64,000 nt of DNA, taken from the NCBI GenBank assembly GCA_030704615.1, contig CM060732.1, positions 64,418,001 to 64,482,000 on the forward strand, in the 5' to 3' direction. A program made the translations under genes and the position numbers. The stretch is from Takakia lepidozioides. Its lineage: Eukaryota > Plantae > Bryophyta. Positions 1 to 64,000 of this stretch are shown in pieces. A model generated the notes under the pieces. It was given only the letters and a program-made list of their open reading frames with translations. It was not told the origin of the DNA and made no database searches. Position 1 is the stretch's first letter. Each line of letters starts with the position of its first letter.

Positions 1-160
1 ATCTTCCATCTGGAACATATCCACACATCCGTATATAACTTAAAAAAACAAATGACCATCAAAACTGGAAGCTGGGGATGAGGCTTATAAAAGTTGAGAT
101 GGTCATTTATTTTTTTAAGGATTTCTGCACACATATATGGATCTGTTCCAGGTGGAGAAT
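1..160. repeat. Imperfect foldback (inverted repeat), possibly cut by the window edge
   Basis: ATCTTCCATCTGGAACATATCCA (1-23) pairs imperfectly with TGGATCTGTTCCAGGTGGAGAAT (~138-160). AAATGACCATC pairs with GATGGTCATTT in the interior. Confidence 0.6.
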
Positions 161-239
161 ATTAACATAGTGGATAAAATGGACATGGAGAGGCACCGCA
201 TTACGAGGCAGGAGACACTACAAAAAGAGTTTCAAAGGG

Positions 240-1290
240 CATACCATGTAACAGGTCCCAGTATAATCGAAGACAAAACCCCATTCATTCAATGGGCGAT
301 TGAATGGTTGCCCATCCAAATGATTTTTGTTTGTTTTCAATCTTTGCCACTACGTTCAACATACCATGTATCAGGTCCCGGAAATTCGTTCAATGGGCCA
401 ACGGATGGTTGCCCATCCAAATGATTTTCGTTCGCTTTGAAACTTGGCCAGTGTGTTCAATGTACCCTCTGATACGTCCCAGTGTAATACGAGATCAATC
501 AAAAATCGTTCAATTGTCCAATGAGGCGTTCACTTGTCATCTGGTTTTTTGTTCAATGCGAAAAAAAAATCCTGCAATGCGTGCACGGCTATTGCACCCA
601 TTGAACAGATGTGGTTGAAGCCCCTCTTTTGCCCGCATGTGCTTGAACATGTGTGCAACTCATGTGCGGAGACACAACAGACGAATAAATCATTTGCCTC
701 CCCATCGACGTGCTCCCCCCTCAAGCCATTCCACAATTTAATTTAATTTAATTTAATTTTAAGCCAATAAATAGGTTTGCACTGCCTTTCAGTGGGGGTT
801 TCTGGCACGTATCAGTTCTGTTTTTGGCTCAATTTTGTTCTACGGCTTCTAGCATCCCATGGCTACTTCCCCGCCAAAATTTGGACCAATAAAAAATGCT
901 TTAAAAAAAAAGTGTTCTCTTCGCTCACTATTTGCAGAACTCTCTATGAAGAATGCATGAAATAGAACACAAATCAAGTTTGGAGTGCAAAACAGGGAAG
1001 AAACTGTGGTTTTGGATCCAAATGAATTTTGATCGCTCCCAAATTTGGCACGCACGTTGCATATGGCTACATTACACGCCCCATTCAAAAACGGAATGAA
1101 AAAAAAAAATCGTGAGCACGCAATACACAGTCCAACAGGTCCCAAAGCAATAGCAGCTCCAACAGAATACATTCAACAGGTGAACGGATGGTTGCCCATC
1201 CAAATGATTTTCGTTCGCTTTGAAACTTGGCCAGTGTGTTCAATGTACCCTCTGATATGTCCCAGTGTAATATGAGATCAATCGAAATTA
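240..1290 (+). repeat. ~100-120 bp local repeat, tandem at 240-520 with a dispersed copy at ~1185-1285
   Basis: ATGGTTGCCCATCCAAATGATTTT occurs at ~304, ~405 and ~1188. 401-500 and 1185-1285 are near-identical. Confidence 0.8.
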
Positions 1291-1826
1291 TTTTGTGCTT
1301 TGAGAACTTTGTGGGTATGTTCGTAGAAAGATCATAGATTTTGCGAAATAATTATGAAATACGCAGGGACCAGGCGAAATTTGTTTGGAAGAGAACCGTT
1401 TGTAACTCGTTATAACTTATTTGTTAACATCAATTTTCCTTGTTCTCCAGCTTTCGGAGTTCATTGCAAATACCCATATACACTTCATGACCAAATATGA
1501 CACCATTGTAAATTTGTTTACAGGGTGAACTACTTCTTCCCCATCACACGAGTGTAAATGTGAAGAAAACGCTGCTCATGTAATTGAAATTGGCAGGTGC
1601 CGCACATATGCATTGTATATTAACAAAATTGGTGATAGACAAACTTGGCGAAATGCCATCACTGTGTTTTCCAACAATATTCAAGGTACAACAAAAATGC
1701 ATATTGTATATGTACTATGCTGCTAGTCATTCAAAGCCTAGTCGTCACTGTCCGAGGATGTGGAATTTGATGTTGTGGCCCAATTTGCATTGCCAATTGC
1801 TAGAGCTTGCGACCGTGATCTCGTGG

Positions 1827-4181
1827 TCAATGAGGGGCCCAATGGCATGTGATCAATTCTGACCTGCATCCGCCTACTTCGCGGTGAAAGTTGATTTTCT
1901 TCTCCACTCTCACGACATGGTGGAGGTGGATCGAGAACAAGTGCTCGGGCTGTATACAAATCGGCAACGAGGCCGTCCACATCCGGCAATACAGCCCCCA
2001 AAACACGATGATAACGGTCTGTCCATAATCGCTCCATTTCTCTACAACTGCCTTGATGGTATTTTTGAAACTTTCCAACTGCTTCTCGCGGGCCCTGTCC
2101 CTAATCATTGTGTCGTTTTGACGATAAGCCGCCTCGTACGCATCATTCATTCGGCGTTGACATATTATAGCATCTTCCAGTTCGGACAGCAACAAATGTC
2201 TCCCAATCGGTTGTCGGTCATACAATTCGTTCTCCTCCGGCACCCATGGAACCGGTGGGAGCCGGATAAACCTGGACCTTCTTTGACTCCAATGCCCTCC
2301 CAGATTGTGGCAAAACTGCTCTCTCTCCCACCAATCTCGAATACCTCCCGCACGTATGGTTATCTCCCAATCAGATGTGACCCAGAAATACTGGGGATCT
2401 TTGATGTATGCCGGGTTTTCGGCATGTATGCCATGCATCTCTTTGTCTGCATCCCATACCAAGTTTTTGCCCCAATGCACACAATTCAGAAATGTGTATG
2501 GTAGCCCATCTAATGGGAGGTTGTGTCGATTGTATTCAAAACCTATGGGCATCCGATCCTCCAAGCCCACCAGCTCATAGAAACGGCGATGGATTGGTGT
2601 ACGGCATTCTGGGCAAGCGCTCGTCCGCAAGGCTTGCGGGATAAGACATGTGAGATGGAATATATGTCCACATGATCCAAGCACATGACATCCCTCTGGG
2701 CCGTATGAATTCCTACGCATCGAACAAACTGTGTCATCTGATATCCATGACGGCAAAACGCCTCGTGGTATCTCCTCCCTCTGGGCCGGTTTGATGTGGC
2801 TGGTCATTTTTGTTGTGGTGTCCTACTCTTCCTCTATCTCCAATTCCCAGTTTATGCTTCTGTTCGACCCTGAAATTCTGTGCTCACATCGATCAAACAT
2901 AGAATCCACATCTGCCCAATTGATATACTCGGCGAACACACTTGATGTGATGCGGAGATCGTTATACCTTTGCATGTTGGCATAAATGTTATCCACGCTA
3001 CGGTTCGACATGCGTGCGACACGTTGCAAGCCTAAACAGTGCCCGCTCTACCCGTGCTTCTCTGGAGGCCAAATGGGTCGCCCATTGTACCCAATTCCTC
3101 CAATCGCCATTCAATGGGACCCATGCCTGAATCTCCAGCGTTTTGGACAAGCGCCATGCAGTTGCCATGACAATGTCCCGCTCCTTTGTAACGCGGTCGA
3201 CATCTAATATCGGGTTCATCTCCGATTGAATGACGACCCTCGAACATTCCCCGATTTCCAGTACTGGTTCTTTTCCTTCCCTTCTTCTCTCATCCGCAAT
3301 TCGTTGTTCCTCAACCATGGTTTCATCGGCCATAGGGTCAAGGACGTCCGTAACTTCCTGAATGATGAGGTCAATACTGCGATCGGGCATCGCAAACTCC
3401 GCGTCCATGTCCACGACGTTTGTTTGATCCTCATTGTGGACAACAGTGCCTTCATTGTTTGGAGGCATGTCTTGCCATGTAGCTTCCAACTCGGCTATGC
3501 GCAGTGTTTGTCAGTCTAGTCGGTCCTGCAGGGTCCTGATTCGCTGGTCTCTTTCCGCCAGTTGTTCCTCTAACGTTGCAGCCGGTTGTATTCCGAACGT
3601 GTCCGGGATGTACTCCAAATCGTATAGCAACCTTGCGTTCCTCCTACTAGCAGTTTGTCAATTCACTGGACGCAAGAGTATGACCTCCACGTACAACATG
3701 GCTGCCAAGGTGTACGGGATTTGACCCTTTAAGAGAGGTTAACCCCACAATGTGCAATGCACCTCATTCGCCCTATGTTGGAAATGCAAGTTCGTGCAAG
3801 ACTTGGACTCTGCGTAATTGTTTCGGGTTTGCACGTCATGCCTATCCAAAGGCCACAATCGATTGATGTGGTACCATTTCATGAATTTTTTGCATCTCGC
3901 CATCGGCCACCAGAATTCTTCCGGAACATCCTCCCAGCCCTCTTCTGCTAGTATGCTAGGGTCACCAAATATTTCCCACCATCTGCTTAAATCCCCCCAC
4001 CAAACTGTTCATGTCCTCCTGTTTGGTGCAGAAGCAACTTACCATGCATGCAAGGCAGGCGGAAGAAGCCTTTTTGGCATGGAGGGTGATTCTGACCTCC
4101 ACTTTTGATTTTCTTAGGGGGCGGTCCATGTTCATTGGGGTCATCTCTTCCATGACGGTCATCGTCCTGGCCCTCTGCCAT
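1827..4181 (-). pseudogene. Disrupted long gene with a RING-H2 finger (putative E3 ligase) in its 3' part
   Basis: ORF 1827-2807 reads CSMR...CGHIFHLTC...CPECR (RING-H2 with the second Cys changed to Arg). Upstream minus-strand ORFs (2823-3029, 2998-3489, ~3500-4181) can be joined through frameshifts and stops; the joining is inferred. Confidence 0.7.
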
Positions 4182-4467
4182 TCTACAACAATCGGAGCAA
4201 CACTAAATGAGTTTTTCTAAAAAGACGTAACTCTAAACCCTTCCCCCGTTAAGTAGGTTTGAGTAGGTGTCAAAATACTTCCTAAAAGCTAATTTTGTAG
4301 AATAAAATGATCCTGGAAGCCAGACGAGGGCCTATGGGAGCATTTTGCAATGACCTCACAGAAATCACAGCAAAAAATACCCCCCACCCAACCAATGGCC
4401 TCCTTCTCCACGTGACTACGTGTCGTGGAATAATGAAATGCCACGCACACAGAAGTTGTGTGGAGAG

Positions 4468-4525
4468 GAAGTGAGGGAAGAATAAGCCTCCCTTGGCTTA
4501 TATCCCCCCCGCCCTCATTTCTCGG
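4468..4525 (-). promoter_or_regulatory. TATA + initiator-like core promoter module upstream of the RING gene
   Basis: The minus strand reads G-run-GATATAAG...ATTCTTCCCTCACTTC (YTCANTYY Inr-like, ~28 nt after TATA). The module repeats at 6053-6120 and 6298-6362. Confidence 0.5.
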
Positions 4526-4550
4526 GCCACATGGAGGGCGAATCTTTTCG

Positions 4551-6020
4551 AAACGACCGCTTATTTGGCAGTCGCTCGATTTTCCAGATAAAAAAAAAAA
4601 AAGCAACCGCCATAACTGGCGGTCGCTCCATTTTCCGGGGAAAAAAAAAAAACGACCGCCAGAACAGGCGGTCGCTCTATTTTCCGGAAATAAATAAATA
4701 AAACGACCGCCAACATAGGCGGTCGGTTCATTTTTTGAAAAAATAATAAAAAAATGACAGCCAACATAAGCGGTCGCTTCATTTAAAAAAATAAAATAAA
4801 ATAAGCGACCGCCAGCATTGGCGGTCGCTTTATTTTCAAAACATTTAGAATAAATATGCGACCGCCAACATAGGCGGTCGCTTCATTTAGAAATTTTTTA
4901 AATAAATAAGCTACCGCCAACATAGGCGGTCGCTTCATTTTCAAAAAATTAAAATAAATAAGCGACCGCCAGCATAGGCGGTTGCTTCATTTTTTTTAAA
5001 CTTAGAAAAAATAAGCGACCGCCAACATAGGCGGTCGCTTCATTTAAAAAATAAAAATAAAAATAAGGGGCCGCCAGCGTAGGCGGTCGCTTCATTTTCA
5101 AAATATTTAAAATAAATAAACAACCGCCAGCATAGGCGGTCGCTTCATTTTCAAAAACTTTAAAAAAAAAAAACGACCGCCAACATAGGCGGTGGCTTCA
5201 TTTAAAAAAATAAAAAAATAAAAAAGCGACCGCCAGCATAGGCGGTGGCTTCATTTTCAAAACATTTAAAATAAATCAGCGACCGCCAACATAGGCGGTC
5301 GCTTCATTTTAAAAAACTTTAAAATAAATAAGCGACCGCCAACATAGGCGGTCGCTCCATTTTCAAAACATTTAAAATAAATAAGCGACCGCCAACATAG
5401 GGGGTCGCTTCATTTTCAAAAACTTTAAAATAAATAAGCGACCGCCAACATAGGCGGTCGCTTCATTAAAAAACAATTTAAAATAAATAAGCGACCGCCA
5501 ACATAGGCGGTCACTTTATTTTCAAAACATTTAAAATAAATAAGCGACCGCCAACATAGGCGGTCGCTTCAATTTCAAAAATTTAAAAATAAATTAGCTA
5601 CCGCCAACATAGGCGGTCGCTTCATTTAGAAAAAAATTAAAATAAATAAGCTACCGCCGGCATAGGCGGCCGCTTCATTTTGAAAACATTTAAAATAAAT
5701 AAGCGACCGCCGGCATAGGCGGTCGCTTCATTTTGAAAACATTTAAAATAAATAAGCGACCGCCAGCATAGGCGGTCGCTTCATTTTCAAAACATTTTAA
5801 ATAAATACGCGACCGCCAGCTTAGGCGGTCGCTTCATTTTCAAAACATTTAAAATAAATAAGCGACCGCCAGCATAGGCGGTCGCTTCATTTTGAAAACA
5901 TTTAAAATAAATAAGCGACTGCCAGCATAGGCGGTCGCTTCATTTCCAAAATAATTAAAATAAAAGCGACCGCCAGTAATGGCGGTCGCTGTATCTTAAG
6001 AAATAACCACAGCGACCGTT
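4551..6020. repeat. Tandem array of ~28 palindromes (AA)GCGACCGCC-N6-GGCGGTCGC(TT) with A/T-tract spacers, period ~53 bp
   Basis: Read directly, e.g. sites at 5279, 5332 and 5385. Spacers resemble CATTTTCAAAACATTTAAAATAAAT. Confidence 0.95.
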
Positions 6021-6052
6021 AGACATTTGTAAAAACAAAAACTGCCAATCAT

Positions 6053-6415
6053 GGAAGTGAGGGGAGAATGACTGGGGGTTTATATGCCCCCCCCCCCCCC
6101 CCCCCCCTCATTCCTCGCTCCACGCGCAGGGCAGACCTCGTAGAAGCGACCGCCACCATGGCGGTCGCTCCATTTTTTTTTAAAAAAAAACGACCGCCAC
6201 AAATGGCGGTCGCTCCATTTCGCCAAAAAAAAAGAAAAAAAACGACTGTCAGTAATGGCGGTCGCTGCATTTATAAAAACAATAAAAAACTTCAAGCGAA
6301 GTGAGGGGAGAATGTCCCAGAGCTTATATGCTCCCCTCCCCCCCCCGCCTCACTCCTCGCTCTATGTGCATGTCACACTTCGTAGAAGCGACCGCCACCT
6401 TGGCGATCGCTCCAT
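6053..6415 (-). promoter_or_regulatory. Two further copies of the TATA/Inr module, each with 1-3 adjacent palindromes
   Basis: GAAGTGAGGGGAGAAT...TTATATG-C-run-CTCA.TCCTCGCTC at ~6054 and ~6298, followed by GCGACCGCC..GGCGGTCGC sites. Confidence 0.55.
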
Positions 6416-7114
6416 TTAAATAAAAATGAATGCACAGTTGGAAGCATGACACAATTGTTCTCCATTCCACATGCAAATCACCGAACACAAACATGAGCAA
6501 GTGACGGTGCCTTTGGCCGACATTTTGGCTGGTATACACATGGGCAACATCTTTTATTTTCCAACACATACACATAGAATGGTTCATGTGATACATTTTC
6601 ACAAATGCGATGTGATACATTTGTGAAATGGTATCACATCAACCGGTTAATGTGGCCAATGCATGTCTTCCGCACCATAGCGGAAATGTTCGCCACTTGA
6701 AAACACAAACACAAATAATCCGTGCAAACAATATCAAAAATCACATGTACTGCAAGGTGTTTCATACTGCCGATGTTCATGTAGCAGAATTATTTAGGAA
6801 TCGTTTTGCTATTCCCATGCCAACAACATCAGGTCCACTGCAACTGCCATATTCCGAATTCTGTATCAGCCACCACGGATATGAAACCAGGAACTTCGCA
6901 CAAAATCTTCAATTCATTCAATTTATGGTGGGCCATGGCTGCAGCCTGCAAGCTGGCCGGGGTGGCTGATACGTCCGTTTGAACATGACAATCTCAAAGG
7001 ACGTTGGCATGGGAATAGCAAAAAGAGTACTACAGAATTCAGCTAGAGGAACAACAATAGCATGAAACACCTTACCGTAAATATGATTGTTGACATTGGT
7101 TGTGATAGCTCCAA

Positions 7115-7570
7115 TCAATAGAGAACTTGCACCATCAGTTGCGCTCCAACAACAGTATCGGTCCCCCGAGTAAATAAAATTCCGTTGTAAATAATAAATT
7201 GCATACGCTCGAACCTCACAAATGTCATTTCAACAAAACCGGCCGTATATTGTGGCATTGTTTGTAACTGCGAATGTTTCAATGTTTCTGACAGGGTACT
7301 GAGAAAATGATATATTGGATCCATAGGAGTTGGACAACAAACGTTCCATATCTCATTCAACTGTGCGATACTACCATGAGTGGCATAGATAAAAAAAGTA
7401 ATAGGTGTACATGCGACCTCCGTACGTTTAAGTAGAGACCTAATATTAAACGTTCGGAGGTCACATGTGCAACTTTCCGATCCATGCCTCTCATGGTAGT
7501 GTCGCACAGCTGAATGAGAGGAGACGTTTGTTGTCTAACTTCTACGGAACTAATACATCGTTTTCTCATA
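7115..7570 (-). pseudogene. Possible decayed ORF of unknown function within the element
   Basis: 130-aa ORF between the kinase and the arrays. No recognisable motif. Confidence 0.25.
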
Positions 7571-7780
7571 ACCCTATCCGAAACCTTGGAACATTACAAA
7601 TATAAACAGTGAGCAAGTACACAAACCATTTATGTTGCGATGGCAGGTGCCAGGGTCGAGCATATGCAATGTAATATTTACAATGGGACTTTATTTATTA
7701 CATGCACGATCAAAATTGAGTTATGTCTTCATAAAAGTACCATTGTACCGCCAGAAATGTCATATCTACGAGACAATGGT

Positions 7781-9243
7781 CTACTCCGTCCTATATATGT
7801 CTTTCGGCTCAGGCCAATTGAATGGCTTGCCTATGAACCGAAGTACTACATGGGCTAATGTGACTCTCTCATTCTTGTTGTTGTCGTACAACCTTTGTAG
7901 CATTGAATGCCAACAACCTCCCGTAAATTGGTCCTGAAACATACTTTGATCATAATGAACACCGCCATTTATTCGTACCGCTATCTTCCCAACGGCAAAG
8001 GCCTCCGACGTCATGTCCTGGGGGGGGGGGGGGGGGCATTCGCATTGAAAACCGATGCAATATCTTTTTCCACCCACCATCTTTTCGCGAGTTCCCGATC
8101 CAGCTTGTCTTGGTTTTCAAACTGGTACGGCGAGGCTTTGCGTATGCCCAATGGGATGGCTAAGCCCTAATCACACACCCCAATCTTGATCTCATCGGTG
8201 CCATCTGGAAAATGCATCAAGATGTTGTCGGAGGACAAGTCGTTGTGCAGGACACCGTTCTTGTGGACAGCATCCATGATGCACACCAGTGCCCGTGCAA
8301 GTTTGCTGCGCACTTTCCGGAAACGAAGCAAGCGATTGCATTCCTGGAACTCTGCTTTCGTTCCCCTTTGTTCCAAAATCACCCTGTTGTCCGAATCGTT
8401 GCCCCATTTTCTATCAAGGTTCATCATGTAGCGTATTGTCCCCCCATTCCACCAGCGAGTGTAACCCTCTACCTCACGTGCATTCACAGCAAAATACGAG
8501 ATAACACCCGGATGCTGGAACTTCATTGCCAAACACTCGTCGTTGTGTTGTCTCAACGCATTTTCTGGATTTTTTGATTTGGGTTTTTTTCCCGCTAGCT
8601 CCCAACGCTCCGGTATTCTAGAATCGCCAACAATCCTACAGTGACGGACCTTAGCATATCCTCCTTCTTTGTAAGGGCCAATCTCTACCACCTTCGCACT
8701 AGAGTTCAGGTAATAAAGACTAGTTGTGCTTCCCCCGCCCGATGACCCCGTCTTCCAAGGGACAACCCTAATTCGGCGATGTGAATTCTGACTTGCCGAG
8801 CGAGCCCAATACTCAACACGCCGCATTAACTCGGTTTCGGCGGAGGGTACTCGACCCTCGGTTGTTCTACCCTTCCATGTCTTCATGAGCTGCCTCAAAT
8901 TCCACGTGGCGTCTTTCGCCCTGCTTTGGATCCACCGATTGAACTTCAGCTTGTCCCTGTCCGCCGTCCACTTAGCCACCGCCAAAGCATTTGTCATTTT
9001 CCTCTCCATATTTTGCTGGAAAATCTGAAACCCCTCCCATCCATGCCTAACATAAGCACTCTCCAGCCTCATCATGTCCCTACCCTTGAAATAATCCGCT
9101 ACCACTTCTTTCATCCTATCCAAGGCATCCGGTCCCGGGTAGTCTGGCTTGTTGACCTGGCTATCCCGTTCCTGGGCACGTTTTCTCTTCCTCCGCCCCC
9201 CAGACGATCCCGCCCCAGAACTTGAATTCACAACCCCCGACAT
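7781..9243 (-). pseudogene. Protein kinase (HND/DWG type) with a basic NLS-like N-terminus; one premature stop and one homopolymer frameshift
   Basis: Gly-loop KEGGYAKV, LAGKK, alphaC Glu, HNDLSSDN, then CD*G (probably TGG to TAG at 8167-8169). The frame continues RWWVEKD and shifts in a G17 run (8020-8036) into SEAFAVGK of ORF 7781-8080. Confidence 0.85.
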
Positions 9244-9822
9244 TGTATAAACATTTGCCCACTACAGGATCCAAAACCTCAGAAAAATGGCAATAAACGT
9301 GTGCGGATAGTGTCTTCGTAGTTTTCTGCAAAAAAACAGGCCGCCGGAGATCTGGAAACGGCAAAATGGTGATACGATGATTGTACCGTGAACAAGTGTG
9401 TAGGATTGACCAATAGTAAACCGACAAAACCTCCCCCCCCAAATAATCACCTTTGCACCTCCCGTTGGCAGTGCCAAGCAACAAAGTCAGAAAGGACTAC
9501 AGGATGCCAATGAACCACACCACAAGATGGGCAAAAGTGATCAAAAAAAAGAGGGGGGAATGGTTTATATAGGCGCCCACCAGCCCCCCCCCAAAAAAAT
9601 GGCATTATGCTTGAAAAGGCGCGACAAGCCAGTGGCGCCTCGCCACGCGCATCCACATGGGAGAGGTCAAGGGTTCAAAATCACCTCCCATCCCATTTGT
9701 TTCGTTTTTCCTGACCCGTGGCACCTCACCACGTGGCTGGCCGAGGTGCCGCTTCATGATTAAAAATAAAAAACAAAACGCCACACGGCGGGTCCCTAGA
9801 TTTCTAAGGGAAAAAAAAACAC

Positions 9823-10230
9823 GCGACCGCTTATTTTAAAATGTAATAAAATACAAGCGACCGCCAATATGGGCGGTCGCTTCATTTAAAAATAAATAAA
9901 TTACGGACGACCGCCAATATGGGCGGTCGCTTCATTTATAAATAAATAAATTACGGGCGACCACCAATATGGGAGGTCGCTTCATTTAAAAATAAATAAA
10001 TTACGGGCGACCGCCAATATGGGCAGTCGTTTCATTTAAAAATAAATAAATTACAGGCGACCGCCACTATGGGCGGTCGCTTCATTTATAAATAAATAAA
10101 TTACCGGCGACCGACAATACTGGCGGTCGCTTAATTTAACAAAATATTAAATTACAAGCGACCGCCAATATGGGTAGTCGCTTTTATTAAAAATAATAAA
10201 TTATATGCGACCGCCAATATAGGCGGACTC
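9823..10230. repeat. Second array of 8 GCGACCGCC-AATATG-GGCGGTCGC palindromes, period 50 bp
   Basis: Sites at 9857, 9907, 9957, 10007, 10057, 10107, 10158 and 10207. Confidence 0.95.
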
Positions 10231-10431
10231 GTTTTTTTTTAAAGAATTAATAAATATTAGTAATTGGCCACGTCTGTTTTACACCGTGGCTGCCATGTCA
10301 TTACAAAGGGTAGAAGTAAATCGTAAAAGTCAAATGTAAAAAAATTACGTTGGTAAACGTCCGTGATGTGACGCACGTCGGACGTGACGGCCGACGTGTC
10401 AGCGCCATGTCACATCATGAATGATAACTAG

Positions 10432-13400
10432 GATATAAACAAACACATGAGGAAGCAAATCAGCCTTGTATGCCAATTGTTTGTCCTCATCGGGTGCCAC
10501 CGCATGGCTATTGCCCTCCAAGAGCTCACCACCCCAAGCCACCACCCCTGAGAATGCAGCCAATGTGGGCATCATGTTCCTATGATCCACCGCTACATTC
10601 CCAATAAACCGCACTAGGAGCAGTGCACGCCGACCATCCCCTGACTGCCATTCCGGCCTGTAGGATGTCGTTTCCTCCCAAAAGTCCAAAGTAAAGCCCA
10701 TCGGGTATAACACAGCCCCACCAACAAGTACATCATAAGACATCGCGTCTGTAACAATGGCTTTAGCTCTCATGACAGAGCCATCTGTAGGATAATCTGG
10801 CAGCAATCGAATGAAGAGCTCATGGCGCGTAATCCCTTGTGTCTTCTTTGAACTGCCCAAAGATGTTTGAAATTGGAAAGGGCAAGGCTCCAAATCCGCC
10901 TCTGTAAGACCCAAGCCTGCAATTGCTGCTCTCCCCAACATCAATGGCTGTGCTCTCGAGTCCAACAAGACCCGCAGTGGCCTATACCTCCTCCCGGCTG
11001 GGCCACCCAACTGAAACACACCATCCTGATTGTCCACCAGGACTACCCCAGGAGTCACCATACTACGCTCAATGGCTGGTCTAGCTGACAACTCTTGCAA
11101 CCTTGCAGTTGTCGCTTGCCATGGCGCAGCTGTGGCTGTCTTCACCCTTGAATCCAGGGCATCCATGCACTGCACCTTATCATGCATCATCGCTCTCGCA
11201 GAGTCTAGCTGCTAGTCTGAACATAGCAGCTGACCGAATCCCTGGCATTGCAATGGTCATTGCAGAAAATAATGGAGCTTGGCAAACCGCCGTAGCCGCC
11301 CCCAACAATGTACTGGCTGCACCTCGCTTTGCTGCACCACCCACTGGCATTTACCGAGCCACACCAACTCTCCCCAATGACACTCGTGGCTCTACTTCTG
11401 GCACACTTGGGCGAGCGGGTGCCATCGATGACATAGTTGGCACTGTCTCAGCCAATGTGAAAGACTGTGGAAGCCTTGTCTGCCGACTTGCTTCCCCTCT
11501 TTGTGGATCAAAATCCACATCCGCTCCTCTTGGCTCAGGAGCACGCGTTGCTGCTCGAGTGACAACAGCTGCAGAGTCCACATGCAATGGTCCTGCAAGT
11601 GCGGCTCCACACATGAAGCCCATACCAATCTGGTCTTCTCTAGGCATAGGAGATTGTGCAGGTGGGGCTTGAACCTCAAGCCTTGGAGCTGGCGCAACAT
11701 GAGTAGTGGCCATGGCAGCAAGACGTTGCTCTAGCTGGGCAAGTCTATCCACCATGCTTTGGTCATGACCTTGACCCTGACCCTGTTCTTCTTGGTTTTG
11801 GTTACGTCCTCCACCCTGACCTCTGCCTCCTCTACCTCTCTGGACTACATTGCCTTGTCCTCGGCCACCATTGTTCCCTTGGAACTGGCCTGGCCGCAGT
11901 TCATGATGCAAGTTATAACAATGGGCCTCTTCATGCCCATACTTGCCACAATGCCCACATTGTAGTTGTGTAGGCTGTGCCTGTGCCGGCCCTTTGCCTC
12001 TTTCTGGGCAATCTCTCTTAACATGGGGTCCTCCACAATCCCAACATGTCACACCCGACTGTTATTGGCCTGAGAATGAAGGAAGTGACCTCTACAATTG
12101 AGATCCTCTCGGCCCTTCCCTGGGCTTCGCCTGAGCCCCCTTGTTGCCTTGAGCACGTTGGGCTAGTGGTTGTTGTTGGCTAGGAGCCCCACTTCGTTGT
12201 GTCTCCTGACCAAACCCCACCATGACCACTCACTCCTCCACCATATTGAGCTCTATCCGCTCTGCCAGCAAAAACACATTTGCTAAGGTGGGTTGATCCA
12301 CTTGTAGGAGAGTTGCATCCCGCACCCTTCTCCTCAGCTCCTTGTCAAGGATTCCATACCAGAACTAGACTGCCTGAGCTTCTGTAACCCCTTGGGTTAC
12401 GTTTATTAAGCGCCTCATGCGAGTGTAAGCCTCCCTCAAACTCTCGGCAGGCTTTCGTTGGAACTCTTGCAAACTCTGCAATTTCTCCGTCCTTATCCTT
12501 TAGTAGTTTCTCCTTAACTCCTCAAAGAACTCCACAACTGGGTTAAAAGCAGGCACGGGTGTTGGTACTGCAGCAGGAGCTTGGGTGGACTTCCCGGCTC
12601 CTGTTTCACTTGACGTCCCATTGCTGCTTGCGGAAGCTGCCGGTGTCACCACTGCCATTGTGCCTCTAGTGATAGAGACATAGTCAGGTGACCAATACAC
12701 CCACCATTCCTCAATCTCTACCTCATGTCCCCGCCTAAACTCATGGTAGTCATCCATGGGCGGCCCCTCAAGGTGCTGAAATAGCCCATTCCACGCCATA
12801 AAAGGCGTAAAAAGTTGTGGATTGCGCATCTGCTGCAAATCACATCAACTATCAAACTCCTGTATGAAATCATCAAGCTCGATGGTGCCCACAGCTCCAG
12901 AGTACCGACGTGGCCCCTTGGTAGCTCCATACATTTCCTCCATCATATCCCACAACAATGGCACGGAAATGGCTTGCACCCTCGGCGAGAATCCTCCTAA
13001 CTCTGAGTCTGAACCTTCATCAGAAGACACTGAAGGTGAAGGTGGCCTAAACCGCACACCTCGTCTTGTATACCCACTAGTATCACTGGTGCTCGTACCG
13101 GCACTCTCCTCAGCAACTGGTGGCACCTCCGTGATGAAAACTCACAACCACACTTGTTGTAAACTTGTCTCTAATCCCCCTTTCCACAAGGTAACCGGGT
13201 AGAGAACCTGTTGCGGCTTATGGCTTAGACTACTAGGTTCGTAACATAAACCTGCACCTGCATCCACCGCAAGCACTCATATGGTTTGTTGGTCATCAAC
13301 CCAGCCTCACCATAAGAGAAACAATGGCGGTCTGACTGGTCATCACCCCAGCCTCACCACCGATAGCATGCTCTAGGATTGGCCGGTGATCAAATCCGGA

Positions 13401-13620
13401 CCAACCTCCTATGAAAACAAGCGCCCACACAAAACAGACATGGCGCACAGTCAAGCATGCAGATGTGGGGGGGATCCAAACACAAGAAAATCAAAACAGT
13501 AACTCCCCCACACAAAAAAAAAACACTCCACAGTGTCGTTCCTGCAAGGACACCCCAGCCCAAACCCGGACTGACTCTTGCCTCCACCTACGGAAAGGTT
13601 TTGGCCTACATAGAGGGTGG
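10432..13620 (-). mobile_element. Truncated Ty3/Gypsy retrotransposon (leader, gag, aspartic protease), same family as the DNMT-carrying copy at 56-63 kb
   Basis: GATKGPRRYSGAVGTIELDDFIQEFDS, zinc knuckles CWDCGGPHVKRDC and CGHCGKYGHEEAHC, and protease VLLDSRAQ closely match the 59.4-62.5 kb copy. The leader 13250-13620 matches 62585-62940. The copy stops before the DNMT domain. Confidence 0.9.
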
Positions 13621-16040
13621 AAGACTATGAGGAAGAGAGACTAAAGCAATTCCTAATCCCAGAATGCTCTCATCCCACTAGTCTCCCCTTATCTCTAAAC
13701 GCTCTTGCTCATGACCAACAGACATAACTACCTTCCAGGGTCTCTCAAATAACTCTCCAAGAGCCCTCAAGATGTCTCTCAAACAATCTCACTAAGGCCC
13801 CCAAAGCCTGCCAAATCTTGGCCCTCAAGGACCCCCAAAAAGTCCTTCAGACAAGTTGCCAAAGACTCCTTAAGTTCGCCAAATATTAGCCTCCAATGAC
13901 CCCAAAATAGTCCTCCAAATAGTCCTCCAATTACCCCTTCAAAAGCTCTTCAAGTGTCTTACCAAAAGCTCCTCAAAGGACCTCCCAAAGTTCCTCCAAA
14001 GGCAATACTCCTCCAGATACACCCTAGATGTCATATTCTTTTAATGAAAACGTATGGTAGGCAAAGTCTCTCCACTTGTATCCATACACTGTTCACAAAA
14101 GAGTATGGTGGGGCAGAGGGAGCCCATACACTGTTTACAAAAACGTATGTTGGGCAGAGGGGGGCCATACTTTGTTCACAAAAGAGTATGTTGGGCAGAG
14201 GGGTTCCATACACTGTTCAAAAAAGAGTATGATGGGCAGAGGGAGCCCATACGCAGTTTCTTGAAGAGTATGGAGACTAGGGTTTGTAGAGTATAGTAAG
14301 AAACACCTTCTTCATGGTATCTTCCCCCCTAACATGCATGCAAGATTGCATTATCTTACTTTGCAATGCATTCATCCCAAATTGACAAGTTCCTCTTGAT
14401 CTCCTTGGAACTCATAGCAAGCTAATGTGCCCAATGACAAGCGCCAAGCCTTGCTTGAATTTGAATTTTGTATGCCATCTTCCATGTGCTTTCCCTTGCA
14501 TTGGCTAGTCACACACACTTCCACCTCTTGACCTAGGTATTCTCTTCATTCATCATAATGTGTATCCACACCTCTATTCAAGAGCTCAACTTCTCAAACT
14601 TGAAGTCATAAGCCCTAAAGAGCATGCTCCACTTAAGCATCACTTGCTTGATCAACCATCCACCACAAAACTTAAGCAAAAAGGGAATGAATACATGAGC
14701 TTCACCTTCCCCTTCCTTGTCTTGTCACATGCTAATGTATGGTTGAAGTTGCTATGCATGCCGTGAGCCACATCACTCCCATACACGACAACTACACAGA
14801 ACCCACAAATCTCCAGGACTTTACGAATTCTCCAATTTGTTGGAGACAATCACCGACCTCCAATGATCTCCCACATGTGCTCCAAGCTCTTCAATACTCT
14901 AGACTTGGTTTCACATCATCATGGCACCCACATGCTTCCCTTTGGAGTCATCTTGAGCTTCTTGATGCTCTCCAAGTGGTTGCTTTTGTTGTCTTCAAGC
15001 CCTAGCCTATGTAGCTCCTTGGCTTTTCTTCCACAACATGCACCACCTCATACACAAGGAATGACCTTGCTCACTTCACCTTCTAGCTCTCCTCAAGCTT
15101 GAATTGGAAGCCACACTTGGAAAGCATGCTCCACACATGCGCCACTTGCTTGGACAATCACTTGCTTCACCAAGAGCAAGCCAAGAACTCATAGAACTAG
15201 CAAAAGTACTCCCTTCTAGCGCTGCCTTCGCTTGCTTGTTTGTCAACCAAATGAAACCCTACTTGGCTTCATTTCACCATGGATAGAACAACCACTTCTT
15301 AGCTTCTCTTGAGCTACTCAATGCTCCTCAAACTACTCTTGTTGTACTCCTTCTATGGTGTTTCCAACCCAAACATGTGCCACTCTTCGGCTTCTCTTTC
15401 ACACCATGAACAAGTACTAGAGCTTGCTCTTGAAACCCTAGTGTTTATCTTCTCCACACACAAGACGCTTCTTTTGTGATGCAAGAGCTCTTTTCCAAGC
15501 TCTCCACCTCTATAGAGCAAAATAATGCTTCTCAAACCCTAACATCCATGTTCTCCACGCCAGAAGGATTTTCCTTTGCAACACCTGCAATACCTTGCAA
15601 CATAAGAGCTCTTTACCAAGCTCTCTCCAACACACAAGTGCTAAACTAACCCTTACACTCCGCACTCACAAGCATAAGGAGATCTTCTTATAGTGATAAT
15701 GGAAGTGAACACACAATGGAAACACTCCACTCATTAATCCACTCAATCACATAAACTAAGTCAAGCCAAGGGCACCTTTGCTAAAGGAATCCACCCTACA
15801 AAGCCCTCACCACACTCCTTCTCAATACCTAGAGCTATGGAGGTGGGAGAGGCTCATGGAGGCTCAACTACAAGAAGATGAGCCCTCCTCAACACTCACA
15901 AGAGGAAAACCCATCCCCATGTCCCAAGTGAGGTTTGATACCTCACTTGGCATGTGAGACCAAATGAAGTCCCAACACACAAAATGCAAATATAAATATC
16001 CAAAATGTCCTAATTAACTAGAAGTAGGTAATTCTAGTTA
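13620..16040. mobile_element. Highly degenerate LTR-retrotransposon-like sequence
   Basis: Strong C-rich/G-poor strand skew, CpG depletion and broken ORFs, located between two Gypsy fragments. No intact motif. Confidence 0.35.
14083..14252. repeat. Four tandem 41-42 bp units
   Basis: CATACACTGTTCACAAAAGAGTATG.TGGGCAGAGGG..C at 14083, 14125, 14166 and 14207. Confidence 0.9.
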
Positions 16041-16059
16041 ACCATGACTAAGACCATGA

Positions 16060-16775
16060 CAGTCGTGAGAGTCGGAACGGCTGATCTGGTAGTTGGGTAA
16101 GGGACAACTCCAATGTATCTGGTTCTTGTGTCTCCATGCTGCCAATACAAGATGCAAGAGTGCTGGAAGTGTAGCTATATATACTGATGTGTGGTGCTCC
16201 TCCTTCCTGCGTGTATCAGGTACATTGAATGTGGAGTCTTCTCTTTGAAGCTAACTTGGCTGACATCATCGTTGTGACGTCTCATTGACGTGTAGCTTGG
16301 GGCTTAGCTGGATATCGTTGATGAAACTCTTGGACTTTGTTAGATGCATTGGCGAGGTTGGATAAAGGTTCATATGTTTGTTCGCTGATGTCGTAGCCTT
16401 TCTAATGTACAAAATACTCGAGACGTTTATACTTGATGCGAGAGTCTAGGACTTCGTCGACTTCATACTCAATTTCCTGATTGACTTCGATTGGTGGAGG
16501 TGGTACGGAAACTCTCCCTGGAATATTCGATGGATGATACAACTCCAATAATGAAACATGAAAGACTTGATGGATGTGCATACTTCGTGGGAGTTCAAGC
16601 CAAAAACTGACCGGATTTATTTGTCGAATAATTTTGAATGGTCCCAGGCGTTGATAATCCAACTTCATTGATGGTCGCGAGGTTTGTATGTCCCATCAAA
16701 GAAGCCACACACGATCTCCGACCTTGAACTGGGGTTGGAGTTGGCGACGTTGATCTGCAAGTTCCTTGTGTTGCA
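16060..16775 (-). mobile_element. Ty3/Gypsy chromovirus 3' fragment (integrase C-terminus, chromodomain, LTR-like tail)
   Basis: [28 protein letters not shown], then [11 protein letters not shown]...YFVH*KGY...YEP (chromodomain). The downstream segment contains TATATA. Confidence 0.85.
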
Positions 16776-17555
16776 AAGCGTATTCTTGCTCAAGTATGCT
16801 CTGCCTCGTCCTGTGAGCGGAACTGGAGCAGTTACTCGTTTGTTCACAACAAGATTCGCAACAGGTTGAATCTTGCCAGGGCTGACAAATTGGTTTATGT
16901 CTACACGAATTGTAGGCTACTGCGAGAGATGACAGCAAGTGACGCATCTGCATGGTACGAGAATAATCTGTTGTCTGAAAAATCTGTCCAATCTACCAGC
17001 AATGATGACACCGACGCCGCGAGGGACTCCGACTCCGACGGTTGGGATGGGTCCGATGATGTTGGCAATCCTCCACATGACCCATATGAATTTAATGACG
17101 ATGATGCTGTAATGCATCCATCGTTCGATGACCTTGTTGTTGATGAACTGCGACATGGTGTCATCCCAATTGCGGACCCCCCCCCCCCCCCCCCCCCCCC
17201 AGCGGAGCACACTCTCAACAATGAAGTTGAGGTCAACTCTCCCCCACCAGGAGTTCCACGGACTGCGGGAGATGTGCAGGTCGAATCGTCGGATGATGAC
17301 AACCAGCCGTTGTCATTCCTTCACCGACATCGTGCCCATGTGAACCGTGCTTCATCTCACGCCGCTCCATCTCATGTTTCTCTTTCTCAAGCGGGTCCAT
17401 CCCATGCTGGTCCATCTAATCTCTCTCCGCCTCATGTAATTCCTTCTATCGCTACTCCGATCCTGGGAGATGCTTCTTCTGCTGCGAGACTTCTGCAAGT
17501 GCCTAACAGCAGACTGGTGGGGATTGGCGGGGTCTGGGTTGTAATTGGATTTTAA
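16768..17555 (+). mobile_element. hAT transposase 3' fragment (C-terminal dimerisation domain plus acidic/Pro tail)
   Basis: In frame with ORF 16866: AKRILAQVCSASSCERNWSSYSFVHNKIRNRLNLARADKLVYVYTN. Confidence 0.9.
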
Positions 17556-19268
17556 TAATATTCCATGCAGATAAAACATGAAGTTGGATGCATGCAAGCC
17601 AAAATAAGAAATACCATCACATTTGTGGTGTGCAATTGGTAGTAATTGTCTGCAATCATCTCAAGGTGGAGAGTTATAGTTAGGTCTTATGTCACTCAAA
17701 AAACATCCGCGGGAATATGGGTTCTTCTATCGTTAGGCTGCACGGTTATAGGTCTTCTGAAATTCAATATGTAATTCGCGGGAATATGAGGTTTTTTCAT
17801 TCTTGATCGTATGCTCACCTTTGCAAGCTAGCAGCTCTCAAGCTCACACATCTAAGCTGACAAAATAGCATTCATGCTCGTCCTGTAGGGGTTAAGGTCG
17901 AAAATATTCAATAATCTCAACCAAAATCATTATCATCATCAAAACGACAACTTACAGATTGAAAGATTCTCTTACATTACTATTTTGTATGCGACCTGAG
18001 AGAGGATAATATAGATTCAACACATATATTTAGAGCGACATCTCCGACCAAAGTCAGTCTATCTAAGAGTCACTACACCTTGTGGCTGCTTGTCGGGGCT
18101 TGGCCCTACATATATCAACTATCTTGAACAAACAAAAGCAGAATTGGCTAACGACTTTGCCAAGCCAGCCAATGGAGAATTACAATTTTTGTCTGGTTCT
18201 TAAATCACTATATATTGGCTTGCCAATCCTGAATGACTTGGAGTTTGCATTATTTTTCTTCTTGAGCGTAATATCCGACTCCAAGACTCAACCATGGCTT
18301 TCACCGTTAGGTTTGCTGCTCTAATCCGATCAATGCTCCAAAGGCTCTAGCATGTTCAGTTTTTTCACTCGACTTATGGCGGTATTTCTTTTCGAGGAGA
18401 AAACAAGGACCCACGAGCCGCAAAAATCAAAGATGTCCCAAAACAAGCTAACACAAAATGAAGCTAGCAACACAAAGAGAGAACTACCCCGGAGGCCTTT
18501 CAATTTTTTATTTTATTTTATAATAAATCTTATTAGGAAAATTAGGAAAATATAATTCGTAAGGGCTTCATCCCCTTTTCTTTAAAAAAAAAAGGGAAAA
18601 ATATTCCCCTTCTCCAAGGAAAAAAAAAAACCCCAATCCATGGATGGATTATAGGCTTACTCCTGGGTTTCATCCGGTAGCATGTATCCCGGGCCGCCGG
18701 GCGATTCGGTGGGTCCAGAAGGCCAGACTCCCGAAGATTCAGGCGGTCCCTCTGCCCGTCGCTTACCGCAATAAAGGACCGGCGAGTACAGTCTTAATGA
18801 ATCTGCGGTACGTATGTACCGTCAACATACGAAGCTCTATTAACATACGTATTATTATACACATGTGAGAAGGCTTGTATAACGGAGTGAACGGGGTTCG
18901 ACACTCAGTACGTACAAGCGCCTACTGCAAATACACTGGAATAAGCAGTTATTCTTCCGAGCGGAAATGCAAGTGAGATTTTCGAAAATCTCACTTGCAA
19001 GTAAGATATCTTCGCCGAGAGTTTCCGTCCGTTGACAGGACGGTGACTGGGCGTCCGTCCCTTGCGACTGGGCGGAACCGACGGAAAAGGGTCCGTGCAT
19101 TTCAGTCGGTGGGTGTCTAGTGTCTACTCTTCGCCTGCCTGTCTCTTCTGTCCTGTCTGTGTGTGTGTGTCTGCAGGGCCCTCTGAGTTTGATTGCGAGC
19201 TCGGTGGAGTGTGTGATGGAAGATTTAAGTTGGGGGTCCTAGATCTGGAGGTGAAGGCAGAGCACACC

Positions 19269-22200
19269 ATGGCGAAAGGCCATGCGGAGGGCGACGGATT
19301 CAGGGCGTGCACAGTTTGCACCAGTGCTTGTTTTATCGCACATAGGGAAGGGAAGGGGAAGCCGAGGGCGGGTTTGTATCCATCGTTTGTCAAGACAATT
19401 GCAGATTCTTCGGTGCACACCACCCAGCAGGCTAATCTGGTACGTGCTTGTCATTTTCATGTCACAGATAGAAAGGGCCTCTCCATCTGTTAGCATCTGC
19501 TTCTGGGAGTGATTTCGTTCAGAGACATCTGAATCTCGAAATGCTGAGTTTTTTCGGTCGAGGGTTAGGAGCTCCTTGGCTAGTAGGATAGCTAAAGAAT
19601 TCCATGCTCATTCCCATGCAAGTCTTCAAGGGCCGCTGCTTACTGAAAACGCTTGCGGCCTCTGTTTCAGCAACTGCCGAGGGCATTCTTGAAGTTGTAC
19701 ACTCCTCAAGGGAAAGAGACGATAAATCTTGAAGGACCCAGTGGGTGCAAATGGCCTGTGACCTTCAGAAACGGGGGCTTCTTTGGTGGATGGAAGGCGT
19801 TTGCAGTAGACCATGATCTGGAGAAGGGAGACCAGCTTGTCTTCTTTCTGACTGCAGACTCGCACTTCATCATCCAAGTGTATGACAAGCATGGTTGCGA
19901 GAAAGCTAGCTCTTACCAAGCAACCAACAGTGGCCTCTATGCTGGGAGGGGCTGGTACAGGAAATATAATAAAAAGCGAAAGCTGAGAGAAGAAGAGTGG
20001 GTACCCTCTGGTCCAGCAAAAAGGTTTCATTCCCAGGCATTGAGGAATTTCAAGGAAAGTGGCCCTCGAACGTTGTTGCCAGGTCGCAAATCCGTTAGCA
20101 AGATGTTCAGGAGTGGATTGTGGGAACGAGGGACGGAGAGCAGAGCACGCTTCTCTGCAGAGGAAGCCGATGGGGTTCCTCCTTTGCTTCTGCAAGAGGA
20201 GAGCATTCGTGTCAAAGGCGAGAAAACTCCACAATTCTGGGTGAGAGTTTGCACTACTGGATTGCATTCTTCCTGCCCATCTCCTGATCACTTGCAGGCT
20301 TTTGTGGTGCTAGATCGTGAGGGTGAAAACATGTTAAAGAAACAAAGTACACTCTTGAATAGGGGAGCATGGACTACGACCCTTCACCCTCTAACCATGA
20401 ATCTGTTCAGCCCTGGTCATTGATCAGGTACTGCATGTAGACAGCTCCAATCATTATGAAGAACTCAGATGAATGATGGAGCTTATCGTGAGATGTGGAA
20501 TATGCAGTGATACCAAAGGATTTCTTATGCATGGGCCAGTGTAGTGGTTGGTCGTTGAACCTGGGAAATTGTCCAGAATGTTTTTGTTCAGAAACTTGTA
20601 TGATTTTGCTGAGTGCAGGGAAATTGTGTTGGTTTGAGGGCAGCAGCTGCCCCCATATGCCTCCCATCATCTGCGAAGCGAAACTTAGCACGGATTTGTG
20701 CCAGAGCTGCCATAGCCAAGGCCAGATGGTCAAAGTTGTCGGAGAATTCTAGGCCCAACGCACAAAGACTTCAATTTGTGTGGAGGATGAGCCATGGCCC
20801 TTTACAGATCATGGAGAGCCATTACGAGGATAGGGTCAGTTCAGGGACGGGGGACAAAATTAGTCCGGCTGAGAGGTATTGGATGGAGGGTGAAAGAGGT
20901 TCACAGAATGATGATGGAGAGAGTGGAAATGGGAGAGGCAGGGATGCGACGTTTATGTATCGCGGCCATCGTCTCTGGAAGAGCAAAGGTCTTGGTTGCA
21001 CTGACAGAGGGAGCATGGCAAACCATCATCAGCTCCATAGCAGGCGTGCTGCAGATGCTGTGGGCACCGGAAAGAGAGGTAGGCCGCGAAAACAGCTCAG
21101 AGAGCGGGAAACAGAAGGGTTTGCAGAGCAAAAGATGCCCGTTAATCGTATGGGAGGGAGGCCCAGGTTAGAATGGAAAGGTGGGGTGAAGCACCAGATT
21201 CCCAACAAAAAGAGGGAAGGGAGCCTCGCAGCACAACAAAACATCGCAGGCAAGTGGAGTGAAAGAGAGGAGAAGAGAGACGTTTGGGTTTCTCAAAGAC
21301 GTCCTGTGTCACAGGAAGAGAAACTGAATGCCCTTCGCACCGCACGCTCCTATGCAGCAGAGACCAGAAAAACGAGTGGACTTGTGGTTATGCGACAGTC
21401 GTTTGTGTACAGAAACTTTGTTGTTGTAAGTATTCTCCCCTTCTAATTTGTTCATAAGGCAGAGAGAGCATGCATTCACTTGCTGTGGTGCCTCATGCCA
21501 TGTAAGTTTATACTCCCAAGTTCTTGAACTGCACCTTGTTTATTTCAATTGGGTAGCACGGCCAACATGATCGCCCAGACTCTGGTATGGTAGTTATGGA
21601 CCCACGTGTGGATTTTTCCTAGTTGCAAGCACTTGATGCTGTATTTCACTTCAAGTTGCAACCTGCCTTTTCATGGTGGTACTGTCGGCATTGTGCCATG
21701 ACCTTAACTTGCTAGTTGTGTTTTCTTTCGTACTCGCCTTACTCACTTGAAATTGAGTGTTCCTCACAAACCTATTGGGGGCATTTCATTGAGCTAATTG
21801 GAGGAGTCTTTTGCATCCTTCCCTTTCCTCAAGGTTACAATTTAGAAGGAAAGTCTCCAAACACAAAAACCCCCATCCTCATCGTTCAACAGCTATGCTG
21901 TGAAGAAAAGGATCCAAATCTGAACAGCTCCTCACAGGTAATAAGGTTTGGAAACCTTAAAGTTCACCATCTTTCAGTGTCTTAGGGTGGGAGGTTCCAC
22001 TGCTAGGGTGATTCCTTCCTCCTCTTTTATTCCAGCTCACCCCCACTTCTCCTTGCCCTAGTTTCTTTTTAAGGTAATTCTCCTTTGGTAGTGCCTGCTG
22101 CTAGAACCTTTGGTATAGAGCTTCATGCGCTAGTCTTTTTTATGTCCCTCGACAGGTTCTATTTCAGTCTTAGAGATATCCAATTCATAACCTTTTCCAT

Positions 22201-23838
22201 GCTCCTGATCAAAACGAAGTTCCATGAAGCATCTTGGTATAGGTAGAGATCTACTTGTCTCTATGTTTGAATCTTCTCACATGGACAAGATCAGTCTCAC
22301 CTCTATCCTGACGCTTCCTGTTGTTTTACATTGTCTCCCTATCCCTTAAAGGAAGGTGTGGGTCCTTCGCTTTGTAGCTTGGAAGCATGTCAAAACTTGA
22401 AGCCAACATGGTTCAACTACTTGTTGAAGTGGACGTACCTTCGGATAATTAGCTGGGTATTGAAGGATTGTTCCAGAACTAGTTGAAGTTGTACAATACT
22501 TCAACTTCCCCTAGATCAGCTAAAGCAAAACAAGTTACCCCAAGTTTTTGACTCATGTTTCTTAGTCATAGATATAACTTGCCCCTAATCATAAATTGCG
22601 CTAAACTGTGAAGACCTATGGCTGAAAAGCAGAGATGAATTAAACTCCATGGATAATCTTCCTAATTTTGAAGTTACTGAAGCTAAGAATTTGACTATTT
22701 TGTTGGCTTCTTATCTGTGGCAAATCTGTCTTTAAGCAATCTATTGGGATTCCAATGGGTAAGATTTTTGTGGTTGTGCTAATTTCTATCTCTTTACATA
22801 TGAGTTTGAGCATGGAACTCTTGATTGACCTTGGGACCTGCCCAGGACCCTCTGTCAGTAACTGAAGAAGTCAGTGGGGAGTTATATAAGAACTGGTTCC
22901 TGTCATGATATAGGACGTAGTTTATGGTCTCGTTCTCTTGGGTTGATCCTTAAAGTGATGGGACGGCATTCTTTCTGGTTCCCTTGTTGTTGTTTATCTT
23001 CCCTGACTTTTGTCATGAGCCTTCGTTTTCATCTCATGTGCTCTTCTTTGATCTTTGGTTACCTCTAAGATGTGAGTCTAGAAGTTTACTAGGTTCTCAC
23101 ATGGACATATGTATTGAGTGCAAGTGATGTCTCAAAGAGCAAGCTGAAGTGGTCAGGTGTGCCTAACATTGGTTGGAGCTATTCCTCTTATTTGCCTCAT
23201 CAAGGAAGTGCCTGTCCATGAAAATGTTTCTCACTCCTATGCAGGGATTTCCAAAGAAATTTTCCAGGGACCATTTACCAACAAATGAGATGGTAGTGAG
23301 TATAGTGGATGCAGCTGGCAAATCATGGCGAGCCAAATGGAATCCAAAGCATCAATACTTGTTTGGTAAAGGCTGGAGACACTTTGCCCTTGACCACTGC
23401 CTAGAGGAAGACGACGCATGTGTTTTTGAAGTGATTGACAACAGCAAGGAACTCCTTGTTCTATCAGTTCGCATCTTCCGTGTTGTCGAAATTGCCGATG
23501 GTGTCACTGGCTGGCAAGCTCATTTAAGGCCATCCTCAGGTTTTGTTGACAGACGCATCACTGATGGAGGGGGGGCTTCTGATGAGGCTGTCAAACTGGA
23601 GGCACCAGAGCCTGCACAGGAGGAGAAAAAAATACAGCGTGTATACTATGTGGTTCAAGAATTGTTAAACCGTCGGGAAGGAAAGAATGGGTTGGAGTTC
23701 CTTGTGAACCTCAATGGAAATGAAATGAAGGTTGGGAGAAAGGGGATGGAACAGGATCTTGCTGGAAATTGGTGGATTCCTGAGTCCTACTTCAACCCGG
23801 ATTTCACCCAGTGCTTCATGGAGTACTTCACGGACTAA
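19269..23838 (+). CDS. B3-domain (REM-like) protein with two B3 domains, an AT-hook and a C-terminal chromo-like domain, ~713 aa, 4 exons
   Basis: Exons 19269-19439, 19671-20240, 20619-21425 and 23245-23838 join in frame through GT-AG introns. Motifs: GWKAFAVDHDLEKGDQLVF, GWRHFALDHCLEEDDACVFE and KRGRPRK. Confidence 0.85.
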
Positions 23839-26039
23839 TGAGGAAGTCCAACAATTGTCTTGAGAAAATACCATTCTAATGGGTTTGTAATATGCCATTG
23901 TCTACACGAGTTCATTCTCTGTTGAATCTGTCCAAATGGCTAACTCTCAAGAGTAGAGCCTGTCACCAGATTACAGTCTTCCCAGACCTTTAGGTCGTCA
24001 GGCTGACCCAGACTTAAAAAAAAAATTGTCGCAAGCAGACTGAACACTTCCTTACCAGTCAGTCTGGTGCATTCCTCATATTCCAGCAACAATCTCCTGA
24101 CGTTCTCATCTTGATAACCTCATTTCCCCAAGTTTGACATTATTCATTCTATAGAACTTCGAAAGAAACAAACCCTTTCCTAATGCAGATCTCAGAAATA
24201 CCATAGCCATCGGGGACGGCGACAAAACAACAAGAATGACATTGTGAAAGAAAAATGATAGAGACAACCGTATGAATCGTAGAGAAAACCGTAGTAATAG
24301 ATTTGCCGGATAGCTGCACAGAAAGTGTTGTCTTGCATGTTGCTGGGAGGACGATACTGAACTGAATGAACTACAATCTGTCGCATTGATGTGTGAAGCC
24401 GATTGGGCGCCACGGGAATTGCAGAAAGCTAATGCCCCAAAGAAAAAAAACGGGCGAGCTAGGAACCTGAAAAACGGATGGAGAGAGCAAATTAGGGTTT
24501 CGGCCTCCATTTCAACCTCCATTCGGCCTTCTCCAGCCTTCCAGTAATGTAGTACATAGCCCCTAATTGACACAGTCCTCACGCGATGCATAGTCATTAA
24601 AACCTGTGAAGAGGTGCCAGCTCCTCAAGGGATCGTGACAAGAAGGGCAGGTACATGTCTGGCCTACTCCGGATAGGCAATACTAGCGCCTTTCACACGC
24701 TGTCCTCGTGCCGCGTCGCTATCCTCGTGAGTCATCCGCATCAGGATCACAAACAGAAGATGCCACAGACAGCATAAGCAGCTGTCATCCACACCGCGAC
24801 ATTGCACGGTACCGCTATGTTTGCAGAAATTGAGAGAGAGAGAGAGGGTGCGAGGTCAGCAGGTCGCTAGGGTTTCTTTTGAAAAATATGTTATGAAAAG
24901 AATAACTGAATAAGCCTGGACAGCTAGTTTGAAAATAAACGGCTAGATGTAGAGACTAGAGACCTCTTGACGTTCTCTTAACTACCTTTTCAAGGTGTCT
25001 GCTACCTCTTCACATCTTACTCTGCCTCAAACCTTTTCAAATCTATTCGTGAACCATTGCTGCATCCAAATACGTTAGGGATCACTGCAATGTGGAAGTG
25101 GGTTTGTCTTGTAACCTGCTGATCTGCATAGTGTATTGTGCTCATCTTCTCTTCAATTATCAGCTTGTCCCATGTGCGGCCTCCTCCCAGGATCGATTCG
25201 ATTGTCTGTCTTAGTGCTATTGCAGAGATGATGTCGACCAGGCTGGTTGCTTGTTTCCAGGAAAATCTGCTTTGTCGGTTTCCATGAGCTCTTTGGATTT
25301 TTGTGTGCAAGACATGGCCACCGGTTGTTGCATGGTTGTATGCCAGAGAGTGGTCGTTCTTTCCCTGTAAGTTGATCGAGCACCTCATGCGGATCTTCTA
25401 CAGCTTTCCCACAATGCTTTGACACGGGGTTTCTTCATGGTGGAGCTATCTCTCTGGGTTTCGAACCTGGCAGGCCGCCATTTAGATGAATTGCTTCTAC
25501 AGTCTGTTTGCTCATATAGAGACTCTTCTTGAAAGTGACACCAAGTCTGCTTCTCTTATAGAGCAAGCTTCGTCCATGGATTCTATCCTGAACTCTCTTG
25601 CGTTCCAAACATGACAACCAGATTGTTGAGTGTAGGACATGTACCACTGCATCTGTGGTGTGAAGGGGGGGAGATTGAAGCCGGTCACTTATTCAGGTTA
25701 ATTCTTGCTGCATGTCCAGGTCTGTCTCAAAGGCGGAGTTTAACTGCACACTGATCTTTGCTTCCATGTTAACGTCAGTAGAAAATGTCTCCTCGAGATA
25801 CGATCTCTATGTGCTGCGGTGCGTATCCTGATCTGCTCCTTGTAGCTCATAGATGCTCTGAAGGGCCCGCGACCTTCTCGCTCCGACAGATTTATATATG
25901 CGTTGTTTCCCATGTACATGTCAACTTTCATTGCGTAATATCTGGATCATTTTCTGATCGAATTGGCACCATCAGCATGAGCCTGAAATGCCAGCATCAG
26001 ATATATTGGCCACCACGACCACGATAGGTAGACCATCGG

Positions 26040-26901
26040 ATGAAAGAAGAAAATCTGCAAACCTTGCGAGAGATGGATACCAGTGATTTGGAAGGCGCCC
26101 TACACAGTTTCGTGTGGGACCTTGAGTGCGCGGCTAGTACCTATGACAGCAACATTGAGGCCAGGAGGCAGCTGGAAGCGGAGAAAGATCGCTTAAGGGA
26201 GAAGTTAGGTTGTTTTGTGTGCGATAAGAGCAGGATTCATGAGAATCTTATGAAAGCATATAAGGAGAATACAAGACTGCTGGAGGAGCACCGGAATCTG
26301 CTCGACAAACAATCGGCACTGCGACACACAATTGAGATTGAAAGGACGGAGATGACGGAACTGCGGGATAAAACGCAAACAAGCTACTGTTTTTACGAGA
26401 CCTGGGGCGAGTCAGAAGCCTGGCCAGTGCGAGAAGAAGGTTAGTTTGGTTTCTCTGCTTAAGTATCAGAGGCATGTCAACGAAATCTACATAGCAACCG
26501 AAGAACATACACAGTATCTTCACAAGCAGATCAAAATGCTGGAAGCGGATCTTCAGGAGAAGACGGTGACACTGAATGAGTTGCGAAGCAGATTGCAATG
26601 CTCGACACACAAGTGGAATGGGTGTTGCCTGCAAGGTATACAATCACCACCATCAGCCAGGAAGGTAGCTTCTAATTCAAGCAGGCAATCACCAATATCG
26701 CCCAGGAAGTTGATCTATGAAGACAGACAATCGCCAATATCTCCCAGGAGGTTGGGCTATGAGGAAGAAGATCAAGACATCAGAGGTCAAATGCCGAAAA
26801 GGTTTGGAAAGGAGCCAACCGAGTTGGTGGAGCGACCTGAAGAGAGTTGGATGAGGGCTCAGTTTCAAGCTCTAGAGCTAGGCGAAGCCAATGATAGGTA
26901 A
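26040..26901 (+). pseudogene. Coiled-coil protein of unknown function with one frameshift
   Basis: ORFs 26040-26444 and 26446-26901 are rich in E/L/K/R heptads and overlap through a single shift near 26375. The C-terminus has repeated QSPISPR. Confidence 0.45.
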
Positions 26902-27474
26902 GAGACTCCACAAGAACTCCTCTTAGCTAGTGAGCTATTGAGTCCTCATTGTGTCTGACAATGATGTCTCTCTCGAACTCCTCACACGCATTGCATTGGA
27001 TCAGTATGTGACGATTCCTCGCATTACATTACTAGCTAGCAATTCAGCACAGTATGAAAGACTTTACTCTTCCTATCGTTTCTCAGTCTCAGACTTGATC
27101 TGTGCCTCCTAGAATTCAAATACTGCATTTCTGATCTATCTTGGTTCTTCACGCATCTATCATTGATCTAGAGTTTGCTCACTCTCTCTCTCGCATACGA
27201 ACACCAAACCTCAGCATATACAATTGAACACTCTTGAAGATTTCTCTACTGCATAGCATCTTAGCGTGAGAGGGTGGGATTGAGAGTGTGGGATCTGAGC
27301 GACGAACAATAGTGCAGGAGAGATGGACAACCGTCGATGGGGTGCTGCGGCTGACGACCTCAACGAACGGAGCGCCAGGGGTGCGGCCACCGTGAACTGT
27401 GGACGGACGTCCATCACACGAGCTCTGGGCCAACGGACGGAAGAAGAAACGACGAGCGGAGTCTCCAGTCGGAC

Positions 27475-28438
27475 ATGCCACCGGACTTCGGCTTGAATCT
27501 CTGTAGAGGACGAGGAAGGCAGACAGAGTTTGACGAAGACGAGAAATGGCGGATGGAGTTAGACGAACAGAGGGCCTGTTTCGAGACCGGACTGAACCGA
27601 GCACGAACGGAGCTCGACGAAATGGATGGATTGACGCGGCGTGACGGACAACATCCGTACGGCTTCCAGAACGAGGAGTACTTCAGAATCGAATCTTCGT
27701 TGGACGAAGAACACACGAACGGACGAAGACTATGAACTGAGGAGCCCGTGCACTCTGACCCTGACTCTGCAACCAATCGACGAGGTAGGGACGAAAAATG
27801 AGGTGAGAAGCGACAGAGGGAGTAGTACAAGTTCGTCGCCCAGAAAGGGGCAGTTCAGTTGTTATGACCAGCAACAGCAACAGGATGGTGATGCGAGAAA
27901 CGACCCGTTCTCGTCCCAAACGACTAGCGCTCCGCAGAAGGATGGATCCACCGACTGTTTTTGTTTCCCCAACTTGTCGCCGGACAGATACATAGGGGGA
28001 GATGCTGGGCAAGACAAGTGTTGCAATGAAGATGAGCAAGCCGCCACTTTTGATATGATGTCCGAAAAATGTAGTGATGTGGAGCTGACCAATATTGCTC
28101 TGAATGGCATGGAATCTGCACTCAAAGAATGGGGGGGACCCAACAAAGAATTTGGAAGAGATGCCGTGAGGGAGGGTGATAGAGGTGTAGACTTGGCAAC
28201 GGACAGCTTGAAGGAAAGGCAATCGGATGCAGGCAATATTTGCAGTGATTGTTGTATGGCTGAGGAAGGCACAGACAGAGAGATGGAGCTGGGACGTGGG
28301 AAGCTGGGCAAATCCAAGTTCGGATCTGTGCCGGAGATAGAAGGGAGTTGCAGTGGTTTGCCTATGCTGAAATTGCCAAAGAAGGTGACTGTGACAGACG
28401 GTGTGAGGCCTGAAGATCTGGTGCTGGGCGGATGCTGA
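27475..28438 (+). other. Low-complexity acidic ORF fragments, probably a decayed gene
   Basis: Purine-rich 86-aa and 265-aa ORFs in different frames. No domain recognised. Confidence 0.25.
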
Positions 28439-29508
28439 TGAGGATCGGTGGACAAGGAAGAGTCGACGCCCTTCAGACTCCAGCGTTACCTGCTGGAATC
28501 GACCATGGGATTGGGATCCCAGGCGTTACATTAATTTCACGTCTTCCAGTTTTGTTCCCAGCTGCTTAAGGCCAAACTCTGTTTGATCAGTATGGTGTCA
28601 CAAGGCATACAGATCGGGCGACCCCCTATCGGCGGCTCAATCCATCTGAAGATCACAAAGCTTACAACTAGCCAGCAGAAGACTTTATGTAACCTGAAAA
28701 CAAGAGGAGAGAAAGACATCCCACCTTTTGATATTTCCAACTTCTACCTTACGATGTTCTCTATGAATAGTACAAACATCTGGAAGGGCCTGGTTTGATG
28801 ATCAATTTCACAGCTGCATTCACCTGTCCGACATGCCGAGAGGGGCAGTTTTGGTAGGCGTTGCTTTTACATGTTGTTGCTTGTACATAGTCTTGAGACA
28901 GGACTACGAGTTGTTTGCACATAAGTCATGGCTGATATCCCCCAGATTTTGTCCCCAATTCAAAAGATCACAGGAGGGTCACAGTTGTGCAAGCATGCTA
29001 AGTAAGACTGTCTCCTTCTGTAGAGAATTGTCTTCGGATACCATTAAGAGTTTCCCCCTCCCCGGTCACTTGCCCGATCATGAGATGCAGGCGGCCGGGA
29101 TTGGAGGCAAAGTTTGCTGTTGTGTGTGTATAGGTGGCTCTCTTGCATTCTTCCCATGGACGTTAGAAAGTACTAAGACGACTGTTCCTTGCCTAATCCA
29201 TTTCAAGGAAGGGCCCATAAAGGAGAGAAAAGAAGAGAACACCCAAAAAGGACGGATTACAATCTTACAGCATGAGGATAATATTTTGAAACAGTACGAC
29301 TCTTTAGGATGCCAGGTAAGGCTAAACTTTCATTTGTTGGCCAAGACAAAAGGCCTTGTCGGTAGGTTTTGGCTTAACTTCAATACAATTTTAGCTAGAA
29401 GCCACAAAGATGGCTAAATTTCAATACGGTTTTAGCTGAAAAGCAGAAATTTTTGAAGCTGATATCTTGAGTTTATTGGTCTAGACTTTTGCACCTAAAC
29501 TAAGACTG

Positions 29509-30330
29509 CTAACGAAACCTCTGCCATTCCTTGGTCCCAGTTTGTAAGTCAGATGTCCATGTGCGTTGCTTCATGTCATACATCAAAACTTCTGAATTGG
29601 GTATGGGAAACCAAATGAATATGAGATTGTCATGGCTCGCCTTTTGAAAATGCCAGTTTATGGGGGCCCTTGTTGCGAACTCTTTTCTTGTAATCTCCAC
29701 CCCACTCTGCAGGCTTTGGAGAAACTTTGAACTCCCATATTACTACTAGTTGGAGTAGATCTCCAACACGAGTAACCCCAACTAGAAACAGGCGCCCCTC
29801 ACGCTCTACAAGCCTTCGATCATAAAGAAAACTTACAGCAAAGGTAGGCATCTGTATATCAACTTTAGTCCCCGTACCGGCACCAATGTCATAAGCCATC
29901 AAAGTGTAGTCGTCATCCTTTGGTACATACATCAGAGCAAAGAGAGTAGGGCCACATATCACACTTTTTTCACTCCACCACCCCCTTCACATGCCGGCAT
30001 CTTTCCAGTCTCGGTCCAACACTCGCAAACTGAGTCATACATGTGTGTTCTCCAAGGTAACAAAGTGACGTGCTCGATTGACATCACAATGATCTTGTAG
30101 GTCTTGCTGCGTCTATCCACAATCAGCTGCACCCTGTCCACATCCACATACCGAAAACGTGTTGAGCGAGGCAGGGCAGGCAATTGTCTGGAACTGTTCA
30201 AGAGAGGATTGAACACAATCCATGATAAGTCAGCATCGCCCTCGTCCGCTGTGCAAAGAAATAAGCCTCCATCTGCAGCTTCAACTATGTATGCTAAATT
30301 ATCCTTAGGGAGTTTGAGGCCGATTTTGAG
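29509..30330 (-). pseudogene. F-box-associated/kelch-like beta-propeller relic lacking the F-box
   Basis: AADGGLFLC, VFNPLLNSSRQLPALP, YKIIV, MYDS..W, LMAYD, LVEREGRLFLVG and IWE, spread across frameshifts. Confidence 0.75.
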
Positions 30331-30454
30331 TTGTGGGGGTATACAACATGCAAACATGTGGGCATGTACCAAAACACAAGAGATAGGAGTCTTCGTGAAG
30401 AGGGAGTTGCTGACAGAGTTGTTGGAAACTAGCCTCCCTATGACAACCATCCTG

Positions 30455-30610
30455 GGTTAATCCTGATCATTGCGCTCCATGACACCACATCTTGTTCGGC
30501 CATATTGTCAAACACTCCCTTTGCATCCTTGATGCTCCCACATTCGCAATACATGTTGACGAGGGTATTGTTCAGAATGACATCTGGTACAATTCCAGCT
30601 TTGACATGTA
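30455..30610 (-). pseudogene. PLS-class PPR fragment
   Basis: GIVPDVILNNTLVNMYCECGSIKDAKGVFDNMAEQDVVSWSAMI. Confidence 0.85.
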
Positions 30611-30853
30611 TAGAGAATCTGTTGGAAGTTTGGGATCTTTGTAAAACAAAGAAGAATTCTCCGTTCATCATGGGGACCCAAAGGTTAAAAGATGATTCCA
30701 CACAGTATCTTAGGCTCAAAGAAGTTTCCTCCAATATTATGGCTTTCAATCTCCACCAAATGGGTGATGAGTTCCAGGAAACTAACAATCACACTTGCCT
30801 ATCACCCCAGCCAAAAAAAAGCAGAAGGACCTAAGTGTGTACATACGGACTAA

Positions 30854-33800
30854 TTAACAGCAGATTCTTACATGAGCCTCTTGGGGCACGCCGACCAGGA
30901 TATGGCCCACGCCGACCGCACCTGCCTTTTGATTTGAAAGAGAGACAAGCCAGGTAAAGTAGCCTTTTTCCCTTGAGGCTTGGTTGCGATCAAGCTCCAC
31001 AACCACTTTGCAAAGGGAGTGCAACCGACTAGCCATACTTTCATGATCATAACTACTCCAGTCAGCTGTGCGTGCCAGTTGTATAAAATCACTGGGAGAG
31101 ATAACCGACCGCAACCATTTCGATCGAGGGTAAGTCAACTCCAACCCATTCAATACAACCTGGCTACTAGGTTTGCTAGGGGCAGTGTTTTTTGAAGATT
31201 GAGGTCTGTCCATTGCCTTGCTCTCAAGTGCACCTGTGGCCAATATCTCCTCGCCTTTCCTAGGACCAAATTCCTGTTCTTTGCTAAGTATAAACTCTTC
31301 ACCAGTTGAAGTAGCACTTCCTAAAGCACTATTCTCTCCATGCTGTCTTCTTGCAAAGTGAAATGCCCGTACTGTATTGCTAGAATCACTGGCAGCCGTG
31401 CCGCTAAATCTACAAGTGCCAAATTCATCTTTAGTTTGTAGGTTGCCTGTCTTCCGATCCTCACTTGTTGGATCTGTACTGCTCTCCCCACTACAGGTGG
31501 GGTTTATGCCTGAGACTACAGGATGTCGAGTAGAGGTAGAGCCACCTGCCACTGGTTCGGCAAAACCAGTCTCTTCACTAGTGGCTGATTCTGCACCAGA
31601 GATTCGTGCTAGACCACCCTCAGACACCAGATCACCATTGTCTCTGGCAATCGCCGCAATCTCGAGAGAATGAGAAGCATTGCTCTCTAAGGGTCTTTGA
31701 TAAGAAGATGAAACTGGGACAGCAAACTGAAGCTTGCCCACACAGCAGGGAGAGACTACATAGGCTGCCCGGCACTCTAATGCTCGCAACATTGCATAAT
31801 CTGTTGCATTTCCACAGGCATGGAGTGCCACACAAGCGTCAAACGGCTGCAGAAATTCTTCAATGCGACCTTGCCATGTCTGTAAATTAGAAAGCCCTGA
31901 TGCTTGAGCACGCTGCTCCAGCAATCGGATACTTTCGTGTTTGTAATCCACACAGATGAAGGTAAAATGTCGGAAAAGTGCTGCCAACGGGAGGGAGAGA
32001 GCACCTGAGCCACAACCAAAGTCTGCAATCACTGAACCTGTAGCAAACATGTTGAAACTGGACATTAGGGAGATGCTCTATTCAATGTTCAAAGAAACAG
32101 GACTGCTCATAGAGACTAAGAATATGAATGCAACCAAATATGACTGCAGAGAGAAAATACTGGGCTTGAATCTTCAACTGCTGAGAAACACCTCAGAGCT
32201 TCTGCCATTGTTGCAAAAGGTTCTGTGTCAAAAATGTAGTAGCTCAGATGACAGGATTAGGCACGCTCAAGTCCTCCAGCAGGCTCCCAAGTCTACTCAT
32301 TAAACAGTCCTCCTTCTGAACTAAAGCATCGATGCAATGTAATCTACAAAGCCTGCCCATTGGCATGGAGAAAATCCATGAACTGTCAAAGAAGTCTGTA
32401 ACTTATCAGTGTAGCCTGCAATAACCCCTGCACCAAGTCCCCTCACTGTGGTATTATGCTGAATGGTTTGGACCACTATTGCACTTACAGATAGATACTC
32501 GGATTTCCCTACATCATCTCTAAGGTAGCTTCTGACCTGCTGGAAGGTTGAGTGACGTCAGGGCTGCTGTAATGCTCCCCACTTGCCATCGCTTTCGTTC
32601 TCCGCGCACAAAACCGCCCTCGCACTCTTCTCCTTCCTCCTCATAGTGCCCATCTTTTGCTTCCTCCCAGGCCATACATTGCTCTCCCTGATCTCCCTTC
32701 ATATTCCGCTGTTGCAGCCTTGTGACTGTAGATTTACGGTCCCCAAACTCCTGGTTAGAATGTGCTATTTTATACCCTGCCCCCCTCTTGGGATCTGTAC
32801 TGGCAGGCATAATGTCCCAATTGATGCACAGACACCGATCTTCCACCATGTTAAATACTGCCAAGAACGGCCACAATATATCACCTGGCAGCTCATTGGC
32901 TTCAGTGTGTGCCTGCCGCCCACCAAATGGAGATGCATCAAGATTCTCAGGGACTCCCCAAGTGCAGGATGGTACATCACAGTTGATCCGGGTTTTTTGA
33001 CGAGGGGTTTGAGCTACAGCATCTAACGGGCCATGGTCACCATTTTCAAAGCAAGAGGTGCCTTCACTTGAAGATTTGCGGCCACTCATAGGAGCTTCAT
33101 AAAATTCTGCAGCTTTGCTGGAGGATATTTCATTATCGACCGCAGAAACCTGGCCATTCAGGGGGCTCTCGGTATCACTCGTGCTCAATTGAGAACCATT
33201 CACGAATAATTTCAAACATTCAAGGGAACCACTGGCAAGGAATGCGGGACTACTCTCGTGCGCTCCTCGTATATCAGAAGCCAGCAAGCCCTCCAAAAGA
33301 TCGGGGGACCAATTGCATTCTCCCACTCCCTCAAGCATAATCATGCTACCCACATCAGATGACCTACAAGGGATGTTAGGGCCATGGACGGTTTTGGAGC
33401 CACTGGACGGTGAAGTGCCCCGAGATTTGGTTCCTTTGCAAAGAAATTTCGACTGATTGCTGTTCAATGTGGAGCTTTCAGGAGAGGATTCACAGGGCTG
33501 AAATGCGCGATTCTCGCCGTGTGCAGAAGATTTGTGGACGCCCACTGAACATTGGGAATCGAAAAGTGAGTGTGGAAGACTATCTTGTAAATATTGTCGG
33601 CATGAAAGGGAAGCATTGTAATAATCACACTCAAATACCGGAATTGAGCGCAAAAGCGATACAATTTTCGAATGACGCAGCTCGTCCCTGGAGGGTCCAC
33701 ACTGCTCTCTAAACCTTTTCTGGCGACTGGCCCTCCTGAAATCCAGCTCCTGCGTCTTCGCTCCTTTGGATGCCCCTGCGTGGGACTTTACTTGGAAACC

Positions 33801-33908
33801 CAACTGCCCATTCTTTGATCTTCTCCGCTGCCTGTCAGTGAGAACAGATTCTTCCACGAGGTGGGAGAGATGCCAACAATATGCGAGGTAACTGCTTGAG
33901 TGTACCAT
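30854..33908 (-). CDS. Class I SAM-dependent methyltransferase (Methyltransf_32/GSTCD-like), ~851 aa, 2 exons
   Basis: Exons 33908-32537 and 32037-30854 join in frame through a phase-1 GT-AG intron. Motifs: ERKRWQV, DFGCGSG, ALHACG, SPCCVGK, YPRS and ELDR. The start codon is uncertain. Confidence 0.8.
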
Positions 33909-36900
33909 GACATCTCAGCTGTGTATTGTCATTTACACACTATCCCCAACCTATCCTGCTTCCAGTGTTGGTCAGATCCCAGCTCTGCCAGCCTCTGCAC
34001 CGACACCCCTAGTCTCCTCTTCTACTCTGTTTCTCTCCATCATCTCAGATACAACGTCCCGAGCAACCCACCCAAAACCTCCTCAGAACTTACAGATGAA
34101 AGCTTCGCCCCCCAGCGACAACAGACAAGCTGTGTGGGGCAGAGTCCATAAGGTTGCTTCTGTTTTTTTGTTTTTGTTTTTGAGAAAAGGGACGGAGGCC
34201 CTTTTACTCAAATTAATTAAAAAGAAATATGACAACAGGTGGAAAAAATAACCACCTAGGAAGGCCGTGAAGGCTAACTGAGGGGGAACTTCCCCGGAGC
34301 CAAAGCTAACTTGCCACATGAGGTGCTAGACAGGGAAGAAGATTGTTGGTAGCTAGAAGGTAAGAGCGAGCATGTTGGATTATGGTTCCAAAAGCGGGCA
34401 ACGAGAGCGGGGTGGTGGAATCAGGGGCAGTAGAAGAAGAAAGCCCAAACGAGAAAGACGAGTTGATGGCCGAGGCTGTTGCAGGCTGCCTGCATTCTAC
34501 CTGCTTGACAGAGGCAGATTAAGTGTGCCCCAAATCAGCAATGGAGGTCAAAGCAATGTCACTGAAGCACTTATGTGCTTCCAATAGGAGCCACTGTTTA
34601 AGCTAGCAGGGAACATCCTATGAAGCACACGTAAAAGAAAGAGCTAAAATCGAAGCTGAGTTCGGGACTTTGTAACGCGTGCCTTCTTATGTCTCCAATT
34701 AAAGTCACCGTCATCCCCATCATCAGGAGACCTCCCAGTCCGCGCGGGGATAGTGCCATGCCAACAGAAACGCAAAGAGGGAAGGGTGGTGCCGAGTGTG
34801 CCATTTTCCCCCCTGGACTGGAGAAAATCATTGAGCAGCTTGGTCCCGCGTTGTTGTGAAGATCTGGAAATAGCTGCAGTTAAGATGCCCCAGGCTTTCC
34901 TCCCCTCAGTGAGCAAGTCATGGTAGATTCCAAACAGAATTGACCTGCCCCTGGGTCTTCCCTCATAAACAAAAGAACACCTAGCCTTCTTGCGCTACTT
35001 GCTGTTAATTCTCAAGGTGCACAAACATACACAACACAAAAAAAACGGCAAGGCCCACTATGTGACCCCAGCCCCATGGAAGATTCCAATATCCCGGGAT
35101 AGATTCCTATAATATTCTATGACCCAAGGTTTGGCGGCAAGGTGTGTGAAGAATATTTGTAGCCTAGGATAGATTCCTAAAGGATTCGATAGCTTAACCT
35201 GATTGTATATACGGTCTGTATATTAATAATATGTAGCGTATTTCCAGGTACCAACTGGTGTTGGCCCGGCGTCACTGAGAACATGGGCAAATTAATATAA
35301 TAAAGGGTTTTATCTGCAATATAATGTATCCATCCTTCTGAAGTTTCTCATATTTCATCCAACTATAATCCATCAGGATAAAATCTTCTCAATTCATTCA
35401 TCAGGCTTATTTGATGAATAAGTCTGCTCTACCCAAATCTGGGGGTCCTACGATTATGGTGTTTTTGAATTGGTTCTCTAAAGGTAGAGGTCACCTGAAG
35501 TTCAAATATGATTCTAGCGATACACAGTGGATTGATGTTGAGACCATAATCTTAATAGTGACTATGACATTTGAACTATCTCAGATACTTGTACTCTTTA
35601 GATTCAAGTGATGTTGCGGCTTTGAATGAGTTCGTTACTTTTCTTTGGGTCCGGCATTTGATAAGTATGGAATGTTGTTTATATACACGCTTTAAAATTT
35701 TGTAATTATTTGAAAAGATAATTTAAAACAGGGTCTAATTAATTGTTGTAAAAACAATTATAAAAAAAAGGTATTAGGAAACAAAGGGTTTTACAATATT
35801 ACGTAAAGATATGCTACAGCGACATGACTCTCATGATGTCGATATCCCATCACATCGATTCGACACAGTACTTAATGGGATTTCAAACGCCTCACTGGGA
35901 CATGCACTTTGAATTTATAGTTTGCTGTAAGATTTTCGTTGCACAAACCGTTCTCATATACGTTGTCTCCAACTTTCTGCAATTTTGTCAACCATTGCTG
36001 TAAAGGTAAGTGGTCTTGTCTCGTACAATGTTTTGATCCCTGAATCCCCCCTCAATGCTCAAATGGATCCCGACCTGTGTCCGGTGTGCAAATTCATTTG
36101 TTGAATTGTTCATTGGCATGAATGGGCTGAAAGCAGTTCCTCGGATTCTTCTGCCAATGTGAATCTCGAAATCTGGACATTCGTCATGAAGTCGTCCCGT
36201 GCTACGTTCTTTGTAGCAATGACATGTACCACAGTTCTTAGCATCCGCATGTAACTGCTTGCCATGGCTCAGAATCTCGGAGATTGAAATGAGGAGGAAA
36301 ATTTTGGAAAAGGACAAACTTAGATGTTTGCAGCGGGGTTTGCAGGGAGCTTTGGTGAGAGCATCAGGATGAGTCGACCAACAGAGAGCTAATAACTCCT
36401 AATATAGAATCGTCTACCGTTTGGTGATCTTGTCGTAGATTTCTGGAGGCTTGAGTGTCTATCTTCAGCGTAAGCTCGCATGCTGTCAGGATTCACGAAC
36501 AACCGAAATGGACAAATCAATCCACCTTCTTTTTGTGAGCTAGGAACAAAAGATTGACATGCTTTCTACTTGTTTCTCTTTCTAATACCAGATGTGCGAA
36601 GCTACGGCAAGCAGTAATGCAACACAAAGAATGGAATCTGTGACTCCAGAATTACAAACGCAAGCCATGAAAGTAGTATACTCCAATCTGCCATAGCCAC
36701 AGATGGAAGTATAGCTCAGAGATAACAGATCAAAAGTTTGTTCTTGCTGTGTACTCTAATGATCTCATACTAGCAAGTACGATTTGCATTTAAGCTCTTA
36801 GAGCTGGTGTATTAGTGAAGCTTTTGAGTAGATTGTTTTTTCGCGGGGATAGCTGCCAACTGAATCCAGGTCGAAGAAGCGCACTAGAAGCAATGTTCTC

Positions 36901-36909
36901 TGTTTTCAG

Positions 36910-39301
36910 ATTTCCACCGCATGGCCAACACTCCGACAATGAACTCCATGAGCCTCTCGCTGTTAGCAGTTGCGATGAAGCTGGAAGGAGAAGAGACCTT
37001 AATTCACCAAAAACCAAGCTCAGGTGAGCTTTTAGTTGATTGCATCTGTTGAGGTCATCAGTGCAAACGTGCAAACTCATGATGAGGGTTTGGCTTCAGG
37101 CTAGTTGTTTCGTTCACAGGTGAGATTGAAACGTTGTGTTGGAGATTGGACTTTGATTTCTGACTTAATTTGATTGTGTCATGTTTCTGAGGAACAGGGG
37201 CATTGGTCCAGCAATGCCATCTGCTGACATGTTAGCTGCTGCAGCACGACTTCAGAAGCCGAGGCTCGTCTGAGGTGTGATCTGGTAGTGTTTCTAGTCT
37301 TTCTGATCAGCAAGTCCGCCAGTCTGTTCAAGTTCAGTTTGTTGCAAATTCGTGATTACTCAGAGACTTCTTCGTGATCCCCTTTTTCAGAGAGGCAGAG
37401 CTGGAGCTAGAAAATGATCCCTTCGTCAGACATCTTCGATGTGTATTTGTTCGTTCTTTGTCTTCATAGAAGCGTCCTACTGGATGGAGTGTTGTCCACT
37501 ATGTCGAAGCCATTACCAACTGTCTGCCGACATACACTAAACCCTAATTTCTGTTCCCAGATTCCTCCTGGTTTCCTAATACTGAGCTTTGCTTCTAGGA
37601 ATACTAGTTTCATACTGTTCAATGATCTTCTGCCAGATTCTGACTAGGTCGGTGGCTTTGCAGGTGATCAGAATGCTTTCTCGTGAAGTGAAGAACGCAT
37701 ATGATCTGCTGGGTGTGAAGTCAGATGTTGAACCTGCTGTCTTGAAGAAAAAGTGAGTCCCTTCTTGTTTGGATTTAATTTCGTTCTTTGTATCCACTAG
37801 TTAACTCCAAAGCATTTCAGACAGATGATTTTTTATTTATTTTGAGATCACATGATGTCTGATGCTCCCATATCTAACTTGGCCACTTCTTGTTGCAATG
37901 GTGCATACTACATTTCCATATTCTAAGCTGCTGGGTATTTTGTGAATATTCAGGTATTGGAAATTGTCTTTACTAGTGCATCCAGACAAGTGTAAACATC
38001 CACAAGCACACAAGGCCTTTATGGTACTAAACAAGGCATTCAAGGACCTTCAAGATCCCACAAAGGTTAGTGCCTTCATTTCTTTCTTGCCGACCTTCCT
38101 TGGTGCTAAGAGCTTGTTCAGTTCTAGGTATGTGTGTGGTATAGTACTCATGATCCTGTTAGAGGTGGTGAAAGATAACTTTCAGATGTGATGCATGAAG
38201 GCTTTTGCCAATAGTAATGTCTGACATGCTGTATTTCATGGGTGGATTCAGAGAGCTGAGATTAACCACAAGGTTGCTGAGGAGGTGGCCCGTGAAGAAT
38301 TTGTGGCTGAAATGCAGGCAAAATGTGATGCTGCACAATGAGGCGTGTACGAGGTAAACAGAACAGCTACTTTGATATGCCAGTCTCTCTTAGGATTTCC
38401 TTTCATGTTGGTTATCAAGATGTGTTTGATCTTTTGTAAAAATGTACCACTGGTGTAGTCTTATGTTGATTTTTATGTATCTGGGATCTGAGTTTTAATA
38501 CAGGAATGGTAGAAGAGGGTGATGACGAGTTGCTAAGAGGTCCTCCGGCAGCGGCTAGAGATGAATGGATGACAAGACTTCCGCCTCAGAGAGAGGTGTG
38601 CCTCTCGCGTGGTCATACGAGTGCTTGGACTGAGACGCCAGCAGACAAGGCTCAGAAGGCAAATATGCAGTGAGTTTTTTTGTTTTTTCCTCTTCATTTA
38701 GAGTAATATTTTAATATTTCTCTGATTCCCATGACTGCTTGTCTCCTCTTGGACAGACTACATTTCAAGATTTATTTCCTTATAAGTGGGTACCAGTATG
38801 CTTTTTCCCCATAATTTCATCATTGATATCTCAGTTTGATAGTAATAGTCTTCCGATTTTTCTTCTTTATCAAGTAAATTGCTCATACAACCTTGGATTG
38901 AATTCAGATATTTGGATGCCCTTAAGCAAGCTGCTTTCACAAATGATCCAGCTGACAAGTTTGAAGAGCGCGAGAAGGAGAGAGCAAAAGAGGCGCAGAT
39001 TATGGACTCGTATAACTCACACAAGAGGTCTCAGTCACTTATGGAGAAACATAATGTTGAGAGGTCGGCAGGTGGTAAGAAGAAAAGCAAGACAGCTGAG
39101 AAGCAGGCTGGCTTCCGGACTCGAGGAGCTAGCGTTAAGGAGCCGGATTGGAAGGTGAATCGCCCCTGGAAACCGTGGGATAGAGAGACAGATTTAGCAG
39201 CTGGAAAAAGACCTGTGAAGTTGGACCCCAAGAATTTCAAGGAAGCATTGTCATATAGGTTTGGGGGCTGTACAAACAACGAGACTAGGAAGTTTTTGTA
39301 A
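36910..39301 (+). pseudogene. Multi-exon DnaJ-domain / DUF3752 (GPALPP1-like) gene, apparently disrupted
   Basis: [47 protein letters not shown] and WKPWDRETDL lie on GT-AG exons. There is an apparent frameshift near 37250 and a stop near 38340. The 5' end is unresolved. Confidence 0.8.
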
Positions 39302-40257
39302 GAATTGTAGCCTTAGCAGCACTAGGGTAGAAGCAACCCACAATCAACTACAAACCCTGAACTAACATGGTACAGGATTTTACTGACTGACATTACCAAC
39401 ATGGCATTGCACCAAACTAATCATGGAGTATAAAGATCGATCTTGTATAGTATTCTGGCGTGAATGCGTCAAACCAATTGGTTAAGGGTCGAGAGGTTGT
39501 CATCTGCTCAATTGCTTGTAAGACTTGGGACGATAGGATCTAGGTGCAATCAGTTGGGCATATAATCCCGCAATGCTTGGGCCCTAAACAGCCAGCCACT
39601 ACAACCATAGAACTACAATTCACTTCAAGTAAAACTCTTAGGTCGAGAGCCCCATGTAAACATGCCAAACTGGGTAAATGAGTTGGGGTACATAGTAAGG
39701 AAACATATTTACCTGTCTAAACGTCTAAACCTTGCAATTAATGGTACAAATGAATCTAAGTATGGCATGAATCACTTTGTCCAATTTTACTTTAATCTAC
39801 TGGTGCACAAAATTATACTTTTATAACCAATGATATAGTTGTGAGAAATGAAACCTCGTTAGGGCAACTAATACATTCATTCATTAATCATTAGTTTACA
39901 TATCACCACAGTGCTGGTATGTGTTCCTCCAGTCGTATTCATAATCAAGTACACATCGCTCTATATGCAAAGACTGTGACAGTAGGCAAACACACACAAT
40001 TTTCCAATCCACTAAGTAGTAGTAGATCAATCATTTATATATCCCAGTAAGAGTGGTACGTACTCCTCCAGTTGCATTCTTAATCACTTCTTGGGGGGCT
40101 CACTCCCCGTATTTTCAAAACCCGCGTGATAACAAATATAGGGTGTAGTTTATTTTTTTGAGGTAAATTTTAGAGAAAAGTTTTATTTAAAAAATATGGT
40201 TGGGCAATATCCTTTCATCCATTTTTTTTTTTTAAATGTCACAAAAAATCCAAAGTT

Positions 40258-42848
40258 TTACTTAAAAACGCCCCGAGGTTGAGTGCGGATGTTCATATTT
40301 GTTCTCCATGAATCGCCGTCGCCTCCGGGCATGTCCTCAATTCTTCTCTTCACCGGCCGGCTGCGGACATCGCCCTCCAGGCAGTTCCCCCGACTGTGTA
40401 ACGGCGTTGACCTTATTGTTTCCCACAATGCAGCAGTCCATTTTTTGGGGTCGGTCGAACGATGCGTCGCCCTCATCAGCATCTCATGCCTGTCTGGTCC
40501 GATACCCCATTGCTTTCCTCCCAGAAATTGGTAGTAACCAGATTGTTGCATGATGACCCTCACAATATCTTCTGTTGTTGCTGTCAACATGTCAACGAGA
40601 TGTGCCGCAGAGGAAGCACGCCAGGAAGAGTGCACCGATTCGGCCATGTTTGTCGTCGGCATATCCGTGTCATCCTCCAAGCTCATGTCATGTTGAAGGA
40701 AATTAGAAATGTCACTCATTGTGAAGAATGTCCAAGCACAAAACAGAACAATTATCAAGTACAGAAATGTGTTATCTGTCTCATGTAGTCTCCAAACTGC
40801 CGGAATCTATAATGTCACCACGCAAGCCACATTTGCAGTTCTGGCTGATCTTTCACATCCACTGCCCCTGAAGACACCTAGCAGGCGCGTATGGTTGCAA
40901 ACTCGGTCTCCGCCTCGTCGATGGAATTCGCATTTTTCCACGCAAGGCACATACTGATATAATCCTGCCGGTGGCGTGACGCCACGAACCTTTTTGTGTT
41001 TTGCGTCAAACTCTGCTTGAAGTGAAACCCGCAAGATCTCTCTTTACCTTCCATTAGAGTCTTTGGGTCGTCCCCATATACCCTTCTCACTGCAGCCCAG
41101 TTCGCCTGGGCATTGTCAGCCATGAAGCCCCTAAAATCGAGAGGGGGCAACTTCGCTCTCGCCATTTGCTCATTAATTCCGCGCCACATATGTAACTCCG
41201 AATCTGTGTCTTCTCTTTTCATTTTGCAGATAGCAATGGTCATCAACTTTCTGCAATGTGGGTCGTATACATGTGCCCCCATTGTCACCCAATCGTGGTT
41301 GGTAATTCGCCTGATGTGGTCGAACATGACCCAACAATTTGAGAGGTCTCCACTGGTCATCCGCTTCACCAAATCGACACCGCTCCCCGGTCCGCACGTT
41401 GACATCTTAAATATGAAGCACCTGTCCGTCTCTGAGCCTTGACCAGGAAAGAAGCTGCCCTAGATGAAGTCGTAGCCGCATGTGCGCTTCACTTCCAAGA
41501 TGGAGTGCATGTCTGATCCTCTTCCGATTCGTTTCTTGTAGCAGACAATGTGGTTCCTGACATTGGGGCTACACACATGGGAGACAGCTTCCAGCAGCTT
41601 CTTCATGTCCCCCTCGCCCAGCTTCTTCATGTCCCCCTCGCCCAGCTTCTCTCTTGTGCTTCCATCCTCCGACATTATTCTGCCTATTGCAATTCTATGT
41701 GCGGATGCGAACTGTATCTGCTTTGGTTTTGCTCCCAGCCTCAACCTCACCTCCTCCTTGATAATATCGTGGGCTTGTTGAAAAGCGACTCTGCAATTGC
41801 CTCTGGCGACGGGGTGGTCATGCTTTCCGATGTGAATGCATGCTCTGGTGCACGCTGGGCCGACGGTCCCGACGTAGTACTGCTTGGCGTTGCACACTGC
41901 CATGCATATAGGGGTTGCGTTGCAATGGGCATACTTGAAAGTCCCTGTATGAACTCTACCTTGAGGCCAAAATAGGGTCGACGAATTGCCAATCCAGTCT
42001 GTCTCATTCCGGGTGCCTTTGCTCGTGTAGTGATAACATGTGCTCGAGAAACATTTAACATGTCCAGCACACAATACATATCTGACTCGAACTCCATCAT
42101 CCAGATTGGACGATGAAGTTTTGGTGACACACCATGGGTGGCCGTCATGTTTCTTGTTCATTCCTGCCAGCATTCCATCTGGGCCTGCGCCTGGTGGCAC
42201 TGGAGGGAACTCGTAGATAGCATTCTCATCCACAACTTCAGGCAAAGTTTCCACAGAATGGATTGGAGTTTTGTCGTAATCAAGCCTAAGAAGATCACTG
42301 GAGCGGGAACCCGCTGTCGTCATCCTCCGCAATATGTCGATTACTGAGCGGACGGGAGTTGAGTCCGAGGGTGTGTGCTCATTGTCTGCCGACATCTGCA
42401 CACTCATACTGACGGACGACTTCGAAACATACGATGGAAGGACCATACAGTCTTTATCGTCACTGGATAAGTTGTGGACGACTGTTTCCCTGGAAAGTGC
42501 ACCCACCGACGAGCTATGGAGCGGCAAATCCTCGATTTCTTTTTTCACATGTTTGGGCTTCTCTGCTTATGAAGAGGTGCCCACATCCCTCATGGCTGAC
42601 TTCACATCTTGCACGCCAGACCCTCTTGTGGAAGGAGGATCAACCAAGTTCCAGCGTGAGAACTCTTTAGGCACGATTTCACCAATTGCACTGTACCGGA
42701 TAGATTCAGAAGCTGGGAGCCGCCATTCTTTGCCCTTTCCGAAATCTGCATGCAGAATGATGGCACTTTCCAGAAAATTCCCATAAACATCCTTCGTCTC
42801 TTCTTCCAAAAACACCGTACCCGGGCGGAGCCCGAACTTCACACACAA
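40258..42848 (-). pseudogene. MULE/Mutator-like DDE transposase with an N-terminal GCM/WRKY-like zinc domain
   Basis: ORFs 42567-42848, 41460-42548 and 40878-41405 are in one frame, separated by single stops. Motifs: Cys-rich region ending IHIGKHDHP, WVMFDH (D1), FMADNAQANWAAV (D2), SCGFH (CxxH) and TTNMAESVH (E), the last after a decayed intron at ~40693-40776. Confidence 0.8.
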
Positions 42849-43182
42849 GTGCTGCTAAGTGACAATCGCAAATCCTTGGTCGCAGGGTATTTTAGCTTTC
42901 AGAGAATCAGGATGGAAGTACACGTTTACCCAAACACGAGAGTCCATGTTGAAGACAACAACTCTGGGTAGGCTCCGCAGCGAAGTCCTGCAATGAGAAA
43001 AGTGTGTCCTACATAATACCACAATCATTTTTTGGAGGATTCTGTATCCAGCAGGATGGATGATCATTGCAGGTATGGATGAAGGTGTGTAACGTACGTC
43101 ACAAATACGGACGACTACTGGAAATTGGGTGCCTGAATTGTGATGTACCACCAGTTGGGCTACAATAAATCAGGTCTTCTCA

Positions 43183-44450
43183 TGATTTCGGCACCGAAAT
43201 CCGGATGAACATCTCTGTCATGTAACAGATATAGAAGCCACGGGATGAATTTCGCCGACAGAATTTCGGGATTAGTTCACCTCATGAAACTGAGCTAGCA
43301 CCCAACGGATGGATTTCGGTGCCGAAATTCGGATGAACATGTTCTTCATGAAATTATTTCTGCACATAAAGGATGAATTTCGGCGCCGAAATACGGATGA
43401 ATGTGTTCCTCAGTAGAGTCATGATTCACCACGTGTACGGATTTCGGTGCCGAAATCCGGATGACGGTAACCCTGAATGGACAGTAGGGATGAATTTCGG
43501 CGCCGAAATTCATCGTTCGCATGGAAAAAATATTATTGGAGAGAGGACGGTGGATGGATTTCGGCGCCGAAATTCATTATTATTCTACTTTTTCCTAAGT
43601 TTTTTGTTGTCCTGCAAATGAATTTTGGCGCCGAAATTCATCCGAAGTCCTCCCTCCATTATTATTTTCCTTTGCGAGCGCTGAATTTCGGTGCCGAAAT
43701 TCATCCAAAGTCCTCCCTCCAATAATTATTTTTCTTTGCGAGCGATGAATTTCGGCGCCGAAATTCATCCCTACTGTCGGCAAAGGGTAACTCCAATATT
43801 ACATTTTCCATGCGACGAATGAATTTCGGCGCCGAAATTCATCCGAACCCGACACTTACTTCTTGCTTCTGGATGATGTAAGGTTCCGAAATTCGTATGA
43901 AATAACCCATTCAGACAGAGAAAACACGAATATTCTGCATTAAATGGAGAAATCGGCACATTTAACCCCTTATGTCTTTCAAAAGGCTGTTATCCAATGA
44001 CGTAAGGGGATATTTTCTGATTAGAGAAAATTTAATTGCATTTTAGCCGTTGATTTCATTTGAAACCGACTATATCCATTAAGCGGTCATTTTTCGTACA
44101 GGAGGTTGCCGCAAATAAAGTATAATTTCGGCGCCGAAATTATACTTAACAGTCCAGACATGGCAAGTCCAACAGGCATGGACAGCAACCGTGATGGGCA
44201 CTGATGACAAGAAAGCGTGGCATGATGTCGGTTTACTGTTCGAGCTGGATGTATTTCGGCGCCGAAATATGGATGAAATGTATCCAAGTGCAGCGTTCTG
44301 CACAGTTCCGGAATTAATTCCGGATCTGATATCCGACTGACAGGTGTGCTGATGACGGATGAGGACTGGGGAAGCGATGAATTTTGGCGCCGAAATTGAA
44401 ATGTTTGTGTATGAAAGCACTTGCAAGGATGAATTTCGGAGCTGAAATTC
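43183..44450. repeat. Array of ~15 palindromes (GAT)GAATTTCGGCGCCGAAATTC(ATC)
   Basis: Core positions 43189, 43253, 43317, 43381, 43445, 43498, 43562, 43626, 43689, 43753, 43827, 44129, 44257, 44385 and 44437; some copies are degenerate. Confidence 0.95.
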
Positions 44451-45121
44451 ATCCGTCCGCTAATGAAACGTGCCGACCTGACTGTTGAATGTCGGTTGGC
44501 GGTTTGATTTCATGGCGGTTGGGGTTTCATGATGTGCGGGTAGTGCATTCAATGTTGGCTGCTCCGGGAACAGCATCCGGTGAACGGAACGGTATTCGGC
44601 GCCGCAATTCGGATAAAGCGTCTTCTACCGGTGGCTTGAACAGGCACGCGTCGCATTCCAGAACAACTTCATCCGTCTGAACGTGTCAGGGGTCGCAATC
44701 TCTTTATCACCCATACGGCGGAAAGTGGTGGACAGTGGCAACGCTTGGGGAGACGTGGCTGCTTGCGCATCTGCTCGTGCACAGTGGTTGCATATTCCAC
44801 CGTTTCGCTCTCTCACTCCTTGCCCTTCTGCGGTGACATTCTCCTGCGTTTCCTCTCTTTATGCAGCAGAGTGATAGCCTAGAGTTTGTGGAAGGTCAGG
44901 CGACTCCGGCGTAGAGAAGGAGGACGCGGGATTTTGGGAAGCCGCCGACGACACGACTGAAGCTCTGTCTCATGCAGGAAATGCAGACCTCGTTATCCGG
45001 AGACTCGGATCGCCCACCAGTGAGAGATTCGTGCTTCGCGGATGTGAAGCCCTCATACGCACTATTCCTTTTACACCTTTTTTTTTGCGTGCAGTGTGTC
45101 ATGTTTTCCTGTTTGTTTGAC

Positions 45122-47200
45122 ATGGGAGCTGGGGAGGGATCGCAGGGGGGCGACCCGACACAGTCAACTTTGGGTACTTCTGCCCGGGTGCTGCGCTCGC
45201 AAGCTGGAAGTGCGTCGAGGCAGGCGACTCCTCACAGAACACCTCAGAAATTGCCTCAGAAAAGCGCACCTAGAGTGCGGAAGCCGAGGAAGCAAAAGGA
45301 GCCCATGGCTTCGCTTGTAAAACCACTAGGGAGACTGGAAGCCGAGATATTGGGTTTGCAGGCAGTTTCACAAAACACGGATGCGGTGGAGACCGCTGGA
45401 AATGTCGGACTCGGATCTGCAGAAGGGCGGCCCATTGAGCTGACAGAAGCTGAAGACGACAACGTGGTGCGACTTGACGACTTCCCAGGAGATCAGAACC
45501 CGGTGGAGCTTGCGGAGGAGCAAAACCTCCAGGACAGCAGACAGACTGATGAGAGAGGTGAGAGAAGTGAGAGAGGTGATAGAAGTCAAAAACTGGTGGC
45601 GGGTATGCTCATGAGCGCACGAGACATGAACATAGCAACAAACAGGTTGCTGGCAGAGTCTCATAGCAACATAGGCCACGTTTTGGGCTCCATGGTGTAT
45701 CCGGAGAACCTCAAAATTCCTTTGTGTTGCATGGTTAGCCTTCCAGTTGTAAGGCAAGCACTGCCAGGGGACATCGACCGACTGAAGCACAACTTCAGAG
45801 AGGGGTACAGACGGGGGTCGGCAGCGCTTCAGAATTGGAGCCCCCACTAGCGCACTGTAAATGCCGAGTTTGAAGCCTCTCTGAAGAGTAATCCCACATT
45901 CGCACACATGGCAGGGAAGATGTTCTTTGTCTGGGACGGGAATCACAGGATGCTTGCCTGGACAGAGTACATTGCTGAAATGCATCCACAAGATATCAAT
46001 TGGCATTACATGGTGGACTGCATTGTCATGAAGGTGGACGGGAAGGACAGAGGACTGCTGAAGGGTGCCATGGTGGATATAAATCTGTAAGTATACTACT
46101 ACATCCTTGTGTAGTGCCTATTGCGGCACCAAAATAGGCAATGTTCTTGACATTCACCCACTCTATGAACTGGAAATTGGATTGTTGTGCCGAAATCTGG
46201 TTATTTTTGTATCATATTTTCATGTTGTTGTTTTTTTTTTTCCTCCATGGCAGGGTAACAGAGAGGGCCTTCGTAGAAACTCACCTGGCACATATGCTCT
46301 ACAGAGTGCAAGAAGTGGGCACAGCACCGCTGACGGACTTCCAAAAATCCCTCGATCCCGAGCTGTATAGGAAGTCCCTTGCGAAAGCGGATCTATCTGC
46401 TGGGTATGGGAATGCAGACAAAAATTAGGGATGACTTATGCCAAAAGGCAGTTCTTTGAGAGTGATGCCCCCAACAAGGCAGACGCGTCGATAGAGAGTC
46501 ACATTGTGCAGGCATGGAGGCAATCACGGACCAAGTACAGGTCGAAACTTGTGAAGCAAGTTGCAATCGTTGACCCTAGCCTTGGTGCCGAGTTCCTGGC
46601 GGAGATAGGACTGCATTACTCCAGACCCATGAAACCGGAAATGTCCATGGAGAAACTTCATCATATCGCAGTATCCTGTGTTGAGCCGGCGGAGAAGGTT
46701 AGCATGTGTTTGTTCTTGTTTTGTGTCTTCTCGCGATTCTCATGATGAGGTTCTTTTGTCTGACCGATGTTAGGCCATGCAGACGAGGTGGCTGCGAATC
46801 TGGAACGGCCATACAAACACGAAGCTGCTGTATCACTTTCCCATCGAGCCAACTGACGACAAAATGAATGACTGGCTAAATGTGATGACTTGGTGGCATC
46901 AGGTATAATGTCCTCCTCTTCTGTGTGTTGGACATCATCGCAATTTCAAATTCATGAATGTTTTGGAGACCTGTAATGTTGCAGGTACTAACCCACGCCT
47001 AGGAGCAATTGGATTGCAACACCACCACTTTCAAGTTACAGATCGACTGAACGAAATCGGAGATAATGGAGAACTACGTGCAGTCCTGGCGAGGGCGCTT
47101 CGCAAACCTCTTTTTCAGAGAAATTGCAAAGGCAAGACGCAACGTATACATCGAAGAGCAGGAGGGTGCCGACAAAGCGGCAATACAAGTCATGTTCAGG
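45122..47200 (+). pseudogene. Intron-containing gene with a ParB/Sulfiredoxin-like N-terminal domain
   Basis: VRQALPGDIDRLKHNFREGY and, in the same frame past a premature TAG, MFFVWDGNHRMLAW. The GT-AG intron 46087-46253 splices in frame; further introns lie at ~46698-46781 and ~46904-46984. Confidence 0.65.
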
Positions 47201-47460
47201 TAATCTGCTGCCAATGCATCCTCCTATTTGCAGTTTTGAGAATTTAGCCAAGCAGTGGTGGGTATTGCGGCGCCGAAATATCCATTTGCAAGATGTGAAT
47301 GCTGGGTATATTTCGGTGCTGAAATACCTTCTGCATTCAGAACTTCCTCTTGCATCATTACAATAGAATCCGGCTTTTACGTTTGCTATTTTCCAGTCGT
47401 ATCAGCCTTTTCTGACTGCATGTCTGCCCAATAAGATAAACCCAGTCAGTTGTGACAAAT

Positions 47461-47523
47461 GAGTCGTAAGTGTCATTGAGTCGTAAGTGTCATTGAGTCG
47501 TAAGTGTCATTGAGTCGTAAGTG
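47461..47523. repeat. 17-bp tandem repeat GAGTCGTAAGTGTCATT, ~3.7 copies
   Basis: Read directly. Confidence 0.95.
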
Positions 47524-48339
47524 CCAGTTGTGGAGCTCACTGTTGATGTGGCAATGGGGACGCCTAATCATAGTCATTGATAAGACCGTAGTAAATGACT
47601 GCGAATCCATGTCAGCTTCACGTGGAACGGAAGGGATATGTCACGTGTCATGTCAAAGGGAAGGCGACATGGTCTTTACGACTGGCACATATGACTTCCG
47701 CAGATTAACCCCAGGACAACACGTGGAGAAGACTGGACATGACACGTGGAATCAAATTATGCAGGATGGGGGTGGTTGTTATGATTGGAGCATATGACTT
47801 CCATGGCTCACTCTAGATACTGCATGTGGCACGAGTATGGGCGAACACGAGGGGTGAAAGTGGCACGTGGTGGAGGCTCTGTGGATGGGAGGTAGTCGTG
47901 TGCATGACCGTAGTCATGGGCCTAACTCTAGCAGCATTGAAACATGAAAACACCATTGAAACATGAAAGCACATTTGAAATTGGAACATCAATTCAAATA
48001 CAACGTGACTTAATGTTCAAAGATCCGTTCCATAATCTAATCCGGTGCTGCTACAAAAATGCACAAAGCTGCAAAGTCTATGTAGACTTCCAAATGCCTG
48101 AGCAGAAGATGCATACACTGACATCTCTCGAACTTCAGCAATCCACTACCTTCATTAGCAGTGCCTGATTTTATCAATTGTGCCGCTGCTGCTGCGGCTT
48201 CCAGTTGACCATCTACCCATGCAGGTTTCTTCTAGCTATCCTTCCACAATGAATCATAGGTAATCTGGAGCTTGAAAATCCGGCCCTCTTGGATGAATCG
48301 GCGCCCACACTCTATCCCTGCTCCTTCAGCTATCCATGC

Positions 48340-49330
48340 CCACGAGGGTATTGTTCATAATCACATCTGGTACAATTCCAGCTTTGGTGATGCAACCATG
48401 TACCTCTTTGCATGTGCTTTCCAGGGCTGCCAGGCTTGCACACGCACTGCAAATGCACACAAACATGATGTGGTTGAGTTTCACCATTTCCCCCATCATT
48501 TGCTTTCAGGTCTCCAAAGCCCCATCCCGCGCTCCTGCTCTGCACGCCCTCACCACAAAGGGCATATTTCATAATGATATCAATTCAATTCCAGCTTGGA
48601 CGATGTCACCACGAACCCCGTCTTCACTCATTGCCTACTCTAGTTAAGTGCAATTATGGGCTAGGCTGATACCACATCTCATAGCCATATTATCAAACTG
48701 CATGTCATTTGTATCATTGTAGTTGTACCCAAACTTGGCATACATGTCCACTACGACAACATTCAGAATCACATCAGATACAATACTAGCTTTGACGATA
48801 TTACCGTGGACCTCTGTACCATTTTTCAGGGCTGCCAGGCTTGCATTTGATATACATATCCACCAAGGCAGTGTTTAGAGACATCTAGTGGTACAATTCC
48901 AGCTTTGACAATGTCACCATGGACCGTTGCGTCCTTTCCAGGGCTACCAGGCTCGCATTTGACATACATGTACACCAAAGGAATGTTTAGAATGACATCA
49001 GGTACAATTCCAGCTTTGATGATGTCACCATGAACCTCTTGGCCCCTTCCCAGGGCTTCTAGGCTCGCATATGCATATTATAAACACAAATGAACATGAC
49101 CTGGTCTGGCTTCATCCTTTCCCATATCATTTGCTCTTAGGTTTCCAAAGCCTTAATCCCACACCCATGTTGCACATATCTTGCAATCATGGCACTCCAC
49201 AACACCACATCTCATTTAGCCATGTTGTCGAACTCTCCCTTCGCATCAGGCTTGCTGCACCCACATTTGGCATACATGTCCACCAGGGCAGTGTTCAGAA
49301 TGACAACTAGTACAATTTCAGCTTTGACGA
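48340..49330 (-). pseudogene. Cluster of degenerate PLS-class PPR fragments
   Basis: Repeated ACASL..L.KGKEVHG.IVKAGIVPDVILN.LVDMYAKCG-type motifs with frameshifts. Confidence 0.8.
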
Positions 49331-49567
49331 TGGCAAATGGCCAAGAGTTATCCCAATATCCCGCTACCAATGAGTTCAATGCATATCCTTGTCACATTGG
49401 CAGTATCATGTCAAAGTCACTCCCAACTACATTAACTCAACAGCTAAATTGCAGAATTCAACATGAAAATTGACACTAGAAGCATTCGTGTCATTTACCA
49501 CTGGGGTAACGACTCATTTTGAGTCATAAAAGTCAAAAAATTGGGATCGATTGGAAGTTACAAACGA

Positions 49568-49900
49568 CTAGTTACAACAGACGTGGTAGTTGGGTTGGAC
49601 ATCTAATGATTGGAGTGGTAAAGGACGCAGACGCGTGAACAACTGCTCAACGATTAATGCGATTAATGCTGAAGAACCACGTGGCGTAACCAAGCGGGCC
49701 GCCCGTGTGTCTGACCTTTTGGGCTGACTTTGACTTTTCCCTCCGGATGAGTGGACCGACTCACCGAAGCGCGGTGACACATGGACGCGGACGTGTATGA
49801 CGATGTGGACGCCGACGTGGCGGCACCACAATGAGCAGCACTATTGCCACGTGGCCACGGGCCTGGGGCGCCACGTGGTAGTAGACCACATAACTTGCAG
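49568..49900. mobile_element. Short GC-rich, CACGTG-rich insertion (non-autonomous element-like)
   Basis: Abrupt CpG-rich block with many (C)ACGTG/CCACGTGG motifs, starting CTAGTTA and ending near TAACTTG. Confidence 0.4.
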
Positions 49901-51409
49901 TGCTACATGCCCAATGGCAATTGCGACTGCGGAAGTTGGCGCAACCACTGCTTTACTACTTTACATGAAGTGCTCGAAATTACTTGAAAAATCATTCATA
50001 GTGATTCATGCTTTGGAGTTTTGGTGTTTGTAGTGAGTCGACTAGTAATGCCATACAAGAGAACTAATCATGCATTAGAAATGCACAAACGATGAAAGAC
50101 ATGCCATGAAATAAAATGAAATGAAAATGAATGAAATGAAACAAAATGGTACTTTATTACATCTGCAGAAAGCTCAAAGAGCTTATGGGACAAGTAAAAA
50201 AGCAGCCCAAAAGCTACTGCTGCTCTGGGGATTGCCTAAGGGTCAAGGCCTCGTGCAAGTAAGCTGCCAAGCAGTTCTAATCCTCATAATGCAAGACTTC
50301 AGTGAGTTCCACGGAATAGACCATCTACCCATGGAGGTTTCTTGTAGTTATTGATCCACAGGGAATCATAGGTAATCTTGTGCTTGAAATTTGGCCCTCT
50401 AAGATGAATCTGGACCACACTCTATCCCTGCTCCTTCAGCTATCCATGCCCCCTGCACAAATCATGCATTCATCCTTGCCTTGCTGCTAGTAGCTGACAA
50501 TGACAACCTACATTTGTTCTAGGAAACACCCAACTCAGCTTATCACACTAGTTCCTATGCTCAATTGCGTCTGCTACTCTCTGAAATGTAGCAGGCATTC
50601 ACCTTTTTGCCTCGGTTGTCCCAACATTGACTGGGGGCAGAAAAGAATTCATTCCACAACTTCTCCTCATGTCTGTTACTTGTTTTTTGATACTTTCCTG
50701 TTGTCACATAGCAGTATCATGTCAAAGTCACTCCAAACTAGATTCACTCAACCAGCTAACTTGCAGATTCAACATGGAAATTTTGGGCCGATTCTGATAA
50801 GAGGGAAAAACAGGGTGAAATGTGCTGAAGAAGATGCCTTCATTAACAATGTCTGATTTTATCAATTGTGCCGTTGCTGCCAGTTGACCATCTACCCATG
50901 CAGGTTTCTTGTAGCTTCATAGTTAATCTGGAGCTTGAAGTCCGGCCCTCTTGGGTGAATCTGCTCCCACACTCTATCCTTGCTCCTTCAGCTATCCATG
51001 CCTCGCACGAATCATGCATACAACCTTGCCTTGTTGCTAGCAGTTGACGATGACAACCTAGACTTGTTCTAGGAAGCACCCAACTCAACTTATCACACTA
51101 GTTCCTACGCTCAATTGCATCTGCTTCTCTATATAATCCAACAAACATTCACCTTCTTGCCTCAATTGTCCCCACCATTGACTGGGGTCAGAAAAGTATT
51201 CATTCCACAACTTCCCCTCGTCTGTGTTACCTGTTTTTGATACTTTCCTGTTGTCACATTAGCAAAATCATGTCAAAGTCACTCCAAACTATCAAAGCTT
51301 CACTCAACCAGCTAACTTGCAGAATTCAGACATGAATAATTAGGGGCGATTATGATAAGAGGGGAAAACAAGGTGAAATTGAAGAAGGTGCCTTCATTAG
51401 CAGTCATTA

Positions 51410-51575
51410 CACTCTATCCTTCGCTCAGCCATATTGTTGAACACTCCCTGTCCACAAGGGTATTGTTCAGAATGACATCTGCCACAATTCCAGCTTTGAC
51501 GATGCAACCATGGACCTCTTTGCCCTTCCCCAGCAGGCTCGCACATGCACTACAAACGTAAACAAAACTGGTTGT
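51410..51575 (-). pseudogene. PLS-class PPR fragment
   Basis: FVYVCSACASLLGKGKEVHGCIVKAGIVADVILNNTLVD. Confidence 0.75.
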
Positions 51576-51599
51576 GGCAAACTGGGAGCAATATGTGTC

Positions 51600-54190
51600 A
51601 GAAGAAACCACTGATACAAATTTACAGCTTACAGGCTGTCTCTATCCTCAAAATTGGCAGCACATCACCCGCTGCTATGACATATATTGCCCTAGACACA
51701 CATTGCTCTAACTACCATCCCCCAAGATGCTACCCCCACCAGACTTCTCTCACTTGGGTCCTTGCAAGGCTGACTTCCAGCTTTGACTCTGTGCGTGGGG
51801 CCTATCGGACAACATACACCAGCAAGCCCTCCCCCTATCCTGCATCAATTCATCTCAGTCTTATCAACTGCACAACGTGTGATGGGAGTGAATGCAACAT
51901 GGGAAAGAGCCACAACACATGATGAGCTGTAGGGAAGAAGCAACATCGTGCAAGTAAAGCAAATGATGAAGCAGAAAGACGAGGCAACATGGGAGAACGG
52001 AAATGGGGTCCAAGGGCTGAGAAGGTCAACTGGTCAACAATGAGGAACTGGCTCTGGAGCACTATGTTGATGATTAAAGGGAGCAGCAAATACATGTGGG
52101 GCATCGCAACAAAGTGCATGCCAACGAGGGTCAGAATAGTGCAAGAAAGACTCCACGGATGGTGGGCAGCCAAGGGAGATGCAGTGAGACAAGGCACTCA
52201 TGGCAAGGGAGCTGCCAAGACAAAACAGTTGATTAAGCTACGGAGAAAAAGGAAAGCACAAGATCAACTACGAGGAAAAGTAGCAATTCAGGCATGGGAG
52301 CTGCTGCTAAAACATGAGGAGGAAGACATACGAGGTGAAGCATCAAGGGAACCGGTAGAAGATGAGGAAGATGGAGCACACTTTCATGTCAAAGGTTGGC
52401 GGTCGAAGAATGCAACCCAGCAATCAAAAAGTGAGGCACCCGAGGCTGGACTGCTGCAAAGAGGTACAAAGACAGGAGCTGAGAATGAGATGTTGCCTTT
52501 CGTTGAAGTTCCCCACACAATGGTTGTTTGGCAAGCAAAACCCCAGGCAAGGATGAGAGGTGAATTTGGGATAAAACCAGCAGCTGGAAGTGAGGAAAGA
52601 CACAAGGAAGGGCAGCAATACCTTGTCAAATCTAAGGGTGATGACTGAAGAAAATTAAACAAGGACTGGAAGTATGGGAGCAGCAATCGCATGAAGAAAA
52701 ATCTGCCTGAGAGGCTGAAGAGTGAAAGGGAGGAAGACAGGCACCTCGCTTATGAAAAGTGGAAGGGCAGGGTAGAAAACCTGATGCCTGAAATTGATGG
52801 GAGCTCGTGGGAGACTCTGCCAAGAAGACTCCAATCAGCTGCTGCCAACAATCGGACTAGTGAAAGATCGCCCTTGGCTGGCGCAACACCACGAAATAAA
52901 TGCAGCCCTGATAGCATGGTGAGTGGGGCACCAACAGAGCCACAAAATGAGGGAGAAGGAGGAGACTTCCCTGCCAAGAAAGTCAATGACGGGCTTGCAG
53001 TGGCATGCAAGGAAAGGGACACCGTAAGTGTTGCCAACAGATGCAAATCAGTGCTCATTCATTCGAAAGCACCACGGGAGATGAAGGAAAAGACACATGC
53101 AGGGACGTTGAAGCATAAAAGAGGAGAGCACTTCACTTGGGAAGAAAGTGAAGCATTGGAGAACGAGGCTGATGACTGGCAGTCTGAAAAGGAAAGGCGG
53201 TTGTGGGAAACCCTGCCAAGACAACCATATGGAGAGAATCAAGCAGGTGGGAACTGCCCTTCATTGGGGTGGTGCAAACAAGAGCAAGACCAGAAGCTGA
53301 ACCACATGAGAAGATAGTGTGTCTTTACGGATGGAGACCCTGGAAAATGCTCTGCCCAGGAGATGAAGAACATTAGGCAACTAGAAACGTGGGGGGCTGA
53401 ATATGCTCTGCAGTCAACTTGGCTTGTTGAATGCTTGCATAAGAGATGAGGGGTTGCTGTCAGTACACGACATTGAGTTCATCAAATCCTACAACAGCCC
53501 ACATCGCTACCCACTGCTTACAAATTGCCACAAAAACAGTTTCACAGGACTTATAGATGATTGGTGGAAGGCAAGGCCCCTCGCCATGGGCCAGATTAAT
53601 TGTATGTTGCAGCCCAGAACAACGACGGTAGGGCAGCAAACCCCATCTTGGCAGCGTCTTTTGTGTGAGAGAAGTCAAGCTGAACCTGCTCATCATATCG
53701 AGTGGGATGGACCAGATGTAAAGCTGCCAAGCCAACCACACTCATATTCGCACTCAAGCAACATAAGCTGGAGCCATTTTCAGATTATGAGTACCCGTGT
53801 TTTAAGAATACTCCTTCTTCAACTTGCGGTGAATGGGCAGAAAACTTCACAATGTGCAGCAGATTAATGGACCAAGATACGGAGCTGAATTGGGTATCCA
53901 GTTAGGCAATGCTGGTTTCAAAACCCCGTTCCATCCCTGCGTTTCGAAGATCTGGCTTGAATGGGCACACTCCGGCAGTGGAAGGCTCACGGAGTAATGA
54001 GTTTGGGCTGATATGCATGCTGACATGCCATGCCGGTGCAAAGAACAACGTTCTGAGTGGCGATTGTGATCTCAAAATCTGCCCCTGCATTCAAGCTGAT
54101 TTCTCTCTCGAGCAGAGCCGCCTTGTGGATGTTCCAGCCAGTGTCCAAAAACAGCTCAAGTGCAAGACAACAACATCAGCAAGGCATGGT
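51600..54190 (+). mobile_element. Possible degenerate non-LTR (LINE-like) remnant
   Basis: A Cys/His knuckle-like segment is followed by purine-rich low-complexity ORFs (51989-52648, 52691-53317) and Trp-rich fragments. No intact RT motif is seen. Confidence 0.3.
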
Positions 54191-54229
54191 TAGCTAAGCA
54201 AGGTCATGGTGGAGAGGCATTTGAACTCT

Positions 54230-55040
54230 CTGAACGTAATGTGGTCGGACTTCACCCCCTCCCACATCAACTGCTCATAGGTCTCCAAAACCTGCAATCC
54301 ATGCCCCTGTTGTGCATGTCCTGCGATCATCACTTTCCACGACACCACATTTCGCTCAGCCATATTGTTGAACACTCCCTATCTAGAAGGGTATTCATGT
54401 TCAGAATGACATCTACCACAATTCCAGCTTTGACGATGCAACCATGGACCTCTTTGCCCTTCTCCAACAGGCTCGCACATGCACTACAAACACAAACAAA
54501 CGTAATGTGCTCGGGCTTCACCCCCTAGACCCACATCATTTGCTCATAGGTCTCCAAAACCCACAATCCCCGCCCATGTTGTGCATGTCATGCGATCATC
54601 ACGTTCCACCACACCACATTTCGCTCAGCCATATTGTTAAACACTCCTTGTCCACAAGGGAATGCTCCCACGTTTGGCATACATGTCGACGAGGTATTGT
54701 TACATCTGGTACAGTTCCAGCTTTGACAATGTCATGATGGACCTCTTTGCCCTTTACCAAGTCTCCAGGGCTGCCAGGTTTGCACATGCATTGCAAACAC
54801 AAATGAACGTGACCCGGTCAGGCTGCACCTCTTCTCAACATTTGCTCATATGTCTCCAATACCCTCATCCCGCACACATGCTGGCCATATCTTGCGAGAT
54901 TCAGCGTGTTCCTTGAGACAACATCTTGTTCAGCCATGTTATCAAACTCTCCCTTCGCAACTTCATAGGTCTCCAAAGCCTCCATCCCACGTCCCTGCTG
55001 TGCATACCATGCAAGCATCGCACTCCACGACACTACATCT
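54230..55040 (-). pseudogene. Tandem degenerate PLS-class PPR fragments
   Basis: DVVSWSAMLAWYAQQGRGMEALE, FNNMAERNVVSWKVMIAGHAQQG and KPEHITFVCVCSACASL, repeated 3-4 times. Confidence 0.85.
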
Positions 55041-55974
55041 CGGCAAAACAGGCTGAAATAGCTCGAAGAAGAAGGTGCCCTCACCACATTGTCCTCTACC
55101 TTGTGTCATGACCCATTGCGGATTAGACTGACCATGAACCCAAGAAGACCTCTTGTGCGTGTTGTTTGTATCTCTAGTCAGGTAATGTGGGATTGGTTCG
55201 TAAGAACCACCACGGTGCAGCTGAGCGGGCAGAGATAAAATATGGGTTGCTAAGACCAAGCTGATTCCCCCAAGAACCTTGTGATCATCAGGAAGAATAC
55301 CAAATCATGGTACAAAGGGGAGCCAAGAGCCCACATTTGCACATAATGCGCCCTTGACGCCATAAACGCTTGCAACAACAAGACATGGGCCTCGATTTGG
55401 TCTTCGTCCTTCTCGCATCACTTGTTCGTCTCTCTCTCAAGCCTCCATCCCTCTCCCAACACTTAGACAAATTCAGGCAAAGGACAAAGTTACTCTTCCA
55501 CCCTTAGATCATTTTACATCTGACGATTAGAACAATCTCTATGAGCCACACAAGCCCTAAAATACATTAAAATATTCCACGTCATGAGCCATGTGGAGCA
55601 CTTATAAAAATTCCATTTTTGAATAGGGTGTGCAATGAATGCCTAGTTGTTAAGAGTCGTTCTCTAGTGCTTAAAACCACTTGTAATTGCTGTTTTTAAA
55701 AAAAAAACAATTTACGTAATTGAATTAAATCGCCGCGAATATTGTGCCGACTGCGGAGTCATTGATGCAACTTCTATCCGCCATTAGAAATGTGAATTTA
55801 TCCGTTACGACTGTGCAGTAGTAACAAACATCTCAAAGTTGTTCCCTCAGTGGTTTTGGACATGCAGTCGATTCCGAAAAGACACGAATGCTTCTAGTGG
55901 TTCGTCCCTCCGTCGGCAGACTGTCTACTTCTGAGGACATGACATTTTCCGCCCATGCTGCAAATGTGGGATCA

Positions 55975-57125
55975 ATCCACTTGGAGAAGTGCTCCACCAT
56001 CACCAACACGTACTTGTTGTGGCCCATGGTCAGTGGCAACGGCCCTGCGAAGTCAAGACTCCACCTGTAGCCCAATCCCATGATCGAAAGAGGGTGCAAT
56101 TGTGGAGTAGGGGCGTTGAATGAAGCACGCACCCTGTCACACACCATGCACCTAGCCACAAATTGTTGCACCTCTGTGTGCATACCACGCCACCAATATT
56201 GCCCCTGCAGTAGACTATAAGTGCATCGCACCCCAAAATGCCTCAACTCCTCATGGGCATGGCGCACTAACCGTGCCCGCTGTGTTGGGTGAGGCACAAT
56301 CCTCACTCGACCATCCTCCCACACTCGGAGCAGGTGTGTCCCCTCCCACTTGAACCTCTTGGCTCGTTGTAGGATCCGATCCCTCTCCTTGGCAGTCACA
56401 GTGGATGTCGTGTCTCCAGTGCGGAGGTAGTCCAACACAACTGAATCCTCATGTATATCTTTGGCGTCACCTTGCTCATTGCTGGCCTCAGGGTCCTCAG
56501 ACACTTGATCTACAGTCATCCCTGTTGCAGGTCCAACCTGGCCTTCCGTTGCCAAGATACACAAAAATGCAGATGCATGCCATCCGGGCACCATCTCCTT
56601 GTCCGTCTCACCATGCCACCAAGCTCCAGTGTCATCCTGTTGGCTCGTGCATGGATTGCAACTCAACCCATCTGCATTGCGATTGACCAAACCCGGTCGA
56701 TGCACCACCTGAAAGTCATACTCTTGAAGGATGAGTGCCCACCGTGCAAGCTTCCCCGTAAGCTTGTCTGACTCCATCAACCACTTGAGTGGTTGGTGAT
56801 CCGTGACAAGGGTGAAGAGATTGCCGTATAGATAGCACCTGAAGTGTGCCACGGCCCACACTGCAGCTAAGCATTCTCCCTCATATGAGCTATACTTAGA
56901 CTCTGCAGCATTGTTCGAGCGGCTAGCATAAGCCACTACGAACTCTCTTCCCTCATCATCCACCTGTGTGAGCACCGCTCCAAGCCCCAGCATGCTCCAA
57001 TCTGTATGCAGTTGAAAATGACGCCCCCTGATAGGTCGTCTCAAGATGGGCGCCGAGGTCAACCTCGCCTTGAGCTCTTGAAAAGCTTGTTCTTGCTCAT
57101 CTTCCCATTGCCACTCCTGGTCCAC
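55975..57125 (-). pseudogene. RNase H plus integrase (zinc finger and start of the core)
   Basis: LHTDWS, YEGECLA, TDH and NADGLS; HEELRH..CMVC, SLDFAGP and EHFSKW, followed by an abrupt break. Confidence 0.95.
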
Positions 57126-57139
57126 CTTGGTCAGCTTGG

Positions 57140-57964
57140 TTAGAGCCTTTGCAATGACACTGAATCCCTTAACCCCATGAAAGCTCGAACTCGGCTCACA
57201 TCCGTGGGGCGTGGAACCTGTGCAATGGACTCTACCTTAGTCTGCTGTACCCCCAATCCTCCAGGATATATCATGTGACCCAGATACTCAATCTGGTTGT
57301 GGAAAAACTTGCACTTGCCTGGATGTAACTTCAATCCGTGCGTCCTTAAGCGCTCAAATACCCCCTGAAGGTGTCTCTCATGCTCCTCCACCGTAGCACT
57401 AAAGATGATGATGTCATCTATGTAGCACCGAGCAAACTCCACCCCTGCTAGAATCCTGTCCATGACTCTTTGAAACTCAGCTGGAGCGTTTTTAAGCCCA
57501 AATGGTAAGAACCGCCACTGGTATAGGCAATCCTTCCCGTGCTCATTGATCCCCCAGAATGCCGTCTTTTGCTTATCCGCCTCCTTGATCGGCAACTGGT
57601 GATATCCGGATCGTAAATCCAACGTGCTAAAGACCTTGGAATGCCCAATGGCATCAAAGATCTCATCTGGTGTTGGCATGGCATACCTATCGGACTTGGT
57701 CTGACGATTTACAGGTCGGTAATCACCGCACATACGTCTCTCCGTCCAATTGCCATAGACATCCTTCTTAGCTGGCATCACTGTGGCTGAAGCATACTCT
57801 CCACCAGAGAGCTCCACCAAACCTGCCTCCCAGAGATCTTGAGTCCTCATCTGAATCAAAGACCTCTCCATGTCACTGTATCTATAGGGTCTCCGAAAGA
57901 TTGGCGTGTCAGTGGCCAACTCAATACGGATCTCTTGACCCTTCAGTGCTCCCAAGTCCTTCAA
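57140..57964 (-). pseudogene. Reverse transcriptase
   Basis: RMCGDYR, LDLRSGYHQ, PFGLKNAP, YIDD and YLGH. A small deletion after FMGL shifts the frame to KGFSVIAK. Confidence 0.95.
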
Positions 57965-58379
57965 ACTGAAGACAAAGCAATTCCTGTAAGCCCTCAGGAA
58001 CCGCCGTATACGTCGTCTCTCTCCTCCGGTGACAATGGGTCCAATGTCAGGCTCCCAATTGTCCTCCGTAACTGCAACCTTAAGTCCAGTGGGCTTAGAG
58101 GTAGATGACGCGTCCCGTGGTTGCTATGCTGCAACCTCTTGAGCAGTACTCCCTTCCTGCTCAGTCAATGACAAGGCCTCATCCTGCCCCATCATCTCAT
58201 CATTGAGAACCTCCTCAACCCGAAAAGAATCCCCAACCTCATCCATCACAGCTGCCTTGGCTGCCAACTCCCTTTGAACCTCGAGCACCTCTCACGTGTG
58301 CCATGGATATCTACACCCGTGGTCCTCACCGGCTCGCCCCCACTCGCTGCCTGTACTGTCTCGGTAGGCAGAGAGACCA

Positions 58380-59545
58380 TGAAGGGGAGTGCACTCCGTA
58401 CTCTACGTTGCTCAGCCATAGCCAAGCTGATAATCCAGGTCAAGCAATTGAGATCCATTGCTTGCCCCAACACCTGACGCCGTGATGCCTCAGAAAGAGA
58501 AGGCACCGCCGTGGTCCCAGTGGAAAACCCCATAGCCCGCTCTCGCTCGTCGGCATTAGGCTCCACTAACTGCTGCAACTGAGCATCCCACAGGAGGCCA
58601 GGTCCACCATCCCGAAAAGCATGGGATCCTGGGAAGCTGAGCAGTGTAGGTAATGCTGCTCGTGGTTGACCCACCCTGTTGACCACTGCCAAAGGCGAAC
58701 GGTCATCGTGTCTCACACGTTGAGACTGCCTCCCTGTGTCCAAAATGCCATCCACGGTGAGGTGTGCTGGCCGTTGCACCCCATCAAATGCACGCTTGAG
58801 CAGTGCGGGTGGCATCAAGTTAGTCCACCATAGCCGTGGACGATGAGTCCGTGATCCCATTGCAGTTGCATCCAGCAGCACTGCTGACCCAAGCCACGAC
58901 CGGACTTGATGCACACTAGCCATCACCCTGGCCCGAGAATCGCCCATCAGTGGCACATTCTCCAAGATATATGCTGGCGATACAGCTTGATGAAGCTGCA
59001 AGTGGCACAAAATCCGCACCATCTCCCAAAACAGACCCGTCCTCGAGTCTCGCAATCCATTGCCATGCCCGGCTGATGAATGCCCTTGGCAGGGCCAACC
59101 TGCCACTACCAGATCAATGGAGCCAACCTGCTCCAAATCCGGCGCCCCCAGCAACGAAATGTCTGCTGGCAAGGCTTGTTGGTATCCACGAACTGCAGAC
59201 ACTGGCAACAAAGCAGGGTACTGCTGTACCAACTGAGCAACATGGCGCAGTGAGACGCGTGATAGAAAAGCTAAGTACACACTGTTGACACAAAACATGA
59301 CAACCAAAACCATCACTCTTTAGAATAGAAGTCGAGCCAGGGGCACCCCAAGCTGTGGGGACTCCACCCCACAACAACCTACACTCCCATCATGAGCACA
59401 CTCAGTCCTACACGATGAAGGAGCTCGATCGCGTAGGCTCATCCCTCTCCACATACAGGTAACGCCTTACCCGCACACCTGCCTGTAGCACAGCAGCCAA
59501 TCCGGTGCTGATCCCGCCAAACAAGTCCAAAAGCCAAATGCCTTC
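58380..59545 (-). pseudogene. C5 DNA-cytosine methyltransferase domain within the retrotransposon polyprotein
   Basis: Motif I LDLFGGISTG, II YVERD, IV GWPCQG (catalytic Cys), VI ENV, VIII RPRLWW, IX ERERAMGF and X LGQAMD. The domain is split by an insertion at 59261-59429. Confidence 0.93.
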
Positions 59546-62494
59546 ATCTGGATACTGCCACACAATAGGTGTGGTATCCAATGGTGACAACTGAGGTGGT
59601 CCTGGTGCAATACCCGCACTCTCCTCCTCTCCTGACGGTACAAAAGCCTCTACCCAGGCTTGTTGCACCTGTCGATCAGCAACCTGCTGCAAATCCTTGC
59701 TCGTACCCCACAATGGAGTGTGAGCAACCATGGCAGGCAACTCCGCCATACCATGCATGTCATCCTGCTCTGCTGGAGGTGACACATCCTCTGCATGGGC
59801 ATTGCCTTCCAGCAACTCTCCAGGCCAACTAACTGCAGCTGTAAAGGCGGCTAATGTTGGCATCTTGCCCCGTTGGGCAGCCGCAATACCCCCAATGAAT
59901 GTCACAGGGAGCTGTGCACGACGACCATCCCCTGACTGCCATCCAAGCCTATAGGATGCTGACTCCTCCCAAAAGTCCAGGGTGAAGCCTATGGGATATA
60001 ACACTGCCCCACCAACGAGGACATTGTAAGAGACTGCGTCTGTCACAATGGCCTTGACCCGCATCACTGAGCCATCTACAGGATGATCCGGCTGCAATCT
60101 AATGGCCAACTGATGCCGTGTCATGCCCCGAGCCTGCTCTGATCCTCCCAGAGATGTCTGTATCTGGAAATGACAAGGCTCCATATCCGCCTCCATGAGG
60201 CCCAAACCTGCAATAGCAGCTCTGCCCAACATCAGTGGCTGGGCTCCCGAGTCTAACAAGACCCGCAGTGGCCGGTACTTCTTGCCTGCCGGTCCACTCA
60301 AAGTGAAAATGCCTCCCTGGTTGTCTAACAAGACAACTCCAGGTGTCACCATGGCGCGCTCAAAGGCTGGCCTAGCTGACAGCTCCGTCAACCTGACAGC
60401 TGCAGCTTGCCAGGGCGCAGCCGTGGCAGTCTTGACCCTCAAATCCGAGGATCCCTCTGCCACTACACCTTCCACTAACTCCGCAGAAGATGAAGTGACC
60501 TCCCCACTCTCACAGAGTGTTGCTGCTAGTCGGAACACTGCAGCTGGTCTCACCCCCGGCGTCGCAATCATTGTTGCCGAGAACAGTGGGGCCTGACACA
60601 CAGAGGTGGCTACCCCCAATAACACACCGGCCGCACTAGCCTTGGCAACAGGTGTCAGTGCTGCACGTGTAGCTCTCCCCAATGGCATAGAAACCTCCGC
60701 CTCGGTAACAGTCGGGCGAGAACTAGGTGCCATGGATGGCGTTGACACTGTCTCCGCCAAGGTGAATGACTGAGGCAGCCTTTCCTGACGGTTTGCCTCC
60801 CCACGTTGTGGATCCAACTCCACCTCTGCACCTCGTGGCTCAGGAACTCGTGCTGCTCCTCGAGTCACGGCTGCAGCAGACTCCATCTGCTCTAGTGGTA
60901 GTGCTGCTCCGCACATGAATCCCATGCCTCCCATATCTCCTCCCTCAGGAGCAGGAGGTGGACCATCCCGCCTGGGAGCCGGTACCGCCTGAGCTATAGC
61001 CATGGCAGCGAGTCTCTGCTCTAGCTGCTGAAGCCGATTGGCCATGCCTTGGTCAACACCCTGACCTCCGCGTCCTTGGCCATGTGGAGCTTGCCCTTGG
61101 CCTGCACCTCGTGCCCGACCACCTCGTCCTCTTTGGGCTGGTCCACCTCGCCCCCGACCACCATTGTTCCCTTGGAACTGGCCTGGGCGCAACTCAGGAT
61201 GCAAGTCATAACACTAGGCATCTCCATGCCCATACTTGCCACAATGCCCACACTGCAACTGTGCAGGCTGTGCTTGTGCCGGCCTTTTGCCACTCTCTGG
61301 GCAATCTCTCTTGACATGGGGTCCTCCATATGTCCAACATATCACCCCTGGTTGCTGTTGGCCTGCAAAAGATGCCACGGGCCTCTGCACCTGAGGTCCC
61401 CTGTAAGCTCCATGGAACTTGGGCTGGGCAACCTTGCCCCCCTGACCACGCTGTTGGGCAGTCCCTTGTGCCTGTGGGCTGACAGCTGTGCCCCGTGCAG
61501 GCATGTCCTTGCCAAATCCAATTGTAACAACTCGCTCCTCCACCATGTTGAGCTCAATTCGCTCAGCCAGCAGAAACACATCTGCTAATGTGGGTTGGGC
61601 TGCTTGTAACAGGGTTGCATCTCGCACCCTTCTCTTGAGCTCCTTGTCCAGTATTCCATACCAAAACTGGATTGCCTGAGCTTCAGTAACCCCTTGGGTC
61701 ACACTTATCAAGCGCCTCATACGAGTGTACGCCTCTCGCAGGCTCTCATTGGGTTTGCGCTGGAAGTCTTGCAAACTTCGCAGCTTCTCTGTCCGTACAC
61801 CTTGGTAGTTCCTCCGCAACTCCTGGAAGAACTCCACCACCGGGTTGAATCTAGGCACATATGTTGTAGTCGTGGCAGGAGAAGTAGTAGCACCTTTTGA
61901 ACTGGTACCACCTGCAGAAGTACCAGCACTACTTGCTCCACTACTAGTGCTGGCAGTGGGAGCTATTGGTACTGATGCAGCTACTGGTCGTGTCGTGCCT
62001 CGAGTAATGGAGACGTAGTCAGGTGACCAATACATCCTCCACTCCTCAATCTCTGCTTCATGTCCTCGCCTGAACTCGTGGTAATCGTCCATAGGCGGGC
62101 CTTCCAAATGCTGGAACAGTCCCTTCCACGCCATGAATGGGGTGAATAGCTGTGGATTGCGCATCTGCGGCAAATCACACCAGCTGTCGAACTCCTGGAT
62201 AAAGTCATCCAACTCGATTGTGCCCACAGCTCCAGAGTACCTACGAGGCCCCTTGGTAGCTCCATACATCTCCTCCATGTCGTCCCACAACAATGACGAA
62301 TGAAAGTGCACACCTGTTGATGAAGCCTCCGAGTCTGTGTCTGACTCTACAGTAATTGAGGGTGGCGGTGAAGGTGGTCTGAACCGAATACCTCGTCTTG
62401 TGAACCCACTCTCACTGTTACTGCCTGTAGCCGTACTCCCCTCAAAACCCTTGGGTAACTCCGTAATGACACTCACAATGTGCACCTCCTCCAT
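59546..62494 (-). pseudogene. Gag (two zinc knuckles, RGG tract) and aspartic protease
   Basis: ORFs 61214-62494 and 59408-61204 are in frame across a single TAG. Motifs: CGHCGKYGH..*C and VLLDSGAQ. Confidence 0.9.
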
Positions 62495-63014
62495 GTGACA
62501 CTATAAGGCTCTAGTACTAAGCTAATAGTGACACGGGTGGGCACCTGTTGCAGTTTAAGGGTCATATCCTAGTGGCTCAGGGCACCTGCACCTGCATCCA
62601 CCGCAAGAACTCCTATGGTTGGCTGGTCATCAACCCAGCCTCACCATAGAAGAAACACTGGTGGTCTTGCTGGTCATCACTCCAGCCTCACCACCGACAG
62701 CATACTCTAGGATTGACCGGTGATCAAATCCGGCCTAATCCCTATGAAAGCAAGCGCCCACACAAAACCAACATGGCGCACAGTCAAGCATGCAGGTGTT
62801 GGGGGGGGATCCAAACACAAGAAATCAAAACATCAACACCCCCACACCAAAATCCAGCTGCAATGCTGATCCTGCAGAATAGCCCAGCCCAAAACCCCGG
62901 ACTGACTGGCCTCCACCAAGAGAGGCTTTGGCAACTACAAGTACAAGGTAATGAAAATAGTACAGAGATGGAGGGAAAGAATAGAAGCCCGACCAAGCAA
63001 GATCTAATCCTGAT

Positions 63015-63776
63015 CTATGCTATCAACTGCCAGACTTCTCTCAAAGTGCCTCGCTCTGCATGATGGTAAAGTGTAGGAGGTATATCTATGTCCAGAAACC
63101 TGCCACTAACCTTGTCCCAAGCTACAGTAGCTCGCTCTAACCAACCCTCCTCCTCTTTCTGCCAGGTAGAGACAAAGCAATACTCCCCTATCTCCCGCTC
63201 ACTGAACACTAAGGAAAACAAAGGTAGGGTCTGATAGTCTCTCAACTCGAAAGCTTTGAGACGGTTGCGGGTGTCCTCATTGCGAATGACTGCATCTCCT
63301 TCACGTACAACAAACATGTCATTGCTAATGAACCCCCGCTCGTGGTTGCCCTGTGCAGAGCGTATCCGGCTGCAACCATGTCTGATTGCACAAACTAGTG
63401 TAGCTCCTGCTCCTCTGTTCCAGTACACCACGGCCTTATGGCTGAACACCTTGGTCCCCGGGGCTGTCTTTGGCTGTGTTCCAAGCCTAGCTTTCACCCA
63501 CTTTGGTATTTCACCTACAGCTGCAGAACTGCTGGCTCCAACAGAATTCTGACTGTCCAAGGCGATATTGAGGCCCTCAATGCCAACTACAGCAGTCTGT
63601 TGTCTACTGCTAATGCCTGACTCCCAGTATGCAATCAACTCGTCCAACTGTTCTCCACTCAAATCAGTCTGAGTTCCTTGGGAAACATAAATCCTGTCCC
63701 CTTGTGTGCACAGGCTAAGAGAAGAGACCTGCCCTTCAATTACGTCCTCATTTCCCCAGCCATACAAGGAGTACAT
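63015..63776 (-). CDS. 253-aa ORF of unknown function upstream of the retrotransposon leader
   Basis: Uninterrupted ATG-started ORF with protein-like composition, on the same strand as gag. No motif recognised. Confidence 0.4.
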   Translation of the reverse strand: MYSLYGWGNEDVIEGQVSSLSLCTQGDRIYVSQGTQTDLSGEQLDELIAYWESGISSRQQTAVVGIEGLNIALDSQNSVGASSSAAVGEIPKWVKARLGTQPKTAPGTKVFSHKAVVYWNRGAGATLVCAIRHGCSRIRSAQGNHERGFISNDMFVVREGDAVIRNEDTRNRLKAFELRDYQTLPLFSLVFSEREIGEYCFVSTWQKEEEGWLERATVAWDKVSGRFLDIDIPPTLYHHAERGTLREVWQLIA

Positions 63777-64000
63777 CCCCAGATTTATCTCTCATGTAGA
63801 CCAGAACAGGTTCTAGAAACAGGATTGTGGATCTTTCATGGCACACTCACACTCACAAAATTCCATAGATTTCTAGCAGAGTCCCAAAAACAAAAACCAG
63901 ATCTAAATAGGTAGATATCCCCTTTCTGCAGCTATCCCCCCAAAAACTGGGTCAAACAGAGTCCATTTGACAAAGATATGACCAATTTGGCTTTAAATCA

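What the first reader, a model, noticed from the sequence alone, without database searches (positions are those of the whole stretch)
55975..62494. Ty3/Gypsy retrotransposon encoding its own DNA cytosine methyltransferase between protease and RT
Seen: the C5-MTase motifs (FGG, PCQ, ENV, RxR, IX, X) are in order and in frame directly after the protease, ahead of RT-RNaseH-IN, so the domain looks like part of the polyprotein rather than a chance insertion. Established: standard Gypsy elements lack this domain; DNMT-carrying retrotransposons were reported in dinoflagellates and a charophyte alga (de Mendoza et al. 2018). Inference: this is a land-plant representative. The enzyme would be released by the protease in the particle and could methylate the new cDNA before or at integration (self-silencing or host mimicry). 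It has no BAH, chromo or UBA domain, unlike MET1, CMT and DRM.
Basis: partly seen in the sequence, partly recalled or inferred. Interest (0 to 1): 0.9.

Follow-up and report, generated by a model that had tools for sequence, protein, structure and literature searches.

The report
Plant retrotransposon carrying its own methyltransferase
This is a broken copy of a jumping-gene family, also present in liverworts and peat moss, that carries a DNA-methylating enzyme domain at the end of its capsid gene, just before a conserved and likely leaky stop codon, so the element likely packs the enzyme in bulk into its particles and is predicted to methylate its own new copies.

Summary
The domain is real: a DNMT3-like cytosine methyltransferase (Pfam 7.9e-13; best solved match DNMT3A) between protease and RT of a Gypsy-type element on the minus strand. 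This copy is dead, and its motifs are not in one frame: a copy-specific ~177-nt insertion splits motif I from IV-X, and the integrase is cut at 55972. It is no one-off capture. Relatives occur in Marchantia, Calypogeia, Sphagnum and Klebsormidium; methyltransferase and RT trees agree; the catalytic Cys is kept in 143 of 146 distant relatives. It belongs with KnitGypsy-Dnmt3 (de Mendoza 2018), including the A-coding-B-A-B repeats seen in relatives. I did not find these points in print: presence in land plants; a conserved TAG-CAA stop (TMV-type leaky context) that makes the enzyme the C-terminus of Gag-protease rather than part of Pol; a PHD finger on the integrase; and a large sister group (Scenedesmus) with the enzyme between RNase H and integrase. 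Likely working: readthrough makes Pol, the enzyme is packaged at Gag level and methylates cDNA. Readthrough, activity and target are inferred, not shown. New variant of a known kind.

The parts
62495..62939 (-). 5' end and leader; element begins TGTAG at 62939
   Evidence: Homology between the two window copies stops at 62939/13610; both start TGTAG with unrelated flanks
61214..62494 (-). ORF1, gag part with zinc knuckles; premature stop at 61213-61211
   Evidence: 49% identity over 978 columns to Marchantia P0003 across gag, protease and motif I
59900..60380 (-). Aspartic protease (LLDSGA at 60259-60242)
   Evidence: Motif place; no Pfam hit in this copy; gag-asp_proteas hits below cut-off in relatives P0019, P0063 and above it in P0175
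59439..59560 (-). Methyltransferase N-terminal part, motifs I-II, in the protease frame
59260..59438 (.). Copy-specific foreign stretch (~177 nt) that breaks the methyltransferase frame
   Evidence: Skipped in 10 contigs of run X1 and in the X9 contig; no clear match elsewhere in the window (best E 0.11) and none in the 80 loci
58390..59259 (-). DNMT3-like methyltransferase, motifs IV, VI, VIII, IX, X, open for 287 codons
   Evidence: fold of a relative's domain matches DNMT3A
58118..58126 (-). Conserved ORF1 stop in leaky-type context, TAG CAA CCA, in frame with RT
   Evidence: CAR YYA consensus from PMC2754532 (passages)
57170..58060 (-). Reverse transcriptase (YIDD 57424-57413)
   Evidence: Pfam RVT_1 4.1e-33; 25-nt gap at 57169 against the X7 and X9 contigs
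56718..57023 (-). RNase H
   Evidence: Pfam RT_RNaseH 9e-36
55972..56288 (-). Integrase zinc finger and start of the core, truncated at 55972
   Evidence: other copies run on past 55972 (loose ends); relatives continue to rve core and PHD finger
10502..13610 (-). Second, more decayed copy: 5' end, gag and protease, cut before the methyltransferase
   Evidence: 72% identity over 3215 columns; protein matches with many stops

Best explanation
This is a dead copy of a Gypsy-type retrotransposon family that encodes a DNMT3-like cytosine methyltransferase domain at the end of its Gag-protease reading frame, before a conserved stop that is likely read through to make RT, RNase H and integrase, so the enzyme is likely packaged in excess over Pol and is predicted to methylate the element's new cDNA. 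Shown: domain order, fold class, conservation across liverworts, Sphagnum and algae, the conserved TAG/TAA-CAA stop, and in relatives the PHD finger, the A-coding-B-A-B repeats with TG...CA ends and a 4-bp target duplication. Inferred: (1) most ribosomes stop after the methyltransferase and a minority read through (about 0.65); (2) the particle therefore holds about as much enzyme as Gag, freed by the protease (0.55); (3) the enzyme methylates cDNA before or at integration, so that new copies arrive marked like host repeat DNA (0.5); (4) the PHD finger steers integration by histone marks (0.4). Family membership and long-term constraint on the domain: about 0.9.
For: Relatives: 71 proteins, 22 named (17 Marchantia, 2 Calypogeia, 2 Sphagnum, 1 Klebsormidium), up to 74% identity; 148 related stretches in metagenome contigs, 80 kept; 496 clusters at 50% identity with E<=1e-30. 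Fold: model pLDDT 72; all 38 listed Foldseek rows DNMT3A/B/C, best E 3.9e-14; profile E 1.2e-20 to DNMT3A, 1.3e-7 to DRM2, 4e-7 to M.HhaI. Constraint: Cys 143 of 146, ENV Glu 148 of 149, both RxR arginines 146 of 148, median column 47%; window versus 11 loci pN 0.22, pS 0.76, against RT 0.17 and 0.76. Co-descent: Mantel r 0.71 over 85 rows; enzyme-before-RT versus enzyme-after-RNase H split 100/99 in the RT tree and 99 in the quick DNMT tree. Stop: first in-frame stop before RT is TAG/TAA-CAA in 47 of 66 loci with an RT hit; stop+CAR in the expected 80-nt window in 50 of 61 distinct junctions against 16/60, 2/58, 1/61, 6/61 in control windows; 15 of 270 premature-stop positions are followed by CAA; kept in three lineages saturated at silent sites, as CAA CCA, CAA CCC and CAA TTA/TCA. 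30 of 34 Gag-PR-DNMT proteins of 1200 aa or more end 44-138 aa behind the domain (many are near-copies). Pol start codons vary within 90% clusters and some starts lie inside RT.
Against: No activity, readthrough, RNA or particle data. The Klebsormidium domain did not methylate yeast DNA (PMC5890265). Within the Sphagnum-type lineage the domain has the highest dN/dS of five regions (0.74 against 0.47-0.61), though these are decayed copies. The main lineage has C, not A, at position +6 of the context and an ATG two codons after the stop. No conserved stimulatory structure behind the stop: z below -2 in 1 of 7. The three lineages share ancestry, and the main-lineage loci are near-copies, some the same locus. 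Nineteen of 66 loci fail the in-frame test (decayed or rearranged; three of them show TAA CAA on inspection). CpG depletion of the element (0.50) is hardly different from the rest of the window (0.58). The junction in other copies of the window's own species was not examined. No host DNMT3 and no DNMT-free Gypsy outgroup were in the trees.
Confidence: 0.55

Rival explanations
1. Pol is made by splicing out the stop, as in Ogre elements, where an intron separates Gag-PR from RT-RH-IN.
For: Precedent in plants (PMC6317226, passages). Six public gene models of Marchantia and Sphagnum bridge the stop to RT sequence.
Against: Those six models join at different places. The stop is single and in frame, with only 45-78 nt to the RT match, whereas Ogre spacers average 274 bp. 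A stop inside an intron gives no reason to keep CAA-YY. One contig of a possibly-RNA run spans the stop without a joint (record 18; weak).
Confidence: 0.15
2. Pol is translated separately, by reinitiation or from its own RNA, at an ATG shortly after the stop.
For: ATG two codons after the stop in the Sphagnum-type lineage, Met 4-5 codons after it in the second lineage, and many called Pol proteins start 7-20 residues before the first RT motif.
Against: The window copy has no ATG before RT. The Met position is not conserved. Close relatives swap Met and Val at the called start, and full-length Pol ORFs P0401/P0402 start inside RT. A free Pol needs its own packaging route (general knowledge).
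Confidence: 0.15
3. The enzyme is kept for another job: binding nucleic acid in the particle, methylating RNA, or methylating host or sibling-element DNA in trans to limit damage.
For: No activity on DNA in the only test of this family (PMC5890265); the paper itself lists RNA methylation and slowing of transposition as options. Gag-level output would supply much free enzyme.
Against: All catalytic residues are kept, which argues against a mere binder. The closest folds are DNA enzymes, DNMT2 is far weaker. Related DIRS-borne Dnmt3 domains methylate CG de novo (PMC5890265).
Confidence: 0.25
4. One-off capture of a host DNMT piece by this copy, now drifting.
For: This copy is broken at five places and the second window copy has no methyltransferase.
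Against: The second copy is simply cut before the domain. The same arrangement stands in several plant genera and hundreds of clusters, with congruent trees and saturated silent sites.
Confidence: 0.01

Closest known systems
KnitGypsy-Dnmt3 of Klebsormidium nitens (de Mendoza et al. 2018, PMC5890265; read parts 1-4 of 7 and searched 3 supplements)
   Same: Gypsy domains with a Dnmt3-like enzyme; DIRS-like repeat layout; purifying selection. K. nitens KFL_009030040 is PR-DNMT-RT-RH-IN, 45% identical in the domain, and lies on the same side of both trees.
   Different: Described as an acquisition in the K. nitens lineage, with the enzyme in the Pol ORF. Here it is in land plants, the enzyme ends ORF1 before a conserved stop, and relatives carry a PHD finger ('PHD' not found in the paper's held supplements; I could not see Fig. 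4c). Marchantia and Sphagnum were not in its genome table.
SymbioDIRS-Dnmt3, SymbioLINE-Dnmt (PMC5890265) and EpiLTRs (bioRxiv 10.64898/2026.05.21.726589, passages)
   Same: Retroelement-borne cytosine methyltransferases; EpiLTRs also pair a writer with a chromatin reader.
   Different: Other element classes or a DNMT4-related enzyme with chromodomain and DAM; other hosts; other positions in the ORFs.
TMV-type (type I) stop-codon readthrough, UAG CAR YYA (PMC2754532, passages)
   Same: Window context TAG CAA CCA fits the consensus; L078 has TAA CAA TTA. The paper notes readthrough candidates among rice gypsy elements.
   Different: Not measured here; the Sphagnum-type lineage has CCC at +4 to +6. 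The stop lies after protease and methyltransferase, not between gag and protease.
Host DNMT3 of bryophytes and human DNMT3A/B
   Same: Unrearranged motif order I-X and best sequence and fold matches.
   Different: About 22% identity to DNMT3A; no PWWP or ADD Pfam hit; intronless and inside a retroelement. Plant host DNMT3 genes did not appear in my searches, so the donor is untested.
Gypsy-7a_cRei of Chlamydomonas reinhardtii (bioRxiv 10.1101/2022.06.16.496473, passages)
   Same: Green-lineage Gypsy element with a PHD finger and LTR subparts.
   Different: No methyltransferase is listed among its domains; sequence relationship not tested.

Membership tests
Ty3/Gypsy superfamily | Order gag-PR-RT-RH-IN with DDE integrase | tested here: met
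Ty3/Gypsy superfamily | Integrase-type ends and target-site duplication | tested here: met
   In relatives: TG...CA ends (TA in L048), 4-bp duplications CATA (L054 and L057, one locus) and TCTC (L048). The window copy has only its 5' TG.
Ty3/Gypsy superfamily | Two complete identical LTRs | tested here: not met
   Relatives have A-coding-B-A-B or A-coding-B; none in the window. So it is Gypsy by its enzymes, not a canonical LTR element.
KnitGypsy-Dnmt3 / Gypsy-DNMT3 | Dnmt3-like, unrearranged C5-MTase with conserved catalytic residues | tested here: met
KnitGypsy-Dnmt3 / Gypsy-DNMT3 | DIRS-like split repeats with Gypsy domains | tested here: met
   Full layout in L048, L054, L057; B-A-B in L004, L008, L049. 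Shown in relatives, not in the truncated window copy.
KnitGypsy-Dnmt3 / Gypsy-DNMT3 | Common descent of RT and DNMT with the Klebsormidium element | tested here: met
   Same side of the 100/99 (RT) and 99 (DNMT, quick tree) branches; unrooted, no DNMT-free outgroup
KnitGypsy-Dnmt3 / Gypsy-DNMT3 | DNMT in the same ORF as RT | tested here: not met
   Conserved stop between them; Klebsormidium-like proteins are continuous. Hence a variant.
KnitGypsy-Dnmt3 / Gypsy-DNMT3 | Purifying selection on the DNMT | tested here: met
   Between lineages pN 0.22, pS 0.76; within decayed copies 0.74
DIRS / PAT (tyrosine recombinase elements) | Tyrosine recombinase, no integrase or protease | tested here: not met
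   rve integrase and aspartic protease, no recombinase hit in the proteins scanned
Chromovirus | Chromodomain at the integrase end | tested here: not met
   PHD finger instead, E 2.7e-8 in L057
REXdb lineages (Phygy, Selgy, Athila, Tat, Chlamyvir) | RT placement among reference elements | not tested
   No reference sequences came from my searches; PMC6317226 has no 'PHD', 'methyltransferase', 'Marchantia' or 'Sphagnum' in its text
Active C5 DNA methyltransferase | Methyl transfer to DNA and its sequence context | not testable with these tools
   Residues only
Type I readthrough signal | Measured readthrough | not testable with these tools
   Context only

The most novel reading that the evidence does not exclude
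One old lineage of integrase retroelements spans the green plants, from chlorophytes to bryophytes, and carries a methylation writer (DNMT3-like) plus a histone reader (PHD). The writer moved between two places in the polyprotein. In the branch that reached land plants a leaky stop turned it into a structural-level component of the particle, so each new copy is methylated by its own enzyme. Its split repeats hold the two integrase ends joined by two bases (CA-NN-TG), which points to a replication route other than the two-LTR strand transfer. With 17 matching gene models in Marchantia alone, such enzymes may add to de novo methylation in bryophytes.
Probability: 0.4. Interest if true: 0.87.

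Novelty: new variant of a known kind. Interest (0 to 1): 0.72.

Why it matters
Transposon-borne cytosine methyltransferases were reported from algae, and one opinion paper assumed that land plants lost them (PMC6338049, passage). They stand in Marchantia, a genetic model with methyltransferase mutants, as full-length ORF1 gene models labelled 'hypothetical' or as DNA methyltransferases. That makes the open question of 2018, what a retroelement does with a methyltransferase, testable in a plant. The conserved stop predicts enzyme dose and location. These genes can also inflate counts of plant DNMT genes and confuse work on de novo methylation in bryophytes.

Tried and rejected
No whole genome is held for this window, so no intact copy from the same genome was seen. 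Viral contigs: nothing with P0019, one weak 35% locus with the window domain (not followed). Single-sequence fold failed (pLDDT 33). The ESM Atlas did not complete. Sequencing runs: no RNA holder listed. CpG and CWG depletion gave no self-methylation signal; 24 of the best-supported transitions private to this copy fall in CG 7, CHG 10, CHH 7 against a background of 245, 337, 1177, which shows methylation-type decay but not who methylated. RNA folding behind the stop showed no conserved structure. Earlier findings of the scan: none by sequence, place or full word set; eight others by broad words, none on this family. Host placement with one host gene gave only two hits, both 68%, one Physcomitrium. 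Rejected: chromovirus, DIRS, one-off capture, single ORF. Literature: ten searches listed no paper on this family in land plants. The library lacks most subscription papers, and the 2026 preprint writes 'streptophytes (Gypsy-DNMT3)', so a wider range may be known to its authors; I did not see its supplements.
Full report
What is there. The stretch 62939-55972 on the minus strand is a Gypsy-type element. Pfam finds gag (weak), a C5 cytosine methyltransferase (7.9e-13), RT, RNase H and the integrase zinc finger in that order, with the protease motif LLDSGA at 60259. Methyltransferase motifs I, IV, VI, VIII, IX and X are in canonical order. They are not in one frame in this copy. Motif I continues the protease frame; a foreign stretch of about 177 nt follows (59260-59438); motifs IV-X are in another frame. 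Contigs of public runs skip that stretch and run on past 55972, so the insertion and the integrase truncation belong to this copy. There is also a stop in the zinc knuckle (61213-61211), a frameshift near 58315 and a 25-nt gap at 57169. The family is abundant in the source organism: 45,654 contigs of run X1 were laid on 4.4 kb (depth is no copy number, and X1 may be the source sample). A second, more decayed copy at 13610-10502 ends before the methyltransferase; both copies begin TGTAG with different flanks.

It is a family, not an accident. The domain found 71 longer proteins; 22 bear species names: 17 Marchantia, 2 Calypogeia, 2 Sphagnum, 1 Klebsormidium. None is from a vascular plant, but that search is word-based and capped in length. 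The RT search added a complete Pol ORF from a Coleochaete transcript assembly, without the domain in that ORF. Metagenome contigs gave 148 related stretches, of which 80 were kept; the integrase end of locus L003 reads like the Sphagnum fallax model P0043. A profile search found 496 clusters at 50% identity with E up to 1e-30. Of the best 150, 98 show another retroelement domain, mostly RT-RNase H-DNMT-integrase; a named one is Scenedesmus pol, with a PHD finger.

Class of enzyme. A model of a Sphagnum-type domain from 12 aligned sequences (pLDDT 72) matches DNMT3A/B/C in all 38 rows listed, best E 3.9e-14, about 22% identity. The profile gives 1.2e-20 to DNMT3A, 1.3e-7 to DRM2 and 4e-7 to M.HhaI. 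Among the 150 representatives the catalytic Cys is kept in 143 of 146 that cover it, the ENV Glu in 148 of 149, both arginines of RxR in 146 of 148; the median column is 47% conserved; the Pro before the Cys is Glu in 75 of 145. Window against 11 loci: pN 0.22 and pS 0.76 for the domain, 0.17 and 0.76 for RT, 0.30 and 0.78 for protease. Against this, among the decayed Sphagnum-type copies the domain has the highest dN/dS (0.74; others 0.47-0.61).

Descent. DNMT and RT path lengths correlate over 85 rows (Mantel r 0.71; kin share labels, so this shows co-descent only broadly). On 39 of those rows (3 near-copies and most enzyme-after-RNase-H rows left out) both trees split enzyme-before-RT from enzyme-after-RNase-H elements, 100/99 for RT and 99 for the quick DNMT tree. 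The window groups with Calypogeia and Marchantia (97/91; 97), with Klebsormidium on the same side of the split. With moss loci added, the window RT is sister to a liverwort plus Sphagnum-type group (96/92). No host DNMT3 or DNMT-free Gypsy was included, so donor and root are open. The host is likely a land plant: two B3 genes, a DUF3752 gene 68% identical to Physcomitrium and the tree position. It is not named.

The stop. The window has TAG CAA CCA at 58126-58118, in frame with RT. In 47 of 66 loci with an RT hit the first in-frame stop before RT is TAG or TAA followed by CAA (14 of 80 had no RT hit). By position, 50 of 61 distinct junctions have stop plus CAR, against 16 of 60, 2 of 58, 1 of 61 and 6 of 61 in control windows (two TGA cases are probably out of frame). 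Only 15 of 270 premature-stop positions are followed by CAA. The honest unit is the lineage: window (CAA CCA), main Sphagnum-type (CAA CCC) and a second lineage (CAA TTA or TCA) keep it although silent sites are saturated and the linkers differ. Thirty of 34 Gag-PR-DNMT proteins of 1200 aa or more end 44-138 residues behind the domain; three eukaryotic gene models bridge on, and one ends after 13. Klebsormidium-like proteins run on into RT, as the 2018 paper says. CAR YYA is the TMV leaky-stop consensus, with 6-10% readthrough in stable Arabidopsis lines (PMC2754532, passages). Rivals are splicing as in Ogre (PMC6317226), weakened by six gene models that join at different places, and reinitiation, weakened by the missing ATG here and variable Pol starts but helped by the ATG two codons on in the main lineage. 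No conserved RNA structure follows the stop. Whether other copies in the window's own species keep the stop was not examined.

Ends and integrase. Relatives end in a PHD finger (E 2.7e-8). L048, L054 and L057 show A-coding-B-A-B (A about 340, B 115 nt); L004, L008 and L049 show B-A-B. Ends are TG...CA with 4-bp duplications at two independent sites. In 7 of 7 loci the inner B-A junction is the right end, two bases, then the left end (TG decayed to TA in two), and a G-run precedes B. Nine other loci examined end at a lone B. This matches the statement that KnitGypsy-Dnmt3 has DIRS-like repeats with Gypsy domains (PMC5890265, Fig. 4 legend).

How it likely works. Most ribosomes make Gag-PR-DNMT; a minority read through to RT-RNase H-integrase-PHD (inferred). 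The particle would then hold far more methyltransferase than RT, the protease would free it, and the cDNA would be methylated before or at integration (inferred). New copies would arrive marked like host repeats, which could hide them from surveillance or damp their own output. Related DIRS-borne Dnmt3 domains methylate CG de novo in yeast, but the Klebsormidium domain did not (PMC5890265). Target context cannot be read from my data.

Novelty. The kind is known. Ten literature searches listed only the 2018 paper and a 2026 preprint for it. The 2018 text does not name Marchantia, and its held supplements name neither Marchantia nor Sphagnum. Passages of five bryophyte or land-plant chromatin and genome papers did not mention it. 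The preprint's phrase 'streptophytes (Gypsy-DNMT3)' and unseen subscription papers leave room for prior notice. Verdict: new variant of a known kind, interest 0.72.

Noticed in passing
L003:10464-10493, also L004, L008, L048, L049, L054, L057: The inner B-A junction joins the right end (..ACGACA) to the left end (TGTCATG.., decayed in two loci) across exactly two bases in 7 of 7 loci, like joined integrase attachment sites; a G-run precedes B. It hints at an unusual replication route.
   Followed up: partly
P0227, P0061, P0058, P0212, P0215 and others: A large sister group, one member named Scenedesmus pol, has the same methyltransferase between RNase H and integrase plus a PHD finger; motif IV often reads ECQ instead of PCQ.
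   Followed up: partly
P0356 (CAA9586175.1): A Pol of this family is filed under an uncultured cyanobacterium, likely plant DNA in a metagenome bin.
   Followed up: no
P0082, P0083, P0084, P0087: Several Marchantia copies, two with full-length ORF1, carry V/Y chromosome gene names.
   Followed up: no
L058, L065, L070, L075: Old copies of the second lineage sit as inverted, nested duplications of the methyltransferase-RT region.
   Followed up: no
window 4566-6293 and 9778-10227: Tandem arrays of 50-53 nt units, each with a short palindrome of type GCGACCGCC..GGCGGTCGC; they flank an ORF with a weak kinase-like match at 8167-9261. Possibly DNA-transposon subterminal repeats.
   Followed up: no
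window 43179-44617: Array of about 64-nt units with the palindrome ATTTCGGCGCCGAAAT, next to long minus-strand ORFs at 40258-42566 that have no Pfam hit where scanned; likely another transposon.
   Followed up: no
window 19647-20423 and 23167-23838: Two B3 DNA-binding domains of a host gene.
   Followed up: partly
window 63015-63791: A 258-codon minus-strand frame without Pfam hit directly upstream of the element's 5' end.
   Followed up: partly
window 16728-17555: hAT transposase dimerisation remnant, weak.
   Followed up: no
L081: One viral-collection contig with a weak 35% match to the methyltransferase core.
   Followed up: no
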